Below, piece after piece: positions 1 through 62,879 of a stretch of DNA of 62,879 nucleotides. The notes beneath the pieces are model-generated. The model did not search any database, was not told where the DNA came from, and was given only the letters and a program-made list of their open reading frames with translations. Each line of letters starts with the position of its first letter. Within the stretch, counting starts at the first letter, position 1. The stretch is from a virus (lineage: Duplodnaviria > Caudoviricetes). The translations under genes and the position numbers were made by a program. Location: positions 1 to 62,879 of IMG/VR virus record IMGVR_UViG_3300031965_000026; one strand, written 5' to 3'.

Positions 1-831
1 TACATCAACGCCTGGGCGCGTGTCGACTACCCGGCGCTCGGGCGCTGGTACCCGGTCTCCCGGGCCGGGGAAGACAACCTGCTCATGACCTATGACGCCG
101 GGGGCACCGGCCGGCTCACGCCATTCTGGGCTGAGATGGCCGAGGCGGTAGCCGAGCTGCGACCGGTACTTCTCATCGTGGATACCGCAGCCGATGTGTT
201 TGGCGGCAACGAGAACGTCCGTACCCAGGTGCGGCAGTTCATCCAGGGCGCGCTCACCCGGATCGCGATCGAGTACCGCTGCGCGGTACTGCTCCTCGCG
301 CACCCCTCGGTGGCCGGGATCCAGAGCGGGGAGGGCACGGGCGGTAACACGGCCTGGAACAACACCGTGCGCTCCCGACTGTACCTCGAGCGGGAGGAGG
401 GCGACATCGCGACCTACCTCACCCGCAAGAAGGCGAACTATGCCTCACGCGGCGAGCGCATTGAGCTCCACTGGGCCGAGGGCGCGTTCTGGCAGTCCGG
501 AAGCAAGCTCGCGGCCAAGGCGATCGAGAACAGCGATCAGGCTGCGTTCCTGGCGTGCCTGCGCCGCGCGATGGATCAGAACCAGAACGTCGGCACGAAC
601 GAGAAGGGCAACTACGCCCCGCGAATGTTCTTGCGGTACCCGGAGGGCAGGGGAGCGAACCTGCGGCGCCTCGAGAAGGCGATGTACGCCCTCATCGACG
701 ACGGCGTGATCGCGTTCCTGAACAACGACAAGGGGCGCCCGTACCTCCAGATCATCGGTTACGCGCCGAAGCGGATGGGCACAAAAGGCGCCAAAACACC
801 ACCACAAGCACCTACCGATGCACCCACGTAA
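1..831 (+). CDS. C-terminal part of primase-helicase (AAA_25/RepA-like helicase); continues from 61520
   Basis: Walker B LLIVDT, LLLAHPS, AWNNTVRSRL, RKKANY motifs; same frame as 61520-62879. Confidence 0.88.
   Translation, partial: YINAWARVDYPALGRWYPVSRAGEDNLLMTYDAGGTGRLTPFWAEMAEAVAELRPVLLIVDTAADVFGGNENVRTQVRQFIQGALTRIAIEYRCAVLLLAHPSVAGIQSGEGTGGNTAWNNTVRSRLYLEREEGDIATYLTRKKANYASRGERIELHWAEGAFWQSGSKLAAKAIENSDQAAFLACLRRAMDQNQNVGTNEKGNYAPRMFLRYPEGRGANLRRLEKAMYALIDDGVIAFLNNDKGRPYLQIIGYAPKRMGTKGAKTPPQAPTDAPT
2..127. repeat. Terminal overlap, identical to 62754-62879 (circular assembly)
   Basis: 126 bp exact match between the two ends; the primase reading frame continues across the join. Confidence 0.95.
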
Positions 832-1016
832 GTTATTGATCTATCGTCAGCCGAGCTTCCTACACGTGGCGTGTAAGTCATTGATCTATATACCCACGCC
901 ACACATCCGGTCTTACCCACACGTGTTCGCTAAGTCATTGAATTTATTAGGCACCAACTTTCCGCCACACACTCATGTGTATACACACACCCCCGGGTCG
1001 ATGAACCCGGGGTGTG
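829..1016. promoter_or_regulatory. Putative origin or protein-binding repeats: 3x TAAGT(C/T)ATTGA plus a hairpin
   Basis: Copies at 829, 874 and 931; AT-rich; CACACCCCCGGGT...ACCCGGGGTGTG hairpin at about 986-1016; directly after the primase. Confidence 0.5.
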
Positions 1017-1040
1017 CAATGTGCAGAAGGAGACGATGAC

Positions 1041-1421
1041 GTGAACGAGAGCACAGGTTTGGAGTTCATCTCGGCCGCCGAGCTGATGGCAGATCCCTAC
1101 GGCCGGCGATGGCCGGTGGTTCTGGAGACTGGAGAGCGATTGACGTTCGAGGCGGCGTGCACCCAGCACGGGATCGATGTCAGCGACGTCGTGTGCCGGG
1201 AGGGCGACTGGGTGGTGACTGCGCGTGGGCTCGAGTGCCTTGTCACGACGTACGCGATCCCCGCCGAGCGCCTGGGGGAGCAGTGGATTGCCCACATGGC
1301 GGACAAAGGCTGGGTGAAGCTCGACTTTCTCCTCGCGTACTACCGGGCCTGCACACACCACAGACAGGGGGAGGCGGACCTGCCTGCCCTGTGCCGGCTG
1401 CTCGGGTGGCAGGCCGCATGA
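1041..1421 (+). CDS. Hypothetical protein
   Basis: AAGGAG RBS before GTG; GC3-biased codons. Confidence 0.6.
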   Translation: MNESTGLEFISAAELMADPYGRRWPVVLETGERLTFEAACTQHGIDVSDVVCREGDWVVTARGLECLVTTYAIPAERLGEQWIAHMADKGWVKLDFLLAYYRACTHHRQGEADLPALCRLLGWQAA

Positions 1422-1609
1422 GCACCTGCCCCCGGTGCCAGGGGACGGGCTGGGTGGACCGGCCGATGACGCTCACCCTCGACATCCCCGAGCGGTACCG
1501 GCCGGACAGCGGGGACGAGACGGTCGAGCAGCTCGAGGTGCTGGAGCGCCGGGGCTGCACGTGCCCGGCGGGCCGGGCGCATGCCCGGCCGGTGGGAGCG
1601 GGACGGTGA
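1418..1609 (+). CDS. Small Zn-finger-like protein
   Basis: ATGA overlap; CPRCQGTGW...CTCPAG. Confidence 0.55.
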   Translation: MSTCPRCQGTGWVDRPMTLTLDIPERYRPDSGDETVEQLEVLERRGCTCPAGRAHARPVGAGR

Positions 1610-1611
1610 GG

Positions 1612-1809
1612 TCAGTCGCGGCGGCGCAGTGCCATGAGCCAGGCCTTGATGGCCGCCTCGATGGCGGCCGAGCGGCTGGTGCTGCGTACCCGGTCGAGGG
1701 CGGCAACCACGGCCGGGTGCAGGCTCACGGAGTAGGGCACCCGGCCCGAGGGTGGTCGGCCGGCACCGGGGCGGGTGCCGCCGCGTGGCGGCTTGGGGGG
1801 CCTGGGCAT
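1612..1809 (-). CDS. Ribbon-helix-helix-like DNA-binding protein
   Basis: RGGTRPGAGRP motif followed by SVSL...LDR...SRSAAIE. Confidence 0.6.
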   Translation of the reverse strand: MPRPPKPPRGGTRPGAGRPPSGRVPYSVSLHPAVVAALDRVRSTSRSAAIEAAIKAWLMALRRRD

Positions 1810-2376
1810 TCAGGCGTCCGCGTCCTGGCGCTCGAGCAGCGCCTGGATCTCGGCCTCCACGTCGCCAGCGAGATAGACGCCCTGGGACTCGGCCTCAGCG
1901 ACGATCTCGGCTGCCGCCGCCTCGACGCCGCGAACGCGCACGTCGTCCAGGGTCGGCCCGGGGTTGCCGCCGTCGACCCAGTCCCATGCGTCCTGCACGT
2001 CGAGGTCGGCTTCGAGTTCGTCCAGGGCGGCCTCGATCTCGTGGCTCGCGTCCCGCGCGTCGTCGGTCAGCCGGCCGACGTGGTTGGAGCCGTCCCACGA
2101 AACCTCGTGGCCGGCGGCGATCCGCTTGAGCTGCGGGCGGAGCGCCTCGAGGGCGTCCGTGACGGCCTCGCCGCTCACGTTGCGGGCGATGCCCCAGCGC
2201 AGGACCCGGCCGTGCCAGACGTCCATCGGGACGCCGTTCTCGGACTGGTGCAGGGTGCCGACCGAGACGAGGCTGGTCTGCGGGTCGAAGTCGATGTAGG
2301 CGCGGCCTGCCTCGTGGGCCTGGGCCGTGTCGAGCAGCTCGGCGTGCTCGATGGTCGGGAGGGTGATGGTGGTCAT
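1810..2376 (-). CDS. Hypothetical acidic protein
   Basis: GAGGAG RBS upstream of ATG 2376; coding-like composition. Confidence 0.65.
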   Translation of the reverse strand: MTTITLPTIEHAELLDTAQAHEAGRAYIDFDPQTSLVSVGTLHQSENGVPMDVWHGRVLRWGIARNVSGEAVTDALEALRPQLKRIAAGHEVSWDGSNHVGRLTDDARDASHEIEAALDELEADLDVQDAWDWVDGGNPGPTLDDVRVRGVEAAAAEIVAEAESQGVYLAGDVEAEIQALLERQDADA

Positions 2377-2409
2377 CGTCTCTCTCCTCGTGGGGCGGCA
2401 GGAGCGCCG

Positions 2410-2560
2410 CTTGAATATGAGCATAGGAAATCAATTATTGATTGTCAATGCCTATTTTCAATCTCGCGAAAGTCGTTCATGATGTGAATGATTAGGACCC
2501 TAATGATTAGCAGGCTAATGATTCATGAGGTGAACGAGTGACGGCAACGAACATTGACGG
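2410..2560. promoter_or_regulatory. AT-rich divergent promoter region with AATGATT x3
   Basis: Sharp drop in GC between divergent genes; repeats at 2487, 2502 and 2517. Confidence 0.55.
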
Positions 2561-2593
2561 GCCCATTTTGCGCCTGGTTCGGAGCCTCGACGC

Positions 2594-2938
2594 GTGACGA
2601 AGTATCGCGCTCAGCCGATCGAGGTCGACGGGATTCGGTTCGCCTCAAGGCGTGAGGCGCGGCGGTACGAGGCGCTGAAGTTGCTCGTGCGGGCCGGCGA
2701 GATCGTGGATCTCGAGCTTCAACCGTCGTGGACGTTCGAGGTGGATGGGCGCCCGCTCGTCATCCGAAGCGCCGGCTATCCCAACGGGCGGCGCGTGCGC
2801 TACGTCGCGGACTTCGCCTACCAGGACCTGAGCGGCGGCTACGTGGTGGAGGACGCCAAGGGCATGCAAACCCCGGCCTACAAGCTCAAGCGTGCGCTGA
2901 TGGAGTTGCACCACGGGATCGTGGTGCGGGAGGTGTAG
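2594..2938 (+). CDS. DUF1064-family PD-(D/E)XK nuclease
   Basis: KYRAQPIEVDGIRFAS..E..RY, LELQP, YVADFAY, VVEDAKG, YKLK. Confidence 0.85.
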   Translation: MTKYRAQPIEVDGIRFASRREARRYEALKLLVRAGEIVDLELQPSWTFEVDGRPLVIRSAGYPNGRRVRYVADFAYQDLSGGYVVEDAKGMQTPAYKLKRALMELHHGIVVREV

Positions 2939-3160
2939 CCGACGTGTTTGGGTCGCTGAGGCTTACTAGGATGCCCCAGGATCGACGATCGCCCTCGGGG
3001 TTGGGCATGGGTATGGCTAGACGGGGGATCACCCGATGAGAGGCCGGCGCGCGAAGGTGCTGCGGCACATGGCGGAGAAGCTGACCGTGGGCAAGCCCGC
3101 GGGCGTGACGCGGACCGTGTATCAGAACCTCAAGCGCCAGTAGAAGCGGAGGGCGAGAGG

Positions 3161-4696
3161 ATGAACGAGCGAAAGGGCGAGACGGACGGTGAGGCGATGT
3201 GGGTGGCGAACGAGCCCCCGGTGACGTCGTATGCGCGACAGCTGGTGGAGTCGAACCGTGCGCTGGAGCTGGCGCGGCTCGACCTCGAGGATAAGAGCCG
3301 GCAGGCGGAGCGGCTGGAGTACCAGCTGGATGAGTGCCAGGCGGCCTTGGTGCGGGTGCGCGCCCAGCGCGACCTCGTGCGTCAGTTGGCCGAGGCGCTC
3401 GTGAGCGTCCTGCGGCTGGGGGAGAGCCGGTGACAGGACTGTGCATCCATGAACACGCATGAATCGACCTACCTCTGCATGGTTTCAGGCCGGCGCTACC
3501 GGCTGGTGGGGCTGCGGGGCTCAGGCCCGGGGCGCTATCGCCAGTACGAGGACGGCGAGCACGAGCCGTTGGAGATCGTGAAGCGCGATCTCGAGCGTGA
3601 CGCCCAGTGGCAGCGCAAGGTGGGGTACGCGTGACGCCCTACGCTGTCGGGCGCGACGACGACGAGGCCGCGTGCCGGGCTGCCGGCTGTGCCTGCCGCG
3701 AGTCGATGCGCCGCTCGGTCTACCTCGGCTGGGCGGCCGAGCTCGGCGCAGAGCAGGCGGTGCAGCTCGTGTTGCCGCCGGAGGACCAGGGCACGGAGCG
3801 GGTGCAGTACGCGAGGCCGAGAGCGCGCTGGCGGCTGTGGTGGATGGCGGGGTGGGAGACGGGAGGAGGCGACGATGCACGTTGAGCGACTGGAGACCGA
3901 GATCAACGCCGCGCTCGACCGGGCGCGGGGGGCGGAGGGCCGACGAGAGGAGGAGGCATGAGCAAGCTGACGGAGGCGGACCTGCACGAGATCTCGCGAG
4001 CGTTGTGGTTGTCTGACTTGAACGGACGCAAACGCGATCGGATCGAGTTGGAGTTACGCCAGGCGGTACAAGCCGCCGGCATCTACGCCGAGCCCAAGCC
4101 CACCCCCGCCCCCGTCGTCTGGCGGGAGATGTGCGGGCGGTGTAGGTGGTGGGAGAGCAGGCTGACAAACTCACAAGGCAGCTATGTGCAGGCATGGCCG
4201 TGTGCCAGGCACAAAGATTGGCACCATGCCTGGGACTGGTGCTCCCGCTACGAGGCGCGGTCGTGAGCGCCGTCCGCGTCCTCTGCCCAGTCCTCGGCGC
4301 GTGCTTTGCCGTTGTCGCTGTGGCGAGCAATGTCGCTGGCGACAACGCCCTTGCCGCTTGGTGGGCGGGCATCGCCGCGATGTGGGCCGCGCTGGCGGCG
4401 TTTCAGGCGTGGTACATGGAGCGCTCGCTGTGACCCTCACCTGCACCTGCCGCGCCTGCGGCTGCACCTGGACGATCCCGATGCGCGGAGGCGCGCTGCC
4501 GCTCTATTGCGCACCCTGCCGGCGAGAACGAGGGCGCGCCCGCTACCGGCGTCGCCGGCGTCGCAAGCGCGCCGTGCGCCCGACCGACTGGCCGCTCGAC
4601 CGCTGCGGACACGACGTGCGGGTGGACACGTGGTCGGCTCTCAGCCGCGTGCGGTGCCGGGAGTGCGGCGTGACGGAGCTGAGGGGAGGAGCCTGA
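3161..4696 (+). other. Run of small, translationally coupled hypothetical genes (3161-3433, 3449-3634, 3631-3885, 3958-4266, 4263-4433, 4430-4696)
   Basis: GTGA/ATGA overlaps and RBSs; nin-like position before the Q-like gene. Confidence 0.55.
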
Positions 4697-5239
4697 ATGT
4701 ACTCGAGCCTTCACGCCCTGCTCACCCACGCCTACGCCCGCGAGGGCGAGGCCCCGTGCAAGACCAGCTCATACCTCGCGGGGCTGCGCGGCTCGACGGT
4801 GCGGCTGTCGGCCCGCGATGTCGATCTCTCCCGGCTCGAGGCCGTGTGTGAGGCCGCGAAGCTCGTCTCCCGGGTGCGCGATACCTTGGACGGCGCGGAG
4901 CTGATGGCCGTCGAGGCACGGTACTCGCGCGTCCACGTGAAGATCTTGCGCATGCTCGACATGTCGCTCGCGGTGCGCGTCGGCTGGACGCTCGGCGACG
5001 ACGAGCCGCCGCCGCTCGAGTTCCTCGCCGATACCGTCTCGACCTACTACGGGCGCCGGCCCCGGCACGCGCTCGAGTGGTGGGTCGAGAGCCTCGGGGC
5101 CAGCAAGAACAAGCTCGCCGCCTGGCGCCGCGGCACGCGTGAACGCACCGGCGTATACCGGGTGCTGCACGAGTGGGGGGCGTCGGCCGAGGGCCGGCTC
5201 GCTGCGGTCTTCCGCGAGCTTGGGGTGCTCGATAGTTGA
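4697..5239 (+). CDS. Putative late-gene antiterminator (Q-like)
   Basis: Position just before a promoter, a terminator and the lysin; C-terminal AEGRLAAVFRELGVL. Confidence 0.5.
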   Translation: MYSSLHALLTHAYAREGEAPCKTSSYLAGLRGSTVRLSARDVDLSRLEAVCEAAKLVSRVRDTLDGAELMAVEARYSRVHVKILRMLDMSLAVRVGWTLGDDEPPPLEFLADTVSTYYGRRPRHALEWWVESLGASKNKLAAWRRGTRERTGVYRVLHEWGASAEGRLAAVFRELGVLDS

Positions 5240-5264
5240 CAAATGAGTCTGGATATCCCAGATT
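5236..5264 (+). promoter_or_regulatory. Putative late promoter (pR'-like)
   Basis: TTGACA at 5236-5241, 17 bp spacer, weak -10 CAGATT. Confidence 0.45.
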
Positions 5265-5319
5265 TCGCTAAGCTGCCGAGAGCTGACTGCTAAGGCAGCG
5301 ATCTCCTCCTCCGTTGTTC

Positions 5320-5354
5320 AACGGCCCGCCCTCACCGGCGGGCCGTTGCTTTTT
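5320..5354 (+). terminator. Intrinsic terminator (tR'-like)
   Basis: AACGGCCCGCC-ctcacc-GGCGGGCCGTT followed by GCTTTTT. Confidence 0.75.
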
Positions 5355-5365
5355 GGAGTCCCGCC

Positions 5366-5782
5366 ATGCTGCATGCTCGCAACACCGCGTTGCTGGCAAG
5401 CGTGCGTGCGCATGAGGGCTATCGTCTCCACGCGTACCGCGACAGCGTCGGCGTGCTCACCATCGGCTACGGCTACAACGTCGAGAACGGCATGCCCCGG
5501 CCGCTCGCGGAGCTTGTCATGCGCTGGTACGTCGAGCAGGCGCTGGAGTTCCTTGCAACTTACAGCACCTGGTTCCCGCGCCTGAGTGAGAACCGCCAGC
5601 GAGCGCTCACGGAGATGATCTACCAGCTCGGGGCCAACCGCTTCGTCCGGTTCGTGCGCATGCTCCGCGCCCTCGAGGCCGGCGATTTCGATCAGGCCGC
5701 GGCCGAGATGATGACTTCCAAATGGGCCGAACAAACACCGACGAGGGCAATGCATTGTGCGCAGCTGATGCGAGAGGGTTGA
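5366..5782 (+). CDS. Endolysin, GH24/T4-like lysozyme
   Basis: HEGYRLHAYRDSVGVLTIGYGYN catalytic E/D/T motif; SKWAEQTPTRA. Confidence 0.92.
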   Translation: MLHARNTALLASVRAHEGYRLHAYRDSVGVLTIGYGYNVENGMPRPLAELVMRWYVEQALEFLATYSTWFPRLSENRQRALTEMIYQLGANRFVRFVRMLRALEAGDFDQAAAEMMTSKWAEQTPTRAMHCAQLMREG

Positions 5783-6300
5783 CGCCCATTCCTGGCTACG
5801 AGGGCCTGTATTCGGTCACCCGCGATGGTCGCGTTTGGAGCCATCCGAAGCCCTTGAGCGGCGCGCTTGAAGGTCGCGGCGCGACCCGTGGGAAATGGCT
5901 AACCCTGATTTATCAGCGAGGCTATCGCGTCGTTAGGTTGGCCAATGATGGTGTGCACCGTAACGAGTCAGTCCATCGGTTGGTTGCTCTGGCGTTCATT
6001 GCCCGCCCTCATGGTGCGGTTTCTGTCAATCATCTCAACGGGAAGAAGAGCGACAACCGCCCAGAAAATCTCGAGTGGTGCACGCAGGCTGACAACAACC
6101 GCCACGCATGGCGGACAGGCTTGATGCGCCCAGTTCGCGGGCTAAGTGAAATGCAGGCACGCATCTGTCGGCGGCTGGTCGGTCGCCTCACCAGCCAGGA
6201 GCTCGGGCGCATCTTCGGTTGCGGCTCCAGCACGGTCAACCGCGCAATTCACGGTGTCGGCGGCTATGCCACAAGCGCGCCGAGCACTGCGCGCGGCTGA
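5779..6300 (+). CDS. NUMOD4-HNH homing endonuclease
   Basis: PIPGYEGLYSVTRDGRVWS; VHRLVALAF; VNHLNGKKSDNRPENLEW. Confidence 0.9.
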   Translation: MTPIPGYEGLYSVTRDGRVWSHPKPLSGALEGRGATRGKWLTLIYQRGYRVVRLANDGVHRNESVHRLVALAFIARPHGAVSVNHLNGKKSDNRPENLEWCTQADNNRHAWRTGLMRPVRGLSEMQARICRRLVGRLTSQELGRIFGCGSSTVNRAIHGVGGYATSAPSTARG

Positions 6301-6318
6301 TGCGGGAGGGTTGATGCG

Positions 6319-6474
6319 ATGAACCTTGGCACCGTCCTGCTCATCATCCTCGTGCTCCTGCTCGTCGGCGCCTTCCCGGGCTGGGGACATCACAATCTCG
6401 GATACATGCCGGGCGGCATCATCGGCTTCCTGCTGCTCGTCGTGATCGTCCTCGTGTTGACGAAGCGGCTGTGA
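6319..6474 (+). CDS. DUF3309-like small membrane protein (possible holin role); not in the ORF track
   Basis: MNLGTVLLIILVLLLVGAFPGWGHHNLGYMPGGIIGFLLLVVIVLVLTKRL; GGAGG RBS. Confidence 0.75.
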   Translation: MNLGTVLLIILVLLLVGAFPGWGHHNLGYMPGGIIGFLLLVVIVLVLTKRL

Positions 6475-6863
6475 TGGCCCAGGGCGAGAACGCTGAGCGC
6501 CGCGGGCACCACCGCGAATACTGGTCGCCTCGCCCGGGCGGGCAGTGCATGAGCTGGGGTAAGCCGGCAAAGCAGCGCACGCACCGAGCGGAGCGCCGGC
6601 AGGCCAGGGCGCTGCTGGCGGCTGCCATCGTTGCCGCCCTCGCCGGCTGCACCACCCTCGACGCCGGCCTCGGTGTCGCCGAGCGCGCGTCCGAGGAGCT
6701 GACCGTGCGCTCGCTCTCGTGGATATGCGATCGCATGAGCGTGCGCCAGTGGCGTGAGTCGATGGCGCGATCGCGCGACAGCTATACCGGCTGGGTGATG
6801 CTCTGCGGGCAGGCGACGAGCGTGCCGCCGCTGCCGCCCGAGCCGCCCGGGAAGGAGATGTGA
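6474..6863 (+). CDS. Lipoprotein, possibly spanin-like
   Basis: Hydrophobic stretch plus LAGC lipobox; Pro-rich C-terminus; in the lysis region. Confidence 0.5.
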   Translation: MAQGENAERRGHHREYWSPRPGGQCMSWGKPAKQRTHRAERRQARALLAAAIVAALAGCTTLDAGLGVAERASEELTVRSLSWICDRMSVRQWRESMARSRDSYTGWVMLCGQATSVPPLPPEPPGKEM

Positions 6864-9565
6864 CCGTGCACCCCCGAGAGCTCCGCGTCCTCCTCGCCCT
6901 CTGCGCGATCGTCGTCGCCGTCGGCGCCTGCCTGCACGTGCGCGAGGCGCTGGCGACGGAGTACACGTTCCTGCGTACCCCGCGCTGTGGGGACCTGGAC
7001 CCCGCGAACCCGGCTGACCCGGCGACGCTGCATCCCATGTGCGAGGGCAAGGAGCGGCGCACCGTGCTGCCGACCGCAACGTTTCCGTTGCAGCTCGAGT
7101 ACACGCAGATCGCGGCGTACGACACCGAGACGGGCCTCGTGCGGGTGCTGGTCGATCCCGGGCTCGGTAACGCGGCCATCGATCAGGCGCCGGGGCTGGA
7201 CAAGACGTGGATCTATTACTCGCTCGTGATCGGGATCGATCCGCGCGGCGACAAGGACCATATCCCGAGCGCGTGCCACATCGAGCGCGTGCACGCTCAG
7301 ACGCTGGAGCGCCAGCGGCTCATCACCGGCGGCTGCCACATGAGCCCGAGAGAGTACGCGCCCGGAAAGATCGTCTACGGCTGGAACGGTGGCCCCGGCA
7401 AGGGGTTCAGCCCCATCGGCTCATGGGGGCTTTCGTTCCAGCTCGCCATCTACGACATCGAGACGGGCGCCGGTGAGATCATCGGCCATCAGAGCATCGG
7501 CTCGGTGCTGCACCCGTTCCCGCTCATGAACGGCACGATCGCGTTCAACTCGCTCGAGAACCAGGGCATGCGCGGGGTCAAAGCCTGGGGCGTGTGGACG
7601 CAGTTCCCCGACGGCCGGCATTGGGCGCCGGGGTGGTCGGGGTACCAGCTGGAGCAGGCGGGCTCTGCTGGTCGTACGCGCCACTTCGCCGAGCAGCTCG
7701 GCGGCGGCGAGATTGTCACCGCGATCTACTACCACAATTTCACGGGGGGGCTTGGCTCGATATTCGGCTTCTCTCCGCACGAGCGCGAGCCTGGGCGGCC
7801 GGTGTTCGGTCACTGGGATCGCTACAAGGGCACGCCGGTCATAGAGCAGTGCTTCGGTGCGATCGACGATGGCGTGGTCAAGACCTCGTACACCACCACG
7901 AGCTTCGCGCCGCATGGGCTGCGCAACGTGGTGCCCTTCGCACGCCATCGAGACGGTCCGTCGTGCCGCTCGCCCGATGGGACGTGGCAGGGCAAGGCGA
8001 CGCATCCGGCGCCAGCGCTCGACGGCGGCATGCTCATGACGCTCTGCGTCGGTCCGTGCCGAGGAGCGGATGCACCGGCGCCCGAGAGCGATATGGGTAT
8101 CGCGGTGCTGCGTACCACCGAGCAGCCGGATGGCACGAAGATCCTCGAGCCGGCGATGAGCGCGGCCGACGTCGAGTGGATCCACAACACCGATGAGTGG
8201 CACGAGTGGTATCCGCGCGTGCTCGCGACGTACCAGGAGATCTACGGCCAGCCCGCGCCGGAGGCGATCCCGTTCCTGCCGCGCGAGCGGGGCGAGCCCG
8301 GTGAGCCGCTCGGTTGGATCGGCTCATCGTCGACCTGCGTGGCAGACGTGACTGCAAGCGAGACGGTGAACAAGGCCGGCGAGAAGGTCTACCCGGGCGC
8401 GTGGCTGGAGTTCGGCGTCGAGCCCCCGTTCGAGTGCGACAAGGTCGTCGGCATGCGGATCTTGGCGTTCGAGCCGAACGTCTGGGGCCGGCAGCGCAAG
8501 CGATGGACGCAGCTCGAGGGATACAGCCACGAGCGCACGCGCATCCTCGGTGAGGTGCCGATCGAGACGGACGGATCGTGGGTGGCGAGGGTGCCGGCGG
8601 ATCAGCCGCTCGGGTTCGTGCCGATCAACGCGGCGGGCGACGCATTGCTGCCGGCTGCGACGTGGAAGAAGGCATCACCCGGAGAGGTGAGGGTCGACTG
8701 CAAGGGATGCCATGCGCACAGCAAGCAGGGAGTGGAGTTCGCCGGCACCCTGGCCGATGCGGCCGACTACAACCCGCACGACGTGGCGATGCAGACGCCG
8801 ATGATGGAGGCGATCGGCACCGTCATGCATCCCGAGCGGTACGTCGACGTGGAGTGGGTCAGGGACATTGCCAGACACTTCTTGGCCGAGGGTGAGGATC
8901 CGTATGCGGCCGAGCCGTGGAATCGGGTGGTAGCGCAGTTCCGCAACCTTCGTCCAGCCTCCCCGAAGCCGGAGTATTTCGTGCCTGATTCGCGGAGCGC
9001 TCCGCTCGTAACGACGGCCGAGTTCCTCGCGTTCGATGAGCCTACCCAGCGGCAGATCCGACGCTGGATTGGCCTGGCCGCGCCGCGCAACTTACCCCCT
9101 GCGCGATTCCCCAAGCACGCCGGGGGCAGGTGGTACGACGACGACTACCCGCCGACCGTGGCGATGGAGGTGGTCGGGGATCAACTATACGTCGGCGCGT
9201 ACGATCTGCACGACGTGAGTGTGGTGCCGGTCGTCGAGGTCGAGGGTGTGGCGCTTGAGCTGACCCGGCTGGACGCGCTGCGCTGGACGACACCGGCACC
9301 CCCGGCCGGAACGCTCGTTACCGTCCGAGCGACCGACACTGGGGCGCTCGGAGGTGAAGCGTCACTCGCGAACGAGCGGGTTATCTCGCGCGTGCTCGGC
9401 GCAGGGGCGGTGCCGCCGTCCGATCCGACAGACCCACCGCCCGTCGACCCGCCGGACTGCCCCGTGCCGGAGCCCTGCCCCGACTGCCCGCCCGTGCCGG
9501 CGTGCCCGGTGCCCGAGGTGGTGCTGGCGTGCCCGGACGCAGTGATCTGCACGATCGAGCCGTAG
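6860..9565 (+). CDS. Secreted protein with a hydrazine-synthase-alpha-like middle domain and a CxxCH motif
   Basis: N-terminal signal; RILGEVPIETDGSWVARVPADQP...SPGEVRVDCKGCHAH; Cys/Pro-rich tail. Confidence 0.7.
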   Translation: MTVHPRELRVLLALCAIVVAVGACLHVREALATEYTFLRTPRCGDLDPANPADPATLHPMCEGKERRTVLPTATFPLQLEYTQIAAYDTETGLVRVLVDPGLGNAAIDQAPGLDKTWIYYSLVIGIDPRGDKDHIPSACHIERVHAQTLERQRLITGGCHMSPREYAPGKIVYGWNGGPGKGFSPIGSWGLSFQLAIYDIETGAGEIIGHQSIGSVLHPFPLMNGTIAFNSLENQGMRGVKAWGVWTQFPDGRHWAPGWSGYQLEQAGSAGRTRHFAEQLGGGEIVTAIYYHNFTGGLGSIFGFSPHEREPGRPVFGHWDRYKGTPVIEQCFGAIDDGVVKTSYTTTSFAPHGLRNVVPFARHRDGPSCRSPDGTWQGKATHPAPALDGGMLMTLCVGPCRGADAPAPESDMGIAVLRTTEQPDGTKILEPAMSAADVEWIHNTDEWHEWYPRVLATYQEIYGQPAPEAIPFLPRERGEPGEPLGWIGSSSTCVADVTASETVNKAGEKVYPGAWLEFGVEPPFECDKVVGMRILAFEPNVWGRQRKRWTQLEGYSHERTRILGEVPIETDGSWVARVPADQPLGFVPINAAGDALLPAATWKKASPGEVRVDCKGCHAHSKQGVEFAGTLADAADYNPHDVAMQTPMMEAIGTVMHPERYVDVEWVRDIARHFLAEGEDPYAAEPWNRVVAQFRNLRPASPKPEYFVPDSRSAPLVTTAEFLAFDEPTQRQIRRWIGLAAPRNLPPARFPKHAGGRWYDDDYPPTVAMEVVGDQLYVGAYDLHDVSVVPVVEVEGVALELTRLDALRWTTPAPPAGTLVTVRATDTGALGGEASLANERVISRVLGAGAVPPSDPTDPPPVDPPDCPVPEPCPDCPPVPACPVPEVVLACPDAVICTIEP

Positions 9566-9654
9566 CGTGAGGCGGTTCCCGCGCTGCTGGCGGTGCTGGG
9601 CGCTTTTGTTCGGCGCGATCGTGCTGGTCTACGCGCGGAGCCTGGAGCCGGCCT

Positions 9655-10005
9655 GTGGGTGACTCGGCCGCCGCCAACACCCGCGCACTCAACGGCGGCG
9701 TTCAGGTGTGGCTACGGTGGGCGGCAGGGCTGACGCTGCCGGCCCTGCTGGCGGGCATCGTCTGGCTCGCCACGGAGGTATCGAGCCTGCGTGCAACCGA
9801 CAGAGAGCACGCGATATACATCCAGACACTACAGGATGGTCGCTCAGACATCCGGGATATGGTGGAGGCGACTCACGGTTTGACCGTGCACATTGAGAAA
9901 TTTGCGGTGAGCCTGTCACACATGGCGGACGCCGTGAAACAGCTACAGGCGGATGGGCGAGAGCGGGATCAGAGGGCGTCGCCACCGGCACCGCCCGAGC
10001 GGTGA
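9655..10005 (+). CDS. Membrane-anchored coiled-coil protein
   Basis: One TM segment followed by a heptad-like region. Confidence 0.55.
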   Translation: MGDSAAANTRALNGGVQVWLRWAAGLTLPALLAGIVWLATEVSSLRATDREHAIYIQTLQDGRSDIRDMVEATHGLTVHIEKFAVSLSHMADAVKQLQADGRERDQRASPPAPPER

Positions 10006-10030
10006 TGGCATAGAAGGCTGTAAGGCGTCA

Positions 10031-10567
10031 ATGAACAGCAAAAGACAACTCGAGGAAATGCGGAAAAAGCGAAAGATCTTCGTCGAGGAGTACTTGAAGG
10101 ATCTGAATGCCACCCAGGCAGCCATCCGCGCCGGCTACTCCGAGCGTAGCGCCAGGAGACAAGGCCATATCTTGCTCACCGAGCCGGCGATAGCGGATGC
10201 CGTCGCCAAGCACTCGGGGAAGTTGACTCAGCGCAACGGCTCGGCTGCCGATCAGGTGGTGACGTGGTTCCTCGAGCGCGCTCGCCTAGATCCCGCAGAC
10301 ATGTTCGACGAGCACGGCGAGCTCCTCCAGGTGAAGGCGATGCCCGAGCACGTGCGGCGCAACGTCGAGAGCTACGAGATGACGAAGTACGGTCCGAAGG
10401 TGAAGCTCCAGTCGCGCCATGCCGCGCTCGATGCGCTGGCACGCTATCACCAGCTCTTCCTCGAACGTCACCACGTAGAGCACTCGGGGGCGATCTCCCT
10501 GCACTTCGACTTTGGCGCGGCCACCAAGCCGCCTCCCGAGGTGCTGGCTGATGAGCCGGCTCTCTGA
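10031..10567 (+). CDS. terS: Terminase small subunit
   Basis: FVEEYLKDLNATQAAIRAGYSERSA motif. Confidence 0.92.
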   Translation: MNSKRQLEEMRKKRKIFVEEYLKDLNATQAAIRAGYSERSARRQGHILLTEPAIADAVAKHSGKLTQRNGSAADQVVTWFLERARLDPADMFDEHGELLQVKAMPEHVRRNVESYEMTKYGPKVKLQSRHAALDALARYHQLFLERHHVEHSGAISLHFDFGAATKPPPEVLADEPAL

Positions 10568-12913
10568 GTGTGGGATCTGCACTACCGGGCGAGCCGTACG
10601 CTCGCGCAGTTCCACGTATGCGACGACTTCGTACGCGGCGTGGTCGGACCCGTCGGCTCGGGCAAGTCCGTCGGGTGCGTGATCGAGGTGGTCGCGCGGT
10701 GCGTGCGTCAGGCACCGCAGGCAGACGGCGTGCGGCGCTCGCGCTGGGGCGTTATCCGGCAGACCTTCCCCGAACTGAAAACGACGACGATTGCCACCTG
10801 GCAGGACTGGGTGCCGGATCATATCTGCCGCCTGAAGTTCGACTCGCCGATCTCCGGGCGCCTGCACTTTCCGCTGCCCGACGGGACGACGGTGGACGCG
10901 GAGATCTTGTTCCTCGCGATCGACATCCCGGCGGACGTGAAGAAGCTGCTCTCGCTCGAGCTCACCGGGATCTGGATCAACGAGGCCCGGGAGGCACCCA
11001 GAGCCGTCCTGGACATGGCTCAGGCGCGGGTCGGGCGCTACCCCGCGAAGCGCGACGGCGGCTGTACCTGGCGAGGCGTGATAGCCGACACCAACCCCCC
11101 GGATGTCGATCACTGGTGGTACCGGCTCTTCGTCGAGGAGCGCCCCGAGGGGTGGTCCTGCTTCCATCAGCCGGGCGGGCTCAGCCCGCAGGCCGAGAAC
11201 ATCGAGAACCTGGACGAGGGCTATTACCAGCGGATCTCAGGGGGCAAGGACGAGGAGTGGATCCGGGTCTATGTGCACGGCGAGTACGGGTACATCGCCG
11301 ACGGCAAGCCGGTCTACCCCGAGTTCAAGATGGCGATGCACGTGGCCAGAGGGCCGCTCGAGCCGCATCCGAAGCTACCGGTCGGGATTGGCATCGACTT
11401 CGGATTGACGCCGGCGGCGGTCTTCGGACAGCGGGGGATCACCGGCCGGTGGCAGTGGCTGCGTGAGCTGGTGACCGAGGACATGGGCGCGGTGCGCTTC
11501 GCAGAGCTGCTCTCCGCCGAGGTGCAGCGGCACTACAGCGGATTCGAGCTGACGTTCTGGGGCGATCCGGCCGGGGACCAGCGAGCGCAGACCGACGAGG
11601 TGACGCCGTTTCAGATCTTGCGCGCGAGGGGGATCCCGGCGCGCCCGGCGCCGACCAATGACTTCGTGCTGCGCCGGGAGGCGGTCGCGGTGCCGCTCAC
11701 GCGGCTCATCGACGGGGAGCCGGGGCTCATCCTCGATCCCCGCATGACGACGACCGTCAAGGGCATGTCCGGCGGCTACAGCTACCGGCGCCTCCAGGTG
11801 CCGGGTGAGGAGCGCTACCAGGACAAGCCCAACAAGAACCGTTTCAGTCATTGTTGCTTTGTGGCGGGCACCGCGGTGTCGACGGAAACGGGTCGTTGCC
11901 CAATCGAGGCCGTGCGGGTGGGGGATCGCGCATGGACGCCGAGCGGCTTGCGCACGGTGACCGCGGTTATGTGTCGAGATGCCAGATCATTGCTCCGTAT
12001 ATCTGTCTCCAACGGTGATATCATCGTCTGCACGCCCGAGCATCCGTTCGCGGCGCCCGGAGGAAGGTTCATCCCGGCAGGCCAGCTTCAGCCTGGCGAC
12101 CGCCTGGTGACCGAAGGAGAAGCATGGGCCGTCCAGCCGTTCATCCGATCCAGACTATCGGAGGCATTCGGTTCTACCGGAAGCCGCCCGGCTATTACAA
12201 AGCCGACCATCGAGAGCACGGCGGCAAATACGCGCACCGCCATCAGTGGGAACTGCACTTCGGGCCTATTCCGGAGGGTATGCATGTTCACCACCGCAAC
12301 GGCGATCGTGCGGACAACCGCATCGAGAACCTCGAGCTGGTTACGCCGGGCGAGCACAACGAGATCCACGGTCCCCCGATTTGCGCAACCGCCGAACACA
12401 TGGCGAGCATTCGCCCACTGGCTGCGGAGGCACACCGCCGGATGGCGGGCACCGAGCGCGCCAGCGACATATCCCGCCGCGGAGTGTTGGCCCGCCCCTT
12501 CGTTCAAGGAGAGTGCAAACACTGTGGCCGGGTTTTCGAGGTTCGGGCCGGATATACAAAGCGCTATTGCTCTGCGTCATGCAGGGGAATGGCCAGAAAG
12601 GCACGCGGAGATGACGACGAGGACCGCGTCTGCCGGCATTGCGGGGCAGGGTTCCGCGTCGACAAATACGCCAGAAAAGATCACTGTTCGCGCCGTTGCG
12701 CCTCTCTCTCGTGGCGCACAGGTCTACAACCTGACGGTGGATGAGGAGCACGTCTACTACGTCGAAGGCGTGCTCGTCAGCAACTGCGACGCAGCACAAT
12801 ATTTGATGGTGGGCGAGGGCGAGGGCCGGGCGTTGCTCCGCTCGGGCGCCGAGCACAAGCACCGCGGGCGGGCCCGGCACAGCGGGACGTCCGGGGCGTG
12901 GATGGGGGCGTAG
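10568..12913 (+). CDS. terL: Terminase large subunit, containing an intein
   Basis: GPVGSGKS Walker A, IWINEARE, DTNPP, GIDFG, and SHC/CDAAQY split by the intein. Confidence 0.93.
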   Translation: MWDLHYRASRTLAQFHVCDDFVRGVVGPVGSGKSVGCVIEVVARCVRQAPQADGVRRSRWGVIRQTFPELKTTTIATWQDWVPDHICRLKFDSPISGRLHFPLPDGTTVDAEILFLAIDIPADVKKLLSLELTGIWINEAREAPRAVLDMAQARVGRYPAKRDGGCTWRGVIADTNPPDVDHWWYRLFVEERPEGWSCFHQPGGLSPQAENIENLDEGYYQRISGGKDEEWIRVYVHGEYGYIADGKPVYPEFKMAMHVARGPLEPHPKLPVGIGIDFGLTPAAVFGQRGITGRWQWLRELVTEDMGAVRFAELLSAEVQRHYSGFELTFWGDPAGDQRAQTDEVTPFQILRARGIPARPAPTNDFVLRREAVAVPLTRLIDGEPGLILDPRMTTTVKGMSGGYSYRRLQVPGEERYQDKPNKNRFSHCCFVAGTAVSTETGRCPIEAVRVGDRAWTPSGLRTVTAVMCRDARSLLRISVSNGDIIVCTPEHPFAAPGGRFIPAGQLQPGDRLVTEGEAWAVQPFIRSRLSEAFGSTGSRPAITKPTIESTAANTRTAISGNCTSGLFRRVCMFTTATAIVRTTASRTSSWLRRASTTRSTVPRFAQPPNTWRAFAHWLRRHTAGWRAPSAPATYPAAECWPAPSFKESANTVAGFSRFGPDIQSAIALRHAGEWPERHAEMTTRTASAGIAGQGSASTNTPEKITVRAVAPLSRGAQVYNLTVDEEHVYYVEGVLVSNCDAAQYLMVGEGEGRALLRSGAEHKHRGRARHSGTSGAWMGA
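11855..12784 (+). mobile_element. Intein (310 aa) in TerL
   Basis: N-terminus CFVAGT..., block B CTPEHPF, C-terminus VYNLTVDEEHVYYVEGVLVSN followed by Cys+1; removal restores SHCCDAAQY. Confidence 0.9.
12124..12744 (+). CDS. HNH endonuclease nested out-of-frame within the intein
   Basis: GAAGGAG RBS; HRHQWELHFGPIPEGMHVHHRNGDRADNRIENLE; CxxC...CSxxC zinc fingers. Confidence 0.88.
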   Translation: MGRPAVHPIQTIGGIRFYRKPPGYYKADHREHGGKYAHRHQWELHFGPIPEGMHVHHRNGDRADNRIENLELVTPGEHNEIHGPPICATAEHMASIRPLAAEAHRRMAGTERASDISRRGVLARPFVQGECKHCGRVFEVRAGYTKRYCSASCRGMARKARGDDDEDRVCRHCGAGFRVDKYARKDHCSRRCASLSWRTGLQPDGG

Positions 12914-12921
12914 GAGGGCGG

Positions 12922-13248
12922 ATGGCGGAATACGATTTTTCGAAGGTCTCGCTTTCGTTGTCACTGGAGGAGTACTCCAGGCGCTATATCGAGCCGGCGA
13001 TCAAGAAAATGTCTCGCCGGGTAAGGGCGCTGGCTTGGCGAAGGCGAAGGGCGAAGGGCGCGATCGGTCGAGCGTCCAGGGCTCCCTTGACCAGAGACGA
13101 GATTGAACAGGCAGCGCGATTGCTCTACTCCTCTCCTCGGCGTAAGGGCAACCTCGCTCAGTTCGTTCAGGTCGGAGATACCGTGAACATTCGCAAGCCG
13201 GTGCACTTCGAGATCTCTGATCGGCCGGCCTCAGACAAGGGGGCATGA
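12922..13248 (+). CDS. Small protein containing two major-capsid-like segments
   Basis: GGAGG RBS; LSLEEYSRRYIEP and FVQVGDTVNIRKPVHFE match the capsid at 17565. Confidence 0.7.
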   Translation: MAEYDFSKVSLSLSLEEYSRRYIEPAIKKMSRRVRALAWRRRRAKGAIGRASRAPLTRDEIEQAARLLYSSPRRKGNLAQFVQVGDTVNIRKPVHFEISDRPASDKGA

Positions 13249-13986
13249 TCATGGCGGGTCCGCTCTTGCTGCTCGAGACGCACGAGGTGAAAGAGGCGCT
13301 CTATCACTTCGACACGCGCTTCGATCCCGAGCAGCTCTCGGGTGAGGTAATCGTGAGCCGGGACGAGGACGACGATTTCAATATCGGCCCGGTCATCTAC
13401 CGGCACACCCTCATGTTCACCCCGGTCGAGGGCGAGGCGCCGTGCGACACGTTCATGCGCCACGCGAAGCGAGTTCGACGGGAGTTCATCGCGCGACTAT
13501 GACCGCCTGCCACATCCACGTGACGTCGGCCGACGAGGAGGGCAACCATCGGGTGACGCGCCTCGAGCACGGGCCGCTCATCGGCGGCTACCCTCGGCAC
13601 CGGGAGGAGCACGTCGTGCACAAGGAGCACCTCGAGGCGCTCCTGCACCGACTGCGCACGCAGCCGAGCCCGCAGAGCCGGGTGAAGCCCTCGCCGCTCG
13701 GGCATGAGCCCTACACCGACATGTACGTGGTGCGGGTTTGAGCCCCCGCGACCTGGCAAGCGTCTCGCCCATCGGTGAGCGCGCCGACTGGTCGGCCAAG
13801 GCCGCGGCCGGAGACGCGATGCAGCGGGTCGAGCACGACCGGCCTATCGTGTGTCTCTGGATCGATGAGCAGGGCGTGATGCGCTACGCGAAGGCCAACA
13901 CGTCGGTCGCCGATCTCTGCACGATGCAAGTGTTTCTCGCGCACATGGCCACGTACGCGTGGCGAAAGGTGGAGGAGGACGACTGA
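13245..13986 (+). other. Three small coupled hypothetical genes (13245-13502, 13499-13741, 13738-13986)
   Basis: Overlapping start/stop codons; GC3 bias. Confidence 0.55.
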
Positions 13987-14033
13987 GCAACCCCGGCGCC
14001 CGTCACAAGACTGCGCCCGAGCGCAGCGACACC

Positions 14034-14060
14034 AAGGGCCCTTCGGGGCCTTTTTCGTTT
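14034..14060 (+). terminator. Intrinsic terminator
   Basis: AAGGGCCC-TTCG-GGGCCTTTTT. Confidence 0.8.
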
Positions 14061-14075
14061 CCAAAGGAGATTGCG

Positions 14076-14225
14076 ATGAAGAAGTCTGGCAAGGGCCCGA
14101 GCTACGGCAACAGCAAGCTGAACAGCCCCCCGGCCCGCCCGAAGGACAGCCGTCCGAAGATCAAGCTCCAGACGGGCACGACCACGAGCTCGATGAAGCC
14201 GGGTGTGCGTAGCCGGGGCGCGTAA
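14076..14225 (+). CDS. Small basic protein
   Basis: AAAGGAG RBS; MKKSGKGPSYG... Confidence 0.55.
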   Translation: MKKSGKGPSYGNSKLNSPPARPKDSRPKIKLQTGTTTSSMKPGVRSRGA

Positions 14226-14233
14226 GGGGCCTG

Positions 14234-16396
14234 ATGCTCGAAGATCTGCACCTCCCCGTCGCCGGGGAGGACGGGACGCCTAGCGACGATGAGCACGTCG
14301 TTTCAGAAGCACGGGACCGGCTTGCTCGTGCCATCGAGTACGAATCGAACATCCGAGAGCAAGCGGCAGACGACGTCCGCTTCCTGAGCGGCGAGCAGTG
14401 GCCGCAGAAGGTCCGCCAGGAGCGCGAGGAGGACGGGCGGCCGGTCCTCACGATCAACAAGCTCCCGCAGTACGTCGAGCAGGTGGTGGGTGAGGAGCGC
14501 CAGAACCGGCCGTCCATCAAGGTGGTGCCGTCTTCCGGCGTCAGCGTGCCGAAGACCAAGAATCTGCGCGGGGACAAGGGCTACGATCTCGCCGAGATCT
14601 ACACCGGGCTCATCCGGGACATCGAGCAGCGCTCGGCCGCCGACCAAGCGTACGACTGGGCGTTCCAGCAGTCGGTCGAGCACGGGTTCGGCCACTGGCG
14701 GGTGCTGACCGAGTACTCGGGCGACGACTCCTTCGATCAGGACATCCGCATCAAGCGGATCCGGAACGCGTTCCAGGTGTACTGGGATCCGGTGTCGGAG
14801 GAGTGGGATAAGAGCGACGCGCAGTGGTGCATCGTCTCGAGCGAGATCCACAAGAACGATTTCCGTGCCCGGTGGCCGGACTCCTCGATGGCTGCTCTCG
14901 AGGGTGCCGAGGGTGACTGGACGGTGCACTGGTTCCACGACGAGCTGGTGCGCATTGCCGAGTACTGGCGCAAGGTCCCGCACACCAAGACGCTGCACCT
15001 GCTCTCCGACGGCGCGGTGGTCGACGGCGAGAAGTGGGTGAAGATTGGAGACGAGCTGGCCGAGCAGGGGATCACGAGCATCCGCGAGCGCCGGGTGAAG
15101 AGTTACAAGATCGAGTGGCGGCTCATGAACGGGGTCGAGGTGCTCGAGGGGCCGAAGGACTGGCCGGGGCAGTACATCCCGATCGTCACCTGCTACGGGC
15201 GCGAGCTCTTCGTCGACGGGCGACCCGAATACCGCGGGATCATCCGGCACGCGAAAGAGCCGCAGCGGATGTTCAACTTCTGGCGCACGAGCTCCACCGA
15301 GCAGGTGGCCCTCGCGCCCAAGGTCCCGTGGGTGGTCTCCGATGACCAGATCGACGGCTTCGAGGACCTCTGGGTGCACGCGAACACCAAGAACTACTCG
15401 TACCTGCCTTACCGCCACACGGGCGCGCCACCGCCGCAGCGTCCGACCATGCCACAGATCCCCCCGGGTGCGGTGAACGAGGCGCTGTCGGCCGGTGAGG
15501 ACATCAAGGCCGCGGTCGGCATGTACAACCCGAGCGTGGGCAACCGCGAGGATACGGCGTCGGGCATCGCCATCGAGCGGCTTCAGCGCAAGGCCGATAC
15601 CGCGACATTCTCGTTCATCGACAACCTCACGCGGGCCATCCGGCACACCGGCAAGATCCTGATCGATCTCATCCCGCGCGTGTACGACGGCGAGCGCATC
15701 GTGCGGATTGCCGCGTGGGACGAGACCGAGGACTTCGTCGAGATCAACAAGACGGTGCTCGACGAGCAAACGGGCGAGACCGTGGTCATGGCCGATCTCT
15801 CGGTCGGGCGCTATGACGTGCGGGTGCGGGCTGGGCCCTCTTACGCCACGCAGCGCGAGGAGGCGCAGGACGGGATGCTCCAGTTCATCCAGACGGTGCC
15901 GGACTTGGCCGCTCAGGTCGCCGATCTCTTCGCCGAAGCCATGGACTGGCCGAACGCGGACAAGATCGCGAAGAGACTCAAGAAGGCGCTGCCTCCCGCC
16001 ATGCTCGAGCCCGGCGAGCTCGACGAGGAGGACCAGCCGCCCCCGCCCGAGCCGACGCCCGCGGAGCAGGCCGAGCTCGCGAAGGCCGAGGCCGAGATGG
16101 CCAAGGCGGAGGCGACCAAGGCGAAGGCCGCGGCCGACACGCTCGCCGCACAGGTGGAGATGGCGACCGCCGGCCTGCACGCGGAGGCCGACGTGGTTCG
16201 CACCGAGGCCGATATCGAGAACGCCCGCACGGGCGTCGTCAACCAGCGGATGGACTCCGAGGAGCGGCTCGCGGCTCGCGGGCAAGACTCCGAGGCGCAG
16301 ATCCGAGAGCAGGTGGCCTCAGCGATCGCCGAGCTGATCGCGTCCGGCCAGCTCCAGCAGATCTTGGCCGCAGGACCGCAGCCACCCGCGCAGTAA
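14234..16396 (+). CDS. Portal protein (P22-like)
   Basis: DVRFLSGEQWP, RPVLTINKL, VRIAEYW, WPGQYIPIV, SGIAIERLQ, GRYDVRV..GPSYATQREE. Confidence 0.92.
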   Translation: MLEDLHLPVAGEDGTPSDDEHVVSEARDRLARAIEYESNIREQAADDVRFLSGEQWPQKVRQEREEDGRPVLTINKLPQYVEQVVGEERQNRPSIKVVPSSGVSVPKTKNLRGDKGYDLAEIYTGLIRDIEQRSAADQAYDWAFQQSVEHGFGHWRVLTEYSGDDSFDQDIRIKRIRNAFQVYWDPVSEEWDKSDAQWCIVSSEIHKNDFRARWPDSSMAALEGAEGDWTVHWFHDELVRIAEYWRKVPHTKTLHLLSDGAVVDGEKWVKIGDELAEQGITSIRERRVKSYKIEWRLMNGVEVLEGPKDWPGQYIPIVTCYGRELFVDGRPEYRGIIRHAKEPQRMFNFWRTSSTEQVALAPKVPWVVSDDQIDGFEDLWVHANTKNYSYLPYRHTGAPPPQRPTMPQIPPGAVNEALSAGEDIKAAVGMYNPSVGNREDTASGIAIERLQRKADTATFSFIDNLTRAIRHTGKILIDLIPRVYDGERIVRIAAWDETEDFVEINKTVLDEQTGETVVMADLSVGRYDVRVRAGPSYATQREEAQDGMLQFIQTVPDLAAQVADLFAEAMDWPNADKIAKRLKKALPPAMLEPGELDEEDQPPPPEPTPAEQAELAKAEAEMAKAEATKAKAAADTLAAQVEMATAGLHAEADVVRTEADIENARTGVVNQRMDSEERLAARGQDSEAQIREQVASAIAELIASGQLQQILAAGPQPPAQ

Positions 16397-16441
16397 CCCC
16401 GCCCGTCCGGGCGCTAACGCCGTGAGGCGTCAGGAGTACGC

Positions 16442-17440
16442 ATGGCAGAGGATTCGAACGTCACCACCCGGGACGAGCCGCGAGAAGAGCGGCCAATGCC
16501 CGAGGTGCTGACCGAGGAGGTGCTCACGTTCCCCGACGGGACCCGGGCGACCCGCACGGATCTCGAGGACGAGGGCGGCGACGCCCACGAGTACCGCGCG
16601 GCGAAGGCCGCACAACGCGCTGCCACCGAGGCGGCGACGCCCGAGGAGGGCGAGGAGGAGGAGCCCGGGGAGACCGAGGCGGCGGCCGAGCCCGAGGAGG
16701 CGGCGGCCAAGACCGAGGAAACCGACGACGCAGACGAGGCGCGTCGTGAGCAGCGTCGGCAGGAGAACCGCAGCCGGCGTCAGGCCCGCAAGCGTCGCGA
16801 GCAGGAGACGCGCGAGCGCCTGGAGGCGGCTGAGAAGCGCCTGGCCGAGCTCGAGGGGCAGAAGACGGAGCCCAAGGGCGATGACGCGAAGCCGCGAATG
16901 GACGACTTCGAGGAGCCCGAGGAGTACTTCGAGGCCATGCTCGACTGGCGCGACCGGCAGAAGGCGGCGCCCGAGAGCGAGCAGCCGCCTCAGCAGGCCC
17001 CGCCAGAGCCGCCCGAGGAGCTGCACGAGTTCTACGCCCATGGGGCGGCGCGCTACGGCGATTTTCGCGAGGTCGTGGGCGCCCAGGACTTGATGATCAC
17101 CCAGCACATGGCCGAGTTCATGTTCGACTCGGATGTAGGCTCGGATGTCGCGTACTACCTCGGCCAGCACAAGGCCGAGGCCGCCGAGATCGCCCGGATG
17201 GACGACACGGCGGCTATCCGGGCGCTCGCGCGCCTGGAGGCGAAGGTAACCCAGCCGGCCAAGGCCGATCCGCCCGCCAAGGGCGCCGCGCGACCCGCGC
17301 GGAAAGTGACCCGTGCGTCCGATCCGATCACGCCCGTCTCGGGCGGTGGTGACGAGGCGCCGAAGTCGCCCGAGAACATGACGCAGGTGGAATACAACGC
17401 CTGGCGGACGAAGCAGCGTCGGGCACAGGGTCTCTACTGA
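16442..17440 (+). CDS. Scaffolding protein
   Basis: Acidic and coiled-coil; lies between portal and coat; DVAYYLG. Confidence 0.8.
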   Translation: MAEDSNVTTRDEPREERPMPEVLTEEVLTFPDGTRATRTDLEDEGGDAHEYRAAKAAQRAATEAATPEEGEEEEPGETEAAAEPEEAAAKTEETDDADEARREQRRQENRSRRQARKRREQETRERLEAAEKRLAELEGQKTEPKGDDAKPRMDDFEEPEEYFEAMLDWRDRQKAAPESEQPPQQAPPEPPEELHEFYAHGAARYGDFREVVGAQDLMITQHMAEFMFDSDVGSDVAYYLGQHKAEAAEIARMDDTAAIRALARLEAKVTQPAKADPPAKGAARPARKVTRASDPITPVSGGGDEAPKSPENMTQVEYNAWRTKQRRAQGLY

Positions 17441-17564
17441 GCGTCTAGTTCCCCGGGACCGTCGAGACGACGGACCCCCATCCCATCACTGAAACGTGAC
17501 TGCGCCGGGCAGGCATTAGCCCGGCACGGGCTCGTGCGTCTCCGGCGCAGCGCCGGAGACTTCC

Positions 17565-18770
17565 ATGGCCAACACCATTCTCACGCCTACCGTGATCGCA
17601 CGGGAGGCGCTTTTCCATCTCGAGAACAACCTCGTGATGGGCCGCAACGTCTACCGCAAGTACGAGCACGAGTTCGTCAAGGTCGGGGACACCGTCAACA
17701 TTCGAAAGCCCGTCCAGTTCGAGGTGACGGACGGCGCGACGCTCTCAAAGCAGAACGTCACGGAGACCAATACCTCGATCGTGATCTCGAGCCGCAAGCA
17801 CGTCGCCTGGGGCTTCGACACGCAGAGCTTGACGCTCTCCATCGAGGAGTACTCCAAGCGCTACATCCAGCCGGGGTGCATCGCGCTCGCGAATCAGGTC
17901 GACGTCGATCTGCTCGCGCTCTACACCGACTTCTACACGTCGGCGGGGACCGCGGGCACTACCCCGAACACGTTCAGCCAGCTCGGCAACCTTGCCGCGG
18001 CCATGGACCGGGTGCCGGTGCCGGACGACGGCGAGCGCAAGCTTGTATTGAACCCGACGGCGCGGTGGGCGATGGCCGATGCGTTGAAGGGGATCTTCGA
18101 CGCGTCCATGCCCAAGGAGTTCGTGCGCAAGGGCCTGCTCGGGCGGCTCGCGAACATGGAGATCTACGGGGACCAGAACGTGGCTCGCCACCAGGTGGGA
18201 TCGGACGTCGGCACGGGCACCCCGCTCGTGGACACCACGACCTCAGCCGACGGTGATACCTCGATCTTGACCGACGGGTGGTCGACCACGCACACCGCCG
18301 CGGTGCGCAAGGGTGACGTGTTCACCATCGCCGGGGTGTTCTCGTTGAACCGGGTGTCGAAGGTCAACACCGGGCAGCTTCAGCAGTTCGTGGCAACTGC
18401 GGACGCGAACTCCGATGGCGGCGGGCACGTCACCATTGCGCTCGATCCGCCGCTCAAGACGACCGGGGCGTACGCCACGATCAGCGCGTTGCCTGCGAAC
18501 GACGCAGCGCTCACCTTCTTCGGGAGCACCGAGGACGCGACCTACGCGCAGAACATCGCGTTCCACCGCAATGCGATCGCGCTCTGCGTCGTGCCGCTCG
18601 AGCTGCCAGACGGCGCCTCATGGAAGGCACGGGTGGAGCACGACGGGCTCTCCATCCGCATCGTGAAGGACTACGACGTGGTGGAGGACGAGGAGATCGT
18701 GAGGCTCGACATTTTGTACGGAACACGAGTGATCTATCCTGAATTGGGTGCGCGCCTCTGGGGAGAATAG
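17565..18770 (+). CDS. Major capsid protein (P22 coat family)
   Basis: MANTILTP, GDTVNIRKP, GDVFTIAGV, NIAFHRNAI, RLDILYG. Confidence 0.93.
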   Translation: MANTILTPTVIAREALFHLENNLVMGRNVYRKYEHEFVKVGDTVNIRKPVQFEVTDGATLSKQNVTETNTSIVISSRKHVAWGFDTQSLTLSIEEYSKRYIQPGCIALANQVDVDLLALYTDFYTSAGTAGTTPNTFSQLGNLAAAMDRVPVPDDGERKLVLNPTARWAMADALKGIFDASMPKEFVRKGLLGRLANMEIYGDQNVARHQVGSDVGTGTPLVDTTTSADGDTSILTDGWSTTHTAAVRKGDVFTIAGVFSLNRVSKVNTGQLQQFVATADANSDGGGHVTIALDPPLKTTGAYATISALPANDAALTFFGSTEDATYAQNIAFHRNAIALCVVPLELPDGASWKARVEHDGLSIRIVKDYDVVEDEEIVRLDILYGTRVIYPELGARLWGE

Positions 18771-18842
18771 CGTTAAGACCGTAGCGCCGTAGACTGATCT
18801 TTGGTATAGTTTCATGACGTATCAAATATCGGTCTTGGCGCT

Positions 18843-19430
18843 ATGTCTACATGCTGCATAAAGGAATGCGAAAAAAAGGTGCTGGCACACGATATGTGCT
18901 CCATGCACTGGCAGCGCTTCCGTCTTCATGGGTCACCCCTCAGAACGAAAACCGTGCAGTATCACGGCCTGACACCAAAGGAGAGGTTCCTAAAGTACGT
19001 CGATCGACCTCCTGAGGGTTGTTGGCCCTGGAAGGGCGGGCTCAATGGTTATAAAGGGTATGGGATGTTCAACTACTATGGACGTCCTAGATTGGCCTCT
19101 CGCGTCTCCTGGATGTTGTTCAAGGGCGATATACCCGACGGTTTGTTTGTGTGCCACGCATGCGACAACCCGAAGTGTGTTAACCCGGACCATCTATTCT
19201 TGGGGTCGCAGAAAGACAACATGGACGATATGGTGGCCAAGGGTCGCAGCAATAATGCCGCCAAGTCTCTACCAGGAGTTTTGCATGGTGGGGTGAAACT
19301 CACCGATGCGGATGTGCTGGAGATACGGTCTGCCTCGCAGTCTTTCAGGTTTTTGGCTCGACGCTATGGTGTGAGCACGCGAACCATAGGAGACGTGAAA
19401 AGCCGTCGCTCTTGGAAGCATGTTCCTTAG
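18843..19430 (+). CDS. HNH homing endonuclease
   Basis: CWPWKG..GYG; VCHACDNPKCVNPDHLFLGSQKDNMDD; lower-GC insert. Confidence 0.92.
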   Translation: MSTCCIKECEKKVLAHDMCSMHWQRFRLHGSPLRTKTVQYHGLTPKERFLKYVDRPPEGCWPWKGGLNGYKGYGMFNYYGRPRLASRVSWMLFKGDIPDGLFVCHACDNPKCVNPDHLFLGSQKDNMDDMVAKGRSNNAAKSLPGVLHGGVKLTDADVLEIRSASQSFRFLARRYGVSTRTIGDVKSRRSWKHVP

Positions 19431-19453
19431 TTACGTCGCAAGTTCTGGTTAAC

Positions 19454-19480
19454 CGGGCCTCTTCGGAGGCCTTTTTCTTT
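19454..19480 (+). terminator. Intrinsic terminator
   Basis: GGCCTC-TTCG-GAGGCC followed by TTTTT. Confidence 0.8.
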
Positions 19481-19496
19481 TCAGGAGATCACTATC

Positions 19497-19784
19497 ATGG
19501 CACTCACTGTTTCGGGCTCGGGCCAGCAAGCCACCGTCAAGCAAGTCTCAGACAATCGTTCCGATGGGTTACAGGTCGGGCAGTCCGCTGCCGATCTAGT
19601 CGGCTTTTACGGGGTAGATCCCGTCGTTCAGCCGGCGGACACTGATCAGGGCGCGGTGACCGCGACCACGACCACGACCGCGACGACCACGGCGCTTCAG
19701 GCCGACATCGATGCGGTGCGCACGCTGGCCAACCAGCTCCGATCTGATCTGGTCGATCTCGGCCTCATCAAGGGCGCCGCGTAA
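19497..19784 (+). CDS. Putative head decoration/fibre protein, Thr-rich
   Basis: VGFYGVDPVVQP...TATTTTTATTT...LVDLGLIKGAA; directly after the capsid. Confidence 0.6.
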   Translation: MALTVSGSGQQATVKQVSDNRSDGLQVGQSAADLVGFYGVDPVVQPADTDQGAVTATTTTTATTTALQADIDAVRTLANQLRSDLVDLGLIKGAA

Positions 19785-21061
19785 TGCCCCTGATGCTCTC
19801 TGCCAAGGGGCCCCGCAACGGGGCCCCGCAGCGGGTCTTCCTCGCGGTCGCGGCCTACCAGGGGCTTGCGGCCGCCTTCGCTACCGCGCTCTTCGAGTCG
19901 GTCTATGCGCTGGGCGACGTCGAGGCGGAGCTCCACGTGTTCGCCGAGAACTGTCACGTGGACGACGCGCGCAATCGGTTGGTCGCTGAGTTCCTGGCCT
20001 CGGACTGCACCGATCTCGTGTTCCTCGACGCCGACGTGCACTGGCGGTCCGAGGACTTGATCCGGCTCCTGCGCTTCGATCGCGACATCGTCGCGGGGAT
20101 CTATCCCCTGAAGCACAGCGAGGAGGCGTACCCCGTCCACTGCCTGCCGGGGCCCAGGCAAGCCGGGGAGGACGGAGCAGTGGAGGTCGCGGGAGTTCCC
20201 ACCGGCTTCATGCGGATCCGCCGGCCCGTGCTCGAGGTGCTCGACCGGGGGGCACGGCACTTCAAGGACAAATCGGGCGCGGTCATGCCCCTGCTCTTCG
20301 AGCGTGTCCTTGATGAGGAGCGCCGGGGCGGTGACATCCAGTTTTGCTACCTGGCGCGGGCCGCCGGCTTCCGCGTCTACGTCGATCCTGAGATGCGCCT
20401 GAATCACTTTGGGATGCACCGATGGTCGGGGAGCCTCGGCTCGTTCTGGCGACGCACGAGCGGCCTGTCCCTGGCGCATGGTGTGCGCCGGCTGCGAACA
20501 AGCGATGACGTTGCCGAGATCTACGACGAGATGTCCGAGGCGTGGGACAACCCGGGGTTCGCCGGGCGCTCGTCGCTCTGCGTGGCCGCCGTCATGCTCG
20601 CCCGGGAGGCGCGCGGTCCCATCCTGGAGTGCGGCTCGGGGCTCACCACGCTAATGATGTCGGCGGTCACCGAGCAGCCGATCTACGCGCTCGAGAGCGA
20701 TCCTTACTGGCGCCAGCACACCGAGATCCGGCTGGCGAAGGCGGGCAGTCCCGGGCTCGTGCACCTAGTGGACGCGCCCATCGAGGAGAAGCACGGCTAC
20801 GCCTGGTACGACGTGAGCGCGGCGTTGCCTGAGTCCTTCGGGCTCGTCGTCTGCGATGGCCCCCGACGCAACCCTCGCTCCCGGCAGGGTTTGTGCCGCG
20901 ACCGCATCGGCCTGTTCATCGAGATGGCGGAGCGCCTGCGTGAGGCGATCGTGCTGGTCGATGACTGGGACGATCCCGACGTGCAGGCAATGTGTGAGCA
21001 ATCCGGCCTGCGCTTCATCCCCCTGGGCGAGCACGTCGCTGTCGCCCGTCAAGGAGACTGA
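19784..21061 (+). CDS. GT-A glycosyltransferase fused to a class I SAM methyltransferase
   Basis: LVFLDAD (DxD), TGFMRI, DIQFC..R..GF.VYVDP; ILECGSG, ALESD, VVCDGP. Confidence 0.82.
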   Translation: MPLMLSAKGPRNGAPQRVFLAVAAYQGLAAAFATALFESVYALGDVEAELHVFAENCHVDDARNRLVAEFLASDCTDLVFLDADVHWRSEDLIRLLRFDRDIVAGIYPLKHSEEAYPVHCLPGPRQAGEDGAVEVAGVPTGFMRIRRPVLEVLDRGARHFKDKSGAVMPLLFERVLDEERRGGDIQFCYLARAAGFRVYVDPEMRLNHFGMHRWSGSLGSFWRRTSGLSLAHGVRRLRTSDDVAEIYDEMSEAWDNPGFAGRSSLCVAAVMLAREARGPILECGSGLTTLMMSAVTEQPIYALESDPYWRQHTEIRLAKAGSPGLVHLVDAPIEEKHGYAWYDVSAALPESFGLVVCDGPRRNPRSRQGLCRDRIGLFIEMAERLREAIVLVDDWDDPDVQAMCEQSGLRFIPLGEHVAVARQGD

Positions 21062-21063
21062 CC

Positions 21064-21474
21064 ATGGGTCATCGAGTCATGCGATACAACCCGACCTCAC
21101 CCTTGGGTCGGATCTTCGACTCCGACGAGGTGCCGAAGGGCGAGGGCTGGGTGGACGATCCGCGCAAGGTCGGCCCTCTGCCAGCGTCGTCCGTAGACGA
21201 TCCCGTGGCGCGTATTGCGGCTCTCGAGCGCCAGCTCGAGGAGGCGCGGGCGGAGAACGCGTTGCTTCGGCGCGAGATCGGGGGCGTGTTGTCTGAGAAG
21301 CCCGAGGCGGACGAGATCGCCGAGATCGTCGAGATGATCTCAGTCCTCGATCCGAAGGTCGACTACACGATCGACGGCAAGCCCCGGGTGGACGCTCTAG
21401 CAGCGCTCATCGGACGCGACATCACCTCGGAGGATCGCGACCGCGCCTTCGAGGAGTACCAGAAGCTCAACTAG
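21064..21474 (+). CDS. Hypothetical protein
   Basis: AAGGAG RBS; GWVDDP, coiled coil, DGKPRVDAL. Confidence 0.65.
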   Translation: MGHRVMRYNPTSPLGRIFDSDEVPKGEGWVDDPRKVGPLPASSVDDPVARIAALERQLEEARAENALLRREIGGVLSEKPEADEIAEIVEMISVLDPKVDYTIDGKPRVDALAALIGRDITSEDRDRAFEEYQKLN

Positions 21475-21483
21475 GAGACCGTC

Positions 21484-21666
21484 ATGAGTATCAATGCACG
21501 TTTCGGGGTGCAGCGCGCGAACGCCGACCAGGCCGCCGTGACCGCGACGACCACGACGACCGCAACCACGACCGCGCTGGAGACCGATCTCGACGCGCTG
21601 CGCACGCTCGCCAACGAGATGCGCACGGTGCTTGTCGAGCACGGCTTCATGAAGGGCGCGGCGTAA
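21484..21666 (+). CDS. Thr-rich paralog of 19497-19784
   Basis: Shared DQ.AVTATTTTTATTTAL..D.DA.RTLAN...KGAA. Confidence 0.7.
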   Translation: MSINARFGVQRANADQAAVTATTTTTATTTALETDLDALRTLANEMRTVLVEHGFMKGAA

Positions 21667-21682
21667 CAAGGGAGGCGGCTCG

Positions 21683-22336
21683 ATGGTCGACTACTTCAAC
21701 CTGGCGCCGACGAAGGTCGTCCTCGCCGGACTGGGCGCCGACGGCGCCGTCGAAGAGGTCAGCCTCTCGGGCGGCGCCGTTTCGACCGTCGATCTCCTTG
21801 GAGTCCCCCGCTTATGGGTGACCCCCGAGGTCGGTGGCGTCGTGGTCGGTGCGCTCTACATCGACGCCACTACTGGCGCGCTGCTGGCCGCACGGGCGAC
21901 GGTGAACCCGGGCGATGCCGTGGTCGCCGCCGCGCGACTCTCGGCCGGCTACCCCGATGCCTTCGAGTCCTTCCCCGGCTTCCCGCTCGTGATGTCAGTC
22001 GACCGCGACGGTGACGACGGGGAGATCACCAGCGTCTACGTCGGCGTTATCGGCATCGGCGGCACAGAGAGCGCCGGACTCGTGACGAGCGGCGTTGCGC
22101 AGCACAACCTCGCAGGGACGCTCACGACCGTCGGCGGGGTGCTCGCGCGTGACGCGACGGAGGCGGAGATCTTGGCGGCCACGAACGGGCAGATAGCCTT
22201 CACGTTCGACGAGGCTGACAAGGTGCGCGACGTGGTGGTGATGCTCTCCCAGCCGCCCGCGATGGACAACGGCACGAGGCTCATCGGGCTCGGCGAGCAC
22301 GGCGTTCTGACTGTGAGGGGGCGCAGCTATGCGTAA
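21683..22336 (+). CDS. Hypothetical structural protein
   Basis: GGAGG RBS; beta-rich composition. Confidence 0.6.
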   Translation: MVDYFNLAPTKVVLAGLGADGAVEEVSLSGGAVSTVDLLGVPRLWVTPEVGGVVVGALYIDATTGALLAARATVNPGDAVVAAARLSAGYPDAFESFPGFPLVMSVDRDGDDGEITSVYVGVIGIGGTESAGLVTSGVAQHNLAGTLTTVGGVLARDATEAEILAATNGQIAFTFDEADKVRDVVVMLSQPPAMDNGTRLIGLGEHGVLTVRGRSYA

Positions 22337-23177
22337 CGCACTGCCGATTGGGCTCTCACCAATCACGACTGCGGGTCTCCTGGCACCTCCGCACGCCATC
22401 TTCCTGGGGCATGATGGTCTCGCTCGTAGTACTGCCGAGACCGACATACTGCCGATCTCCTTCGGGGCGGGTCATGTGTCGGCACCGCTCGATATGATCG
22501 GCACCCTTGGCACGGCGCTATCCGCAAACGAAGGATGGCTGACCCTTACGGGGGCCTCTGATCATTGCTACTCCGCGACGCTTCTCTCCCTGCCAGCGCT
22601 TGCGGCGCTCTACCATTCGGGCGGGGCACTCCTGATGTTTGCGCAATTCAATGCGGACATGACGAACGGAGCGAATTCGACCCCCTGCGCGATATCGATC
22701 GGAGACGGCCACGGCGTGACCGGAAAGGCCGTGATTCGACTGGCGCTCGACCGTGCGAACAAGAAGATCCGGTTGCAGCTCAAGGGCAGCGACGTTACCT
22801 CGGTCGAGACAATCAACGGAGCCGCAGGCGATGCCTTCTCAGACGACACAGACGAGGGTATGAGTCTTTACTTGGACTTCACCGACAACACCTACGCTGC
22901 ATTTCATCGCGGGACCCTCAACAAGACGGACACCTCAACGCAGACCGTCGGCTCCTTTGCGGAGGCGTTCTCGGCGGAAGCAGCGGCGGCATCGCGATTG
23001 ACTGTTGGAGGCGGGTTTGCGAACGGTGCCTATGCCGCCGCCACGCTATGGGAAGGCATGGCGCGCCGGGCTGGCATCATTGGCTTCTCTGAGCCTCTCT
23101 CGGATGTTGAGGCGCTCATGGCCAAACTGCATGCACGGTCGTACTTGCCTTACGGGCTATTCCGAGGGCTGGCGTGA
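22329..23177 (+). CDS. Hypothetical protein, possibly LamG/concanavalin-like
   Basis: Coupled ORF; beta-strand pattern with LTVGG...WEG. Confidence 0.5.
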   Translation: MRNALPIGLSPITTAGLLAPPHAIFLGHDGLARSTAETDILPISFGAGHVSAPLDMIGTLGTALSANEGWLTLTGASDHCYSATLLSLPALAALYHSGGALLMFAQFNADMTNGANSTPCAISIGDGHGVTGKAVIRLALDRANKKIRLQLKGSDVTSVETINGAAGDAFSDDTDEGMSLYLDFTDNTYAAFHRGTLNKTDTSTQTVGSFAEAFSAEAAAASRLTVGGGFANGAYAAATLWEGMARRAGIIGFSEPLSDVEALMAKLHARSYLPYGLFRGLA

Positions 23178-25189
23178 CCGTCCCGTTCTCGTCCGTGGCC
23201 GGCGTCGAGCTTGTTGTCGGCGCCTGCACCGCGAGCAGCGCCAAGATCGGCGTCTGCTCTCTGCGCGGCGGCACCATCACGGTCTCAGGCATCAGCGGGG
23301 GTGTCTCTGTCAGTGCCTGGGCCGACATGGGCGCGGACAACTCGGCGGAAGCAGGCAAGCACGTGTGCAGCGTGGCCACGGTCACGTTGTCTACGCTCGC
23401 GCCGTTCACCCGACATAGCGGGGTGTTGACGTGCGACGGCGTGAGCATCGAGTTCTCGTTCCGCACTCACCCGACCGAAACCGAGCCTTACCGATTCTTG
23501 ATGTGGTCGTGCGAGCGCATGACCGATGTGCAGTATATCGGGCGAGGCCCCTGGCGCTCAGTAAAGGCCGAGATCGAGGCGTCTGGGCCCCCAGTCCTGT
23601 TTACAGCCTGCATTGACGATCCGAACTACGCGCAACTCGTTGACGCCATCGAAGATGCGGAGAGCGGCCTCGCGCCCGTGGGGTACGCCGATGATTCCGA
23701 ATTGGAGTGGGACTACGCGGTCGCCTGGTGCATGTGGTACGGGCTCATTCGTGGCGACACCGAGTGCCGGCAGTCTACGTACCCGGACCGACTATGGGTG
23801 CGTCATAACTGCTCGCACCTGGTGATCTGGGGGGACAACGAGGTCAGCCCCAACCACGGTCGCGACGCAGATGCCGGCCAGGATCGGAAGATCCCACGCG
23901 CAGAGCCTTGGTGGTCGGCCGCCCGTGATTGCTACCTGCGGTTCTGCGCGGATGCGTGCAGTCCGGCCTACCTCGGAGAAGCGGCGGATACCGGCTATGG
24001 ATGGGGCTTTCGGATCGGCGATTGCGCGTTCGTCTCACCCGACTGCAATAGCTTCATCATGCCCTACAACGCGGAGGACGAGGGAGATACTCACCTGTAC
24101 GGGAGAGCGAACCACGCCACATCCAATGCGGGCGGCGGGGCGACTGTGCCTCTCCGAAGTGAAGTAAACGATCAGCCCTACGCACCCCCCGTATGCTACG
24201 GGGTGAAGCAGTGTGACGCGATGCTGAAGTTCCTTGCCGAGGAGCCCAAACCCCTCAACGTGCTGTTCTCTCCGAATGGCATCGCGTTTGACAACGAGCC
24301 CATGCACGAACGTTGGCCGGACGAGTTCGATTATCTGTTCGCGCGCGGTAAGGAATTCCTGATCGACGGCGACTTCATCCATGCGGGGGCACATTGGACC
24401 GCCAAGGACGAGGATACGACCATTGTGGGCTACCACGTCGATCGCACGTACCAGAACGGCCTGGAGGTGAAGAACGGCGCGGCTGACCGAAAGTGGATAT
24501 CTCAGCAGCTTTCCGGGCTGATCCCGGGGCAGGAGTACACGCTCTCTGGGCACAAGATCGGGGGGTCTAACCGCGTCAAGGTGGGCACGGCCGCCGACGA
24601 CGGTAGCTACCTCAATGAGCTGGTGGAGGCGGGAACGGGCGTGGCGTTCTCGTACACCTTTACTCCTGTGATTGCCAATCCGGTGCTGACGCTTTCGGTC
24701 GGTTCATCGACATTGGACACCGTGGCGCGATGGGACAAGGTCTCGGTGACGGGTCCGGGCGGGGTCGAGGGCCTTCTGATATCTGATGGCACGAACGGCG
24801 TCGACGGTTGCCTGGTGATCCTGAAAGGCGATACCCACGCGTGCCGCGTGATTCGCTATGTCGCGAACGGGTCAAACGGCTTGTGTAATGCGGCGCTCGA
24901 CGATGTGGAGCTGTGGGAGGTCAACCCAGGAACGCTTACGGGTTCAGGGAGCCACCGAGACGCGACCGGTGCAACTATCTCGGCGGGGGGGCAGTTACGC
25001 TTCGAACAACAGCTTGGGGCCGGCGTCACTGGCACGGGGCGGGTGTCCACGTTCGCAGTAGGAACGGTGCGGGATGCGACGCTCGACATCGCGGTGTACA
25101 ACAACTTCATGGGCGGAATAGTATGGCGGGGGGTCTTTGCCGCCGGCTCCAATGCACCTACCTACCCCCGCCCGAGGATCGCGGCGTGA
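23174..25189 (+). CDS. PhoD-like metallophosphoesterase with an inserted carbohydrate-binding-like domain
   Basis: FLMWSC, IDDPNY, IWGDNEV, LKGDTH resemble degenerate PhoD motifs; LIDGDF...LIPGQEYTLS insert. Confidence 0.5.
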   Translation: MTVPFSSVAGVELVVGACTASSAKIGVCSLRGGTITVSGISGGVSVSAWADMGADNSAEAGKHVCSVATVTLSTLAPFTRHSGVLTCDGVSIEFSFRTHPTETEPYRFLMWSCERMTDVQYIGRGPWRSVKAEIEASGPPVLFTACIDDPNYAQLVDAIEDAESGLAPVGYADDSELEWDYAVAWCMWYGLIRGDTECRQSTYPDRLWVRHNCSHLVIWGDNEVSPNHGRDADAGQDRKIPRAEPWWSAARDCYLRFCADACSPAYLGEAADTGYGWGFRIGDCAFVSPDCNSFIMPYNAEDEGDTHLYGRANHATSNAGGGATVPLRSEVNDQPYAPPVCYGVKQCDAMLKFLAEEPKPLNVLFSPNGIAFDNEPMHERWPDEFDYLFARGKEFLIDGDFIHAGAHWTAKDEDTTIVGYHVDRTYQNGLEVKNGAADRKWISQQLSGLIPGQEYTLSGHKIGGSNRVKVGTAADDGSYLNELVEAGTGVAFSYTFTPVIANPVLTLSVGSSTLDTVARWDKVSVTGPGGVEGLLISDGTNGVDGCLVILKGDTHACRVIRYVANGSNGLCNAALDDVELWEVNPGTLTGSGSHRDATGATISAGGQLRFEQQLGAGVTGTGRVSTFAVGTVRDATLDIAVYNNFMGGIVWRGVFAAGSNAPTYPRPRIAA

Positions 25190-25216
25190 CCTTGCGCACC
25201 CACGAAGGCCGCTAGC

Positions 25217-25924
25217 ATGGCCCTCACTTCCACCGCCCGCCAGATCATCGAGGATGCGCTCGACGCCGAGGGCTTTCTCGAGGAGGGCAACACGCCGTCG
25301 GCCTACGAGATGTCCCGGGGCTTGCGCGCCCTGAACGTGATGCTCCACGCCTGGCAGGCGAAGCAGCTCACGGTGCCCGCGATCACGAGCGAGAGCTTCG
25401 CGCTTGTCGTCGGGCAGTCGGTGTACACCATCGGCACGGGCGGGGACTTCAGCACCGCGCGCCCGCTTGGGATCTCGGCGATCTACCTGCGCGACAGCGC
25501 CGGCACCGACTATCCGACGCGCGAGATCGATCTCGGCCAGTGGTCGCGGATCTCGACGAAGAGCACGGAGGGCCGGCCGCGGCGCTGGTACTACGAGCCC
25601 GAGGATCTGCTCGGGCGGCTGCGGTTCGATCTCGAGCCGGACGCGGCCTACACGCTGTTCCTCCACGCGCTGAAGCCCTTCACGCACTTCACCACGCTCG
25701 ACACGTCGGACAGCTTCCCGGATGAATGGATCGAGGCCATGAAGTACAACCTTGCGGTGCGCCTCGTGAGCGGTAAGGGGCGGGAGGCGCGCAAGACTAC
25801 GATCGCGCTTGCTGTCGAGACGTTGCGCGACGTGAAGGCCATGACCCGGCGTTGGCGGGTGCCGCTCGCGCGCGTGGATAGTGCTCTGCTCCGCCCGACC
25901 CACTACAACATCCAGGAGGGGTAG
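25217..25924 (+). CDS. Head-tail adaptor (P22 gp4-like)
   Basis: TARQIIEDAL, GLRALNVML..W, FPDEWIEAMKYNLAVRL. Confidence 0.8.
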   Translation: MALTSTARQIIEDALDAEGFLEEGNTPSAYEMSRGLRALNVMLHAWQAKQLTVPAITSESFALVVGQSVYTIGTGGDFSTARPLGISAIYLRDSAGTDYPTREIDLGQWSRISTKSTEGRPRRWYYEPEDLLGRLRFDLEPDAAYTLFLHALKPFTHFTTLDTSDSFPDEWIEAMKYNLAVRLVSGKGREARKTTIALAVETLRDVKAMTRRWRVPLARVDSALLRPTHYNIQEG

Positions 25925-27358
25925 GTGAGCAAGCTGCTATTCCTCGGGGGCCGCGTCCAGCTCTTCGACAACGACGGCGATCCGCTCGCCGGGGGCAAGG
26001 TCGAGTTCTACGAGCCGGGGACCAGCACGGAGAAGGACACGTACACCACGTCCGCGCTGGCCGTGGCGAACGCGAACCCGGTGGTGCTGGACAGCGCGGG
26101 GCGCGCCTCGGTCCACCTGAATGGCAACTACAAGGTGGTGGTCAAGGACGCCGACGACGTCACGATCTACACCGAGGACGCCATCAACCCGGACGACACC
26201 GGGGCATCGAGCGTCGCGAACCTGGCGCCGAACGGCTCGTTTGAGAGCAATAGCAACGGGGACGGCAAGACGCCGGACGACTGGACGCTGACCGAGGAGA
26301 GCGGCTCCACGGTCGCGCTCGATACGTCCGACCAGCAGCACGGGCTGAGGTCGATCGCCTTCACCTCGACCGGGAGCGGCGGGGGAAACGTCGAGTCGAC
26401 CAGCTTCATAGCCGTCACGCCGCTTCGTGCCTACCAGTTGAGCTTTCTCATCAAGAGCTCGGTCGTCGACACCCTGAACATCGTCAAGGTGCACTGGTAC
26501 ACCGCAGCCGGTGCTCTGGTGTCGAGCACCACCGTCTACACCGACGACGCGGCGAACCCGACGAGCTGGGAGCGGAACAGCGCGGTGGTCACGCCGCCCT
26601 CGACGGCACGGCTCGCGAAGATCCAGCTCATCGGCTGCGATCCCTCCGATGCCACGACCGGCACGACGCGCTTCGACGACGTGATCTTCGCCGAAGGCGC
26701 GCTCGTCACGACGATCACGACCCGGGGCGATCTCGTCATCGGGGACGCTACCGGCGAGGCTGATCGCCTTGCGATTGGTACCGCAGGGCAGGTGCTGAGC
26801 AGCGACGGGAACGACCCGGTGTGGGTGGACCAGGGCCGGGAGGTCCTGGCGACCGGCGCGGTGGACGACGAGGCGTTCCTGACGGTGCTCGGCCTCACCG
26901 ACGACTACCAGGCGTACGAGTTGGTCTTTGACTCCCTCAAGCCGGCAACGGATGCGCAGCACTTCCGGCTTCAATTCACCCGCGACGGGGGTGATAACTG
27001 GGTGGCTGGGACCTCGTACTGGTGGGTAGGCTGGGGCGCAGGGTCGACCAACAGCCTGTCGAAAGCGGCCAGCGGTTCCGATTCCGGCGTCCAGCTTTCG
27101 TGGACCGGCGCCGGCACAGGGACCAATGAGCGTCACACCGGACGAATCATCATCAGCGAGCAGGCTATGGTGGGTCGAGGCGCTCAAGTGCGCTGCGAGA
27201 TGCACGGCACCAGCGCGAGCCCCGAGATGACCACAGCAACGATGGCCGGGAACCTCGGAGACTCCAACGACGAGGTCGACGGATTCCGCCTGTTCTTCGC
27301 CTCCGGGAACATCGACACCATGAACTACACCCTGTACGGGCTCAGGAAGGCCGCCTAG
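25925..27358 (+). CDS. Tail fibre/spike with head-binding N-terminus
   Basis: DNDGDPLAGGKVEFYEPGTST...NPVVLDSAGRA; NLAPNGSFE CBM-like domain. Confidence 0.75.
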   Translation: MSKLLFLGGRVQLFDNDGDPLAGGKVEFYEPGTSTEKDTYTTSALAVANANPVVLDSAGRASVHLNGNYKVVVKDADDVTIYTEDAINPDDTGASSVANLAPNGSFESNSNGDGKTPDDWTLTEESGSTVALDTSDQQHGLRSIAFTSTGSGGGNVESTSFIAVTPLRAYQLSFLIKSSVVDTLNIVKVHWYTAAGALVSSTTVYTDDAANPTSWERNSAVVTPPSTARLAKIQLIGCDPSDATTGTTRFDDVIFAEGALVTTITTRGDLVIGDATGEADRLAIGTAGQVLSSDGNDPVWVDQGREVLATGAVDDEAFLTVLGLTDDYQAYELVFDSLKPATDAQHFRLQFTRDGGDNWVAGTSYWWVGWGAGSTNSLSKAASGSDSGVQLSWTGAGTGTNERHTGRIIISEQAMVGRGAQVRCEMHGTSASPEMTTATMAGNLGDSNDEVDGFRLFFASGNIDTMNYTLYGLRKAA

Positions 27359-27588
27359 TGACCACCCAGACGATCATCAACCTGAAGACCCGCCAGACGG
27401 TCCGCCGGGAACTCACCGAGCCCGAGCTGGCCGCCCGCGTACAACAGGAGCAGGAGCACGCGGCGCGGGTAGCTGCGGAACAGGCGCAGGCTGCGGCGCT
27501 CGCGGCTCGCGAGCGTCTTCTGGACGCCCTGGCGGCGGGTGATCCGCCAGATCCGGGCGACAGGGCACAGTGGCGGTCGCGTCCATGA
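27358..27588 (+). CDS. Small tail-associated protein
   Basis: Coupled ORF; RELTEPELAAR. Confidence 0.5.
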   Translation: MTTQTIINLKTRQTVRRELTEPELAARVQQEQEHAARVAAEQAQAAALAARERLLDALAAGDPPDPGDRAQWRSRP

Positions 27589-28160
27589 TAGGCCGCTGCG
27601 TCGCTCTGGCGACGCTCCTTGTGCTGGCGGGGCCCGTGCGCGCCGACTGGGCCGAGGGTCATACCGTCGGCGTGCCGGTGGGTCTGTGGGATGAGGACGG
27701 CGGCGTGATCGGCGGCTGCGGTGCGTGGTCGCCGACGAGCACGCCTCGCGCATGGGGCTTCGGTCACTTCCCGCCCGAGTACAACTCGCCGTGCCCCTAC
27801 CCGGGGCAGCAGCTCGACTTCGGGCCGGCCGCCGGCGTGTGGGATGCGGTAAACGTGGTGTCGCTTGGCGTGCCGGATGATGCGACAGCGGTGTACGTCG
27901 GTGGGGTCAACGTCATCACCCGCCAGGCCGGCACAGGCAACTGCGGGTTCAGGCTCTACATCCAGCGGCTCGGTGCGCGCACAGCAGCACCCGTCTCTTG
28001 CCAGTCGGTGCAATCTGGCGTGGGCGGTCAACGCGCCGGGTGCGGCGCCTGGGTCGCGCTCGAGGAGGGGCGGTTCGAGGTCATGTGGCAGTTTGACCCG
28101 CCGGACGGCGGGCAGTGCGCCATGATGACCGTGCTGCACGTGCAGGCTTACCTGCGTTGA
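27585..28160 (+). CDS. Secreted hypothetical protein
   Basis: Signal-peptide-like N-terminus ending VRA; Cys pairs. Confidence 0.55.
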   Translation: MIGRCVALATLLVLAGPVRADWAEGHTVGVPVGLWDEDGGVIGGCGAWSPTSTPRAWGFGHFPPEYNSPCPYPGQQLDFGPAAGVWDAVNVVSLGVPDDATAVYVGGVNVITRQAGTGNCGFRLYIQRLGARTAAPVSCQSVQSGVGGQRAGCGAWVALEEGRFEVMWQFDPPDGGQCAMMTVLHVQAYLR

Positions 28161-29569
28161 GGACCCAGGTTCCGTTCGTCGGCCCGGGCACTCCGAGCCG
28201 GTCGGTGCAGGTCGACGCCCAGCGCACGTTGAACCTCTACCCGCAGGTCGAGAAAGCGAACGCGAAGACACCGCTCGCGCTCTACTGCCCTCCGGGGCTG
28301 CAACTGGTGACGACGATCGGCAACGGCCCCCACCGCTCGAACGGGGTCGAGTTCCAGAGTCGCATGTACGTCGTCTCGGGCGGGCAGCTCCTCTCGTTCG
28401 ATCGAAACGAGGCGGTCGTCACGATCGGCAGCCTGTCCACGGTCGAGGGGCGGTGCTCGATCGTCGCCGGGCGCGATTACGTGATGGCCGTGGACGGTAC
28501 CGCCGGCTACACGTGGGACGGGACGACGTTCGCGGCCATCTCCGACGGCGATTTCCCGGACGGCGCGACGCACGTCACGTACCTCGACGGGTACTTCATC
28601 GTGAACAGCCCGGGGAGCGACGAGGTCTACGTCTCCGCGCTCGAAGATCCAACCGCCTGGGCGGCGCTCGACTTCACGGTGGCCGAGGCGAACCCGGACG
28701 ACGTGCTCGCGGTCGCCGCGAATCACAAGGATCTCTACCTCATCGGCTCGGTGACCACCGAGGTCTACTACAACTCGGGCAACGCGGACTTCCCCTTCGA
28801 TCCCTATGCGAACGGCGCGCTCGAGTGGGGGATCCAGGCGCCGGCGTCGCTGGCCGAGGCGGATGGCCGGTTCTTCTGGCTCGCCCGCACCCGGGGAGGC
28901 GGCGGGGTGGCGATCATGGTCGACGGCTTCGCCGGCCAGGTGATCTCGACGCCCGCCCACAACTGGCAGTTCGGCGAGCTCGACACGATCACCGACGCCG
29001 TCGGCTTCGCCTACAAGCTGCGGGGGGGCACGTTCTACGAGCTCACGTTCCCGGCGGCCGGCAAGACCTACGTGTTTCACGTGGAGCAAGGCATGTGGCA
29101 CGAGTCCGGATCCCATGGGATCGGGCGGCACCGAGCGAACACTCACGGATTCTTCGACAACCGCCACTTCGCGGGCGACTACCTGAACGGGAACCTTTAC
29201 GAGCTCGACTACGCGACGTACACCGACAACGGCGATCCGATCGAGCGGCTGCGCCGCACCGCGGTCGTGCACCGGGACCGGCGCCGGCTGCACATCCATG
29301 AGATCGAGGTCGAGTGCGAGGCAGGCGTCGGCCTGACGTCGGGCCAGGGCAGTGATCCGCAGATCATGCTCCGCTACTCGAAGGACGGCGGGAAGACCTG
29401 GTCCTCGGAGCTCTGGCGTCCGCTCGGGAAGAAGGGCCAGTACGCGCAGCGCGCGGTGTGGCGTCAACTCGGGATCGCCCGGCAGTTCGTGTTCGAGATC
29501 GTGGTCACCGATCCCGTCGAACTCACCATCATCAACGGCTACCTGGACATCGAGGTGCTCAGCGCGTGA
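28157..29569 (+). CDS. Packaged DNA stabilization / tail hub protein (P22 gp10-like)
   Basis: NLYPQ, YLDGYFI, AEANPD, YELTFP, DPQIMLRYSKDGGKTWS. Confidence 0.88.
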   Translation: MRTQVPFVGPGTPSRSVQVDAQRTLNLYPQVEKANAKTPLALYCPPGLQLVTTIGNGPHRSNGVEFQSRMYVVSGGQLLSFDRNEAVVTIGSLSTVEGRCSIVAGRDYVMAVDGTAGYTWDGTTFAAISDGDFPDGATHVTYLDGYFIVNSPGSDEVYVSALEDPTAWAALDFTVAEANPDDVLAVAANHKDLYLIGSVTTEVYYNSGNADFPFDPYANGALEWGIQAPASLAEADGRFFWLARTRGGGGVAIMVDGFAGQVISTPAHNWQFGELDTITDAVGFAYKLRGGTFYELTFPAAGKTYVFHVEQGMWHESGSHGIGRHRANTHGFFDNRHFAGDYLNGNLYELDYATYTDNGDPIERLRRTAVVHRDRRRLHIHEIEVECEAGVGLTSGQGSDPQIMLRYSKDGGKTWSSELWRPLGKKGQYAQRAVWRQLGIARQFVFEIVVTDPVELTIINGYLDIEVLSA

Positions 29570-29919
29570 TCGAGCACGGGATCTCACCCCCGCAACTCGA
29601 TGAGACTGCGAGCCCGCACCTGTTCCTGCGCTGGCTGCGCAAGCTCCGGGACGGGTTCCCGAAGATGCAGACCTACCGGGTGTCGCTGACGCCTTCGTCG
29701 GTCGGGGCGAACACGGTGGCCGAGCAGACGTTCACGGTCCCCGGGGTACGTGGCGCCGACATCATCGGCGTCAGCCCACCGGGGACGACCTCCGGCGTCG
29801 GGATCGCCGGCGCCCGGGTGAGCGCGGACGACACGGTGGCCGTGGCCTTCGTCAACCCGACCGGCGGCGGACTCACGCCGCCCGCGGGCGATTACCTGTT
29901 CACGAGCATTCGTCTCTAG
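29566..29919 (+). CDS. Small structural protein
   Basis: SVGANTVAEQTFTVPG...ARVSADDTV. Confidence 0.6.
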   Translation: MIEHGISPPQLDETASPHLFLRWLRKLRDGFPKMQTYRVSLTPSSVGANTVAEQTFTVPGVRGADIIGVSPPGTTSGVGIAGARVSADDTVAVAFVNPTGGGLTPPAGDYLFTSIRL

Positions 29920-29929
29920 GAGCTGGGTC

Positions 29930-30946
29930 ATGGCTTGGATGGCTATCGCTGGGATCGCCGCCTCCTTGATCGGCGGCGCGATGTCGAAAAAGGCCGGCGA
30001 CAAGCAGGCCGACGCCGTCGAGAACGCGAACCGGATGGCCGTGGAGGAGAACCGTCGCCAGTACGATCAGACCCGCTCCGACTTCGCGCCCTACCGGGAT
30101 GCCGGCGGCGAGGCTGTCAACTACCTCTCCGCGATGCTCATGGGGCCCTACGGCATCAAGGGCCGGGGGGATGCCGCGGGTACCGACATTGCGTCGCTCC
30201 AGGCGCAGCGTAATGCGCTACAGGCGCAGATGGGCGCCGGGGGCGGCCAGGAGGGCGACGGCCAGTGGGTGTTCGAGCAGGGCGGCGGCGAGACGGGAAT
30301 GCCGGCCGGGTACCGCTGGGTCACGAACAACGGGCCGAGCAACATGTTCGTGCAGACGGACAAGCCGATTGGCGATCCGTCCAGCCTCGGGACCCCGGGG
30401 GCTCCGGGTGGCGGGGGCTCGAATCTGCAAGCGCAGATCGCCGAGCTCGACCGGCAGATTGCCGAGGCGCAGGGGAAGGCGGGCCAGGCCGGGCGCTACG
30501 CCGACGTCGACGCGAACACCTCCCTCGAGCAGTACTCGCCGGGCTACCGGTTCCGCCTCGACGAGGGGAACAAGGCGCTCGACCGGCGCCAGGCGGCGGG
30601 GAGCTCGCGCCTCGGCGGCCGGGCGGTCAAGGAGGCGACGCGCTACAACCAGGACTACGCCTCGAACGAGTGGGGCAACTACCTCAACAGCATCTTCAAC
30701 CTCGCCGGCTACGGCTCGAGCGCTACCGGGGGCACCGCGCAGGCGGGCGCCCAAGCCGCGGGTAATATCTCCGGTGCACACATGAACACCGGTAATTCGC
30801 TCGCGAATATCTACGGTCAGCAGGGGGCGAACATGAACAACGCCCTCCAGTCGGGCTTCGGGAACCTCGCCTTCTCGCAGTACCTGAACCAGAACAAGGT
30901 GCCTGTCGGGGGGAAGGGTATAGGGATGGGAATGGGGCCGATCTGA
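29930..30946 (+). CDS. DNA ejection/transfer protein (gp7-like)
   Basis: Hydrophobic N-terminus, QYDQTRSDFAPY, SPGYRFRLDEG, YNQDYASNE. Confidence 0.8.
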   Translation: MAWMAIAGIAASLIGGAMSKKAGDKQADAVENANRMAVEENRRQYDQTRSDFAPYRDAGGEAVNYLSAMLMGPYGIKGRGDAAGTDIASLQAQRNALQAQMGAGGGQEGDGQWVFEQGGGETGMPAGYRWVTNNGPSNMFVQTDKPIGDPSSLGTPGAPGGGGSNLQAQIAELDRQIAEAQGKAGQAGRYADVDANTSLEQYSPGYRFRLDEGNKALDRRQAAGSSRLGGRAVKEATRYNQDYASNEWGNYLNSIFNLAGYGSSATGGTAQAGAQAAGNISGAHMNTGNSLANIYGQQGANMNNALQSGFGNLAFSQYLNQNKVPVGGKGIGMGMGPI

Positions 30947-32232
30947 TGGCGCAATATAACTTCATGTCGCTTCCCGACGCTGCGCTGGCGGCCGAGCGGG
31001 TTCAGGGCGCCCAGCAGAACCGAGAGATCAACGCGTTCAAGATGGATCAGGCGCGGTCGGAGGCGCCGATGCGTGCGCAGCGCAACGAGCTGGCGATCCG
31101 TCAGGGAGAGCAGAGCCTCCGGCAGGGCGACCAGGCATACATGATGGCGGGCTTCGAGCACTTCATTAAGCGCTCTGGGTTGGTGGGGGACCAGGCCACA
31201 TATGGCGCGTGGGTGCAGCAGGGCATGCAGCAGGGGCTTATTGATCCCGGTGAGTTCCCCGAGCAATACGATCCCGAGATGATGCGCAGGCTCCGGGGTG
31301 AGGCGACGAAGAAGCTCCAGCAGTTCACCACGAATCTCGGGGGCGGGCGGGCTCGCGACGACATGTACACGAACGGGGAGCTCACCAATCAGGGGCCCGA
31401 GTACAACGCGCTCGACTACAACGCGGCCAAGATGCCGGGCGCCTCGGTGCAGCACCTGTCGGTGCTCTCGCGTGCGCTGCGTGCGAAGGACCCCAGCCTC
31501 AGCGAGCACGACGCCACGCTCAAGGCCCAGGAGCTCATCGGCCAGGCGAAGGAGAAGCCGCGCAACGAGGTCGAGCAGAAGGTATGGGCGGATGCGCTCG
31601 AGGCCGGCTTCGGTGACACCGCGGCGGCGGACGCGGCGCTCGAGGCGTTCCGTGAGAAGTTCCCGTCCGGCGGTCCTCCGGCACCTGCGCCGGTGGCAGA
31701 TACGCCAGCCCCAGCGAATGCGCTGGCGCCCGCGACGGACAAGGTGCCGACCGTCGGCACGCGCGAGGCGTACGACGCACTCCCGAAGGGCGCGCGCTAC
31801 CGGGCGCCGGACGGGAAGGTGAGGGTCAAGGGTGAGGATTCGTCTTCTGCGGGAAAGCCCGCGCCAACAAGCATCGCTTCGCCTGCGCCTCCAACCGAGC
31901 CCGCAACGAGGCACCCGCCTTCAGACCCTGGCGTTAGCGAAAGTCGCTCTGGGCCGTCTGATGACAATCCTCAGCTTGAATCCGTGCTGCAAGAAATGGA
32001 GTCCGTTGTCGATGGACAAGGCTTCTTCAACCTGGGAGGAGACAAAGCTCGGCAGCTTGCGCTGCAATTGGAGTCGTTCATGAATGTCGGTGGCTCTCGT
32101 GAGCAAATGCAACGAGCGAAGTATGTTTTCGATCGCCTGATGTCCACCCCCAAGGACTCTAGAGGCGGTCAACGACCAAGCATAGGGTCTGTGGCTCGAG
32201 ACGTCATCGGGAACGCTCTTCGTGGCCAGTAA
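30946..32232 (+). CDS. Ejection protein
   Basis: Position; YDALPKGARYRAPDG motif. Confidence 0.6.
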   Translation: MAQYNFMSLPDAALAAERVQGAQQNREINAFKMDQARSEAPMRAQRNELAIRQGEQSLRQGDQAYMMAGFEHFIKRSGLVGDQATYGAWVQQGMQQGLIDPGEFPEQYDPEMMRRLRGEATKKLQQFTTNLGGGRARDDMYTNGELTNQGPEYNALDYNAAKMPGASVQHLSVLSRALRAKDPSLSEHDATLKAQELIGQAKEKPRNEVEQKVWADALEAGFGDTAAADAALEAFREKFPSGGPPAPAPVADTPAPANALAPATDKVPTVGTREAYDALPKGARYRAPDGKVRVKGEDSSSAGKPAPTSIASPAPPTEPATRHPPSDPGVSESRSGPSDDNPQLESVLQEMESVVDGQGFFNLGGDKARQLALQLESFMNVGGSREQMQRAKYVFDRLMSTPKDSRGGQRPSIGSVARDVIGNALRGQ

Positions 32233-34867
32233 CCCGAACTTCTGGGAGGCCGACAAGGTCGTCGACGAGGGTAACTTCTGGGAGGCCGATCCGCTCGACC
32301 AGGAGTTCGAAGAGAAACGCACCTTTGGCGAAGCCGCCTCCGACCTGGGCGTGTCCTTCGCATCGGGCGCCGGGGCGATGGTCGAGAACCTCGGCCGTAT
32401 CGGCGCACTCGTCCAGGGGAAGGACGAGAACGTTGCAACCCGGCACGGAGGGCGCGCCCGGGAGTTCTGGGACGAGCGCAAGTCCGAGGGCCTCAAGGCG
32501 CGCGAACGTCGGCGTACCGAGTCCATCGAGGGCGCAGAGGGGATCGTCGGCAAGGCTGTGGCCGCGGCCGGAGAGACGCTGCTCGATCCAGCACTGCTCT
32601 CGTCCTGGCTCGCAGAGCAAGTGCCGATGCTGGTGCCGAGTGCCGGCGCCGGCCGGGTTGCGGGGGCCGGGGCGGCTGCGCTCGGTGCTTCGTCCAAGGT
32701 GGCCGGGCGAACCGCGCTCGGGACGGCAATCGGGACCGGGGCGGCACAGCAGGGGGCTGACGTGGGTGGAGACGCCTACGAAGGTCTCATGGAGATGTCT
32801 CCCGATCTGTGGGCCAAGAACGGGGCCTATCAGGCGCTCGTGCAGGAGGGGCTGGACGACAACGCGGCCCGTCACGCGGTCGCGATCGAGCTGTCGCGTG
32901 ACGCGGCGCTGAAGGGCGCGCTCGTCTCGGCCGCGACCAACGCTATCCCCGGCGCGCTGGTGCTCGAGCGTGCGCTGGTGGGCGCGAAGATCCCGGCCGC
33001 CGGCAAGCTGCGCGCGATGGTCATCGGCGCGTTCGGCGAAACGGCGCAGGAGATGACGGAGGAGGGCACCGGGCGGGCGATTGCCAACCTTGCGCGTGGG
33101 CAGATCGATCCGTCCGTGCCGGTCTCCGAGGGGGTAGGCGAAGCCATCGGCATGGCAGCGCCGGCCGGCCTGTTCGGTGCCGCAGGCGGTCTCGCTGCTC
33201 CGGCGCGCCCGAACGTGCCGCCGCCGCCCCCGTCCGAGCCGCCCCCCGGCCAGCAGGCGGGCGCCGCACCGTCCGCGCCCCCCGGCCAGCCGACCATGGG
33301 CGATCTCGTCACGCAGAAGCTCAAGGAGCTCGGCGTCGAGTTCCGGACGCCGGTCGAGGTCCAGCCGACGTTCGAGCGCAAGCCCGAGTACCCGGGCGGC
33401 ATCGACTTCGTCCCACCCCCCGCCGGCGCCCAGCCGACTGCCGAGGACGCGTTCGTCGCAGGCGCGCCTACTCCGTCGCGCTACCCCGGGGGAATCGACT
33501 ACGTTCCGCCCGGCGCCCGTCCACCTGCGCCCCTGGACGCCGAGCTCGAGGCGGTTATCGCGGCCGATCCGGTGGTCGAGCAGGCGCCGGCACCGGCGCC
33601 CATGGAGCCCGGGATCCCCTACGGCGAGGGCGCCCCCGGCCGGCTCGGCGTGGAGACCCGGGTGGAGGGCGAACCCGTGTCCCGGACGGAGCCGGAGGCG
33701 CCCCCGTTACTTTCTTCCCCCACGATCGAGGGGGAGAAAATTAACACGCCGGTGCCGGAGGTGGCCCCGGTCAAGGGTGAGCCAGCCGCGCCCCCCGCCT
33801 CCCCGCGCGACCGCTATTACCAGGAGCAAGTGGATACCAAGCGCGGCGACATCCTCTCGGCGATCGCAAAGAAGGGCGGCCTCGATCTGGACGAGTCCGT
33901 GGGCTTCGGGGTCGACCCGGCCGAGCGCAACCGCCGGGGCTGGAAGATCGCCCCCGTGTTCAAGGCGAACGGCAAGGGCCAGTCGTGGGACGCGATGGCC
34001 GAGGTGCTGGCCGAGCAGGGCTGGCCGACCGTCGACGAGAAGGGCAACCCCGATCCCAACGTGCTGGCCGAGCTCGTGCACGACGCGCTGCTCGGGAAGA
34101 AAGTTGCGCACCCGGCCGCGGACGTCGATATGGACGCCGCGTTCGAGGCGTTCACCGCCGGCGACACCTACCTCGAGGCCGAGGAGTACGCCGGGCTCCA
34201 GGACGGCGACCGGGTGCTTATGGACGCCACCGAGTGGGCGGAGGACGCCGGGCTCGACCGTGATACGATTGATGAGATCATCGAGCGCGGCGCGATGCAG
34301 GACCGCACCGATGCCGAGATCGCCGAGGAGCTACGCGATGCCGCCCAACGAATCCGCGCTGAGGGTGCTGAAGCTGCGCCGGCAGAACCAGGCGAAAGGG
34401 CACAAGCCCAAGCGCCGGAAGCGTTCGTCCTCGCCGCCCAGTCAGAAGCCGACGTTGCCGAGCAAGAGCGAAGCCGAGCCGACACCGCCCGCGCTCGAGC
34501 GCTAGACGAGGAGCGCACCAAGGCCGACGCCGAGCGCGACCGGTTCTCCCTGACTGGCTCCGACCGTGAGGCCGACCTGGCTGCCGCGGCCGGGCAGCAA
34601 GATCTGCTTGCGGCGGCGCCCCCGAAGTCACCCCCAGCGCTCCCGAAGTCACCCCCGGCGCCACCGGCGCCTACCCCCCCAACCGCCCGCGATAAGCTGC
34701 GCGCCAAGCGCCCGGCGAAGGCGCTCTCCGCCATCCAGCTCAAAGAGCGCGCGCAGGACGAGGAGGGGAACGTCTACGAGATCACTCGTTCGGCCGAGGA
34801 GGTGCTCGGCGAGCACGACCAGCGGCTGAAGGCGCTCAACACCTTGCTGGACTGTCTCGCGTCATGA
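32222..34867 (+). CDS. Large ejection/internal virion protein
   Basis: Gly/Ala-rich membrane-like region, GETAQEMTEE, Pro-rich linker. Confidence 0.65.
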   Translation: MASNPNFWEADKVVDEGNFWEADPLDQEFEEKRTFGEAASDLGVSFASGAGAMVENLGRIGALVQGKDENVATRHGGRAREFWDERKSEGLKARERRRTESIEGAEGIVGKAVAAAGETLLDPALLSSWLAEQVPMLVPSAGAGRVAGAGAAALGASSKVAGRTALGTAIGTGAAQQGADVGGDAYEGLMEMSPDLWAKNGAYQALVQEGLDDNAARHAVAIELSRDAALKGALVSAATNAIPGALVLERALVGAKIPAAGKLRAMVIGAFGETAQEMTEEGTGRAIANLARGQIDPSVPVSEGVGEAIGMAAPAGLFGAAGGLAAPARPNVPPPPPSEPPPGQQAGAAPSAPPGQPTMGDLVTQKLKELGVEFRTPVEVQPTFERKPEYPGGIDFVPPPAGAQPTAEDAFVAGAPTPSRYPGGIDYVPPGARPPAPLDAELEAVIAADPVVEQAPAPAPMEPGIPYGEGAPGRLGVETRVEGEPVSRTEPEAPPLLSSPTIEGEKINTPVPEVAPVKGEPAAPPASPRDRYYQEQVDTKRGDILSAIAKKGGLDLDESVGFGVDPAERNRRGWKIAPVFKANGKGQSWDAMAEVLAEQGWPTVDEKGNPDPNVLAELVHDALLGKKVAHPAADVDMDAAFEAFTAGDTYLEAEEYAGLQDGDRVLMDATEWAEDAGLDRDTIDEIIERGAMQDRTDAEIAEELRDAAQRIRAEGAEAAPAEPGERAQAQAPEAFVLAAQSEADVAEQERSRADTARARALDEERTKADAERDRFSLTGSDREADLAAAAGQQDLLAAAPPKSPPALPKSPPAPPAPTPPTARDKLRAKRPAKALSAIQLKERAQDEEGNVYEITRSAEEVLGEHDQRLKALNTLLDCLAS

Positions 34868-36286
34868 GAAAGCTCTCGGCCGAGGAACTGCGCCGGCTGA
34901 AGGCCAAGGGAGCGGCGCGCGTCATCGAGCGCAAGGCGCCGCTTGAGGCGGTGCCGAAGCCCGAGCCCTTGCCCGAGCCCAAGCCGGCCCCCGTGGAGCC
35001 CGCCCTCGAGCGCCTGGTGCGCGAGGAGCAGGCCACGCGTGCGGCGCTCGTGGAGGCCATCACGGATCTCCAAGAGCGCGATCCCTCGCCCCGGGGCTGG
35101 CGGTTCACGGTCACGGAGCGGGACGGGGAAGGGTACATCCGGTCGATTGAGGCGGTGGCGTTTTGAAGATCCGCGCCTACATCGTCACTGTGACCGGCGT
35201 CACCGATCCCATCCGCGACTACCTCACGACCGTCGAGCCGCCGATGGGCGAGGGCGCCTGGGCGACCTACCTCCGGGGCGCCACCCGCGGGCTCGTGCTC
35301 GTGCGCTACGACGAGGCGGTGTTTGATCCGGCGGTACTCGCGGCGCTGACCGGCGTTGTCGCATTGCCAGCCGCGCAACTCGATCAGTCCTACGCACAGG
35401 TGCGTAACCCGGCGCGGAACGCGATCAAGAACGCCATCGAGAGCAGCATCGGCGGCACGGTAGACGACACCACATGGGAGACGTGGGAGGACGCTCTCTG
35501 CGAGGTCCTGCGCCGCATCGGCGAGACCGGCCGGCGGACGCTGCGCGACGATCCAAGCCAGCGCACGCGGGGCTTCTTGGATGAGTTCGGCTGATGGCGG
35601 CGTTCGAAGACGAATTCGTTGAAACAGGAGCGGACCGCGTACGCCTGAGTGACCACACCCCGGACGTGGGCGCGGGGTGGGACTGGACCGGCACAGCCAA
35701 CTTTTCGGCGGTGAGCGTCCAACCGCTCAGCGCCGGCGCGTGGTCGTACAACGGTACCGGCGCCGGCGATTGGGAGGCTGGGTATCACGCGATTCTGCCT
35801 GCGCTATCGAGCGCCGATCAGCAAGCGTGGGGTAAGCGCGTATCGACCCAGGATCTGAACGAAGTGTACGCGGCGCTCGCCGTGCGCATGATCGACGAGG
35901 ACAATTTTTACGGCGTGAGGGTAGTTGGCGGGGGAGCCGCCGGGCGACGTCTCACCAAGGTCGTGGCGGGGTCCGTGTCGGACCTAGTCACGTCGCAGGG
36001 CGTGTCAGGCGAGTGGCTGCGTGTCACCGCCGAGGGCTCGACGCTGGCGTTCTGGCGGGCGGCGGATGGCGCCGAACCCACCGATCCAGGCGAAGACACG
36101 AACTGGACGCAGATCGGCGTCGATCAGACCGGACACACGGAACTCCAGTCGGAGACCGGGTGCGGTATTGCGACCACCGTGACGTCCGGAACCCAGCTCA
36201 TGTCCAGCTTCCGCGCCGACGTGTACCCGCTGGCGGGCGGCGGCGGCGGCACCATCCTCGCCCACATGATGCACTACCTGTCGTAG
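34864..36286 (+). other. Three hypothetical virion-region genes (34864-35166, 35163-35594, 35594-36286)
   Basis: Coupled ORFs with GC3 bias. Confidence 0.6.
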
Positions 36287-36295
36287 GAGAGAGCC

Positions 36296-38068
36296 TTGAG
36301 CGCACTGCACGACATCGTGAAAAAGGGCGCCACGGATCGCTCTGTCACGCTTCGCATCATCGACTCGACGGACGGCACCCCGGAGACAGGCGTGGTGTTC
36401 AACACGAGCGGCATTGACCTGTGGTACCGCCGCGAGGGCGCGACCAAGACCTCTATCACCGAGGCCGATCTCGCGACGCCGGCGCTCGATGATCCGCACC
36501 TCGACGGTGGCTTCTTGCACATCGGCGACGGCACATACCGTCTCGACCTGCCCGATGCCGCCTTCGCGACCGGCACGAACCACGTCGACTTCGGCGGCAC
36601 GGTTACCGGCATGGTGGTCATCGGCGGGCGCGTGCGCCTGGTCGATGTCGATTCCGAGGACGCGGTGCGAGCGGGCCTCACCGCGTTGCCGAACGCGGCA
36701 GCGGATGCGGCCGGGGGCCTGCCAGTCTCGGATGCGGGTGGGCTCGATCTCGATGCGCTCAAGAGCGACACCGCGGCAATTCTCGTGGACACCGGCACCA
36801 CGCTCGACGGCAAGATCGACGCTATCGACACCGTGGTCGACGCCATCCTGGTCGACACCGCGGAGATCGGCACCGCCGGCGCAGGCCTGACCGAGGCAGG
36901 CGGCACCGGGGACCAGCTGACTGCGCTCGCGACCGCCGCCGCGCTCGCGACGGTGGACACCAACGTCGACACCCTGCTCACGCGCATCACCAGCACGCTA
37001 TTCTCCGGCATCACCTCGCTGGCCGAATGGCTCGGGCTGCTGGCCGGCAAGCAAACCGGGGACGCGACGGCGCTGACCGAGATCAAGGCGACCGGTGCCG
37101 GCTCGGGGGCGTACGACCCGACGACGGACGCGCTCGAGGCTATCCGGGACCGGGGCGACGCCGAGTGGACGACCGGCGCGGGCGGCTCGCCGCCTGATCT
37201 GCTCCAGTCGACTACTATCGCAACGCTTGCGAGCCAGACCGAGTTCACGCTCACCGCGGGCTCGGCGGACGACGACGCGTACAACGGCGCCCTGGTCGTG
37301 GTCACTGATCAGTCGACGGCCGAGCAGAAGGCGGTTGGCATCGTGCTCGACTACGTGGGCTCGACCAAGACGGTGACGCTGGACGGCGATCCCGGGATCT
37401 TCACCATGGCGACGGGTGACGATATCGTCCTCATTGCCACGTCGCCGGCGGCGAGCGCGCCCTCGGCCGCCGCCATTGCTGACGCGGTGCTTGATGAAGC
37501 GCTCTCCGGGCACACCACCGCCGGTACGCTCGGTAAGGCCGTGGCCGACATCGAGACGGACGCGACGGCCATTCTCGTGGACACGGCCGAGATAGGCGCG
37601 GCTGGCGCCGGACTCAGTGCCGTGCCCTGGAACGCTGCGTGGGACGCGGAGGTGCAGAGCGAGGTCACCGACGGCCTGAACGCCTACGATCCGCCCACCA
37701 AGGCCGAGCTGGACAGCGGGCTCGCGGCGCTGAACGATCTGGACGCGGCCGGGATCCGGACCGCAGTCGGCCTCGCCTCGGCCGATCTCGACACCCAGCT
37801 CGGCACCATCGACACCGGAGTCGACAACCTCGAGCTCGGCATTATCTTCGGCGCCGCGGCCACGGGGACGCTCAGCACCACGCAGGCGACGACCGATCTC
37901 ACCGGCTACGCCGACGACCAGCTCATCGGCCGCGTCATCGTCTGGCTCTCCGGGGCCTGCGAGGGTGAGGGCACCAACATCACGGATTCGGCGAATAGCG
38001 GCGGGCTGCTCACGTTCACCGCTCTCACCACGGCACCCGGCAACGGGGACCTCTTTAAGCTGATCTGA
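36296..38068 (+). CDS. Acidic Ala/Thr/Asp-rich structural protein with internal repeats
   Basis: AILVDT x3; AILVDTAEIGxAGAGL x2. Confidence 0.7.
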   Translation: MSALHDIVKKGATDRSVTLRIIDSTDGTPETGVVFNTSGIDLWYRREGATKTSITEADLATPALDDPHLDGGFLHIGDGTYRLDLPDAAFATGTNHVDFGGTVTGMVVIGGRVRLVDVDSEDAVRAGLTALPNAAADAAGGLPVSDAGGLDLDALKSDTAAILVDTGTTLDGKIDAIDTVVDAILVDTAEIGTAGAGLTEAGGTGDQLTALATAAALATVDTNVDTLLTRITSTLFSGITSLAEWLGLLAGKQTGDATALTEIKATGAGSGAYDPTTDALEAIRDRGDAEWTTGAGGSPPDLLQSTTIATLASQTEFTLTAGSADDDAYNGALVVVTDQSTAEQKAVGIVLDYVGSTKTVTLDGDPGIFTMATGDDIVLIATSPAASAPSAAAIADAVLDEALSGHTTAGTLGKAVADIETDATAILVDTAEIGAAGAGLSAVPWNAAWDAEVQSEVTDGLNAYDPPTKAELDSGLAALNDLDAAGIRTAVGLASADLDTQLGTIDTGVDNLELGIIFGAAATGTLSTTQATTDLTGYADDQLIGRVIVWLSGACEGEGTNITDSANSGGLLTFTALTTAPGNGDLFKLI

Positions 38069-38568
38069 TGGCCGTCACCCGCCTCGGCCTCTACGGCGGG
38101 CCGGGGCGCCCCTACGGGAGCTTCTCAGGCAAGTCCTCCGGCGCCCCGGTCGATACCGACCAGGTCACCCGCCTTGGTCTCTACGGCGGCCCCCAGGGCC
38201 TCTACGGCAGCTTCGAGGGGAAGGCTGGCACACCCCCTGCCGTCGATACCGATCAAGTCACCAGGCTCGGCCTGTGCGGCGGGCCCCAGGGGCTTTACGG
38301 TAGCTTCGAGGGCAAGACGGGTGCGCCGCCTGTCGTCGACACCGACCAGGTCACCCGCCTCGGTCTCTATGGCGGTCCCCAAGGGCTTTATGGGAGCTTC
38401 GAGGGCAAGGTGGCCTTCGTGCCTCCGCCTGTCGTCGTCGACGAGGATGTGCGCGGCGGGTACCCCCTCTTCGACCATGCCGGGCACCGGCGCCGGCACC
38501 TGCACGACGAGCGCGATCTTCTCGACATCCTATTCATCTGGACGAGCAACGACCGATGGCGGCACTGA
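38068..38568 (+). CDS. Repeat protein, 4x VTRLGLxGGPxxxYGSFxGK
   Basis: Four units of about 30 aa, visible in both DNA and protein. Confidence 0.75.
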   Translation: MAVTRLGLYGGPGRPYGSFSGKSSGAPVDTDQVTRLGLYGGPQGLYGSFEGKAGTPPAVDTDQVTRLGLCGGPQGLYGSFEGKTGAPPVVDTDQVTRLGLYGGPQGLYGSFEGKVAFVPPPVVVDEDVRGGYPLFDHAGHRRRHLHDERDLLDILFIWTSNDRWRH

Positions 38569-41500
38569 CGACCTGTATCAAGCGCCACCGCAAGGCCCTC
38601 GAGGCGGCGGGCATTGACGTTGACGCGCTGAAGGCACGCGCGCGCGAGCTGCGCGCCGAGGACGGGCTCGAGCCGCACGTGGCCGCCATGACCGCGGTGG
38701 AGGAGCTGCTCGAGGAGGCGGAGGGCGCGCGGGCCGAGACCGTGGCCGAGGTGGAGCGCCGGGGCGGGGTGGTGACCCGGGAGGCGGCACCCGAACCTGT
38801 TCAGGACGCACCGCTCGCCGCGTACCGCAACGAGAAAGACGGCACTGAGGCCCGCATCGTGCGACACGACTCCGGCGGCTATTCGGTCACGCTGAGGGAT
38901 ACCGACGCAGACGCGGCCATGCCGGTCGCGCGTATCTTCCCCGACATGGAGCGCGCCGACGCGTATGCGCGCAGCCTGGTGGCGGCGCCAGGCACGCAGG
39001 CTGATGCGGCGCAGGCGGCGGAGCCGGCCCCGATATCCGACGTGGAGCAGGCCGCTCCGAAGGAACGCAAATTCGCATCGACGCAGCTCCCGGTGCAGGC
39101 CGAGTTCAGCGGGTCGGTGCAGGCTGTCGCGCGCGGGCTCATCGATCCGCAGGACATCTATCCGGAGAAGGGCCTCGAGACCGATCCGCACATCACGCTA
39201 AAGTACGGTTTGCACACCGACGCCGCGCAGGACGTGGCACCGTTGCTCGCAGGCGCGGGGCCGATCGAGGCGCGCGTCGAGGGTATCGAGGTGTTCGAGG
39301 GCGTCGAGGATGGACGCGCCGACGCGATCGTCCTTCGGGTCGAAAGCCCGAAGCTACGTGAGCTGAACCGTCGGGTAAGCGATGCTCTCGAGACCACGGA
39401 TACCTACCCTGAGTACAAGCCGCACATCACGCTTGGCTACGTCAAGGCGGGACAAGGGCGGAAGTATGCGGGCGCCTGGACGCCTCTCGACGGGCTGACG
39501 ATCACGCTCTCGCAGGTCGATTTCTCGGCACGCTCGGGTGTTAAGACGCCGATCGCACTCGGAGGGTCACAGTCGACCGCGGAGCTCTCGCCCTCGAGCC
39601 AGGCGGCTGCCGAGGGCACGCAGCGGGTGCGCCAGCAGAAGGCAGCCGAGGAGCCAGCGAAGGCGCCTATAGAAGATTTCGGAGCGGTGCTAGAGGGCGC
39701 CCGCAAGCATTACGCCGCAGCGTATCGCGAGAAGCTCAAGGAGGCCGGCGAGCTCGACATCACCACCGAGCCGCTCTCGCGCTCGTGGCCAGAGCCGGAC
39801 TACCAGCGCCTGCTCGATGACGGGGCCGATCCGTGGACCGTGGCGTTCGTGCATGCCGCTCGTGATGAGGTGCCGCCGAAGCCGCGCAAGGCGTGGAAGA
39901 TCAAGGGCTGGTCCGTGGACGTCCGCACGCTACGCGACTTCGCCGACGACCTGTTGGGCGGAAAGAAGACGTCCGAGCACATGCGCTCTTGGCTCGATGT
40001 TCATAGCCACACCCCCATGAACGACCGGATGTCCGGGCGTGTTGATCTATACCTCGCGGTCGGCCACACGAAGTCGCTGAGCGGCGTGCGGGTCGTGAGG
40101 GGCCAGTACAGCATGCTCGAGGGCAAGCCCCAGAAGCCGCCCAAGGTGATCTGGTCGGTGGAGAAGCCGGCGAAGGCGAGCGCCTGGAGCAACTGGCCCC
40201 GCACCCTGGCACAGGGCGATACGCGCGAGGCGGCGATCGAAGCGTTCAAGAAAAGCTTCGCCCACTTCGGCGACGAGAAGCCGGCCCGCGAGGTGCGCTT
40301 CGATATCTACTCCCGACGCAAACAAGACGGGTTCTTCATCGGGAAGAAGATCGGGCGCAACACCATCGATCTGAAACGCTTCGACGACGTGAAGTCTGCG
40401 CGCGCCTACCTCGCCGACCACCATGACGATCTGGTCAAGGCGCTCGAGGCGTACAAGGACATCCCGGCCCACCGGAAGGAGACGAACTCACCACGCGTCG
40501 GCATCGACCACCGGTCGGGGGGCGACGTGACGCCCGAGGCGTTCGCAGAAGCGTTCGGGTTCCGCGGGGTCCAATTTGGAAATTATGTGGAGGGAGGGCG
40601 CCGGCAGGCCGATCTGAACGAGGCGTACGACGCCCTGATGGATCTCGCCGGCATCCTGGGCGTTCCGCCCCGTGCTCTGTCCCTGAACGGCGAGCTCGGC
40701 CTTGCGTTCGGTGCGCGCGGCAAGGGCGGCAAGAATGCGGCACGAGCCCACTACGAGCCGGGTACCGTCGTCATCAACCTGACGAAGACCAAGGGCGCGG
40801 GCTCGCTCGCTCATGAGTTTTTCCATGCGCTCGACAACTATTTCTCCCGCCTGCGGGGCAGGGGGGCCGACTACCTGACGGAGAGCCCCGCGCCCGGCGA
40901 GGGCGTGCGCCCGGAGATGGTCGAGGCGTTCGGAGAGGTGCGAAAGGCGATCCGAGCAACGGAGATCGCCACCCGGTCGCGCCGGCTGGACGCGAAACGG
41001 ACCAAGGACTACTGGAGCACCGGGCGCGAGCTGTCTGCGCGGGCGTTCGAGAACTACGTCATCGCGAAGCTGGCGGACGAAGGCCAGTCGAACGACTACC
41101 TCGCGAACATCGTCTCCGAGCGCGCCTGGAACGCAAAGATCTCACTCGGGCTCGAGGAGGGGGAGACTTACCCCTACCTTCAGGCCGGCGAGGTGCCCGC
41201 GGTTCGTGCGGCGTTCGACAACTTCTTCAGCGTGGTCGAGACGCGCGAGACGGACACCGGGGTGACGTTGTTCTCGCGGACGCCAACGGGCAAGCCGGCG
41301 GCTGCCGGCCTCTCCGTCCCCGACGTCGAGCGCGCGATCGCCAAGGTGCGCAATGCCTGGAAAGGCGGCCCGCTCATCAAGGTCGTGCCATCCATGGACG
41401 CACTGCCCGAGGGCGTACGTTCCCAGCTCGGAGGAGGCCCAGGAACCATCGTCGAGGGTTCGTATTACCGGGGGGAGGTCTACCTGGTTGCGGACGCAAT

Positions 41501-44500
41501 CGTCTCTGGGCGGGGGGCCCGCCGGATCCTTGCACACGAGGTGGTGGGCCACCACTCCATGGAGGAGATGCTGGGGGACCGGTTCGGGGAGGTGCTGGAG
41601 CGGGTGATGCAGCTCTGGAGAGCCCAGGACCGGGCATTGCTCCCCATCATGGAGGAGGTCATCGACCGGTGGGGGCTAGAGCCCGGTGTGGACAGCGCGA
41701 CCAACGCAATATTCGCCTCCGAGGTCATCGCCGTGATCGCGGAGAAGCGCCCGTCCGAGCCCCGGCTACAGGCGCTCCTGCGCACCGTGCGCGAGGCGGT
41801 TCGCCGGTTCCTGCGCCGGCTCGGCTTCGTCGATCTGTTCAGCGCAACGGATCTTGATATCCTGATCTCGCAGGCCGGTCGACGACTACGCACTGGTAGC
41901 CAGGCCCGTCCGCCAGTTGACGAGGGGGCGCGCTTCTCTACGGAGGCTGATGATGGACAAAAACCAGGACGGCGTGGAGATCCCGGACATGGGCGATCCG
42001 GACAGGAAGTGCAAGTCGCTTTCCGAACTGGTAGCGGAGGGCGTCCTGACGAATCGTGGCGCGATTCAACTCGCGTCCGCCGAAAAGGCCGGCCTGCTCG
42101 CGTCTTCCGGGGAAGCCGAGAAGGACTCCGATCCGAAGACTTCGAGCTAACCCGTCGGGGGCACGCCACTGGGCACCCGTCGTCCGGCCTGGGGGTCTTC
42201 TTCAGCGACGACCGCGCCGACGCCGAGCATTACGGCGGCGTTGTCGACGAACGCTATCTCGACGTCCGCAAGCCCAAGATCTACCGCGCCGAGAACATGC
42301 CCGGCTTCGACTCGGTCGAGGACGCGCACGCCTTCGCACGCAAGCTCCAGGCCGAGGGCTACGACGGGATCATCATGACGGCCGCCCACCTGGGCGGACC
42401 CACCCACGTCGTGGCGTTCTCGTCCGAGCAGATCATCGAGGAGGTCGCTCGTTTCTCCCGCCAGTACACCCCGGAGCAGGAGGCGGCCATCAAGCGAGGC
42501 AAGTTCGGGCAGCGCCCGGCACTTCCCTTGCGTCAGCGGATAGCGAAGTCTCGGGACAACCTGAAGGCGAAGCTCCGACAAGGGGCGATCGACCAGTTCG
42601 ATTCGTTCCGCACGGTCCTCTACGACTCGCGCACCTGGATGATGGCGCAGCTCACCCACTCCTCGACGGGCGCCCTGGACGCGACCATCCGCTACGGCCA
42701 GCCGGTGCTCATACAGAACGCGGTCACCATCCGCCCACGCACCAAGGGGCTGCGCGAGGTGCTCGAGCCGCTCGGCCACGAGACCGACGATTTCTTACGC
42801 TGGATTGCCGGGCACCGCGCCGAGCGGCTGGCGACCGAGGGCAAGGAGCGGCTGTTCAGTCCACAGGATATCGCGGCGCTTCAGAGCCTTGACCAGGGGA
42901 CCATGGCCGACGGCCGGCAGCGCGCCAGGGTGTACGACGCCGTGCGCCAGGACTTCGAGGCGCTCTCCGCGGCGGTCGTGCAGATCGCGGTGGACACCGG
43001 GCTCGTGAACGACACCGAGGCGCAGGAGTGGCGCAACGAGGGCTTTTACGTTCCTTTCTACCGGCTCCTCGAGGAGGAGGGCGTCACCCGTGGCCCCCGC
43101 GGCTTTAGCGGGCTCGTGCGCCAGAACGCGTACAAGAAGCTCACGGGCGCGGACATCCCGCTCGAGGATCTCTTGACCAATGTGCTCCTCAACTGGCAGC
43201 ACCTGCTCGGTGCCTCGCTCAAGAACCAGGCCGCGCGCCATGCGCTAGAGACGGCCGAGACGATGGGCCTCGCCCAGCGCAAGACCGCGCACACGAAGGG
43301 CAACAAGGCGGTCTTCGTCCGTGAGGACGGCAAGCAAGTCTGGTACGACCTCGACTCATCGACCGAGGGGCAGCTCGTGCTCCAGGCGCTCACCGCGCTG
43401 TCGTTCGACGGGCTGAACAACTTCACCATGCGCGTGCTGCGCGGATTCAAGCGTACGTACACCGTGGGCGTCACCGCCTCCCCGGGGTTCAAGGTCCGCA
43501 ACCTCCTGCGCGACTCCATCCAGGCGGTCGCGGTCTCGGGGGTCTCGGCGAACGTCGGCGCGAACCTGTACAAGGGCTGGAAGGCAACGAAGCCCGGGGG
43601 CGCGACCGACGTCGCCATGCTCGCAGGCGGCGGCTCGTTCGGGCACTCCGGCTACATCCACGGGGCCGACCCGAGCGCCATCAAGCACCTCGTGCGCCGG
43701 GGCATCGACCGCAATACCATCCTCACGTCGCCGTCCTCCATCCTCCGGGTACTTCAGCGGTATTCCGGGTGGGACGCCTACCAGGACTTCGGGGCCCGCC
43801 TCGAGAACGTGAACCGGGCGGCCGACTTCGAGCGGGCCATCCTCGAGGGCAAGGACCTCCTGGAGGCGAACTTCCGGGCCCGGGACCACGTCGACTTCTC
43901 GCGCACCGGCGCGTGGGTCGCGGTCCGCGCGCTCGCCCAGGTCGTGCCCTTCCTGAACGCCCGCCTCCAGGGGCTCGACAAGCTGGCCCGCTCGTCGGTC
44001 GATCCCAAGCAGCGGCGCCGGTTCCACGTGACCGTGGCGCTCTACTCGCTGGCCTCCGTGCTCCTCTACCTTGCGATGAAGGACGACGACGACTACAAGG
44101 CGGCCGAGGACTGGGAGCGCGACGCCTACCACCTGTTCAAGCTGCCGGGATCCGATCTCCTGTTCCGCATTCCCCGTCCGTTCGAGGTGGGGGCCATCGC
44201 CTCGATCGCCGAGCGCGGTGCCGAGCAGTGGTTCGACGACGAGGTGCATGTGCCGCTCTTCTTCGAGCGCATGTTCCACGCACTGTGGGAGACGCTCAGC
44301 TTCAATCCGATGCCCCAGGCGTTCATGCCCGTCATCGAGCTCTACGCGAATAAGGACACGTTCACCGGCCGCCCCATCGAGCCGCCGCACGCTCGTCGGA
44401 ACATGTCGCCCACGAGCATTAAGCAAGCCTGGACGAGCGACACGGCGATCGAGATCAGCCATGGCATGGATGCGGCAACCTGGGGCAAGGTGGTGTTGAG

Positions 44501-44981
44501 CCCAGTGCAGATCGAGCACCTGGTCGAGGGCTACTTCGGGTGGCTGGGGGCGACCACTCTTGGTGCGTCAGATCTCGCCATCAGGGGCGCGGTAGGCGCG
44601 CCGGACCAGCCGTCCAAGCGCGTCGACCAGGTCCCGTTCATCAAGGACTTCGTGCGAGCTGCCCCCCGCTTCTCGACCCGATACACCACCGAGTTCTACG
44701 AGGCGATGGAGGAGGCGAACCGGCTCTTCGGCGATATCCGGGAGGCGCGCCGGGACCGAGATCCGGAGAAGGCGAAGGCCATACAGGAAACAGCGAAGGA
44801 CAAGCTCAGGTACCGGTTGATGCTGAACCGGACGTCCCGGCAGCTCACGAAGCTCAACGCGCAGATCCGAAACATCCGGGTCGACCGGGACATGACCTCC
44901 GAGCGCAAGCGCCAGGAGATGGACCGGCTGCTCGCGATCAAGAACAACCTGACGAAGCGGGCGGTGGAGCGGGTGCGCTAG
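38556..44981 (+). CDS. Giant polyvalent (probably injected) protein: 2H phosphoesterase, LPD5/LPD1-like, zincin, ART-like and LPD38-like domains
   Basis: HITL x2; GVQFGNYV...AHEFFHALD; AHEVVGHH; GVFFS...GYDGII; RIPRPFEVG. Confidence 0.8.
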   Translation: MAALTTCIKRHRKALEAAGIDVDALKARARELRAEDGLEPHVAAMTAVEELLEEAEGARAETVAEVERRGGVVTREAAPEPVQDAPLAAYRNEKDGTEARIVRHDSGGYSVTLRDTDADAAMPVARIFPDMERADAYARSLVAAPGTQADAAQAAEPAPISDVEQAAPKERKFASTQLPVQAEFSGSVQAVARGLIDPQDIYPEKGLETDPHITLKYGLHTDAAQDVAPLLAGAGPIEARVEGIEVFEGVEDGRADAIVLRVESPKLRELNRRVSDALETTDTYPEYKPHITLGYVKAGQGRKYAGAWTPLDGLTITLSQVDFSARSGVKTPIALGGSQSTAELSPSSQAAAEGTQRVRQQKAAEEPAKAPIEDFGAVLEGARKHYAAAYREKLKEAGELDITTEPLSRSWPEPDYQRLLDDGADPWTVAFVHAARDEVPPKPRKAWKIKGWSVDVRTLRDFADDLLGGKKTSEHMRSWLDVHSHTPMNDRMSGRVDLYLAVGHTKSLSGVRVVRGQYSMLEGKPQKPPKVIWSVEKPAKASAWSNWPRTLAQGDTREAAIEAFKKSFAHFGDEKPAREVRFDIYSRRKQDGFFIGKKIGRNTIDLKRFDDVKSARAYLADHHDDLVKALEAYKDIPAHRKETNSPRVGIDHRSGGDVTPEAFAEAFGFRGVQFGNYVEGGRRQADLNEAYDALMDLAGILGVPPRALSLNGELGLAFGARGKGGKNAARAHYEPGTVVINLTKTKGAGSLAHEFFHALDNYFSRLRGRGADYLTESPAPGEGVRPEMVEAFGEVRKAIRATEIATRSRRLDAKRTKDYWSTGRELSARAFENYVIAKLADEGQSNDYLANIVSERAWNAKISLGLEEGETYPYLQAGEVPAVRAAFDNFFSVVETRETDTGVTLFSRTPTGKPAAAGLSVPDVERAIAKVRNAWKGGPLIKVVPSMDALPEGVRSQLGGGPGTIVEGSYYRGEVYLVADAIVSGRGARRILAHEVVGHHSMEEMLGDRFGEVLERVMQLWRAQDRALLPIMEEVIDRWGLEPGVDSATNAIFASEVIAVIAEKRPSEPRLQALLRTVREAVRRFLRRLGFVDLFSATDLDILISQAGRRLRTGSQARPPVDEGARFSTEADDGQKPGRRGDPGHGRSGQEVQVAFRTGSGGRPDESWRDSTRVRRKGRPARVFRGSREGLRSEDFELTRRGHATGHPSSGLGVFFSDDRADAEHYGGVVDERYLDVRKPKIYRAENMPGFDSVEDAHAFARKLQAEGYDGIIMTAAHLGGPTHVVAFSSEQIIEEVARFSRQYTPEQEAAIKRGKFGQRPALPLRQRIAKSRDNLKAKLRQGAIDQFDSFRTVLYDSRTWMMAQLTHSSTGALDATIRYGQPVLIQNAVTIRPRTKGLREVLEPLGHETDDFLRWIAGHRAERLATEGKERLFSPQDIAALQSLDQGTMADGRQRARVYDAVRQDFEALSAAVVQIAVDTGLVNDTEAQEWRNEGFYVPFYRLLEEEGVTRGPRGFSGLVRQNAYKKLTGADIPLEDLLTNVLLNWQHLLGASLKNQAARHALETAETMGLAQRKTAHTKGNKAVFVREDGKQVWYDLDSSTEGQLVLQALTALSFDGLNNFTMRVLRGFKRTYTVGVTASPGFKVRNLLRDSIQAVAVSGVSANVGANLYKGWKATKPGGATDVAMLAGGGSFGHSGYIHGADPSAIKHLVRRGIDRNTILTSPSSILRVLQRYSGWDAYQDFGARLENVNRAADFERAILEGKDLLEANFRARDHVDFSRTGAWVAVRALAQVVPFLNARLQGLDKLARSSVDPKQRRRFHVTVALYSLASVLLYLAMKDDDDYKAAEDWERDAYHLFKLPGSDLLFRIPRPFEVGAIASIAERGAEQWFDDEVHVPLFFERMFHALWETLSFNPMPQAFMPVIELYANKDTFTGRPIEPPHARRNMSPTSIKQAWTSDTAIEISHGMDAATWGKVVLSPVQIEHLVEGYFGWLGATTLGASDLAIRGAVGAPDQPSKRVDQVPFIKDFVRAAPRFSTRYTTEFYEAMEEANRLFGDIREARRDRDPEKAKAIQETAKDKLRYRLMLNRTSRQLTKLNAQIRNIRVDRDMTSERKRQEMDRLLAIKNNLTKRAVERVR

Positions 44982-45166
44982 CCTCCGTGCCGGGCTCGGT
45001 AGCTGTCCGGGCTCGGGCCGTCCCAACCGACGCCGGGTGGCACATACCCTTCCGTCAACACTCCTATCGTGGCCAGCACGGCCATGAGCACGATGACGTA
45101 GACCGTGACCGGGATCTCGGACAGGAACTGGACCACCCGCCACCAGACGTACCAGAAGCGCTCCAT
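44978..45166 (-). CDS. Small membrane protein
   Basis: Hydrophobic TM segment; lies next to attP. Confidence 0.45.
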   Translation of the reverse strand: MERFWYVWWRVVQFLSEIPVTVYVIVLMAVLATIGVLTEGYVPPGVGWDGPSPDSYRARHGG

Positions 45167-45289
45167 GGAGCCGGAGCTTACGGTCTCGGCGCGGGCGGGG
45201 GCAAGGCCTGCCAGCAACTTGATCGCACCCGCAGGTTCGATCAAGCTCTGTGGTCGTCGCGCGGTTGTCGCTGGTCGCAGGTGGTACGC

Positions 45290-46507
45290 TCAAGCCCTTG
45301 ATCTGTGGGACTCCCCCTGCGTTGACATGGTAGTTGTTGCTGGTTCGATTCCAGCCGCGCCTACCAACACAATCAACACCTTGGCGGCCTTCTCCGGGAT
45401 CTGGAGCGAACGGAGTTGATCGCAGCCTGATCGCAACCGCCCCGCCTCCGCCCGTAAGTCGTTGAAATACTGCTCGAGCGCGACCCCCGCCTGCCCGAGG
45501 TAGGTAGGGTCGTATTTCGCGTAGATCTCGGTGGTCGCGTAGCCCGCGCTCTTGTGCCCGAGCATGCCTGCGACCTCCCACGGCGGCACCCCTCGCCGGC
45601 GCAACTCCGTCGCCATGGTGTGGCGCAGCGTGTAGGGCGTCACCCCCGGGAGCCCCGCCCTCGCCGCGGTGTCGCGAAAGGCGGTCTTCACCGAGGCGAC
45701 CGGCCGGCCGTGCCAGGCGACCACGTGGGCGGCGGTGCCGAGCTCGAGCACCCGGCGCAGCGTCGCCCCCATCGGCACCACCGGGCGGTACTTCTTCGTC
45801 TGCGGCCGCCCCGCGGGGTTCAAGTGCACGAGCCCCGTGGCGAAGTCGAGCTGGAAGCGCTGGAGCTCGAGGATGGCCTCGGGGCGGGCGAGGGTGGCGA
45901 GCGCGACCGCGCAGTAGGTGGCGAGGTGAGCGGTGCGCACCTGGAGGAGGAACCGCGCCATCTCCTCGAGGGAGAGACGCCGCTCGCGGGGAGGACCGGC
46001 CGGCACCGGGAGGATGTAGGGGGCCCGGTCGAGCTCGCCGTAGCGGTAGGCGCGGTTCAGCGCCGCCCGACCGACCGTCAAGATCCGGGCGATGTACCCG
46101 TTCGAGTGCCCGCGCGATCGCAGGGCCTCGACGAAGGCTCTCTGGCGCGTCGGGGTGAGCTCGGCGACACGCGCCTCGGGGAGGAGCTCCGACCAGTAGC
46201 CGAGCGCGATCCGGGTCGCCTCCGCGCTCGCGAGGTGCTTCCCGTGCTGCTCCCAGTAGCGCAGCCACACGCTCTCGAGGAGGGTGTCGGCGGCCGGGGT
46301 CTCGGGCTGCGTCGCATGCCCGGCGACCCAGGCTACGAGGGCGTCGAAGGCGGCCTGAAAGTCCTCAGTGCCGAGCGATGCACGTCGGAGGCGTCGGGGC
46401 GGGCCTCGGTCGTACCAGGTGCGGTACCAGATCCCGCTGTCCGGCCACGGCTGCGAGAGCCAGTAGTCGCCGACCCGCCCGGGCCGGGGGTGTCGCCGTC
46501 TGGGCAT
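45290..46507 (-). CDS. int: Tyrosine integrase
   Basis: TLARPEAIL (R), YTLRHT, MLGH, TTEIYAKY (catalytic Y). Confidence 0.93.
   Translation of the reverse strand: MPRRRHPRPGRVGDYWLSQPWPDSGIWYRTWYDRGPPRRLRRASLGTEDFQAAFDALVAWVAGHATQPETPAADTLLESVWLRYWEQHGKHLASAEATRIALGYWSELLPEARVAELTPTRQRAFVEALRSRGHSNGYIARILTVGRAALNRAYRYGELDRAPYILPVPAGPPRERRLSLEEMARFLLQVRTAHLATYCAVALATLARPEAILELQRFQLDFATGLVHLNPAGRPQTKKYRPVVPMGATLRRVLELGTAAHVVAWHGRPVASVKTAFRDTAARAGLPGVTPYTLRHTMATELRRRGVPPWEVAGMLGHKSAGYATTEIYAKYDPTYLGQAGVALEQYFNDLRAEAGRLRSGCDQLRSLQIPEKAAKVLIVLVGAAGIEPATTTMSTQGESHRSRA
45321..45366 (+). other. attP core: 3' half of a tRNA-Val(GAC)
   Basis: TTGACAT anticodon loop, T-arm TGGTTCGATTCCA, ends GCGCCTACCA; 5' half absent. 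Confidence 0.8.
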
Positions 46508-46698
46508 GGGATCGCCGTCCTCTGCGCCTCGAGGTAGCCAAGCAGGTCCTCGTGGGTGAAGCGTACCTGACCGCGAATGCGCCGGCAGGGCAACCGCCCG
46601 GCCTCGATCTCCCGCCTCACCGATCGCTTGTTGAGTCCGAGCCAGGCGCAGACCTCCTCCACGCCGTAGAGCTTCGGAAGCTCGGTGACCGTGCTCAT
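46333..46698 (-). CDS. xis: Excisionase (HTH_17); tail overlaps int
   Basis: LYGVEEVCAWLGL..SVRREIEAGRLP.RRIRGQVRF. Confidence 0.8.
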   Translation of the reverse strand: MSTVTELPKLYGVEEVCAWLGLNKRSVRREIEAGRLPCRRIRGQVRFTHEDLLGYLEAQRTAIPCPDGDTPGPGGSATTGSRSRGRTAGSGTAPGTTEARPDASDVHRSALRTFRPPSTPS

Positions 46699-47159
46699 GG
46701 CAGGTGCGGCAGCATCGGCGGCATGCGTCCGCTCTCGTACGCCTGGGCGATCTGCGGGAGCATGTAGCCGCCGACGGTGTTGCCGTCGGGCAGGACGATG
46801 TGCGCGAGGAACTCCTCCTCGAACGTCGTGATGCCGGTCTCGACCGCCTCGAGCTTCGCCTTGACGACGAGCGCGAGCGCCCGCCATCGTTGCCGCACGG
46901 CCTGCTCGTACGCGGCCTCAGCCTGTGCGGCGCTCCTGGGGGTGCCGCGGCTCGGGGTGCGCGTGAACGCTTTCGACCCGCGCTCTGGAAGCGGCAGCAA
47001 GAACTTGATCCGACGGTTGCGGGCCTCGAACGAGATCACCGCCTGCTTGTCCGTCCACCCGTACATGAACGCGGTCGCCCCGTAGCGGGACAGCACGCGC
47101 TCGATCTCGCCCCGGCTGCGCTCGCTCGGGACACTGGTGCTCTCTGCGTATCGGGTCAT
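46695..47159 (-). CDS. Conserved-looking phage hypothetical protein
   Basis: YAESTSVPSERSRGEIE..L.RYGA; WRAL.LVVKAKLEAVE.GI..FEEEFL. Confidence 0.75.
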   Translation of the reverse strand: MTRYAESTSVPSERSRGEIERVLSRYGATAFMYGWTDKQAVISFEARNRRIKFLLPLPERGSKAFTRTPSRGTPRSAAQAEAAYEQAVRQRWRALALVVKAKLEAVETGITTFEEEFLAHIVLPDGNTVGGYMLPQIAQAYESGRMPPMLPHLP

Positions 47160-48190
47160 CCTGGCTCCTTCGCTTTGGGCTCCTCGGGCTCGGCGAGTGC
47201 TCGAAAGAGGGGATCCAGATCAGCCGTCCAGGCCCACGGCACCGCATTCAATGCCTTCCATGCCCCCGCGATCTGTCGGTCCCGCTCGGCGAGCTGGGCG
47301 CGGAGGTGGTCGATCTCCTTTGCCGCCTCGTGGCAGTGGCGGCCCACCGGGATATGGCGGCTGCTGTAGTTGCCCTCGATGATCAATCGAGAGTCTTTCG
47401 GCACGTCGCGCAGCAATTCGACGAGCGGTATCGCATAGGCTTGGTTATCCATCGCCATTCTCCTCTGCGTCGGGCTCGGCGAGGGCGCGGTCGAGGCGGT
47501 CGAAGATCTGCTCCCAGTACAGCCGCAGAGCCGGGTACTGCGCTGCGAGCGATTCCGCCAGGGCGTCTCGCGCCTCCCGTGCTTCGGCGAGCTGCCGGTC
47601 CCGCTCGGCGAGCCTCGCCTGCAACGCCGTCGCCGAGCACGCACCTGGGCAGGGGCAGCCGATGGGCTCCGCTCCGGTCGGCTCGCCGAGAGAGGCGCGG
47701 AGGGCGGCGTTCTCGGCGCGCAGGCGGGCAATCTCGTCTGCTGCTTTGCCCGCCCATTGGAGCGTCACATCGCACCAGGCATCCAGGTTGCCGTTCTGCG
47801 CGGCTAGCGCTCGCAGGGCACTGAGATCTCCAATTGCGAGCGGGATTAATCTGGGATCGGTCACGGCTTCGGCTCCCCGGGCTCGGCGAGGGCGCGGTCG
47901 AGGCGCGCGATGTAGATCATCCACGGCCGGAACTCGATCAGCGCTGATGCGCGGAACACACGCCACGCCTTCCGCGCCTCCTCCAGCCGGCGCTCGGAGG
48001 CGGCGAGCTGGGCCAGCGCCCTGTCCCGCGCCCCCAACTCGTGCTGCGCCTCGTCGAGCATCTCAGTGATCCTATCTACCTGCTCGCATAGCCGCTCGAT
48101 CTCCTCCTCCGCGGTGGCCAGGTCGTTGTGCGCGCACTCGGCGCAGATGTGGCGCGAGGCGCCGTGAATGTCGCAGGTGTAGTTGGTCAT
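47156..48190 (-). other. Three small genes sharing C-terminal modules (47156-47452, 47445-47864, 47861-48190)
   Basis: All three end in ...RALAEP; two share LAERDRQ. Confidence 0.6.
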
Positions 48191-49355
48191 ACCTCAACTC
48201 CCACCGCCCGCAGCGCGGCGATGACGATGGCGCGCAGGGGGTCGCTTCGCACCGCTGACGCTTCACTGATTACTAGTCGGCTATCGTCTATGTGCTCGAA
48301 CGTCACCTCGGCTTCGCCCGTGGCCGTCCACAGAATGGAGAAGGTCCAGCCTTCCTTGTGCAGCGCCTCGACGAGTATCCAGACGTCCTCTATCGACCCC
48401 GAAGGCGTGAAGTGCATCCGCCGCCAGGGGTGGTCTGGAGGCAGCACTTGTTCGAGGGTGAGGCGGGTCAGTTCGTCGTCGGTCATGGCTGCGTAGCCTG
48501 TTCTATCGCGTCCGCCATCCGCCGCAGCAGTGCGGCCACCTTCGCGCGCGGCCCCCAGATCGTGATAGCAGATCGATCGTCGTCGCCGGGCTCGTCATGG
48601 AGCTCGCGCGCCGAGAGCAGGTACAGCCGCGCCCCGAAAAACGTACGGCCGGTGTCGGCCACGGTGGATACTCGATCGACGGCTCGGGGATCGTCCTCGG
48701 CCGGAAGCTCTTCTGCGTAGATGTTCAGTCTCATTTCGGTTCCTCCTCCACGTGCCCGCCAGCGCGGAGCATGGCGTCGGCCTGCAACAGCCCGAGGCGT
48801 ACGGCCTCGCGCACCGTGCCCTCGTCGAGACCCGGCCAGGCCGACCGGCGAGCGAGCGCCACCGTCCATGCGGCAGCGAAGTGGGCGGCTAGGTAGTCGC
48901 GGAGCGAGACGGTGGGCTGTATCGATTCGACCGTCGTCCACACCCCGGCCCTCAGCATGTCTTGCTCGTTCATCCAACCCTCCTTCACCACACCAGCATT
49001 ACTAGACCGAACACCACGAACACCACGAGCAGCATTGTCGCGTCTGCCCACCACGAGCGCCGCGCGTGCTCGGCCGCCAGGACCTCGGCGAGCCGCGGGT
49101 CGAGCGGTGCGACGGGCTCGTGGGCGGACTTGCGGGCGGGGGCGGTCATATCGCTGTCTCGAGCGCGAGGTATCGCGTGACCGCCTCTCGGGTGAGCGTT
49201 TCTCCCTGGGCCTCTATTCTGACCGCCGCGCCCCACACCGCGCGCATATTGACGTCTCCGCTCGGGTGCCAGGCACGTAGGAGCGCCGCGATCGCATGTG
49301 CCGTATCGATTGTCCGCACGAGGCTGTCGCAGAATTCCTCGTCCATCAGTCGCAC
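48187..49355 (-). other. Small early hypothetical genes (48187-48486, 48483-48734, 48731-48973, 48985-49149, 49146-49355)
   Basis: Coupled start/stop codons and RBSs. Confidence 0.55.
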
Positions 49356-49798
49356 CCTCGGCCACGACGGTCGCCCGTCTCGTCACAGAACTCTTTCCAA
49401 TGGCGCCAACCTTGAGCGCACCAGAACCCCCATTCCCGCACCACCGGTCCGGTCAGAAACAACGTCCACACCGGGCCTTTGACCAGCTCTAGCCGGTGAG
49501 CGTGACGCGCACGCCGGAACACCACGGTACCGGGCTCGACCCACCGGAAGTCCTCATCGGGCAGGACCTCGATCATCCGACCCGAGAGGCAGAGCGAGGC
49601 GCTCGGCCACGGATGGTCGTGCAACGCTCGGTCATCGTCGGAGCCGGTGAAGCAATGCAGGTAGGCGTTGCACACCGGGGTGCGCCGGATGAGGTACCAC
49701 CTCAACAGGTAGCCGTCGCCGATCGCCCGATCCGGTGGGCGACGTGCGGCCCACGCCTGAAGTCGGGGCGCGAGGTAGGCGGCGAGCGCCACGCTCAT
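49346..49798 (-). CDS. Cupin-like phage protein
   Basis: YLHCF..SDDDRALHDHPW...HRLEL...WTLFLTGP..REWGF. Confidence 0.75.
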   Translation of the reverse strand: MSVALAAYLAPRLQAWAARRPPDRAIGDGYLLRWYLIRRTPVCNAYLHCFTGSDDDRALHDHPWPSASLCLSGRMIEVLPDEDFRWVEPGTVVFRRARHAHRLELVKGPVWTLFLTGPVVREWGFWCAQGWRHWKEFCDETGDRRGRGCD

Positions 49799-50004
49799 GA
49801 TTCGGCCTGCCCCGCCTGCCAGCGCAGGAACCCGGCGATCGCGTTACGCCGTATAGATCGCCCCCGGTCGCTGTCGAGCGCGAGCGAATCGAGGTACTCG
49901 GCGATCGGGCCGGCATACCCCTGGTCGCGCTCGTGCGCCTCGCACTCGGCCTCGTCCGTGAATCGCTTCCCATCCTCGGAAACAAAAGTCGCTATCTGCT
50001 TCAT
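49795..50004 (-). CDS. Hypothetical protein
   Basis: FVSEDGKRFTDEAECEAHE. Confidence 0.6.
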   Translation of the reverse strand: MKQIATFVSEDGKRFTDEAECEAHERDQGYAGPIAEYLDSLALDSDRGRSIRRNAIAGFLRWQAGQAES

Positions 50005-50205
50005 GTGTCTTTCTCTTCCTGTGCTTGTAGGTGTTCGTCCCGCAGCAACCCCTTCAGTCGGCGGTTGCCGCATGGCCGGCAGAACTCGCCGAACGACACG
50101 TTGCGCGTGTTGAACAACTCGACCTCCGCGCGAGCCCCGCAGTCGCGGCACTGACGCACGAGCCGGCGTAGGTGGGCGGGCATGGGTTAGGGGGTGCCTT
50201 GTGTG

Positions 50206-50281
50206 CCTGTAGGCGGGAGTGACGGGGCAACTCATTCAATGGGCGTCAGCCGTGCAATGACCCCGCCACGCCCGCCACAGG
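50206..50281 (-). ncRNA. Solitary TIGR-like stem-loop guide unit spanning the Tas stop codon
   Basis: Long stem enclosing GTCA-TTGCACGGC-TGACGCCCA-TTGAATGAG(T)-TGCC. Confidence 0.65.
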
Positions 50282-51351
50282 TCTTTCAGTAACTTCTTCT
50301 CCATCACGCGCTTGGCGTGGTTGTCAATGTGCTTGGGGGTGTACTTGTAGACGGGCTTCCCCTTGCTGTCCGTGTGGCTGAACTCCTTCTCTGGATGCTT
50401 CTCCTTCCACCGCGCTTTCACCGCGAGATAGAAGTCGTAATAGCCGGGACTCTTGGCCTTTATGAGGGGGCCGCCGAGCGTCCACATGACAGCGCGTCGC
50501 TCGGCCACGTAGCCGTGCTCGAGCGCTTCATCCCCCTTCACGCGACGCTGGCGCTCGCCGTAGATGACGGCGAGGCCCATGCGCTTCCAGAGCTTGGCGG
50601 GATTCGCGTAGCGCGAGAGATCGCCGGCCTCGCCAACGATCTGGCCGAGCCCGAACTCACCGAACCCCGGGACGGACTTCTGCCAGGCGTGCACCGGGAG
50701 CTGCTTCGCGAGCTTCTGGATCTCTCGGCGAATCGGCAGCCGGCTCTTTCGAATGACGCTCATCGCGATGGCCAGGGTCTCGGTTGTGAAAAAGGCGGCG
50801 CGCTCGGGATCGCTGTCGCTCCCAAGTTTCTTGACTGCCTCGGCAGTGCCTCGCTCGATCGCCTGGATCTGAAGATTCAGGCGTATCTCCGCGCGAAGAA
50901 GTTGCCTGTGTATGCGCTCCTTTTCGGCGATCTTGTCGATGAGTTTCGCGATGGCGGGGGCGGTCGATTTCTGGACATCAGAGCACTTCTGGCCCCCGTC
51001 ATCGCGAAAGGGATCTGCCGATGGGGCGCCTTGGTGCTGGACGTCAAGGACATCCTGGCCGCCATCGGCAGAAGAGGGCTCTGTCGGCGGAGCAATCGCG
51101 CCGTGGGCATCAGGGCATGCATGGCTTTCACCGACAGAACAGGGGTCTTCCGGCCGGGCACCCACACGCTGGTCGTCGGACGTCCAATGGCCTCGACCGG
51201 AAGAAAGGGGTTCCGCTGACCGGGCAGGCTGCCCTTGGGCGTCTGTACGACCCTGGCCTCGGTCAGCGGAAGAAGGGGCCGGCGGGACAGCCGCGGTGTA
51301 GGCATCGTAGGATGTGTGGTCGCCGCCGGCAAAATCGTTGGGACTAGTCAC
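50236..51351 (-). CDS. Nop-domain / IS110-related protein without RuvC (TasA-like)
   Basis: Coiled coil, SVPGFGEFGLGQIVGEAGDLSRYANPAKLWKRMGL, C-terminal AKRVMEKKLLKDLW; no DEDD domain and no IS110 SG serine motif seen. Confidence 0.8.
   Translation of the reverse strand: MTSPNDFAGGDHTSYDAYTAAVPPAPSSADRGQGRTDAQGQPARSAEPLSSGRGHWTSDDQRVGARPEDPCSVGESHACPDAHGAIAPPTEPSSADGGQDVLDVQHQGAPSADPFRDDGGQKCSDVQKSTAPAIAKLIDKIAEKERIHRQLLRAEIRLNLQIQAIERGTAEAVKKLGSDSDPERAAFFTTETLAIAMSVIRKSRLPIRREIQKLAKQLPVHAWQKSVPGFGEFGLGQIVGEAGDLSRYANPAKLWKRMGLAVIYGERQRRVKGDEALEHGYVAERRAVMWTLGGPLIKAKSPGYYDFYLAVKARWKEKHPEKEFSHTDSKGKPVYKYTPKHIDNHAKRVMEKKLLKDLWRAWRGHCTADAH
50944..51333 (-). repeat. TIGR-like stem-loop array, 6 dual-spacer units
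   Basis: Each unit: unique stem, RCCA, N9, (Y/A)GAYGNC(C/T)A, N9, YGYY, complementary stem; periods 63, 66, 66, 66, 66 nt. Confidence 0.85.
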
Positions 51352-51943
51352 GGTTCGCCTGCCTCTGGAGCTTCTCCAGCTCCTCCGGCGTGTACACGTC
51401 GCGCACCTTCTTGTTCGCCGAGAGCTTCTTGGCGATCAACGTGTAGAATCGGGCCTCGATCGCATTCGAGCGCGCCAGGGTCGAGTGCCCGTCGATCATC
51501 TGGCGTATCTCGACGATTGTCGCGTCACCCAGCGCTAGCCCTCCGGTTATCGGATGGTCGAACAACGTTTCCTCGCGCTCCTCGGCTATCTGCTCGCGAC
51601 CAGAGAGACGGCTCCGAAAGTGCTCCACCGTCGGTTTGTTGTCCGTCACGGAGCGCGCCTCGCTGCGCAATCTGGAGCGCTTGTGCCGATGGATCTCTCT
51701 AGCCACATTGCGAGACGATGCCATCAGCGCGGGCCGGGCGAGCGTCGTGAACAGGTCCTGGTCTTCCTCGATCCAGCGCTCGAACAGGTCGCAGGCTGCG
51801 TCCCAGTTGTCGTGCGCTTCATCCAGCGCGCGGGACATCACGGCGTGCATGGTTGCCTTGGGGCCGAAGCGCGGGGTGCTCTCAGACGAGTCACCACCGG
51901 ACGCGGCGGGGTCAACGCGATAGGCTTGTGCTTGCTCAGTCAT
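51344..51943 (-). CDS. Hypothetical protein coupled to the Tas-like gene
   Basis: GAGGAG RBS; stop overlaps the Tas start; same lower-GC block. Confidence 0.75.
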   Translation of the reverse strand: MTEQAQAYRVDPAASGGDSSESTPRFGPKATMHAVMSRALDEAHDNWDAACDLFERWIEEDQDLFTTLARPALMASSRNVAREIHRHKRSRLRSEARSVTDNKPTVEHFRSRLSGREQIAEEREETLFDHPITGGLALGDATIVEIRQMIDGHSTLARSNAIEARFYTLIAKKLSANKKVRDVYTPEELEKLQRQANRD

Positions 51944-51952
51944 CTCATCTCC

Positions 51953-52165
51953 TCAAAACGGGATCAACGGCACCCACTCGGGGCACCCCTCGGCCTGCGC
52001 CTCACTCGGCACCGGTTGTTCCCACCTCTTGCAGTACCCGCCGGCCTGCTCCGCGTCGAAGTAGTCGCACTCGGCCATGCCGCCGTGCGTGCACGGCGTC
52101 ACGACGGGCAGCGATTCGATCAGCTCAATTAGTTGCTGACGCTTGTCTGGAGTGAACGGTCCCAT
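51953..52165 (-). CDS. Small Cys-rich protein
   Basis: C..ECDYF....GYCKRW...GCPEW..LIPF. Confidence 0.6.
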   Translation of the reverse strand: MGPFTPDKRQQLIELIESLPVVTPCTHGGMAECDYFDAEQAGGYCKRWEQPVPSEAQAEGCPEWVPLIPF

Positions 52166-53756
52166 CCTCGGTCCTCCATTGATAGCTCTCTATTTTTGGA
52201 TACTTACCGGCAATGCGTACCCAGATGGCTTCCGGTTCGCGCAACTTGTTTCCGTCGATACTCAACCAAAGAAGCGCTTCTTCAACCGAGCCTGGAACCA
52301 GAGAGATGGAACGCTCTTGCCACCAACGTTCAGCGCGATAGCGTGCGTAGTTGGTTTGGTCGTGAGAAAGCGCTATCCATTCCCGATACACGATCAGCCC
52401 GCAGTGATAGTCTACGCGCAGGGTGGGTATCCCGCTTTTGCCCTCGTGACGGTGATACGACACCCGGTCGACCGGCACCCGCTCGGGCGGCTGGGAGAGG
52501 ATGGCAAGCTCCGTCGGCTTGTCATCATGCGGAGCGTCGCCGGCCGACGACTCCCACTGGTAGCCGCAGCTCGGGCAGAGCATCACCGAGAGGAGCACGA
52601 TCTCGTCGCACGTCGGGCACACCTTCGTCGGCGCCGCACCCGGCTCGCGGGGCCTTGCGCCCTTGACGTCGATCGCGTCGATCGGCCCGTGCTCTGCAAT
52701 ATTTCCAGCGAAGTCGAGCACGAGGCAGTCTTGCTTTCGCGGGTGGATCCGAAGCCCGCGTCCCACAAACTGGTAGTAGAGCCCCGCGCTCTTCGTGGGG
52801 CGCAGCATGATCACCGCGTCGATGTGCGGCGCGTCATAGCCCTCGCTCAGCACGTTGACGTTCACCAGCGCCGGGATCTTCCCCGTCTGGTGGTTGCGGA
52901 TATGCCGGTCCCGCTCCTCCCTGGGCGTCTCGGAGGACACCACGGGTGCGGTAACGCCCAGCGCGAAAAGCGCACGGCTGATCTGGTGCGCATGTTCGAT
53001 ACCGGCACAGAACACGAGCCAGGCGCGCCGATTGGCGCAGCGATCCACGATCTCGCGTGCCGTGCGCTCGACCAGATCGCCGGCGGTGACCGCGCGCTCG
53101 AGCTCGTCGGCCCGATACTCGCCGCCCCGGACGTGGACGCTGCCGAGCTCGGCGTGGGCCTTCGTCGCTTTCGATGTAAGCCTGCATAGATACCCCTCCT
53201 CGATCAACTGACGAATGGGCGCCTCGTAGGCAATCGCGTTCAGGATGTAGCTGGGGCCGACGACCATCCCGGGCCCGAGCCGGTACGGGGTCGCCGTGAA
53301 GCCGATGACGCGCAAGTGCGGCGTCTGCGCCTTCGCCTCGGCGATGAAGCGGCGGTACACACCCTCGCCCGCGAGCGGGATTCGGTGCGCCTCGTCGACG
53401 AAGATCAAATCGAGCGGCCCGATCTCAGCCGCCCGGCGATAGACGCTCTGAATCGAAGCAAAGATGATCGGGCTCTGCGTATCACGATACCCGAGCCCGG
53501 CCGAGTACACGCCCATCGGCGCCTCGGGCCAGTGCACGGCGAGTTTCTCAGCGTTCTGACGGACTAATTCGCGAGTATGAGCAAGGATGCAGATCCGCGT
53601 GCTCGGCCACTGCGTGAGGTACTCGCGCACCATCTCTGCGAAGACGACACTTTTTCCCGACCCGGTCGGGAGAACTATGCAGGCGTTATCAGCGTGCGCC
53701 CTCATATAAGCGTTCACCGCGTCGATGGATTCCCGCTGATATGCCCTAATCTGCAC
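52125..53756 (-). CDS. SF2 DEAH helicase with C-terminal Zn ribbon (RadD-like)
   Basis: LPTGSGKS, VDEAH, GFTATP, QFVGRGLR, CPTC..CPSCG. Confidence 0.92.
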   Translation of the reverse strand: MQIRAYQRESIDAVNAYMRAHADNACIVLPTGSGKSVVFAEMVREYLTQWPSTRICILAHTRELVRQNAEKLAVHWPEAPMGVYSAGLGYRDTQSPIIFASIQSVYRRAAEIGPLDLIFVDEAHRIPLAGEGVYRRFIAEAKAQTPHLRVIGFTATPYRLGPGMVVGPSYILNAIAYEAPIRQLIEEGYLCRLTSKATKAHAELGSVHVRGGEYRADELERAVTAGDLVERTAREIVDRCANRRAWLVFCAGIEHAHQISRALFALGVTAPVVSSETPREERDRHIRNHQTGKIPALVNVNVLSEGYDAPHIDAVIMLRPTKSAGLYYQFVGRGLRIHPRKQDCLVLDFAGNIAEHGPIDAIDVKGARPREPGAAPTKVCPTCDEIVLLSVMLCPSCGYQWESSAGDAPHDDKPTELAILSQPPERVPVDRVSYHRHEGKSGIPTLRVDYHCGLIVYREWIALSHDQTNYARYRAERWWQERSISLVPGSVEEALLWLSIDGNKLREPEAIWVRIAGKYPKIESYQWRTEDGTVHSRQASATN

Positions 53757-54501
53757 GCTTGAGTTCTCGGTAGCACGACTTGCAGGTATACCCATGGCCG
53801 TCAGGCGACCTTGGGTGTCGGTAGAACTCAGAGAGGGGCTTGATCTCGTCGCATCGACCGCACGGCTTTTCCGTGCGCAGTCTCATCCATTCGTTGTTCT
53901 TGATTCTGGCCTCTTGAAGCTCGGGCGCGTGATGGCGCGAATGCTCGGAACGAGACATTATTTCGAGGTTTTTCGGATCGTTGTTATGCTTGTTCCCGTC
54001 CTTGTGGTGAACCACCTCATCAGATCTGAGCTTTCTGCCGAGGACACCCTCTATCACAGCACGATGCTCGTGGCGACCAAACAGCTTACGGTAGGTCGTG
54101 GGTTTGACTGATTCGACTCGACTCAATTGCGCCTCGCGAGAGTTAGCCCGACGAACAGACTCCGGCGTGATGTAGTGCGGGTCGCCGTACCGGCGAAGAC
54201 GCTGAGTGTGCAGTCCGCAGTAGTGCTTTCCGCCTTTCTCTGTGGTCCTTTCGCAGCCGGGTACGGCACACTTCTTTGGTGGCTTTTTCCTGGCCCTCCC
54301 TCGGATGCTCGATTGCTCTGCGGCAAGGCAGCCGCACGATCGGGTCCGCCCACCACGAAGTTGCGAGCCAGCCACTAGGGCGTCCTTTCCGCAATCGCAC
54401 TGGCACACCCAGTACACACCGCCATCACGCCCTCGCTTGCCGCTGTCCGCCAACACGACCAGACGCTCGAAGCGTTGACCGACAATGTCATGCCTGTTCA
54501 T
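53746..54501 (-). CDS. HNH homing endonuclease
   Basis: GQRFERLVV, WVCQCDCG, SCGC, HEHRAV..VHHKDGNKHNNDPKNL. Confidence 0.9.
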   Translation of the reverse strand: MNRHDIVGQRFERLVVLADSGKRGRDGGVYWVCQCDCGKDALVAGSQLRGGRTRSCGCLAAEQSSIRGRARKKPPKKCAVPGCERTTEKGGKHYCGLHTQRLRRYGDPHYITPESVRRANSREAQLSRVESVKPTTYRKLFGRHEHRAVIEGVLGRKLRSDEVVHHKDGNKHNNDPKNLEIMSRSEHSRHHAPELQEARIKNNEWMRLRTEKPCGRCDEIKPLSEFYRHPRSPDGHGYTCKSCYRELKRAD

Positions 54502-54655
54502 AGCCGCCCCACCACCTGCTCCGCCTCCCAGTTCGTCCCGTGCCGGGACCGCCATACCGCGTGAGCGGCCTCCCACACCGCAATGTCGGTCGCTGTGCGC
54601 AGCACTCGCTCGAGATCCTCGTCGGTCATGAGCTCGAGGTAGTAGCGATCGACGC

Positions 54656-55714
54656 TCACCCCGTCACCCTCCCGCCGAGCTGCTCGCGCACCTCCTGAAC
54701 GAACCCATCAAGCAGGATTCGCACGTCGCCCGCATGGTGCGCGGCAAGGAGTTCACCGCTCTCGAATGCGTTCGACTCACGGGAGCCGTTGCGCAAGCAC
54801 TCGCCCCCCGGAAGCCGATATTCGACCCAGTTCTCGACGGGGTTCGCGTCGACCTGCGTCCAGGGGACGAGCGCCGGGATGTACACGTGTTGGTGGCAGC
54901 CGCGCTCGGCCATCTCGGGGGGAATGTCCACCTGGTATTTCTCGCACACCCATCGGGCATTACCGTCGAGCGCGGGGGTTGAATGTGCACACGATCTGCA
55001 CGTCACCTCCGGAAGAGCCCCCTCGTGGCAGACGCCCCGGTGGTTGCACCACTTGCAGAGATAGAACTCGGGCTTCTCGGAGATCCGCTCGAGCGGCGTG
55101 GGGGACTCCACCACCAGGCGGGCCTTGGCCACCAGCACGTCGGCCGCGTTCGCGTCGTAGTGGATGCGCTCGAGGTAGATATCGTCGTTGTCCTTGGACA
55201 CCGCGATGTAGGCCGCGCGCTTCAGCCCGCTCCACTTCATGTAGAGCTGCATTTGAAACCAGTGCTCTGGCTTGGCCGCCTTCACGCCCTTGTCCTGCAG
55301 GGCGCGGAAGCTCTTCAGGTTGTGGGTCTTAAACTCGAGCACGTGAAGCGTCTTCGGCGCCTCCTCGAGCCCGAGCGCTTGAGCGTCCATGGAGCCCCCG
55401 ACGTGTCCGCCGACGTCGGAGAAGTAGAACTGCCGGCCCGTCTCGGGGTCCCGGTCCTGCACCTCGATGCCCGCGGCGCGCAGGTCGGCCACGAGCTGCG
55501 CCTCCTCGAGCTGGCCGCGGCGGAAGAGCCGCAGCGTGTGCCCGGAGTGCCGAGCGCGAGTCGCCCAGCGGAAGGTGAACCACAACGCTCGGCGGCACTC
55601 GCCGCCGAGCAGAGACGCCCCGAGGTGCCGGCGGAAGCCGGACTCCTGCCCGGCCTCGAGGGCGTCGTACAGCCGCGAGACCGTCGTCGTCTCGCGTGGT
55701 GGCAGCTCGGCCAT
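54656..55714 (-). CDS. Cas4-like PD-(D/E)XK exonuclease
   Basis: HLGASLLG.EC.R.LW, LEFKTH, QMQLYM, CKWC. Confidence 0.85.
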   Translation of the reverse strand: MAELPPRETTTVSRLYDALEAGQESGFRRHLGASLLGGECRRALWFTFRWATRARHSGHTLRLFRRGQLEEAQLVADLRAAGIEVQDRDPETGRQFYFSDVGGHVGGSMDAQALGLEEAPKTLHVLEFKTHNLKSFRALQDKGVKAAKPEHWFQMQLYMKWSGLKRAAYIAVSKDNDDIYLERIHYDANAADVLVAKARLVVESPTPLERISEKPEFYLCKWCNHRGVCHEGALPEVTCRSCAHSTPALDGNARWVCEKYQVDIPPEMAERGCHQHVYIPALVPWTQVDANPVENWVEYRLPGGECLRNGSRESNAFESGELLAAHHAGDVRILLDGFVQEVREQLGGRVTG

Positions 55715-56230
55715 CTACTTCCGCAGCCAGGGCGGGGCAGAGCCACCATTGCTCGCCGCAGCCTTCGGTGCCGCGGCTTTCGATGCCGCCGTCCGAGCAG
55801 CGGCCGGCTGAGTGGCAGGCGCCCCGCCCGCGAGCGGCTCGTAGCCGCCCATCTCGTTCTTGGCGTCGTACTGACCGTCGGCCGGAACGAACTTCACGCG
55901 CCCGAGGAAGGGCTTGCCGTGGAGCTGCACGCTGTCCGCCGGGTTCATCACACCCGTCGCCCGGCAGATGGCGGAGAGCGTGCGCTGGGCGATCTCGACC
56001 GCCGTCGGGTTCTTGTTGACGAGGTTCAGGCGCTCCCACACCTTGCGCCCCTTGTACTCACCGTCGAGCACCTCGACGACGAGCTGCAGGTACTGGCCGT
56101 CGCCGCCTTTCGTCGGCTTCATCTCGGACTCGACGAACGTCATCGGGTACTTGCCCGCCGGAATGGGATCGAAGGTCTGGGTGGGATCGACGTCTGCGGC
56201 GTTGAATGCGCCACCAGGTAGTGCGGCCAT
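55715..56230 (-). CDS. DUF669-like ssDNA-binding protein
   Basis: FDPIPAGKY, GEYKGRKVWERLNL, C-terminal PPW. Confidence 0.85.
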   Translation of the reverse strand: MAALPGGAFNAADVDPTQTFDPIPAGKYPMTFVESEMKPTKGGDGQYLQLVVEVLDGEYKGRKVWERLNLVNKNPTAVEIAQRTLSAICRATGVMNPADSVQLHGKPFLGRVKFVPADGQYDAKNEMGGYEPLAGGAPATQPAAARTAASKAAAPKAAASNGGSAPPWLRK

Positions 56231-56257
56231 GAGTAGGCTCCTTGGGTGGGTGGGTGG

Positions 56258-57049
56258 TTAGTCGGCCGCCTGTTCGGAGGCCTCAGATGCTTGCTCGGGC
56301 TCGGCCTCAGCCCCGCCCAGCGCCGCCTGGAACGCGGCCCAGGACAAGGGGAGCTCGGGGGGCAGGCTGTAGCGGTTGCCGGCCTTGAACGCGGGGCGCT
56401 CCTCGGTGAACAACAGCCGCTCGCCGACGCCGACGCCGCGCGTGACGGACTTGTTGAAACCGACATCCGTTTTCTGAACATAGGTGCGGTAGTTGGCGAA
56501 CAGGACGGCGTCCGCCCACTCCTCGAGGAGCGCGGCTGCGCGTGGCTGGAGCTTGATCTGATAGCGATCGAAGGGATCGGTGTCCGGCGCGTCGAACCGC
56601 TTGATCTCGGCGTGGGCGAGGAACACGACGCACATGCCGCGCTCGGCACGCAGTGCGTTGGCGCCGGCCAGGACCTCGCGCCAGACGTCGAGCGCGGCGA
56701 GGTAGCCTTTCCCGTAGCCCGGGCTTTCCACATCCTGCCACCCCTTGCGCCGGCAGATCTCGCGCCAGACGATCGGCTCGAGCCAGTCGGCGGAGTCAAC
56801 GACAACCGTCGCGTACTCGTGCTCCTCTTGATAGAGCGCGCCCAGCGCCTCGATCACCTGGGCGTATTCGGTGAGCACCGGGAAGTGGGGGACGTCCAGG
56901 CGGCCGATGCCCTCCTCGGTCGAAATGACGATGGGCGAGGGTGCGCCCGCGCCGAACGTGGTCTTGCCGATCTTGTGCGGGCCGTAGACGATGATCCGCG
57001 GCGGTGCCATCACGGGGTCGCGGGAGATGCTCTTCAGATCAATGGCCAT
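56258..57049 (-). CDS. AAA_24 / Sak4-like ATPase
   Basis: YGPHKIGKTT, VVVDSADWLE, GYGKGY, EWADAVLFANY. Confidence 0.88.
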   Translation of the reverse strand: MAIDLKSISRDPVMAPPRIIVYGPHKIGKTTFGAGAPSPIVISTEEGIGRLDVPHFPVLTEYAQVIEALGALYQEEHEYATVVVDSADWLEPIVWREICRRKGWQDVESPGYGKGYLAALDVWREVLAGANALRAERGMCVVFLAHAEIKRFDAPDTDPFDRYQIKLQPRAAALLEEWADAVLFANYRTYVQKTDVGFNKSVTRGVGVGERLLFTEERPAFKAGNRYSLPPELPLSWAAFQAALGGAEAEPEQASEASEQAAD

Positions 57050-57227
57050 GGCTATGCCTCCTCCTTCTCTGGGTTGAGGGCGACGGCGATATTCCGCCAG
57101 TACGTGCGCTCCTCGCGCAGGCGCCCGACGCAGGTCGCGAGGTCCTCGTGGTAGTGGCGGCCCAAGGCTTTGTACGAGAGCTCGTGCGGCCGGATAGGCA
57201 GGGTGCACCACTGGCAAAGCGGCTCGT

Positions 57228-58469
57228 TCACGGGTGATGCTCCCCTTCGATGCGGCGAAGAAGGGCACGGGCGCGCTTTTCGACCCCCGCAAGGCTAGAC
57301 ATCGGGTTCCCGCCTTCGCCGAGAATCATCTGCACGATCTCGAGCAATTCCGGCGCGGCGGCGATGAGGCGGGCGTTTGCCAGGACTTCGTCGGCCGGGC
57401 GTCGCCCACTCAGGCCATCCCGGCCGCGCAGCCAACCGAGGATTGCCACCGCGCCCCCGTCTGGCGCGCGGACACGGATCGCTTCTTCGGGCTCTGCCGT
57501 CCACGGCCCCGGTGTGTGCTTGCTCATCCACGCTCATCCATCAGCGCCTCGGCCGCGCGCTCGGCCGACTGGGCCACATGCCAGTCGTAGCACCGGTGCG
57601 CGAGGCTGCGGGCGATGTCGCCGGCGAGGCTGCGAACGGTCGCGTACGGCAGGCCGGGCGGGCAGGCCACGATCTTGTCCACGAGCAGGTCGTGGATCGC
57701 CTGCAATGCCTCCGGGCCGTCGCCCAGTTGCAGGGACCGCCTCAGATGCTCGATCCCATCCTCGCGCGCCTGCGCGTCCTCCGCGGCGTGGTCGGTGAGC
57801 GAGGGCTCGGAGCGAAGGGTGGTCACGCCGACACCTCTTCCCGAACTGAGACTGTCGGCTTGGAGGGGGTAAGGACCAAGGCGGTTCGGATCTTCTTCCA
57901 GAGCTCGGGGAACCGCTCCTGCACGACCTTTGACATCTTCGCGTCCTCCTTCCACTCGACGCGGAAGGGGAAGTAGGCGTGGTCGATCTCCTGGGCGAAG
58001 GCGGCAAGGTCGGGCTGGGACCATTTGCGTGCCAGCTTCGTTACCACCTTCACCGGCCCCACGCTGGTCGTCCCCTCCTCGCGGAGCAGGGGGGCCACCT
58101 CGGGGTGCGCGAGGATGGTGGTTTCGATCTCGAGACGACGGTCGCGAGCCGCGGTCTCGCGCGCCTTCGCCTCGAGCAGGGCGGTGGCCAGGTCGAGCAG
58201 GGTCGGTGCGTTGGTGGCTGGCTGTCTCATGGGGTGGCTCCTTCGGTGGTGTTGAACAACGCCCGCCATTGCTCGGGCGTGAGGTACCAAGGCGAACGAG
58301 AAAGCCCGGTCCGATGACCCTCGTAGGTCCAGGGCGGGGGCCCGGCACGCAAGCAATCGACGCAGAGCACATGCCTCGTTTCCTGGCGCATCGGGGTGCG
58401 CCGGTCGCTGCCGCGTAGCGGCCGCTCACAGAAGTCGCAGTGGGTCGGCTTGGAGGTTGGTTGGCTCAT
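57228..58469 (-). other. Early-left small genes (57228-57527, 57524-57826, 57823-58230, 58227-58469)
   Basis: HTPGPW...ANARLIAAAPELL phage motif in the first; coupled ORFs. Confidence 0.65.
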
Positions 58470-58572
58470 TCGGTCGGTCGCTGGTTCGGTTGTTCGCTCG
58501 CTCAGTGGTGCCCGGCGGCGAAGGCGGTGCCGCCGGGCGGTGCGACGGCCCGGCCGCCCCCGGGTGAGGGAG

Positions 58573-58613
58573 AGTATACACGCCAGCGTGTAAATGGCAA
58601 CACGCAGACGTGT
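58573..58613 (-). promoter_or_regulatory. pL-like promoter with two operators
   Basis: ACACGCCAGCGTGT at 58578 and ACACGCAGACGTGT at 58600; TTGCCA and TATACT on the minus strand. Confidence 0.75.
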
Positions 58614-58665
58614 ATTTTTTGGCGACGCTAGAGACCGAAGGTCCGGCGGGACGGTTCAGGCGATG

Positions 58666-58995
58666 TCAGGGGTACTCGACGAGCTCGCGCAGGGCCTGGC
58701 GTCGTTCCTGTGACAGCGAGTTACCCAGCCGCAACCATTCGCGCTCGGCGAGCGACAGATCGGCATGCTCGAACATTGGACCTTCCCCGAAGTACAGCCA
58801 CTGGATGCGTACATCCAGCACCTGCGCGACGAAAGGCCAATAGACCGAACCCGAGTCCTTGTCTCTCTCCATAGCACTGAGTCGTTGCTGCTTGAAGTTT
58901 TCGCCGCCTGGGAGCCGCTGAACAGCGGCGATGACGGGTCCCTGCTTGAGGCCGCGAGCATCCCGAGCTTGCTTCAATCGGGCGCCTTTGGTCAC
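58666..58995 (-). CDS. CI-like XRE repressor
   Basis: RLKQARDARGLKQ...LSAMER...VAQVLDV..QWLYFGEGPM; divergent from Cro. Confidence 0.8.
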   Translation of the reverse strand: MTKGARLKQARDARGLKQGPVIAAVQRLPGGENFKQQRLSAMERDKDSGSVYWPFVAQVLDVRIQWLYFGEGPMFEHADLSLAEREWLRLGNSLSQERRQALRELVEYP

Positions 58996-59007
58996 GCCGG
59001 ACAGACT

Positions 59008-59073
59008 ACGCGCCAGCGTGTTGGCGTCAAACACGCAGGCGTGTTGACGATTGCACACGCCTGCGTGTATAAC
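59008..59073 (+). promoter_or_regulatory. oR-like region: three operators and pR
   Basis: Palindromes at 59008, 59031 and 59055; TTGACG-18-TATAAC. Confidence 0.8.
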
Positions 59074-59079
59074 GGCTCC

Positions 59080-59319
59080 ATGAACAAGCCAATCGGGTCT
59101 GATGCGGTCAGGAAAGCGGCCGAGTTGGCGGGGGGGCAGCTTGCCCTCGCCAAGGCTGCCGGGGTCAAGCAGGGTCATATCTGGGCCTGGATCAACGAGC
59201 GCCCCATCCCCCCGGAGCACTGCGCGGCCGTGAGCGTCGCCGTCGACGGACAGGTCACGGTCGCGGAGCTGCGTCCGGACATCGCGCGGATCTTCGGCGA
59301 CGAGGAGACGGCGGCATGA
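59080..59319 (+). CDS. Cro/YdaS-like regulator
   Basis: AGGQLALAKAAGVKQGHIWAW...VTVAELRPD. Confidence 0.85.
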   Translation: MNKPIGSDAVRKAAELAGGQLALAKAAGVKQGHIWAWINERPIPPEHCAAVSVAVDGQVTVAELRPDIARIFGDEETAA

Positions 59320-59795
59320 CCCGGGAAGCCGTCTGCAAGGTCTGTAAGCGGGGCTTCGAGCGCGGGCGCCACTCCCGCCGCCACGAGTGCGGAGCTTGCG
59401 CGAAGGTTCGGTATCGTTTTCGCGAGCGCTTGCGTGTTCACCAAGGCAAGCCGCGAGCGCACGGCGCTGTCCGGCGCGCCATCGAGAAGGGCTTGCTGCC
59501 GCCACTGGACGGCCGGGTGCGCTGCGTCGACTGCGGGCGGGACGCGGAAGTCTACGACCACCGCGACTACGCCTATCCCTTGTTCGTCGAGCCGGTGTGC
59601 ATGAGGTGCAACAGCCGGCGGGGGGCCGGGCGCTCGGCGCCAGCGACAGAGCCGAAGAAGCGACCAACCGGTCAATGTTTGCAGTGCGGTGTTTCGATCG
59701 CTCATCGACATCCGGCTTCCCTCTACTGCTTTCCGTGCACTGACATTCGGGCGAAGCGCTCCGCCAGTGAGCGGCGCGGCGTTTCCGCCGCCTAA
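59316..59795 (+). CDS. Zn-finger / HNH-like protein
   Basis: CVDCG...DHRDY..PL.VEPVCMRCN. Confidence 0.6.
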   Translation: MTREAVCKVCKRGFERGRHSRRHECGACAKVRYRFRERLRVHQGKPRAHGAVRRAIEKGLLPPLDGRVRCVDCGRDAEVYDHRDYAYPLFVEPVCMRCNSRRGAGRSAPATEPKKRPTGQCLQCGVSIAHRHPASLYCFPCTDIRAKRSASERRGVSAA

Positions 59796-59852
59796 CTCTC
59801 CCCGGATCTCTGCCGGAAAGTGCAGGAGAGCATCGCTCATGGATCTTCCGGC

Positions 59853-60224
59853 ATGCAGCTGAGCCTCGAGCTCGACAGCCAGCTTCGCGAGCGCTACCCG
59901 ACGCTGCTTGACGTGTGCCGGGCCGCGGTCGAGCGCTCCAGGCGACCGAAGAAGGCGATCGCGGCCGACATGGACCTCTCCCCCTCCGACCTCTCCCGCA
60001 AGCTTTCCGACAACCCGAGCGACACCCGCCGGCTGCTCGCCGAGGACGTGGTGCCGCTCGCGCGTGCGTGCGGTGACTCGGGCCGGGATATCGCGATCTG
60101 GATCGCCGAGACGCTGCTGGCCGACGAGCGCTCGAAGCAGGAGCGGGCGGCGGAGTTGATTCTCAGGCTTGGGCCGCTTCTGCAACAGGCGGCGGAGACG
60201 CTGGTGCCGAGGGAGAAGGGGTGA
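59853..60224 (+). CDS. CII-like regulator
   Basis: KAIAADMDLSPSDLSRKL; position after Cro. Confidence 0.65.
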   Translation: MQLSLELDSQLRERYPTLLDVCRAAVERSRRPKKAIAADMDLSPSDLSRKLSDNPSDTRRLLAEDVVPLARACGDSGRDIAIWIAETLLADERSKQERAAELILRLGPLLQQAAETLVPREKG

Positions 60225-60445
60225 GCACCATCCACCACCCGGTGCACTACAACTCGCTCGGTGCCGTGTGCCGGCGCTGCGGGCACCCGATCGAATGTAT
60301 TGATGTCGTCGAGCGCATGAACTTCGTTCGTGGCAGCGCCCTCAAGTATTGCTGGCGCGCCGACTTGAAGGGCGGCGTGGAGGACCTCAAGAAGGCGGTC
60401 TGGTACCTCGAGCGGGAGATTGCGCGCCGGGAGGGGACGGGGTGA
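60221..60445 (+). CDS. DUF3310 protein
   Basis: HHPVHY...IECIDV...GSALKY.WRA..KGGVEDLKKA.WYL. Confidence 0.88.
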   Translation: MSTIHHPVHYNSLGAVCRRCGHPIECIDVVERMNFVRGSALKYCWRADLKGGVEDLKKAVWYLEREIARREGTG

Positions 60446-61479
60446 GCGGCGCCCTGCGCGTCCTGGACCTCTTCTCGGGCGCATGCGGGGGCGTCTCCCT
60501 CGGGCTCGAGCGCGCGGGGATGACGACGGTGGCGCTCTGCGAGGCCGACCCCTGGCGCCGCTCGCGGCTGCGGCAGAACTGGCCGGGGCTGCCAATCTTC
60601 AGGGACGTGCGACATGTCGGAGAGCGAACAACTCGGGCTCTGGGGCGAATCGACGTCGTCGCAGGCTCCCCGCCCTGCCAGGACATCAGCGCCGCCAATC
60701 ACGCCGGTCGAGGGATCGATGGCGCGCGTAGCGGACTGTTCTTTGAGTTCACCCGAGTCGTCGCCGAGCTCCGACCGGCGTGGGTCCTCGCTGAGAATGT
60801 TCCTCGCCTTCGAACTCGCGGAGGTGACTGGGTGCTCGCCGAGCTGGAGGCGGCAGGCTACACCTGCTGGCCGCTCGTGGTGGGTGCTCGACATGTCGGC
60901 GCCCCCCATCAGCGGGACCGGGTCTGGATTGTTGCCCACGCCGAACGCGACGGACGCCGAGAAGGACCGCAAGAACCCGTCTCAGCTTCGGCGTCATTCT
61001 CCGGGGCTCTACGCGACGATGCTGGCACCGCTGCCGACGCCAGGAAACACCAACGGAGGCCGGATACGCCGGTCTCCTCATGCCACGAGCGGCCTGGGGA
61101 AGAGGCAGGTCTCCCTGGAGACGGTGCTGCATCCAGACGGATGGCTCCCGACGCCATCGGCGCAGGACTACGGCAGCAACCGGGGCGGGGCGGCGGGCCG
61201 AGTCGGCGAGCCGAGGCCGAGCCCGCGCTCGATGCTCTCCCCGACCGCGAAGGTCAATCTCGAGGCGCCGTCCACGGACAAGTGGGCGGGGGCGAGGGCG
61301 CTGAGAGCGCTGATGACGAGCCTTGGGGCCACTGGAACGCCGGCCCTGGCGCGCATCTACGGCTGGCTTCAGGGCTACCCACCGGGGTGGCTCGACGACA
61401 GATAGCGGCCTTCGGCGACGCCGTCGTGCCGCAGGTGGTCGAGGCCATCGGGCGGGCCATCGTGCGGGTGGCCGCGTGA
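60442..61479 (+). CDS. C5 cytosine methyltransferase (alpha-type chain)
   Basis: LDLFSG, GSPPCQD, ENV, HQRDRVW, motif X FGDAVVP. Confidence 0.9.
   Translation: MSGALRVLDLFSGACGGVSLGLERAGMTTVALCEADPWRRSRLRQNWPGLPIFRDVRHVGERTTRALGRIDVVAGSPPCQDISAANHAGRGIDGARSGLFFEFTRVVAELRPAWVLAENVPRLRTRGGDWVLAELEAAGYTCWPLVVGARHVGAPHQRDRVWIVAHAERDGRREGPQEPVSASASFSGALRDDAGTAADARKHQRRPDTPVSSCHERPGEEAGLPGDGAASRRMAPDAIGAGLRQQPGRGGGPSRRAEAEPALDALPDREGQSRGAVHGQVGGGEGAESADDEPWGHWNAGPGAHLRLASGLPTGVARRQIAAFGDAVVPQVVEAIGRAIVRVAA
60614..61405 (+). CDS. Nested alternative-frame ORF, probable MTase beta chain
   Basis: LPTP repeats; C-terminal YGWLQGYPPGW resembles motif IX. Confidence 0.7.
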   Translation: MSESEQLGLWGESTSSQAPRPARTSAPPITPVEGSMARVADCSLSSPESSPSSDRRGSSLRMFLAFELAEVTGCSPSWRRQATPAGRSWWVLDMSAPPISGTGSGLLPTPNATDAEKDRKNPSQLRRHSPGLYATMLAPLPTPGNTNGGRIRRSPHATSGLGKRQVSLETVLHPDGWLPTPSAQDYGSNRGGAAGRVGEPRPSPRSMLSPTAKVNLEAPSTDKWAGARALRALMTSLGATGTPALARIYGWLQGYPPGWLDDR

Positions 61480-61519
61480 GCGCCACCAGTGCTATGCACC
61501 GGGCATGCACTCGGGCGTG

Positions 61520-62879
61520 ATGAGCTCCACCACCGGGAACGGAGGCCCGCCACCGGGGAACCTCGTGTTTCTGGGCCCGAACTGGCAAACCGAGTTCGAG
61601 CGGCGCGAAGCGCAGCGTGCGCAGTCACCCGATGTCGCATTCCGGGATGTCCTTGCCCGATCGGGCTTCGAGCCGGGCGCGGTAATAGCCGACAGCAAGA
61701 TCCACCGCTTCGCCGGCCCCGAGGAGCGCCGCGGCCGCCGCAGCGGCTGGTATGTGCTGCACGTGCTGGGTGATCTCGCCTACGGTGCCTTCGGCGACTG
61801 GCGTCACGGCAAGCACACCTGGTGCTCGCGCGACTTAGGCGAGCTGGCCCCCGCCGAGCGGGCCGAGATGGACCAGCGGCTACGTACCGCGAAGGAGCAG
61901 CGCGAGCGGCGACAGAAGGAGGCGGAGACGGAGGCCATGGCGCGCTTGCGAGCCGCTCGAGCAGGCGACGGGCACCCCTACCTCGTGCGCAAGAAGATCG
62001 GCGTGCACGGCCTCACGGTGGACGAGGAGGGCTGGCTGCTCGTGCCGGTGGTGGACGAGGACGGCACGATGCGCAGCCTACAGCGGATCTCGCCTACCGG
62101 GACAAAGCTATTCCTGGCCGGCGGGCGAACCCGGGGGTGTTGCTGCGTGATCGGAGAGCCCGGGCGCACGGTCTATCTCGCCGAGGGCTATGCCACGGCG
62201 GTGACGGTGCACGAGGTGACGGGGCAGTGCGCGGTGGCCGCGTTCAGCGCGGGGAACCTGACGCCGGTGGCGAGGGTGCTGCGGGCGCGGTGGCCGACCG
62301 CGCACCTCGTGGTGGCCGCGGACAACGACCGCAAGACCGAGGGCAACCCCGGCCTGACTCAGGGGCAGGCGGCGGCCGCAGCCGTCGGGGGCCGGTGCGT
62401 AGCGCCGGTGTTCGCAGGCGATCAGGGCACCGATTTCAACGATCTGGCGGTGCTCGAGGGGGTCGAGCGGGTGCGGGGGCAGCTCGAGGAGCGGGCGGTG
62501 CGGCTCATGCCCGCTACTCGCTGGGCGGGCAAGGTGGTGCCGCCGCGGGAATGGCTGCTCGAGAGTTGGATCCCGATGCAGCAGACCACCGCGCTCTACG
62601 GAGACGGGGGCACCGGCAAGACGCTGCTCGCGCAGCAGATCGGAACGGTGGTGTCCCTCGGGCTGCCGTTCTTGGGGATCCCAACGACGGGCGGCGTCGT
62701 GCTCGGGTACTTCTGTGAGGACTCCGACGAGGAGCTCCACCGCAGGCAGGCGGACATCAACGCCTGGGCGCGTGTCGACTACCCGGCGCTCGGGCGCTGG
62801 TACCCGGTCTCCCGGGCCGGGGAAGACAACCTGCTCATGACCTATGACGCCGGGGGCACCGGCCGGCTCACGCCATTCT
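61520..62879 (+). CDS. Toprim primase-helicase, N-terminal part (runs off the end; absent from the ORF track)
   Basis: DSKIHRF, SGWY, FGDWR, LAEGYATA, AFSAGNL, AADND, GDGGTGKT. Confidence 0.88.
   Translation, partial: MSSTTGNGGPPPGNLVFLGPNWQTEFERREAQRAQSPDVAFRDVLARSGFEPGAVIADSKIHRFAGPEERRGRRSGWYVLHVLGDLAYGAFGDWRHGKHTWCSRDLGELAPAERAEMDQRLRTAKEQRERRQKEAETEAMARLRAARAGDGHPYLVRKKIGVHGLTVDEEGWLLVPVVDEDGTMRSLQRISPTGTKLFLAGGRTRGCCCVIGEPGRTVYLAEGYATAVTVHEVTGQCAVAAFSAGNLTPVARVLRARWPTAHLVVAADNDRKTEGNPGLTQGQAAAAAVGGRCVAPVFAGDQGTDFNDLAVLEGVERVRGQLEERAVRLMPATRWAGKVVPPREWLLESWIPMQQTTALYGDGGTGKTLLAQQIGTVVSLGLPFLGIPTTGGVVLGYFCEDSDEELHRRQADINAWARVDYPALGRWYPVSRAGEDNLLMTYDAGGTGRLTPF

Follow-up and report, generated by a model that had tools for sequence, protein, structure and literature searches.

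Inteins and other insertions that hold a nuclease gene in a reading frame different from that of the host gene have been described in several groups of phages. In brucellaphages, the layout was noted in 2015 (Virol J, PMC4422536); as reported there, phages Tb and Pr (Perisivirus) carry an intein in the large-terminase gene with a complete HNH gene inside it, on the same strand but out of frame, through which terL can still be read without a stop (NC_019446, in which gp07 is labelled 'intein present' and is accompanied by gp08). Preprints of 2025-26, including bioRxiv 10.1101/2025.01.02.630785, describe the layout as a class, and their authors propose that an intein was invaded by a free-standing endonuclease. 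In the actinophage cases given in that preprint, whose survey covers PhagesDB only, the endonuclease, encoded on the same strand, uses the third frame and sits in the endonuclease slot of the intein, and the host genes include that of the terminase large subunit. A comparable arrangement is the ShiLan domain, a hidden third-frame HNH in an insertion of a phage DNA methylase (Arsenault et al., Genes 2025, PMC11855218); the HNH is reported to have ~195 aa and zinc fingers, and the insertion to be open in the frame of the host gene. In the fractured genes reported by Dassa et al. (NAR 2009, PMC2677866), the endonuclease slot between the halves of a split intein is taken by a free-standing endonuclease gene, the last few bases of which are shared with the C-terminal intein part. 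Finally, inteins are known that combine Hint and HNH_3 domains in frame, with the HNH within the intein polypeptide.

We analysed a stretch of 62,879 nucleotides from a virus of the Caudoviricetes (IMG/VR record IMGVR_UViG_3300031965_000026; hereafter the window), and very probably it carries, in the nuclease motif of its large terminase (TerL), a composite selfish element that consists of a class-1 mini-intein and an out-of-frame HNH_3/zinc-ribbon homing endonuclease gene. This reading draws on computed features: the architecture and its conservation, the folds predicted for both proteins, the selection seen in the HNH frame of relatives, and the fact that some related terL alleles have the element and others do not. 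Compared with the nested brucellaphage and actinophage cases as published, the layout is the same and the nuclease family is different; the value of the window is confirmatory, the layout having already been published. In the report on Tb and Pr the intein lies in the ATPase domain and the HNH gene is at offset 1, whereas the HNH gene of the window is at offset 2. The HNH of Tb is of the PF01844 type and permuted, with zinc ribbons before the HNH motif, whereas that of the window is an HNH_3, and BLASTP aligns the two at E 1e-4 over 71 residues only. It looks as if the brucellaphages acquired this layout independently. The endonucleases of the actinophage preprint are described as endonuclease VII-like, whereas the window has an HNH_3 with two zinc ribbons, for which Endonuclease_7 was absent from the Pfam matches up to E 0.1; some of the cases in that preprint may belong to the HNH family of the window. 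ShiLan is reported to be without a splicing domain or recognisable ribosome-binding site, whereas the window has both Hint halves and a Shine-Dalgarno-like motif. The fractured genes described by Dassa et al. contain GIY-YIG or Vsr-like endonucleases rather than HNH, and the host gene is broken, whereas the terL of the window is one unbroken frame and thus holds a contiguous intein. In contrast to the known in-frame Hint and HNH_3 inteins, with which the window shares the presence of both domains in one element, its HNH is a separate gene in another frame.

The terL ORF lies at 10568..12913 on the + strand, as do all features discussed here, and encodes 781 aa, intein included; it matches phrog_2 (terminase large subunit) with E 1.5e-27. 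Read across the junctions, it runs ...NRFSHC|CFVAGT...CTPEHPF...VYNLTVDEEHVYYVEGVLVSN|CDAAQYL. The N-extein (10568..11854), which ends in ...KNRFSHC, covers the ATPase domain and the greater part of the nuclease domain; in Burkholderia phage vB_E332, the TerL of which has no intein, the aligned sequence runs to ...KNMYSH and 45% of the residues are identical. The C-extein (12785..12913), beginning CDAAQYLMVGEGEGRALL..., aligns with AEASQYLLVGAGEHKHL in the Burkholderia phage protein and with ...(E/D)(A/S)xQY... tails in most of 79 intein-free metagenomic TerL homologues. When positions 11500-13000 were compared with GenBank phages by blastn, the N-extein alone was matched, in five Burkholderia phage records. 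The insertion point is the nuclease active-site motif of TerL (S-H-x|C-D/E-A), and the intein interrupts this S-H-x-x-D/E-A motif in the product of an essential gene.

This site is empty in most related alleles. The intein is absent here from 79 of 80 metagenomic TerL homologues, and the insertion is also absent from the Burkholderia phage TerL; the sole intein-bearing homologue of the 80 (L139) has the intein in the same register and with the same nested HNH. Furthermore, two contigs of an independent soil run, X2, are near-identical alleles that skip exactly 930 nt (976-46 and 951-21); in an X2 contig, the junction is replaced by 21 nt, of which 12 do not agree with the window, as counted by hand. 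Because intein and HNH are missing from 79 of the 80 homologues and from the X2 alleles, both are dispensable. Another record of this run (record 6), which joins 12207 to 12318, was set aside because it has 22 letters on its shorter side and probably represents the HNH of another organism.

The intein (11855..12784, 930 nt, 310 aa) is of class 1, with Cys1, TPEH in block B, VYNLTV in block F and a C-terminal VLVSN followed by Cys as the +1 residue. It matches the Pfam families PT-HINT, Hint_2 and Intein_splicing, PT-HINT with 44.5 bits against a cut-off of 27.7. The codon of Cys1 starts at 11855 and TPEH corresponds to intein residues 60-63; among 40 intein relatives, C1, H63 and N310 are invariant and T60 is nearly so. 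The C-terminus ...VLVSN|C thus has the terminal Asn and, at +1, a Cys that is shared by 44 of 55 relatives (Ser in 10, Thr in 1). The residue preceding the terminal Asn is Ser and not the usual, non-obligatory His. A preliminary description of the locus had singled out this Ser as a departure from the norm; the residue is indeed there, but it is no oddity, as His is found in 26 and Ser in 24 of the 55 relatives, the other 5 having neither. In the AlphaFold2 model, the N-terminal splicing half (residues 1-94, 11855..12136) consists, over residues 1-90, entirely of beta strands with pLDDT 90-98, and the C-terminal half with blocks F and G (residues 270-310, 12662..12784) is likewise all beta from residue 271, with pLDDT 85-97 (10-residue block means in both cases). 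A purpose-built HMM of the C-terminal blocks matches the latter half with E 3e-21, the window itself being one of the five seeds of this HMM. Together, the N- and C-terminal parts of the intein make up a predicted Hint fold; protein splicing of the TerL intein is presumed. The 175 residues between the confident halves (residues 95-269, 12137..12661) are a linker, the terL-frame translation of the HNH gene: 53% of it is made up of Ala, Thr, Arg and Ser, most of it has pLDDT below 50 and AlphaFold2 predicts no secondary structure at all. With a dN/dS of 0.8-1.6 in the terL frame of related pairs, the linker appears to be unconstrained.

The nested gene (12124..12744) encodes a 206-aa endonuclease with an HNH_3 domain and two Cys4 zinc ribbons, at frame offset 2 (-1) to terL. 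Its ORF matches HNH_3 (PF13392) with E 2.5e-20 and 72.3 bits against a cut-off of 24.8, and phrog_15471 nearly from end to end. A Shine-Dalgarno-like GAAGGAG (12113..12119) lies 4 nt upstream of the ATG, a short spacer, and the stop codon (12742-12744) falls within the codons directly past VYNLTV of block F. The predicted structure has a pLDDT of 92.1. All 19 columns that are invariant in 44 relatives are kept, including H56, H57, N69 and H78 and seven of the eight ribbon cysteines, the eighth, C192, being nearly invariant; N65 and the nearly invariant H82 complete the set of conserved His and Asn residues. Thus the elements that had been read from the letters in the preliminary description, namely the splicing blocks CFVAGT, TPEHPF and VYNLTV...VSN/C, a T/S/R-rich middle free of motifs, a complete HNH and zinc-finger ORF with its own GAAGGAG that ends within block F, and two frames open across that ORF, are all present in the window. 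The top solved match is I-HmuI (PDB 1u3e), with a profile E of 0.006 and a Foldseek E of 0.012 at probability 0.97, both weak; Foldseek against the PDB gave no match to the model at E <= 0.001, and generic zinc fingers ranked below I-HmuI. I-HmuI is an HNH homing endonuclease of Bacillus phage SPO1 that, unlike the HNH of the window, is encoded in an intron, and its DNA-binding modules are of another kind than the two Cys4 ribbons seen here. The nearest relative found for the window HNH is ~45% identical. Searches with its exact peptide patterns returned no close relatives in viral contigs, and the 60 pattern matches in metagenome contigs contained no confirmed relative.

The same nesting, at the same offset 2, was found in 55 IMG/VR relatives of the HNH, a biased frequency because these come from the best 80 of 554 confirmed matches, and in four GenBank phages with GC contents of 30-58%. 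Cultivated phages that show it include Tetrasphaera phage TJE1 and Acinetobacter phage Highwayman. Across 85 HNH loci, the position corresponding to the terL frame was open in 60 and the other frame in none; the 25 loci without a spanning ORF had a mean of 8.6 stops in the terL-frame position. The spanning ORFs of the 55 nested IMG/VR loci matched Hint or intein families in 54 cases and terminase families in 42, and the Hint N-terminal block was in the terL frame and not in the HNH frame in 58 of the 60 nested loci, the 58 being those in which the block could be placed. In all five loci checked by eye, the HNH gene begins where the N-terminal splicing half ends, and its stop lies within the codons of block F. 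Nested copies have, by definition, no stop in the terL frame, compared with 2.43 after synonymous shuffling of the HNH ORFs (300 shuffles per locus). In the window 21% of the shuffles keep the terL frame open; because the genome is GC-rich, an open frame could here still be due to chance. The open terL frame is only weakly improbable in the window alone; across the family the case is clear. The starts of the HNH genes are conserved as well, both in their ATG, which falls on model position 1, and in the Shine-Dalgarno-like motif ahead of it: 29 of 52 nested loci have a 4-mer of this type there, whereas among the remaining ATGs of these terL ORFs 209 of 2170 (~10%) have one.

In seven related nested pairs, selection acts on the DNA as read in the HNH frame and not as read in the terL frame. 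Their dN/dS was 0.10-0.34 in the HNH frame, compared with 0.8-1.6 in the terL frame, and their changes concentrate at codon position 3 of the HNH; these figures hold for related pairs only, as the searches gave no close relative of the copy in the window. The comparison of both frames across homologs, which the preliminary description had put forward, thus finds constraint in the HNH frame alone.

These observations suggest how the element may work. The two Hint halves would be made in the terL frame and, after translation, the intein would excise itself and rejoin TerL. The HNH gene occupies the slot of the usual in-frame intein endonuclease but is shifted by one base. Ribosomes engaged in terL translation would pass through it and produce the stop-free, disordered linker of ~175 residues, which would be removed with the intein, whereas other ribosomes would initiate at the internal GAAGGAG and ATG and make the HNH as a separate protein of 206 aa; such internal initiation is what the start signals point to. 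In a mixed infection, the HNH could cleave or nick a terL allele without the intein, close to the vacant insertion site as its putative target, and repair from the intein-bearing genome would then copy intein and HNH together. The HNH is probably responsible for the spread of the intein, with homing as the presumed route.

Other explanations must be weighed against this composite homing element. HNH proteins are encoded beside terminase genes in many cos phages, and the nested HNH might chiefly assist the terminase in packaging DNA, in which case shared function rather than homing would explain its position. The idea was raised for the nested brucellaphage HNH in the 2015 report (PMC4422536), and free-standing relatives of the window HNH do adjoin terminase genes, directly so in five GenBank records in which the HNH is annotated separately, and next to terL in several IMG/VR loci. 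However, a helper in packaging would hardly be expected to be missing, together with the intein, from 79 of 80 TerL homologues and from the near-identical X2 alleles; the best solved match is a homing nuclease, I-HmuI, and an HNH between the halves of a split intein, an arrangement seen in the terL of at least 10 of the best 80 IMG/VR relatives, fits the pattern of homing nucleases in fractured genes as published (PMC2677866). We therefore consider a role chiefly in packaging unlikely. Less probable still is that the HNH of the window is an open but inactive relic, in an intein that is kept because precise loss is rare and that no longer homes. The window HNH lacks a close relative with which selection could be assessed, and decay does occur in the family, in which some HNHs are shortened or decayed (L091 with 63 bits, L065 with 82 bits) and others have lost the second zinc ribbon (L004, L053 and L054). 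By contrast, the copy in the window has all of the invariant columns, full length relative to phrog_15471, a pLDDT of 92 and an intact Shine-Dalgarno-like motif and ATG.

Programmed -1 ribosomal frameshifting is another conceivable source of the HNH: ribosomes would slip from the terL frame into that of the HNH, instead of initiating at its own start codon, and the product would carry the N-extein and the N-terminal half of the intein at its front. The HNH frame is indeed the -1 frame of terL and in the window is open from 12019, 105 nt upstream of the ATG. However, canonical slippery heptamers near the HNH start were confined to 9 of the 52 nested loci, the window has none, and it is the ATG and the Shine-Dalgarno-like motifs that are conserved; programmed frameshifting was accordingly rejected as a conserved feature, and as an account of the window it is very improbable. 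Equally slight is the chance that an ordinary intein, with its HNH in frame, was misassembled and that a pair of frameshift errors produced the two frames. The window does come from a metagenome assembly, and the preliminary description had named compensating errors of this kind as what would undo its reading. Such errors were not borne out: the same offset recurs in 59 other loci, four of them in isolate phage genomes, the two ends of the HNH gene keep their position with respect to the intein blocks, and the separate Logan assembly of run X1, possibly the source of the window itself, contains 11700-12900 in one piece with no differences.

Having preferred the composite homing element to these alternatives, we can ask when its parts came together. 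The preliminary description had a free-standing HNH colonizing a mini-intein. An HNH of free-standing type does lie inside a mini-intein, in another frame and with its own start signals, but the two were not joined in this phage: their union belongs to an old ancestor of a widespread composite element. Going further, the chances are about even that the HNH_3/zinc-ribbon elements at the TerL nuclease motif are one old, coherent family, whose stable and commonest state is the overlapping, out-of-frame one and whose codon choice has adapted against stops in the terL frame. To regard this state as stable and commonest rests on its occurrence in 55 of the best 80 IMG/VR relatives, always at the same offset. 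If this is true, the HNH that lies free next to an intact terL, the mini-intein with an HNH just downstream (as in the terL of L077) and the split intein of at least 10 loci would, together with the nested form, be a complete natural series, which would document the gain of endonucleases by inteins and the origin of split inteins.

The HNH family is natural test material for the acquisition of homing endonucleases by inteins and for the origin of split inteins, and it also bears on the length of junk linker that a Hint domain tolerates, which is relevant to intein engineering. Because gene callers take only the long terL ORF, a working nuclease gene may lie hidden in many phage genomes. In all four of the GenBank phages with this nesting that were inspected, the HNH is unannotated and the long terL ORF alone is annotated.

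The nested HNH intein in the window is real, every observation made in the preliminary description is confirmed, and the interpretation offered there, that a free-standing HNH gene colonised a mini-intein and is translated independently, is supported. The window is a complete virus record (62,879 bases, 67% GC; CheckV completeness 100%), and its large terminase gene terL (10568..12913, plus strand, 781 aa; phrog_2 match, E 1.5e-27) is preceded by a Terminase_2 small subunit gene and followed by a P22-type portal gene. The 1.3-kb gap between terL and the portal gene (12898-14233) contains short ORFs only, for example, 12898-13248 (116 aa) and 13245-13502 (85 aa). TerL shares 45% identity with its intein-free counterpart in Burkholderia phage vB_E332. 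Between ...KNRFSHC and CDAAQYL... it carries a 930-nt plus-strand insert (11855-12784) that matches Pfam Hint families, with CFVAGT at its start, TPEH within and VYNLTVDEEHVYYVEGVLVSN at its end; the splicing blocks described earlier (CFVAGT, TPEH(PF) and VYNLTV) are all present.

Inside this insert, at frame offset 2, lies the nested HNH gene (12124..12744, plus strand, 206 aa; HNH_3, E 2.5e-20). As previously described, GAAGGAG stands ahead of it, 4 nt from the ATG, and its TGA sits in the codons right behind VYNLTV. The free-standing family phrog_15471 aligns with it almost end to end, and all 19 columns that are invariant among 44 relatives are kept, including HH...N...H and, across two Cys4 ribbons, seven of eight cysteines; the one left over, C192, is almost invariant. 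The predicted model of this HNH has a pLDDT of 92.1. The window has a second, free-standing HNH_3 ORF (5722-6300, plus strand, 192 aa; Pfam HNH_3, E 3.2e-9). It lies roughly 4 kb ahead of the terminase genes, and its kinship with the nested HNH is only distant (E 1.9e-4).

The comparison of dN/dS in both frames across homologs, proposed in the preliminary description, separated the two readings clearly. In seven nested pairs with an HNH identity of 62-95% (Nei-Gojobori method), dN/dS was 0.10-0.34 when the bases were read in the HNH frame and 0.8-1.6 when they were read in the terL frame, with substitutions collecting at HNH codon position 3; these related pairs point to an element kept by selection. 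The terL-frame model of the intein contains two all-beta parts predicted with confidence (10-residue block mean pLDDT of 90-98 for residues 1-90 and 85-97 from residue 271). Residues 95-269, the stretch noted earlier as T/S/R-rich and motif-free, consist of Ala, Thr, Arg and Ser to 53%, with a pLDDT mostly below 50 and no secondary structure in the model. Together, the dN/dS values, the kept HNH columns and the models argue for a mini-intein with a linker that is simply a predicted working HNH gene read in another frame.

Could the two open frames be a product of chance or of misassembly? The window by itself answers the question of chance weakly, as an open terL frame survives in 21% of synonymous shuffles of its HNH ORF, but the family answers it strongly. 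A tblastn search of GenBank phages with the HNH found matches under annotated terL genes in four phages, at offset 2 in all four: Tetrasphaera phage TJE1, Acinetobacter phage Highwayman, Clostridium phage phiCDHM19 (30% GC) and Rhodobacteraceae phage LS06-2018-MD07. In IMG/VR, 554 relatives were confirmed by a profile search. Of the best 80, 55 have the entire HNH at offset 2 within a long ORF on the same strand, and none has a spanning ORF in the other frame. Of these 55 spanning ORFs, 54 match Hint or intein families and 42 match terminase families. When the window and the four phages are added, a Hint start with Cys1 precedes the HNH in 58 of the 60 nested loci, and a C-terminal intein block follows it in 55 (our own HMMs). 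HNH copies without a spanning ORF average 8.6 terL-frame stops, against 8.7 in their shuffles, whereas the nested copies, with none by definition, acquire 2.4 on shuffling; therefore, codon and residue choice in the nested copies is adapted to the overlap. Assembly error is excluded as the cause of the layout: in Logan's separate assembly of run X1, which may be the window's own source, one contig covers 11700-12900 with no differences, and the recurrence of offset 2 in the 55 IMG/VR and four GenBank loci likewise rules out compensating frameshifts. In the four GenBank phages (HQ225832, OZ038341, LK985322 and OP947163), terL alone is annotated and the HNH gene is not; in phi CD119 (AY855346), terL is annotated in two pieces, with an HNH match at offset 2 to the second.

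Most loci have an ATG at HNH model position 1. A start-signal 4-mer (GGAG, GAGG or AGGA, 4-17 nt upstream) precedes the HNH in 29 of 52 nested loci, after exclusion of 8 whose start could not be placed or whose contig was cut, and in 16 of the 25 loci that have no spanning ORF, compared with 209 of 2170 ATG triplets elsewhere in these terL ORFs. Ribosomal slippage would be the alternative route, but canonical -1 slippery heptamers occur near the HNH start in only 9 of the 52 loci, and none does in the window. Because of this enrichment and the scarcity of heptamers, internal initiation appears to be the best explanation for HNH synthesis.

The intein occurs sporadically in its own TerL lineage. 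When the last 200 N-extein residues were compared with their 80 best metagenomic homologues (54-70% identity), 79 of these lacked the intein and continued through S-H-x-x-(E/D)-(A/S)... as far as the stop codon, many already with Cys at +1 (SHVCEA, SHPCEA). Only L139 is interrupted, by an intein in the window's register, SHV/CFIAGT...VSN/CEALQY (slashes mark intein boundaries), which contains the same nested HNH. In run X2, another soil study, two flank-matching contigs join 11829 to 12806 (976 nt skipped, 46 letters between) and 11845 to 12797 (951 skipped, 21 between), each with a net loss of exactly 930 nt. By our own count, the 21 replacing letters differ from the window junction at 12 positions, and the matched flanks of that contig show 2-4 differences per piece of 52-104 nt. 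The extein bases abutting the intein (11830-11854 and 12785-12805) diverge strongly from this intein-free allele, which may reflect co-conversion of the extein or divergence of the target site. In the closest relatives of the window's HNH (L013-L015 and L017), the intein lies one residue earlier, SH/C...N/C(H or G)DA, and other members use HxxDA/CRY; family members thus use three or more registers of a single motif. The element is probably still mobile.

An out-of-frame endonuclease within an intein is already in print, and the window's element is a further instance of this layout. In brucellaphage Tb (2015, PMC4422536), terL is annotated 'intein present' and holds a nested HNH gene; the layout is alike but the nuclease family is different, as Tb has offset 1, an intein in the ATPase domain and a PF01844 HNH with permuted domains. 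In actinophages, a 2025 preprint (bioRxiv 10.1101/2025.01.02.630785) reports inteins, some of them within terL, whose endonuclease VII-like gene runs in frame 3; its authors suggest that free-standing endonucleases invaded them. A hidden HNH in ShiLan (2025, PMC11855218) and a dnaX intein with an out-of-frame endonuclease, in a 2026 preprint that terms such cases rare, have also been described. In-frame HNH_3 inteins are known, with splicing reported as demonstrated for one. In the articles and preprint texts covered, we found no account of this particular HNH_3/zinc-ribbon family in the TerL nuclease motif, nor of how broad the family is. The part worth pursuing is the family-wide picture, with its single fixed offset, its adapted codon choice and its coexisting free, mini-intein, nested and split forms.

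Separate HNH genes of this family directly follow terL in Sphaerotilus SN1, Pseudomonas FBPa53, Exiguobacterium EauM-23 and Lactobacillus CL2, and one stands ahead of terS in Acinetobacter BP10; an intact terL followed by HNH is found in 5 of the 25 IMG/VR loci that have no spanning ORF (L025, L038, L056, L072 and L086). At L077 alone (2317-2709 and 2887-3519), terL carries a contiguous mini-intein (N and C blocks 30 nt apart) that lacks the endonuclease, and the HNH relative is a separate gene just downstream; the nested layout could have arisen from such a state. In ten loci (L029, L068, L074, L076, L079, L080, L083, L084, L085 and L088; partially in L078 and L061), an upstream ORF ends in a Hint N-half and is followed, with stops between, by the HNH and a short ORF opening with a Hint C-half (VYNMEVE...HN/C). 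These fractured terL genes look like split inteins with an HNH between the halves. The family forms agree with the gene-breaking model as outlined by Dassa et al. (2009, PMC2677866) and match the proposed entry of a free-standing HNH into a mini-intein; they also place that invasion in a distant ancestor, not in the window's phage. In L015 (3-3344) and L082 (176-3826), terL ORFs of 1114 and 1217 aa carry, beside the HNH-holding intein, a second one further upstream with an in-frame LAGLIDADG_3 domain. In L091 (2261-4501), the Hint start precedes the Terminase_6N match, which places the intein in the ATPase domain; its nested HNH, at only 63 bits, may have decayed or belong to another type.

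Follow-up and report, generated by a model that had tools for sequence, protein, structure and literature searches.

How does a phage come to carry, immediately behind its large terminase gene, a small open reading frame which reads like two pieces of a major capsid protein joined in the wrong order, and does this frame encode a working protein? The question is raised by P0001, an ORF of 108 codons at positions 12922..13248 (+ strand) of a soil phage. The window, i.e. the whole stretch of DNA analysed here, comprises the 62,879 bases of the source record, which has a GC content of 66.8% and is rated 100% complete. According to Pfam and PHROG annotation the head module of the phage is P22-like. 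The gene of the small terminase (9953-10567, PHROG 51) is followed by that of the large terminase, TerL (10568-12913), which carries Hint/intein matches, by P0001 and by four more small ORFs extending up to position 14225. The portal gene (14234-16396; PF16510, E=5.9e-194), a scaffold-sized gene (16442-17440), the coat gene (17565-18770, + strand; PF11651, E=8.8e-53) and, directly after the latter, an HNH_3 gene (18843-19430) complete this arrangement. The entire gap between TerL and portal is flanked by a 21-nt inverted repeat (12829-12849 / 14013-14033, 86% complementary), and a strong terminator-like hairpin (14034-14053) is located within orf88, shortly 5' of the portal gene.

Two separate BLASTP matches connect P0001 with the resident coat protein. 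Residues 4-34 (block A, 12931..13023, + strand) align with coat residues 82-112 (17808..17900, + strand), with 14 of 31 positions being identical (E=2e-7). Residues 80-100 (block B, 13159..13221, + strand) align with coat residues 36-56 (17670..17732, + strand), where 16 of 21 positions are identical and 20 of 21 score as positives (E=1e-9). The first-pass annotation of this DNA had described a small protein made of two coat segments in reversed order; both matches bear this out, and the coat coordinates which it had given (17673-17732 and about 17826-17873) are right. A profile built from 120 coat homologues is matched by P0001 over its positions 82-145 (21-22 bits) and 36-57 (20-21 bits), and none of 2000 shuffles reaches the real score of either block. 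For block B, hhalign assigns a probability of 96.7% to the match with the coat. At the DNA level the alignment of P0001 with the coat gene is limited to 31 nt (90%) and 53 nt (83%), and PHROG 283 (major head protein), which aligns with residues 5-68 of P0001, does so only with E=9.7e-4. Membership of P0001 in PF11651 was considered and rejected, as merely the two profile stretches, and not the full HK97-fold profile, are matched. A search of the window with the coat profile in all six frames reveals no other coat-like piece.

The blocks are separated by an Arg-rich linker of 45 residues (P0001 residues 35-79, 13024..13158, + strand). With a pI of 10.9 and 17 Arg, to which 7 Lys add, P0001 agrees with the earlier description of a basic linker. 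Compared on its own with the coat profile, the linker gives no reported domain, whereas 678 of 2000 shuffles do. GC by codon position amounts to 0.60/0.67/0.67 in the linker, which hence lacks coding periodicity; such periodicity is present in the blocks (0.38/0.38/0.76 and 0.64/0.27/0.73). Within the window there is no other source for the linker or for the segment. An extension of block A through the linker, as suggested by the coat profile (to position 145) and by PHROG 283 (to position 157), was discarded in view of the low posterior probability beyond residue 34 and of the shuffles. Likewise, a circular permutant of one contiguous coat segment (about residues 33-145) is not supported, since the linker is neither homologous to coat residues 113-145 nor otherwise coat-like and shows no coding periodicity.

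To locate the blocks within the HK97 fold we used an AlphaFold2 model of the resident coat protein (mean pLDDT 87.1, based on an alignment of 50 sequences), which superimposes on the coats of Sf6 (5l35), CUS-3 (8skg) and P22 (8i1v/5uu5) with TM values of at least 0.7. DSSP assigns to this model a strand at residues 43-47, strands at 69-73 and 76-84, a helix at 86-90 and its longest helix at 93-122. In terms of the HK97 fold (PMC5701804), the long helix corresponds to the spine helix of the P-domain and the hairpin formed between the strands to the E-loop. The mapping suggested by the first-pass annotation can thus be given: block B is predicted to correspond to the E-loop base, with strand 43-47 and the residues that open the loop, and block A to the last residues of the strand returning from the E-loop, followed by the short helix and by the spine helix over its first 20 residues. 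The 25 coat residues between the two pieces, including the tip of the E-loop, are absent from P0001. Judging from the DSSP positions in the coat model and from general knowledge of the HK97 fold, the counterparts of block A and block B are adjacent in three dimensions. Together, the blocks harbour 12 of the 41 columns which are invariant in 50 coat homologues, although they make up just 13% of the coat length. P0001 retains eight of these 12. The exchanges at the remaining ones (E36Q, K39Q, T90S and L108M) are all conservative, and W82Y affects a nearly invariant position. An AlphaFold2 model of P0001 calculated from the single sequence reaches a mean pLDDT of 65.8 and comprises a long helix at residues 15-53 and a short one at 58-68. 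The long helix takes in block A together with the initial portion of the linker (block-mean pLDDT 79-94 over residues 11-50), and block B is left unmodelled or disordered with pLDDT below 50.

The divergence between P0001 and the resident coat gene differs between the blocks. In block B we count 9.5 synonymous versus 5.5 non-synonymous differences (pS 0.68, pN 0.11), which deviates from neutrality with a binomial P=0.002. That the differences in this block are mostly synonymous had been pointed out before and holds true; no such excess is present in block A, where 8.2 synonymous face 18.8 non-synonymous differences (pS 0.54, not significant). Replacements are milder than those expected from random single-base changes in block B (P=0.014) as well as in block A (P=0.027). 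It is thus in the protein sequence that the likeness of P0001 to the coat has been preserved. Compared with the resident coat gene, DNA identity amounts to 76% in block B and 61% in block A. The respective values for the coat gene of the related locus L007, whose product is only 54% identical to the resident coat protein, are 74% and 62%. A family-rare serine which P0001 shares with the coat is encoded by codons of different families, TCG versus AGC. A recent intragenomic duplication of the resident coat gene is rejected on these grounds, because synonymous sites are near saturation and the L007 coat DNA is equally close. From the same two observations we conclude, on the basis of the substitution pattern, that the blocks stem either from a coat gene which diverged long ago or from an old copy.

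A Shine-Dalgarno sequence AGGAGG (12912..12917, + strand) overlaps the TerL stop codon (12911-12913) and lies 4 nt before the ATG at 12922; at the other end, the P0001 stop codon overlaps the ATG of the next gene in an ATGA motif (13245..13248, + strand) which is preceded by an AAGGGGG motif. The frame contains no internal stop. None of the usual signs of decay, such as stops, frameshifts or a lost translation start, is found in P0001, whose 108 codons are open from the AGGAGG-preceded ATG to the ATGA end. Given the high coding density of phage genomes, an ORF behind a perfect ribosome-binding site is likely to yield a product, and we consider P0001 probably translated on account of its TerL-coupled ribosome-binding site and ATG. 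Shuffling of the whole ORF leaves the frame open in only 1.6% of cases. That both blocks, the linker and the TerL-coupled ATG fall into one open frame has a chance of roughly 3%, estimated as the rough product 1/3 x 1/3 x 0.26, in which 0.26 is the chance of a stop-free linker. The ribosome-binding site and the ATG are, however, located within a flank which is common to a close relative (the alignment reaches position 12928; see below) and hence were not made for P0001. In terms of composition, P0001 (GC 0.59, GC3 0.70) differs from its surroundings: GC3 is 0.88-0.91 in the TerL exteins, portal, scaffold and coat genes and 0.77-0.88 in the other core genes measured, the majority of the core genes falling between 0.84 and 0.90. 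Searches with P0001 retrieve no PADLOC family and no Pfam family at E<=0.01, while Rfam yields nothing but Ms_IGR-2, whose 19.6 bits fall below the gathering score of 45. Feature matches in a protein atlas are all below 0.9, with TM below 0.5; they lean to histone-fold-like small proteins and are to be taken as leads only.

Homologues with the permuted architecture, for which the first-pass annotation had proposed to search, are present in none of the collections searched. A word-indexed search of 5.8 billion protein clusters finds only P0001 itself at near length and nothing longer, and phmmer, run exhaustively over 1.84 billion representatives, retrieves only P0122 apart from P0001 itself. 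The latter is a 619-aa repeat protein with three matches at 29-32% identity, which we treat as chance. In tblastn searches of 50,697 phage records P0001 has no match, and at eight related loci, whose coats are 44-57% identical, it matches inside the coat genes only. The first third of the coat matches once in each of five related virus records, none of which contains a second coat fragment. That a lack of homologues, together with a lack of expression, would indicate a one-off remnant had been stated at the outset; as to homologues, this lack extends over all collections searched. Searches of metagenome contigs with the N-terminal third of the portal lead only to L012, a 39% relative, and orf85, the gene next to P0001, has no relative among viral and metagenome contigs. 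Among the titles listed in a survey of the literature on partial duplications or fragments of phage capsid genes none was relevant, and none of those listed for phage decoys concerns a stand-alone capsid-fragment decoy.

Insight into the history of the locus comes from a close relative, X2, assembled from a run of another study and differing from the window by about 1-3%. One of its contigs follows the window from 11347 to 11829, continues with 46 other letters, returns to 12806-12928, continues with 166 other letters and rejoins at 13268-13629. The first of these jumps drops the intein of TerL, while the second replaces the body of P0001. A strain-specific segment of 339 nt (12929..13267, + strand) can thereby be delimited, in place of which X2 possesses 166 unlike letters (joint 12928->13268). 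In agreement with this, the 90% identity cluster of P0001 consists of one member from one contig, and those of the neighbouring genes contain 2-4 members from other contigs. Convincing repeats at the breakpoints around the segment are not present, and no donor was found. The conserved gene downstream of P0001 is orf85 (P0123, 83 aa; 13251..13502, + strand). Its 90% cluster includes P0125 (135 aa, encoded on a contig of 5,716 nt), whose orf85 body is fused in frame to an unrelated N-extension of 52 aa. The 58 codons of P0125 which precede the shared part correspond exactly to the 7+166+1 bases of the X2 joint, so that the X2 allele is most likely of the P0125 type. It would follow from this arithmetic that relatives use the shared start for a different first gene of their own. 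The N-extension of P0125 is not coat-like, as 9.3% of shuffles score equally against the coat profile and hhalign gives a probability of 0.3%.

X2 departs from the window at 13 listed positions within 13268-14230, and 12 of these changes are synonymous when read in the frames of orf85, orf99, orf82 and orf88, a count which refers to the best-supported differences, beyond which there are 121 more; one of the 12 falls into the overlap of orf85 and orf99 and is non-synonymous in the orf99 frame. Since the differences are almost all synonymous, the genes downstream of P0001 are, by this sequence criterion, real and constrained, and the slot right after TerL is variable. The products of orf85, orf99, orf82 and orf88 (13251-14225) match no Pfam, PHROG or PADLOC family. 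We also considered the start of orf85 (13251-13430) and of its relatives as a third coat piece corresponding to coat residues 1-57, i.e. the N-arm and the first strand, as BLAST without composition correction gives E=0.002-0.08. This likeness is not supported by negative profile scores, by shuffles of which 3.8-6.7% score equally, or by an hhalign probability of 0.3%.

The TerL intein (310 aa, 11855..12784, + strand) ends 137 nt upstream of P0001. With 0.69 in its N part, 0.68 in the HNH gene nested within it and 0.61 in the HNH gene after the coat gene, GC3 of these elements is similarly low to the 0.70 of P0001. The intein is precisely absent from P0132, a TerL of 471 aa encoded on a 4,415-nt contig, and is also absent from X2, where the flanks are diverged. 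In the intein-less X2 alleles (window 11829-12806) the insertion site is bordered on either side by 20-odd bases which differ from those of the window phage, and this may represent a cleavage-resistant site. The C-terminal part of P0132 differs by one residue from that of the window TerL, yet no P0001-like protein at 90% identity is on record from the P0132 contig. Because of this, the polymorphisms of intein and P0001 are not strictly linked; P0001 is tied to the mobile elements by composition and position, not strictly.

Some features of these elements deserve mention in their own right. The HNH_3 gene nested in the intein (ORF 12124-12744, E=2.5e-20) is free-standing, possesses an AAGGAG ribosome-binding site of its own and is read in a frame different from that of intein and TerL. 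The TerL frame is stop-free across the entire intein, although it stays open in only 5.9% of 20,000 synonymous recodings of the nested HNH gene. Terminase inteins with out-of-frame endonucleases, there of an endonuclease VII-like type, are described for actinophages in 10.1101/2025.01.02.630785. The HNH_3 gene at 18843-19430 is homing-endonuclease-like and has a GC content of 53%, far below that of the genome; the X2 relative covers this region. A terminator-like hairpin (19455-19472) follows this gene.

The reading which we favour, with a probability of about 0.45 and thus somewhat short of even odds, is that P0001 is a strain-specific chimeric ORF which arose by illegitimate recombination in a variable slot and which is a by-product or a very young gene rather than a conserved mimic. 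Two short stretches of a P22-type coat gene which diverged long ago would have been swapped and joined by Arg-rich filler not derived from the coat. The segment would have been assembled or imported by illegitimate or ectopic recombination, probably in connection with the surrounding traffic of homing endonucleases, that is, the intein with its nested HNH gene and the second HNH gene after the coat gene. Homing carries flanking DNA along with the endonuclease gene (PMC2790892, PMC2330249). What speaks for a by-product is that P0001 shows the marks of a gene remnant, in that no homologue shares its architecture, close relatives lack it and its composition is unlike that of the resident genes; to this come the filler, which does not resemble coding sequence, and the loss of coat-invariant residues. 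Against it speak the single open frame common to both blocks, the linker and the TerL-coupled ATG, the strong protein-level conservation of block B at saturated synonymous sites, the neighbourhood of the two blocks in the HK97 fold and the loose link to the intein. The conservative changes are odd for free drift and hard to square with the idea that the pieces were taken only very recently from a functional coat gene, and the ATGA overlap with the next gene is of a kind often seen in real operon genes. The first-pass annotation had offered three explanations, namely a decoy for capsid-sensing defences, an inhibitor of assembly and recombination debris from a related capsid gene. Debris fits best, since there is no homologue of this architecture, no second coat fragment in relatives and no such segment in close relatives, while decoy and inhibitor have gained no positive support. 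The derivation from a related capsid gene stands too, with the amendment that this source diverged long ago, so that the pieces were not copied recently from the resident coat gene.

It is possible, though unlikely, that P0001 functions as a mimic of the P-domain surface of the coat, i.e. as a permuted mini-domain which binds a partner of that surface. Such a partner could be a capsid sensor of the host, which P0001 would block or decoy, or coat subunits and their E-loops, be it of the own or of a rival phage, whose assembly P0001 would modulate or poison. Among the proteins which interfere with capsid assembly are capsid homologues and size-redirecting proteins of satellites. The single open frame with its strong ribosome-binding site and ATGA overlap is in line with a working protein. 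So are the contrast between pN and pS in block B and the conservative replacements, which include coat-invariant positions; against this, block A shows no synonymous excess, and the low dN/dS of block B could predate its excision from a real coat gene. In favour of a mimic, the blocks concentrate invariant columns, most of which are retained, and originate from pieces which lie side by side in the folded coat. The model joins block A and the beginning of the linker in one long helix, but leaves block B disordered, so that no mini-domain is predicted. What makes the idea concrete is that known immune sensors read this kind of surface: by analogy, CapRelSJ46, Lit with its trigger Gol, Avs7 and Dsr1, all of which read capsid proteins, would be conceivable counterparts. 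CapRelSJ46 is reported to contact the P-domain of the coat at its beta-sheet and spine helix (PMC9712102). Gol, by which T4 triggers Lit, is a short, most conserved stretch in the first quarter of gp23 (PMC3014915), and Avs7 as well as Dsr1 sense major capsid proteins (PMC13581612). A fragment which binds a sensor might, however, trigger it instead of blocking it. The missing homologues, the absence of the segment from the closest relatives and a GC3 unlike that of the resident genes likewise weigh against a mimic.

Rather doubtful appears a more specific form of this idea, according to which P0001 is a translated, permuted mini-copy of the P-domain that travels as mobile cargo beside the homing intein and occupies a host sensor or caps the E-loops of competitors. 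An anti-defence decoy or sponge would be expected to recur across phages or to belong to a PADLOC family, and in the collections searched P0001 does neither.

We regard it as improbable that P0001 is a real accessory (moron-like) protein whose function has nothing to do with the coat, for instance a small basic nucleic-acid-binding protein for which the coat pieces served as mere raw material. Its pI, its content of Arg and Lys and the confident long basic helix of the model would suit such a protein, as would its position among small genes under purifying selection and the lean of the atlas matches, all below 0.9, to histone-fold-like proteins. Yet any frame of GC-rich DNA is rich in Arg, Ala and Gly, the linker has no coding periodicity, and apart from the coat-derived PHROG match P0001 has neither a Pfam, PADLOC or PHROG family nor homologues.

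Far less credible is the notion that P0001 and orf85 are the halves of an ancestral two-part gene resembling P0125, with a fast-evolving N-part in which the coat pieces are old. P0125 indeed reads through 135 aa in a single frame, with another N-part on the orf85 body, its first eight residues are, by eye, alike in character to those of P0001, and ATG and ribosome-binding site are situated in the shared flank. Its N-part is, however, neither coat-like nor similar to P0001 (BLAST E=13), and P0001 and orf85 are read in different frames (12922 versus 13251 modulo 3). An artefact, i.e. a chance resemblance or an assembly chimera, can hardly be credited: the P0001 stretch is complete in one sample only, but the E-values of both blocks and the 2000 shuffles speak against chance, and a second independent assembly (run X1), probably of the same sample, contains a 30,546-nt contig identical over 10500-19500.

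If P0001 is the by-product which we favour, the locus offers a clean natural snapshot of the birth of a phage gene, in which two pieces of a structural gene come to lie in frame downstream of a ribosome-binding site that was already there, beside mobile endonuclease elements and at a position which varies between genomes with only 1-3% divergence. Should P0001 be functional, even a 63-kb P22-like phage may carry a stand-alone copy of a capsid surface read by sensors, and a very small, easily testable protein for the blocking of sensors or of capsid assembly would be at hand.

Compared with a P22-type coat protein (PF11651) of about 400 aa, P0001 with its 108 aa lacks A-domain, I-domain, N-arm and E-loop tip, and its pieces are swapped; what it shares are coat residues 36-56 and 82-112, the densest run of invariant columns of the family. 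With regard to CapRelSJ46, Gol, Avs7 and Dsr1, the triggers are parts of the full capsid protein in the excerpts of PMC9712102, PMC3014915 and PMC13581612, in which a separate phage gene consisting of the fragment only is not described. Nevertheless, the regions targeted there, as far as these excerpts define them, are short conserved stretches of the first quarter or of the P-domain, and are of the same kind as those copied in P0001. From co-conversion during homing the locus differs in that neither breakpoint repeats nor a donor were found and in that an intein-less relative has nearly the same C-extein. As at the mosaic junctions left by homing endonucleases and inteins, though, the P0001 segment lies close to an intein, has a low GC3 and is present in one and absent from another of nearly identical genomes.

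Follow-up and report, generated by a model that had tools for sequence, protein, structure and literature searches.

Stem-loop TIGR arrays are described as units with two spacers of 8–12 nt, a box C (CCA) and a box D (UG), in which variable palindromic stems replace the edge repeats (PMC12045711). Arrays located inside the tas gene, at its 5′ or 3′ end and with the reading frame unbroken, were reported by Xu 2026 (bioRxiv 10.64898/2026.09.09.750476), together with disordered TasA N-termini and a CUU motif at the base of the stem that represents the processing site. The same report describes MbTasA as an RNA-guided repressor, and PlTasA is reported to form 9-bp heteroduplexes with its targets (bioRxiv 10.64898/2026.08.11.744272). 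In these accounts, RNA-guided binding of double-stranded DNA and repression are established for MbTasA and PlTasA only (Xu 2026; Guan 2026). For most TIGR loci, missing genomic context limits target discovery (Xu 2026, bioRxiv 10.64898/2026.09.09.750476). Earlier publications thus cover stem-loop TIGR-TasA systems as well as intragenic arrays and TasA repression (Faure 2025; Xu 2026; Guan 2026). Because this type of system was first described in 2025 and is already in print, the locus presented here is a clear fresh example and not a new type; it may itself already be contained in supplementary tables of the published papers, as may the cultured phages named below. What it adds is a clean, fully embedded stem-loop TIGR-TasA locus with its phage genomic context.

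The window is the whole stretch of DNA that was analyzed (62,879 nt), 62.9 kb of a soil phage with 66% G+C. On its minus strand, it very probably carries a stem-loop TIGR-TasA system of a temperate soil phage, acting by guided DNA binding or repression. This reading is based on the observed anatomy of the units, the covariation of their stems in relatives, the family and fold membership of the protein, the failure to detect a nuclease domain in it, and the phage setting. The features of the locus are as follows.

51344..51943, minus strand: conserved partner gene, 199 aa; stop codon overlapping the GTG start of tasA; no family match
50236..51351, minus strand: tasA ORF, 371 codons, GTG start; the array corresponds to codons ~8–136, the coiled coil and Nop core to ~127–366
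51278..51330, minus strand: U1 tigRNA, degenerate; loop CGAUGCCUA; spacers CACATCCTA / CACCGCGGC; fold z −2.7; covariance model R1 20.3 bits, E 0.049
51211..51271, minus strand: U2 tigRNA; spacers GGGTCGTAC / AGGGCAGCC, loop AGACGCCCA; fold z −5.8; R1 24.0 bits
51146..51204, minus strand: U3 tigRNA; spacers TTGGACGTC / GCGTGTGGG, loop CGACGACCA; fold z −2.1; R1 27.1 bits
51078..51140, minus strand: U4 tigRNA; spacers TGCATGCCC / CGGCGCGAT, loop TGATGCCCA; fold z −4.1; R1 21.8 bits
51014..51072, minus strand: U5 tigRNA; spacers GGATGTCCT / GCACCAAGG, loop TGACGTCCA; fold z −5.5; R1 26.0 bits
50944..51009, minus strand: U6 tigRNA; spacers GAAGTGCTC / GAAATCGAC, loop TGATGTCCA; fold z −5.4; R1 37.6 bits, E 1e-5
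50212..50276, minus strand: U7 tigRNA, absent from the initial annotation; box C UCA, loop UGACGCCCA; fold z −4.2; R1 21.0 bits, E 0.034

When compared by description and not by sequence, PlTasA, from a Peromyscus leucopus gut contig (PMC12045711), resembled the TasA studied here in its nuclease-less coiled coil and Nop domain, its 9-nt spacers and its disordered N-terminus. PlTasA has 13 units in three subarrays approximately 450 nt apart, whereas the seven units found here all overlap the tasA ORF, and their context is a 62.9-kb temperate soil phage. BlTasA of Bifidobacterium longum (Xu 2026) likewise has stem-loop units within the tas coding sequence and an intact frame, but its intragenic unit maps to the wedge loop, whereas here the units make up the whole N-terminal tail and one of them lies across the stop codon. 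The 9-nt loop is a further feature shared with the loci of Xu 2026, whose CUU-type motif at stem bases has a counterpart in only four of the seven units here; by analogy with MbTasA of the same report, a repressor without cleavage would be expected. TaTasR (9MTY) and SpTasH (9VZX, 9W02-9W04, 21KL) share the coiled coil and Nop fold (TM 0.62–0.68), the CCA and UG boxes, and dual spacers addressing both DNA strands. Unlike the TasA studied here, to which they are 18–20% identical, they have RuvC or HNH and cut DNA, and their conserved edge and loop repeats give rise to 36-nt guides. The IS110/IS621 bridge-RNA recombinases resemble TasA in a C-terminal domain that binds RNA, and their guide loops also address the two DNA strands, but the locus described here has neither a catalytic domain nor a single bridge RNA, and its match to the family model was far below the cut-off.

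A motif scan and an inverted-repeat search detected six hairpin units on the minus strand between 51330 and 50944, with the layout stem, GGCCA, 9 nt, YGAYGNCCA, 9 nt, YGCC, stem. The cores of U1 to U6 were located at 51288–51319, 51225–51256, 51159–51190, 51093–51124, 51027–51058 and 50961–50992, and the units were spaced by 63, 66, 66, 66 and 66 nt. This layout matches the published stem-loop tigRNA (PMC12045711), in agreement with the TIGR-Tas assignment made initially. The pattern CCA-N9-NGAYGNCYA-N9-YG had six matches in the 62,879-nt window, every one on the minus strand (chance expectation 0.09; none of 100 shuffles reached six). Allowing one mismatch in the core pattern resulted in just three further matches in the whole window, which is the chance level. 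The six triplets of spacer A, loop and spacer B listed in the initial annotation were all present on the minus strand exactly as given. The unique closing stem that it attributed to each unit was also found: the inverted repeats closing U1 to U6 were 8–18 nt long and all six were different. Its count of six units was right as far as it went, since all six are real, but it missed the seventh at 50276–50212. The conservation that it claimed for the CCA and GA/TG boxes held for most units. The 5′ CCA and the 3′ YG occurred in all of U1 to U6, with spacers of 9 + 9 nt, and the loop NGA..CCA occurred in five of the six; U1 is degenerate, with CUA as the box C of its loop, and AGA replaces UGA in U2. 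All 14 spacers of the seven units in the window were mutually different.

Folding, one of the checks proposed initially, gave a closed hairpin for each of U1 to U6 (z −2.1 to −5.8), and the 416-nt array stretch folded into six separate hairpins (z = −7.4), with none of 100 shuffles being equally stable. The linkers between units were pyrimidine-rich (CCCYUUCUU). CUU was present 5′ of U2, U3, U5 and U6 and absent 5′ of U1, U4 and U7. Some unit sequence also codes for the protein core: the 3′ half of U6 encodes the beginning of the coiled-coil helix, and the 5′ arm of U7 consists of the codons for WRAWR, a conserved motif at the C-terminus, with the tasA stop codon (50236–50238) located within U7 spacer B. 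A weak Rfam match of hairpin type covered U7 (50205–50282), and the Rfam search of the window resulted in nothing above noise. Tandem Repeats Finder reported nothing in the window, and promoter- or terminator-like sites adjoining the array were not found beyond chance.

The same units were found in relatives. Covariance model R1, which was made from 135 units from relatives and none from the window, had U1 to U7 as its seven best matches in the window (20.3–37.6 bits); of the 75 matches listed at E ≤ 10, the eighth scored 15.3 bits (E 0.57). A search for the core motif without any stem requirement in 93 distinct loci from relatives yielded 278 matches on the tas strand vs. 18 on the opposite strand. 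Of these 278 matches, 214 were flanked by a perfect stem of 6 bp or more, compared with 20 of 278 when the 3′ flank was displaced by 40 nt. Strict units were present at least once in 60 of the 93 loci and at least twice in 49. The stems covaried, with paired cells representing 88.5% vs. 59.3% in shuffled sets and 38–53% in slid controls, and double-sided stem changes were more frequent than in shuffled sets (474 vs. 167). Spacers varied: among 214 units, spacer A took 198 different sequences and spacer B took 197. The initial annotation would have given way to homologs that conserve the 9-mers as protein; the 9-mers vary and the N-terminal peptide is unconserved. A unit at the place of U7 was found in 16 of 65 relatives having a recognizable C-terminal motif, and in a crude scan, 36 of 228 units from relatives had CUU within −12 to +2 of the stem. 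Units of the same type adjoin TasA homologs in Gordonia phage Morrissey, Mycobacterium phage Rich and Rhizobium phage RHph_X2_25. These are cultured phages whose laboratory hosts are known (G. terrae for Morrissey, M. smegmatis mc2 155 for Rich and S. americanum for RHph_X2_25), such that the natural role of TasA is genetically testable in them, and they are possibly more useful than the locus described here.

The protein is a member of the Tas family, TasA subtype, without a detectable nuclease domain. Its residues 150–363 matched NCBIfam NF052498 TIGR_Tas_endo with 107.1 bits (cut-off 100) over profile positions 10–215 of 215. The best PDB sequence match was TasR 9MTY (3.6e-8 as a single protein, 5.7e-23 as a profile), which was the sole PDB sequence match at E < 0.1 for the single protein and the sole one at E < 0.01 for the profile. 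The AlphaFold2 model of residues 121–371 had a pLDDT of 93.8. When it was compared with the PDB using Foldseek, ranks 1–10 were all TasR or TasH (TM 0.62–0.68, identity just 18–20%), with IS110 recombinases (IS621/ISCro4; E ~1e-3) and Nop5 (E 0.19) further down. Profile and structure searches against Nop and Tas proteins had been suggested at the outset, and the NCBIfam, 9MTY and AlphaFold2/Foldseek results agree on the IS110/Nop-type coiled coil and core without RuvC or HNH described then. No RuvC or HNH domain was found, and residues 1–128 had no family match in Pfam, NCBIfam or PHROGs. PHROG 4285, which carries the label 'transposase', matched at 3e-19, and PADLOC gave no match. The NCBIfam model is named 'endonuclease', which the TasA studied here cannot be.

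By analogy with relatives described in the literature, the array would be transcribed and processed, TasA would form a dimer and an RNP, and the RNP would bind and repress DNA targets, most probably in the following way. An early minus-strand transcript shared with the replication and recombination genes would continue through the partner gene into tasA. Its 5′ ~400 nt would fold into six hairpin tigRNAs, with the seventh forming over the stop codon. Each unit would offer two 9-nt spacers, with a box C (CCA) before and a box D (UG) after each, a 9-nt loop between the spacers, and its own closing stem. Units would be excised at the pyrimidine-rich linkers, and a TasA dimer, through its coiled coil and Nop domain, would bind each of them. 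[quoted passage not shown] This form of target site had been predicted initially, and by our derivation it fits the published 8-nt 3′ overhang. Since TasA has no nuclease domain, the complex is proposed to bind and block transcription without cutting. Because the array lies inside the tasA frame, guide release and translation of full-length TasA from one transcript should be mutually exclusive.

The contig is a temperate phage, and its record is that of a virus. Its genes for terminase, portal, major head protein, integrase, helicase, Cas4-type exonuclease, SSB and Sak4 bear out the phage-borne nature assigned to the system, and from the presence of the terminase, portal, head and integrase genes it looks like a near-complete phage genome. 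The best portal homolog was 54% identical, and portals of Vibrio and Thalassomonas phages were approximately 40% identical; no portal homolog was found in the genome carrying the nearest relative of tasA. No tRNA gene was found in the window. Among sequencing runs, the listing gave two of soil DNA, one of which may be the source, and none of RNA. The tasA gene is part of a module for replication and recombination: genes for helicase, HNH, Cas4-type exonuclease, SSB and Sak4 precede it, and the integrase is located 3.7 kb downstream on the same strand. This location would suit a different job for the same TasA and tigRNA machine, which, as an RNA-guided complex that bends DNA, could aid phage recombination, integration or replication, or could act via the conserved upstream partner, and not serve in repression. 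Faure 2025 speculates that TasA aids phage integrases through DNA bending (PMC12045711), and of the 73 relatives with sufficient flank, 58 have a conserved partner gene upstream. The partner belongs to no recognizable enzymatic or DNA-binding family, however, and no guide match was found in the phage's own genome, the integrase vicinity included. The TasA activities tested in the published accounts are DNA binding and reversible repression only (Xu 2026; Guan 2026). We consider this different job unlikely.

For guided repression, targets were searched in several sets. The self-target scan of the window used the spacer pairs in both geometries, with gaps of 0–2 and up to 3 mismatches. In the target geometry, the best result in the whole phage genome was one 3-mismatch match, the same as in the controls, such that the search for 18-bp sites proposed initially found none beyond controls in this genome. 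The only 2-mismatch match was that of U5 at 14739, in the portal gene, in a geometry that is excluded by the published 3′ overhang. Allowing G-U wobble resulted in 25 matches in the phage genome vs. 40 for the control geometry. Self-targeting can be excluded at up to 2 mismatches in the target geometry, which points to the host or rival elements as candidate targets. Local targets in relatives showed no excess, the best-match distributions of 214 units being the same as those of three controls. In IMG/VR, exact 18-mers had no match for U6, one for U5 and none for U3. The U5 match is on L101, one of the relatives' loci, in the major head gene phrog_777, and was treated as chance (~1–2 expected per pattern, a rough estimate for which the size of the collection in bases was guessed). 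It was the only match when the guides of the window were compared with 101 relatives' loci (613 kb).

The searches of the phage genome and of IMG/VR (18-mers of U3, U5 and U6) thus ended without targets, and the boxes of U1 and U7 are degenerate, as they might be in a decaying or inactive relic whose units are no longer processed or loaded. Against such decay, five units keep all boxes and a strong stem, the ORF is unbroken, and it retains the residues that do not vary in an alignment of 25 sequences (the TasA studied here and 24 homologs). The GC3 of the core (0.81) is of the coding type, and the spacing of 63 or 66 nt, in multiples of 3, keeps the frame. A relic is thus very unlikely.

The protein described initially as adjoining the array is a Tas protein, but the array is not beside it: it lies inside the 371-codon ORF (51351–50236), at codons ~8–136. 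One shared frame is open across all six units, and the in-frame ATG, GTG or TTG codons ahead of the core are codons 1 and 63 only, such that canonical starts occur only upstream of or within the array. The repeats could then be a disordered repetitive N-terminal protein segment, with the hairpins being incidental. This is highly improbable, given that the stems covary whereas the peptide is unconserved (0 to ~170 aa in relatives, unalignable) and that the motif is nearly confined to one strand (278 vs. 18). GC3 was 0.62 in the array part vs. 0.81 in the core, and codon composition was non-coding-like in the array and coding-type in the core. Among relatives' units, 58 of 208 were outside the open frame, and the rest were split between the two frames in which the UGA box creates no stop (88 and 62). 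Modeled from its single sequence, the whole ORF folded poorly (pLDDT 44.8) and its N-terminus showed no confident fold, which is weak evidence against a nuclease domain there.

An IS110-family transposase fragment with a bridge-RNA-like element can practically be discounted: Pfam Transposase_20 matched below threshold (16.7 bits vs. 21.3), PHROG labels read 'transposase' and IS621/ISCro4 appeared as more distant fold matches, but those fold matches were 4 orders of magnitude weaker than those to Tas, the NCBIfam IS110 model reached 27.4 bits against a cut-off of 140 and over residues 142–262 only, the N-terminal region had no family match where IS110 recombinases carry their RuvC-like catalytic domain, and the locus has a tandem series of seven units in place of a single bipartite bridge RNA.

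The guided-repression system may include the partner gene. Of 97 distinct loci, 66 had a homolog of the partner directly upstream of tas and on the tas strand; among the 73 loci with a flank of 1.7 kb or more, 58 did. The main text of the TIGR-Tas literature searched does not mention it; supplementary tables may list it. Every guide forms part of the tasA mRNA (six in the 5′ coding part, one across the stop), so cutting them out would destroy the message. We tentatively suggest, as a possibility that is still doubtful, that the system of this clade has three parts (partner, TasA and guides) and regulates itself. If so, the partner could contribute what TasA lacks, for example by maturing guides at the linkers or by serving as an effector that is brought to the bound site, and TasA, by binding its own mRNA before processing, would set the protein:guide ratio. 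The partner gene is possibly more useful than the locus itself. It had no match in Pfam, PHROGs, NCBIfam or PADLOC, and Pfam searches with 54 members of its family showed no consistent family. Its profile matched only designed helical repeat proteins in the PDB, and the ESM Atlas gave unnamed viral clusters only (pTM 0.32 for the partner's own model). A word-indexed homolog search found six proteins. The homologs of the partner were approximately 170–200 aa long and all-alpha-looking.

The window locus is a stem-loop TIGR-TasA system of a temperate soil phage, as judged from sequence, covariation, and fold; systems of this kind were already published in 2025–2026, and the window adds a further example, not a new kind. 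The observation and the TIGR-Tas interpretation of the initial annotation were both right, the units being borne out by sequence and covariation and the protein by family model and fold.

Six hairpin units of one design (U1–U6) were found at 51330–50944 on the minus strand, within a 371-codon ORF with a GTG start (tasA, 51351–50236). Each unit consisted of a stem arm, (A/C)GGCCA, N9, the nine-base loop YGAYGNCCA, N9, YGCC, and the other stem arm; all eighteen 9-mers first reported as their spacers and loops agreed with the sequence. The pattern CCA-N9-NGAYGNCYA-N9-YG had 6 matches in 62,879 bases, all on the minus strand and spaced by 63 or 66 nt (0.09 expected by chance; 6 matches reached in 0/100 shuffles), and allowing one mismatch added three scattered matches (3.0 expected). 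The closing inverted repeats were 8–18 nt long and different in each unit. On folding, every unit formed a closed hairpin (z = −2.1 to −5.8), and the entire 416-nt array formed six independent hairpins (z = −7.4). The array was detected neither by Tandem Repeats Finder nor by Rfam, as expected because the units have only about 14 letters in common. The 5′ arm of U5 (51014–51072, minus strand) was complementary over 9 nt to the 3′ arm of U6 (50944–51009, minus strand; CGATGGCGG / CCGCCATCG), and the two stems resemble each other, which hints at array growth via unit duplication or at alternative pairing.

A word-indexed search retrieved 559 TasA homologs, and 96 loci were fetched (76 from IMG/VR and 20 from genomes; 93 distinct). 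Among these relatives, CCA-N9-NG-N4-CCA-N9-YG, with no stem demanded, occurred 278 times on the tas strand vs. 18 times on the opposite strand. Of the 278 core motifs, 214 were flanked by a perfect stem of 6 bp or more, vs. 20 when the 3′ flank was shifted by 40 nt. Units were concentrated within about 1 kb of tas; strict units were present in 60 of the 93 loci, two or more of them in 49. Spacers were nearly all unique (198 different spacer A in 214 units). Of 259 distinct 52-mers with the motif, 194 showed pairing at 7 or more of 10 adjacent positions, and 135 of these were drawn randomly for alignment. Stem pairing was 88.5% of cells (59.3% when shuffled; 38–53% in slid controls) in rows chosen beforehand for pairing, so that the main weight lies on the two-sided changes (474 cells vs. 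167 shuffled) and on the displaced-flank stem test.

When the window was scanned, with filters off, with a covariance model built solely from relatives' units (R1), the seven top matches were, in rank order, U6, U3, U5, U2, U4, U7, and U1 (37.6 to 20.3 bits); the eighth scored 15.3 bits (E = 0.57). A loose motif with a 7-bp stem in the helicase gene (52316–52369, minus strand; loop CGCACGCTA) had no R1 match at E ≤ 10 and is attributed to chance. The seventh unit was an addition to the array:

50276–50212, minus strand: U7, a slightly degenerate tigRNA unit (R1 match; hairpin fold, z = −4.2)

In U7, box C is UCA and the loop is UGACGCCCA; the codons for WRAWR, a conserved C-terminal motif, make up its 5′ arm, and its spacer B contains the stop codon of tasA. 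A unit began at this motif in 16 of the 65 relatives in which the motif could be located, and in 4 of those 16 the stop codon lay within the unit.

R1 also detected units (E ≤ 0.1) beside the TasA homologs of cultured phages absent from its training set, in every case on the tas strand:

Rhizobium phage RHph_X2_25 (MW960032.1; L097): 9 units
Mycobacterium phage Rich (KY224000.1; L098), TasA homolog gp50: 7 units
Gordonia phage Morrissey (MH271305.1; L100), TasA homolog gp42: 7 units
Rhodococcus phage Peregrin (MH153807.1; L099), TasA homolog gp187: 1 weak unit

The TasA homologs of these four phages are annotated as hypothetical proteins in their records. Some units fall within annotated CDSs (in Rich, within gp51 and gp50).

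Residues 150–363 of the tasA product matched the NCBI curated model NF052498, "TIGR-Tas system RNA-guided endonuclease" (107.1 bits; cut-off, 100). The IS110 model stayed far below its cut-off (27.4 bits vs. 140). The top PDB match of the single sequence was 9MTY (3.6e-8), a TasR-tigRNA-DNA complex (Faure et al., PMC12045711), which was also the sole PDB match of a profile of 120 homologs (5.7e-23). With the 120-homolog alignment, AlphaFold2 modelled residues 121–371 (pLDDT 93.8; pTM 0.87) as a long hairpin of helices leading into a helical domain. The ten top Foldseek matches in the PDB were all TasR/TasH chains (E = 8e-8 to 2e-6; TM 0.62–0.68), followed by IS110 recombinases (about 1e-3) and archaeal Nop5 (0.19). 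Residues 1–128 had no family match in Pfam, PHROGs, or NCBIfam. Thus, the protein is of the TasA type, with the coiled coil plus Nop core only.

By codon-position GC, the array portion does not look like coding sequence (0.74, 0.61, and 0.62 at positions 1, 2, and 3, vs. 0.63, 0.41, and 0.81 in the TasA core, to which adjacent genes were similar). Homologs had N-terminal extensions of 0 to about 170 residues that could not be aligned. Relatives' units lay where the tas frame runs on without a stop in 150 cases and outside that stretch in 58; the former were split 88 and 62 between the two frames left open by the UGA box. Despite its composition, the array in the window is probably translated, because the coiled-coil helix of the model begins at about residue 127, within U6, the only in-frame ATG/GTG/TTG codons ahead of it are codons 1 and 63, and GAGG stands about 11 nt ahead of codon 1, which itself overlaps the upstream gene's stop. 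This agrees with the loci of Xu 2026 (10.64898/2026.09.09.750476), in which stem-loop arrays sit at the 5′ end, at the 3′ end, or internally in tas with the frame kept, and extended disordered N-termini are reported for TasA.

A further gene recurs at the locus:

51344–51943, minus strand: 199-aa partner ORF, in a conserved position upstream of tasA

Judged by sequence comparison, this ORF is a conserved upstream partner of the TasA clade of the window. Homologs were found by phmmer in 34 loci. A domain-trimmed iterated profile raised this to 66 of 97 distinct loci, each time directly upstream of tas and on its strand; where the upstream flank reached 1.7 kb or more, the count was 58 of 73. 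Untrimmed iteration gave 69 loci, at the risk of drift into array-encoded peptide. The median distance from partner to the conserved WKRMG motif was 736 nt (749 nt in the window), and the homologs share L.D.PL.GG..LGDAT. No family was found in Pfam, PHROGs, NCBIfam, or PADLOC. The sole partner described in the accessible text of Faure et al. (PMC12045711) is ParB-like and belongs to dual-repeat tasA, whereas neither a ParB domain nor another family is recognisable by sequence in the window's partner. No mention of such a protein was found in the main text of Xu 2026 (supplements aside), and a literature search for accessory proteins of tigRNA systems returned unrelated reviews only.

The mechanism may be taken by analogy from published relatives. 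[quoted passage not shown] Linkers in the window read CCCYUUCUU, with CUU ahead of 4 of 7 units; a crude scan placed CUU close to only 36 of 228 relatives' units. PlTasA, a coiled-coil dimer, opens a continuous DNA stretch in which the two 9-nt spacers pair with opposite strands (10.64898/2026.08.11.744272), and for MbTasA, binding to target DNA and reversible repression of transcription are reported (10.64898/2026.09.09.750476).

Because of the published cut rule and 8-nt 3′ overhangs (PMC12045711), the top strand of a target would read spacer A directly followed by spacer B in reverse complement, the geometry initially proposed. No target emerged from scans of the window, of relatives' loci, or of IMG/VR. 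Across the whole window, this geometry had no match with two or fewer mismatches, and a wobble-tolerant scan gave fewer matches than the control geometry. The sole 2-mismatch match in the window (14739–14756, plus strand, portal gene) was to U5 as reverse complement of A then B, a geometry that the published 3′ overhang excludes, and is probably due to chance. Relatives' guides matched their own 6–7-kb loci no more than controls. Exact 18-mer scans of IMG/VR with three guides gave 0, 1, and 0 matches. The lone match, to U5 (A followed by reverse-complemented B), lay in the major head protein gene (phrog_777) of an unrelated 10-kb contig with 67% G+C (L101, 5725–5742, minus strand); a single match fits a rough chance estimate, and no other window guide matched that contig. 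Short spacers are reported to give many false positives, with natural targets mostly undetermined (10.64898/2026.09.09.750476).

The window spans an entire virus record, with genes for terminase, P22-type portal, major head protein, and head closure protein, as well as tyrosine integrase, helicase, HNH endonuclease, Cas4-type exonuclease, SSB, and Sak4. tasA belongs to the minus-strand block of replication and recombination genes. Gene ends overlap upstream and no sigma-70-like promoter or terminator was found adjoining the array; most simply, therefore, tasA and the array would be co-transcribed with the early genes. The virion-gene region also holds two large plus-strand ORFs: one of 2141 aa (38556–44981), and one of 881 aa (32222–34867) that weakly matched families of virion RNA polymerase and DarB-like antirestriction proteins.

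What the first reader, a model, noticed from the sequence alone, without database searches (positions are those of the whole stretch)
50944..51351. The guide array is written in-frame inside the Tas coding sequence
Seen: unit periods are 63, 66, 66, 66 and 66 nt, all multiples of three, with no stop codon. The GTG at 51351 overlaps the upstream gene's stop. No ATG lies between the array and the first predicted Nop helix (LIDKIAEKERIHRQLL). The array therefore reads as a roughly 135-aa G(Q/H)xxxDx(Q/H) pseudo-repeat N-terminus. Inference: one RNA serves as both mRNA and pre-guide, so processing the guides would destroy the message (built-in autoregulation), and spacer choice is constrained to avoid in-frame stops.
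Basis: partly seen in the sequence, partly recalled or inferred. Interest (0 to 1): 0.85.

Follow-up and report, generated by a model that had tools for sequence, protein, structure and literature searches.

The report
Guide-RNA array inside its effector gene
A soil phage carries six guide-RNA hairpins of a TIGR-Tas system written in frame as the first 135 codons of the gene for the protein that uses them, an arrangement that relatives conserve but that a 2026 preprint has already described in general terms.

Summary
On the minus strand, 51330-50944 holds six tandem stem-loop units. Their first box C motifs are 63, 66, 66, 66 and 66 nt apart. Each unit has variable paired stems, two 9-nt spacers and box C/box D motifs, as in published stem-loop TIGR arrays. 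All six lie in one frame of a 371-codon ORF (50236-51351). Its last 236 codons encode a nuclease-less TasA: the profile matches TasR (PDB 9MTY) at E 1.1e-17, and the nine best fold matches are Tas structures.

The window alone proves little, because two of three frames are open at 67% GC. Relatives decide it. In 31 of 32 independent homologous loci the Tas frame has no stop between the upstream gene and the Tas core. That is 1 stop in 8,952 nt, against 39 and 96 in the other frames. In 27 of 32 a start codon overlaps the upstream gene's stop.

Translation therefore most likely starts before the array and reads through it. Periods that are multiples of three are not conserved; an open frame is. 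Autoregulation through competing processing and translation is plausible but untested.

Xu et al. 2026 (bioRxiv) already report intragenic, frame-preserving stem-loop arrays, so this is a new member of a known kind.

The parts
51344..51943 (-). Upstream gene X (199 aa). It is a conserved neighbour of this TasA clade with no known family. Its C-terminal codons carry the Shine-Dalgarno-like word for the tasA start.
   Evidence: ORF. tblastn finds X homologues upstream of tas in 54 of 107 sequences searched; 3 of these are self-hits of two doubtful queries. No Pfam, PHROG, PDB-sequence or fold match. GC by codon position is 0.625/0.46/0.81, typical of coding sequence.
51344..51351 (-). Translational coupling site: the GTG start of tasA (51351-51349) overlaps the TAG stop of X (51346-51344) by 8 nt.
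   Evidence: The same 4/8/11/14-nt overlap occurs in 27 of 32 unique homologous loci. A Shine-Dalgarno-like word lies upstream in 27 of 28 coupled starts, the window included.
51278..51330 (-). tigRNA unit 0. Stem 51330-51323 pairs with 51285-78. Box C CCA 51319-17, spacer A 51316-08, box D CG, loop AUGC, box C CUA, spacer B 51298-90, box D UG.
   Evidence: (stem of 9), alignment.
51211..51271 (-). tigRNA unit 1. 12-bp perfect stem, box C CCA at 51256, two 9-nt spacers. The first box D is AG, the one departure among 12 intervals.
   Evidence: (I2).
51146..51204 (-). tigRNA unit 2. Box C at 51190. Its spacer B holds the only other in-frame canonical start (GTG, codon 63).
   Evidence: (I8).
51079..51139 (-). 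tigRNA unit 3. Box C at 51124, preceded by AG rather than GG, hence S-H in the peptide.
51014..51072 (-). tigRNA unit 4. 11-bp perfect stem, box C at 51058.
   Evidence: (I4).
50944..51009 (-). tigRNA unit 5. 18-nt arms, box C at 50992. Its 3' arm encodes residues 131-136, the beginning of the first Tas helix.
   Evidence: (I1).
50236..51351 (-). Whole tasA ORF, 371 codons plus stop. Codons 1-135 are the array; codons 136-371 are the TasA core.
   Evidence: In the AlphaFold2 model residues 1-130 have pLDDT about 40 and no secondary structure, while residues 131-371 are mostly above 90.
50239..50946 (-). TasA core: coiled coil plus Nop-like RNA-binding domain, with no nuclease domain.
   Evidence: The profile of 25 homologues matches PDB 9MTY (TasR) at E 1.1e-17. 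The nine best Foldseek matches are TasH/TasR structures, E 7e-8 to 9e-7. 448 homologues in the protein search. GC by codon position 0.63/0.415/0.81.

Best explanation
This is a stem-loop TIGR-TasA system of a soil phage. Its whole six-unit guide array is embedded, in frame, as the first 135 codons of tasA.

Likely mechanism:
- Transcription of the densely packed minus-strand operon (helicase, small ORF, X, tasA and the genes after it) gives one RNA.
- Ribosomes that finish gene X restart at the overlapping GTG.
- They read through the six hairpins, producing a disordered, acidic N-terminal tail.
- They then make the functional 236-aa TasA core.

The same stretch of RNA, when folded and cut near the stem bases, yields six tigRNAs. 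Each has two 9-nt spacers that would guide a TasA dimer to DNA. By analogy with tested TasA proteins, the outcome would be repression rather than cleavage.

The only canonical start lies 5' of the array. A transcript cut into guides therefore can no longer make TasA, and a transcript covered by ribosomes cannot fold into guides. Guide maturation and translation compete on the same molecule. TasA binding to its own hairpins would probably give negative feedback.

Shown here: the array architecture, membership in the Tas family, and selection for an open frame with a coupled start.

Inferred: actual translation of the array, processing from the same transcript, feedback, and the repressor role.
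For: Array architecture:
- Six units of stem / CCA-N9-YG / 4-nt loop / C(C/U)A-N9-YG / stem. 11 of 12 intervals fit the published stem-loop rule (rule read in the methods passages of Xu et al. 2026).
- Stems co-vary and the fold z-score is -6.65.
- No other such array exists in the 62.9-kb genome.

Protein family:
- Profile match to TasR 9MTY at E 1.1e-17.
- The top nine fold matches are TasH/TasR.

Open frame under selection:
- In 32 unique homologous loci with at least 80 nt between X and the core, the Tas frame is stop-free in 31. The other two frames are stop-free in 13 and 4.
- Total stops are 1, 39 and 96 in 8,952 nt; log10 P is about -10 if the Tas frame were a random one of the three.
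- Of 60 units in 28 loci, 35 are in phase 1, 24 in phase 2 and 1 in the stop-creating phase 0 (P 8e-10).
- Arrays lying outside tas ORFs do carry stops: 6 of 26 clusters are closed in all three frames.

Start codon:
- A start overlapping X's stop in 27 of 32 loci, with a Shine-Dalgarno-like word in 27 of 28.
- No canonical start within 12 codons of the core start in 21 of 32 loci and in the window.
- In 6 loci the coupled start is the only canonical in-frame start upstream of the core.

Spacer turnover with the frame kept:
- L005 and L012 are 91.5% identical in the core and 90.8% in X, but 75.7% in the array. The differences sit mostly in the 9-nt spacers.

Other support:
- The same layout occurs in cultured phages: Mycobacterium phage Rich gp50 and Rhizobium phage RHph_X2_25.
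- Xu et al. 2026 report the phenomenon in general and show small-RNA reads from intragenic units of BlTasA (sections 5 and 11).
Against: - The array lacks the codon-position GC signature of this genome's genes: 0.76/0.62/0.60 against 0.63/0.415/0.81 in the core. Nothing in its composition says 'translated'; RNA constraints dominate.
- In the window alone a second frame is also open.
- The tail is predicted to be disordered.
- The tail is dispensable. Some relatives start at the core: about 20 of 120 called proteins; loci L004 and L036 couple the core ATG directly to the upstream stop; L051 and L057 have their own start next to the core.
- The 32 loci are not phylogenetically independent, so the P values are too small.
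- My unit detector is strict. It misses units (it missed unit 1 of the window) and has a background of about 0.2 hits per kb on the opposite strand.
- There is no RNA or protein evidence for this phage.
- Internal promoters cannot be excluded. A sigma-70 scan found none, but the host is unknown.
Confidence: 0.72

Rival explanations
1. The array is an untranslated leader. TasA starts just after, or within, the last hairpin at a non-canonical codon (ATC, CTC or ATA are available), and the long open frame is a by-product of high GC.
For: A second frame is open in the window. The array has no GC3 signature. Some relatives do start at the core. An AAGGAG word lies at codons 144-145.
Against: The Tas frame is open in 31 of 32 relatives, against 13 and 4 for the other frames. 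Coupled start codons with Shine-Dalgarno-like words are conserved. Phase 0 is avoided in 59 of 60 units. The AAGGAG lies downstream of the conserved first helix and only 3 nt before the next near-cognate codon, so using it would truncate conserved residues.
Confidence: 0.07
2. The array is translated as in the best explanation, but guides are made from separate, shorter transcripts driven by promoters inside or upstream of the array. Guide maturation then does not consume the mRNA, and there is no built-in autoregulation.
For: Xu et al. 2026 state that their data cannot tell processing of a long precursor from independent transcription of intragenic units (discussion).
Against: No sigma-70-like site in 49500-54000; this is weak evidence because the host is unknown. 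The genes are packed with overlapping or abutting stops and starts. Even with a separate promoter, TasA could still bind the same hairpins on the full-length mRNA.
Confidence: 0.2
3. The array-encoded tail has a protein-level function of its own. It is acidic and disordered and could act, for example, as a nucleic-acid mimic or autoinhibitory tail on a DNA-binding protein. That function, and not only read-through, would be what keeps the frame open.
For: The 135-residue tail has 20 D+E against 9 K+R, while the core has 28 against 47. The frame is conserved.
Against: The Asp and Gln/His positions are the RNA motifs read in frame. Both phase 1 and phase 2 are used in relatives, which gives different peptides. 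Spacer-encoded residues turn over freely. Tail length ranges from 0 to more than 200 residues. Some relatives lack the tail.
Confidence: 0.1
4. This is not a guide array at all, but a low-complexity protein repeat whose DNA happens to form hairpins.
For: The peptide is a 22-residue pseudo-repeat.
Against: The stems differ in sequence between units yet stay paired, with double changes at 7 of 10 positions. The conserved letters are the published box C/box D positions. Between close relatives the variable letters are the two 9-nt spacers. The same units occur outside ORFs in relatives. The adjoining protein is a Tas.
Confidence: 0.02

Closest known systems
Intragenic stem-loop TIGR arrays (Xu et al. 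2026, bioRxiv 10.64898/2026.09.09.750476; I read sections 5, 11 and 13 and passages of the methods and legends)
   Same: [quoted passage not shown] For Bifidobacterium longum TasA it shows small-RNA reads from intragenic units. The window is a 5'-end case of this kind.
   Different: Here the whole array, six of six units and the only array in the genome, is inside the ORF. In the sections I read, the preprint gives no test that the frame is under selection, and no mention of the coupled start at the upstream gene's stop, of phase avoidance, or of gene X. Its figures and supplements were not visible to me and may hold more.
Stem-loop TIGR-TasA of the Peromyscus leucopus gut contig (Faure et al. 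2025, PMC12045711, section 9; Guan et al. 2026, bioRxiv 10.64898/2026.08.11.744272, passages only)
   Same: A nuclease-less TasA. Tandem hairpins with variable palindromic stems, two 8-12-nt spacers flanked by box C/D-like motifs, and processing into single stem-loop units.
   Different: That array (13 units in three subarrays) is described with a ~450-nt intergenic region separating subarrays, and the text I read describes no unit inside tas. The window's protein is only a distant relative: 18-20% identity to solved Tas structures.
Dual-repeat TIGR-TasR/TasH (Faure et al. 2025; PDB 9MTY, 9VZX)
   Same: The same protein fold and family. A dual-spacer guide with box C/D-like motifs.
   Different: Dual-repeat arrays have conserved edge and loop repeats and give 36-nt tigRNAs cut by a Tas Y/H dyad. 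They have nuclease domains. Their arrays are mostly outside the gene.
IS110-family recombinases with bridge RNA (PDB 8WT6, 9T56)
   Same: A related C-terminal domain: weak Pfam Transposase_20 hit at E 0.0095, phrog_4285 'transposase' at E 3.3e-19, fold matches at E 1e-3 to 1e-2. The guide RNA is encoded at the 5' side of the protein's gene.
   Different: No DEDD/RuvC domain here. That the bridge RNA is a single non-coding RNA upstream of the CDS, not a translated array, is my recollection plus the discussion of Faure 2025.
L7Ae translational autoregulation through a k-turn in its own mRNA leader (PMC5539422, PMC6298567; search listing and abstract openings only)
   Same: A protein of the box C/D RNP world binds a structured element on its own mRNA and represses its own translation. 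This is the kind of feedback proposed here.
   Different: There the element is in the 5' leader, is not a guide RNA and is not translated. Feedback by TasA is untested.

Membership tests
TIGR-Tas, stem-loop type, TasA effector | Tas protein: coiled coil plus Nop-like RNA-binding C-terminal domain | tested here: met
   Profile A1 against PDB sequences: 9MTY (TasR) at E 1.1e-17 over the C-terminal domain. The AlphaFold2 model (pLDDT above 90 for 131-371) has TasH/TasR structures as Foldseek ranks 1-9, E 7e-8 to 9e-7, TM 0.53-0.71 normalised by target.
TIGR-Tas, stem-loop type, TasA effector | TasA subtype: no HNH or RuvC nuclease domain | tested here: met
   Pfam gives only a weak Transposase_20 match. 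The only extra sequence is the array-encoded residues 1-130, which have no predicted structure.
TIGR-Tas, stem-loop type, TasA effector | [quoted passage not shown] | tested here: met
   Six units. 11 of 12 intervals fit box C-N9-box D exactly; one box D is AG. A 4-nt loop separates the two intervals in all six. Rule taken from the methods passages of Xu et al. 2026.
TIGR-Tas, stem-loop type, TasA effector | Variable but consistently palindromic flanks that form a stem | tested here: met
   Arms of 11-18 nt. Five hairpins in the minimum-free-energy fold, z -6.65; the sixth found. 87.9% of stem cells paired, 7 of 10 pairs with changes on both sides, reached by 0 of 500 shuffles.
TIGR-Tas, stem-loop type, TasA effector | Conserved CUU at the stem base (proposed processing site) | tested here: inconclusive
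   By my reading of the alignment, CUU lies at or next to the 5' stem base in 4 of 6 units (units 1, 2, 4 and 5) and is absent in units 0 and 3.
TIGR-Tas, stem-loop type, TasA effector | Spacers vary between related loci while motifs and stems are kept | tested here: met
   Tested on a pair of relatives, not on the window. L005 against L012: core 91.5%, X 90.8%, array 75.7% identity, with differences concentrated in the 9-nt spacers.
TIGR-Tas, stem-loop type, TasA effector | The array is expressed, processed into unit-length tigRNAs and bound by Tas, and guides DNA binding | not testable with these tools
   No run on record as RNA holds the stretch. No convincing target in the phage's own genome: the best is 2 mismatches of 18, near the number expected by chance by my estimate.
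Intragenic (in-frame) TIGR array as described by Xu et al. 2026 | Units lie inside the tas CDS without breaking the frame and map to a disordered protein region | tested here: met
   ORF. Residues 1-130 have pLDDT about 40 and no secondary structure. Frame conservation in 31 of 32 relatives.
IS110-family RNA-guided recombinase | N-terminal DEDD (RuvC-like) catalytic domain and a bridge RNA with two loops | tested here: not met
   No such domain by Pfam or in the model. The RNA is a tandem array of dual-spacer hairpins. Fold matches to IS621/ISCro4 are weaker (E 1e-3 to 1e-2) than to Tas.
Box C/D sRNP (Nop5 with fibrillarin and L7Ae) | Nop5 fold with fibrillarin-binding N-terminal domain; partner genes for fibrillarin and L7Ae | tested here: not met
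   Nop5 structures appear only at E 0.3-1. The neighbouring genes are a helicase, an HNH endonuclease, a Cas4-like exonuclease and unknowns.

The most novel reading that the evidence does not exclude
In this TasA clade the in-ORF array would be an obligate switch, not merely a tolerated insertion. TasA can only be made by ribosomes that start at the stop of the conserved partner gene X and melt the guide hairpins as they pass. Each transcript would therefore be either translated or matured into guides. Newly made TasA would load guides from its own mRNA in cis, which fixes the protein-to-guide ratio and keeps a phage's effector on its own guides. X, a conserved helical protein with no known family, would be a so far unrecognised accessory factor of stem-loop TIGR systems, possibly acting in processing or loading.
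Probability: 0.25. Interest if true: 0.7.

Novelty: new member of a known kind. Interest (0 to 1): 0.42.

Why it matters
A guide-RNA array that is also protein-coding sequence is a rare case of one stretch of nucleic acid serving two molecular roles in an RNA-guided system. The consequences are concrete:
- It limits which spacers are allowed.
- It ties effector synthesis to guide production.
- It explains how densely packed phage genomes carry an array with no intergenic space.
- It shows why gene callers give Tas proteins wildly different N-termini: -11 to +290 residues.

The general phenomenon is already in print as a preprint, so the value here lies in three things:
1. Comparative evidence that the frame and a coupled upstream start are under selection. 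This argues that the array really is translated, a point I did not see tested in the parts of the preprint that I read.
2. A conserved, unannotated partner gene.
3. Cultured phages in laboratory hosts (Mycobacterium phage Rich, Rhizobium phage RHph_X2_25) in which competition between translation and maturation could be tested directly.

Tried and rejected
- Tandem Repeats Finder reported nothing in the array, even at score 30. The units are too divergent, so I used inverted repeats, folding and motif scans instead.
- My first unit detector (CCA-N13-17-CCA plus a stem) missed many units. I replaced it with the published box C-N9-box D rule. That rule still misses units with one motif departure, including the window's unit 1, so all unit counts are lower bounds.
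- 'Periods are multiples of three' as a family rule: rejected. 21 of 32 spacings between detected units are 3n. Given that only two phases are allowed, about half would be expected.
- Self-targeting: I searched the whole 62.9-kb genome, which is all of G000, for spacer A and spacer B pairs in four arrangements with gaps of 0-2. The best hit has 2 mismatches of 18, at 14756 for unit 4. The others have 3 mismatches, and several of those lie in the array itself. I do not count this as a target.
- RNA evidence: no RNA holder was listed. One DNA run, possibly the source sample, holds the stretch.
- Rfam: no match in 50100-52000 apart from two chance-level microRNA hits.
- Gene X: no Pfam family in 14 members beyond single hits at E 0.005-0.008, no PHROG, no PDB sequence match below E 0.2, no fold match below E 4. 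X is not detectable as phage Rich gp51.
- Literature: three full-text searches. Among the TIGR papers found, only Xu et al. 2026 treats arrays inside the coding sequence in the passages I read. The passages shown from Guan et al. 2026 and the 'find' passages plus sections 6, 9 and 24 of Faure et al. 2025 do not. Supplements and figures were not visible and may bear on this. TIGRSafari is not public, so I cannot say whether this locus is already catalogued.
- Not used: complex prediction, the metagenome-contig scan, the search of protein representatives, the protein-atlas search.
Full report
WHAT IS THERE. The minus strand of 50236-51351 is one ORF of 371 codons. Its 5' third is not ordinary coding sequence. 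Inverted-repeat search finds arms of 11-18 nt spaced 30-37 nt apart. Folding 51300-50930 gives five consecutive hairpins, with a minimum free energy of -177.7 kcal/mol and a z-score of -6.65; none of 100 shuffles folds as well.

A motif scan shows six units. Every unit reads: stem, CCA, 9 variable nt, YG, a 4-nt loop (AYGN), CCA (CUA once), 9 variable nt, YG, stem. Eleven of the twelve 14-nt intervals fit the box C/box D rule that Xu et al. 2026 use to detect stem-loop TIGR arrays (methods passages).

The stems differ in sequence from unit to unit but stay paired. In the alignment of the six units, 87.9% of stem cells are paired, and 7 of 10 stem positions show changes on both sides. None of 500 shuffles reaches this, and slid registers give 15-56% paired. 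A scan of the whole 62.9-kb genome finds no second array, only scattered background hits with short stems and irregular loops. Tandem Repeats Finder and Rfam see nothing.

THE PROTEIN. Residues 136-371 have 448 homologues in the protein search. A profile of 25 of them matches the solved TasR (PDB 9MTY, the TIGR-TasR complex of Faure et al. 2025) at E 1.1e-17. An AlphaFold2 model of the full ORF is confident (mostly above 90) for residues 131-371. Its nine best Foldseek matches in the PDB are all TasH or TasR structures; IS110-type recombinases follow, and Nop5 appears only weakly. There is no nuclease domain, so the protein is a TasA.

Residues 1-130 have pLDDT near 40 and no secondary structure. 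The 3' arm of the last hairpin encodes the first residues of the first helix, so the array and the folded protein abut without a gap. The surrounding genes are a phage replication module: a helicase, an HNH endonuclease and a Cas4-like exonuclease. They are packed with overlapping or abutting stops and starts.

IS THE IN-FRAME READING MORE THAN CHANCE? Not from the window alone. The genome is 66.8% GC. A second minus-strand frame is also free of stops across the array (stops 0, 0 and 6 in the three frames). The array also lacks the strong third-position GC of this genome's genes: 0.76/0.62/0.60 by codon position, against 0.63/0.415/0.81 in the Tas core.

The decisive evidence is comparative. 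I fetched 106 loci encoding relatives, 80 from viral contigs and 26 from genomes. The seed motifs were in the C-terminal domain, so the choice of loci is blind to the N-terminus.
- In 49 of the 106 loci, and in the window, tblastn aligns the start of the core.
- 39 of these 50, the window included, also have a homologue of the upstream gene X.
- 35 are unique, and 32 of them, the window excluded, have at least 80 nt between X's stop and the core.
- In 31 of those 32, the Tas frame has no stop across this interval. The other two frames are stop-free in 13 and 4.
- In total there are 1, 39 and 96 stops in 8,952 nt. If the Tas frame were a random one of the three, log10 P would be about -10.

The loci are related to each other, so this probability is too small, but the contrast between frames is not subtle.

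Further comparative points:
- In 27 of the 32 loci an ATG, GTG or TTG in the Tas frame overlaps X's stop by 4, 8, 11 or 14 nt. A Shine-Dalgarno-like word precedes 27 of 28 such starts, the window included.
- In 21 of 32 loci, and in the window, no canonical start lies within 12 codons of the core start. In six loci the coupled start is the only canonical in-frame start upstream of the core.
- The interval ranges from 82 to 602 nt, so units have been gained and lost while the frame was kept.
- Arrays that lie outside tas ORFs in other relatives do contain stops: 6 of 26 clusters are closed in all three frames.
- The exception fits the pattern. L051, the one locus with an in-frame stop, has its own Shine-Dalgarno word and ATG six codons before the core.

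WHAT EXACTLY IS CONSERVED. It is not a period of 3n. Of 32 spacings between detected units in relatives, 21 are multiples of three. In L086 I read 87, 111 and 85 nt.

What is conserved is the phase of each unit. Box D 'UG' followed by the loop's 'A' makes UGA in one phase. Of 60 units in 28 loci, 35 are in phase 1 (box C read xxC CAN, giving Gln or His, as in the window), 24 are in phase 2, and one is in the UGA phase (P 8e-10). That one unit, in L057, lies upstream of a start codon next to the core.

The G(Q/H)xxxDx(Q/H) peptide repeat is therefore the RNA motifs read in phase 1. Spacers are 9 nt, three codons, so replacing a spacer never shifts the frame. Two close relatives, L005 and L012, show this. 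They are 91.5% identical in the core and 90.8% in X, but 75.7% in the array, and the differences sit mostly in the spacers. The constraint on spacers is mild, because only about two whole codons per spacer can become stops.

HOW IT MOST LIKELY WORKS. Shown: a stem-loop TIGR array, a TasA, and selection for an open frame and a coupled start. Inferred: ribosomes finishing X restart at the GTG, translate the six hairpins into a disordered acidic tail (20 D+E against 9 K+R), and go on to make the core. The same RNA, folded and cut near the stem bases, yields six dual-spacer guides. CUU, the proposed processing mark, is present in 4 of 6 units by my reading.

The only canonical start is 5' of the array. 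Cutting therefore separates the start from the core, and translation melts the hairpins, so the two fates compete. TasA binding to its own hairpins would give negative feedback. This resembles the binding of L7Ae to a k-turn in its own mRNA leader (PMC5539422 and PMC6298567; search listing and abstract openings only).

The tail itself is probably a passenger. Relatives exist without it, both phases are used, and its length is free. By analogy with the TasA proteins tested by Xu et al. 2026, the system would repress rather than cut its target (abstract and discussion). The targets are unknown. The phage's own genome has no convincing match.

WHAT IS KNOWN. Faure et al. 2025 (PMC12045711, section 9) describe stem-loop TIGR arrays with TasA. 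Xu et al. [quoted passage not shown] They say such arrays usually fall in disordered regions and that this may link maturation and translation. Section 11 shows small-RNA reads from intragenic units of a Bifidobacterium TasA. The discussion leaves open whether such guides come from the tas transcript or from internal promoters.

The finding is therefore a correct, independent rediscovery of a published phenomenon: a new member of a known kind. In the parts of the literature I could read, I did not find the following:
- the frame-versus-frame test;
- the conserved start at the upstream gene's stop;
- the phase rule;
- gene X, which has no Pfam, PHROG, PDB or fold match.

Supplements, figures and the TIGRSafari resource were not available to me.

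TRACTABLE MODELS. A tblastn search of deposited phage genomes finds four cultured phages with distant TasA homologues.
- Mycobacterium phage Rich. The gene order is helicase gp52, gp51, gp50. The annotated GTG of gp50 overlaps gp51's stop, and the N-terminus of gp50 contains at least two units with stems of 10-14 bp, folding at -28.6 and -45.0 kcal/mol.
- Rhizobium phage RHph_X2_25. It has an X homologue (HMM E 5.5e-12) and unit-like motifs in the N-terminus of its annotated Tas CDS. I noted a stem for one of them by eye but did not fold them.

These make the translation-versus-maturation question testable in laboratory hosts.

VERDICT. The in-frame reading is supported by strong comparative evidence. 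Autoregulation is plausible but untested. Novelty is limited by the 2026 preprint. Confidence that the array codons are translated from the coupled start is about 0.75.

Noticed in passing
window 51344-51943 (-); homologues upstream of tas in loci such as L003, L006, L018, L085, L087: Gene X (199 aa) is a conserved upstream neighbour of this TasA clade. tblastn finds it in 54 of 107 sequences searched, 3 of which are self-hits of doubtful queries. It is translationally coupled to tasA. It is all-helical in the AlphaFold2 model (mean pLDDT 79.9, pTM 0.36) and has no Pfam, PHROG, PDB-sequence or fold match. In the text of Faure 2025 that I read, the only partner of TasA mentioned is a ParB-like protein.
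   Followed up: partly
window 1-127 and 62753-62879: The last 120 nt of the window recur at positions 8-127. The contig ends therefore overlap, as expected for a circular or terminally redundant, probably complete, phage genome.
   Followed up: partly
window 49795-50235 (-) and 50001-50183 (-): The 146-aa ORF that abuts the tasA stop (TGA then ATG) lacks the coding GC signature: 0.71/0.59/0.65 by codon position. It has no family match. A 60-aa ORF in another frame inside it carries two CxxC pairs and looks like a small zinc-ribbon protein. Which one is real is open.
   Followed up: no
L108 (Mycobacterium phage Rich, KY224000.1) 1126-2109; L107 (Rhizobium phage RHph_X2_25, MW960032.1) 1243-2298: Two cultured phages carry distant TasA homologues annotated as hypothetical proteins, with unit-like box C/box D motifs inside their annotated N-termini. 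In Rich, two units fold into 10-14-bp stems, and the gene order (helicase, then unknown gene, then tas with a GTGA overlap) mirrors the window. In RHph_X2_25 the candidates were only motif-scanned. Rhodococcus phage Peregrin and Gordonia phage Morrissey also have homologues, which I did not inspect.
   Followed up: partly
L004 3001-3966; proteins P0003, P0005, P0035 and others: In other relatives the core ATG is coupled directly to the upstream stop, and array-like sequence sits inside the protein, after the first coiled-coil helix. These insertions carry GDEG(H/Q)-like peptide repeats. In 69 of 96 unique loci at least one unit lies inside the tas stop-to-stop ORF. Others have arrays upstream or downstream, for example 16 units outside in L080.
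   Followed up: partly
window 14739-14756 (-): The best match in the phage's own genome to a spacer pair is for unit 4 (reverse complement of spacer B followed by spacer A, no gap), with 2 mismatches of 18. By my estimate this is about the level expected by chance over all arrangements tried. I did not check which gene it lies in.
   Followed up: no
L005 and L012, interval between X and the tas core: Within these arrays two stem types alternate and recur. This suggests growth by tandem duplication of two-unit blocks followed by spacer replacement.
   Followed up: no
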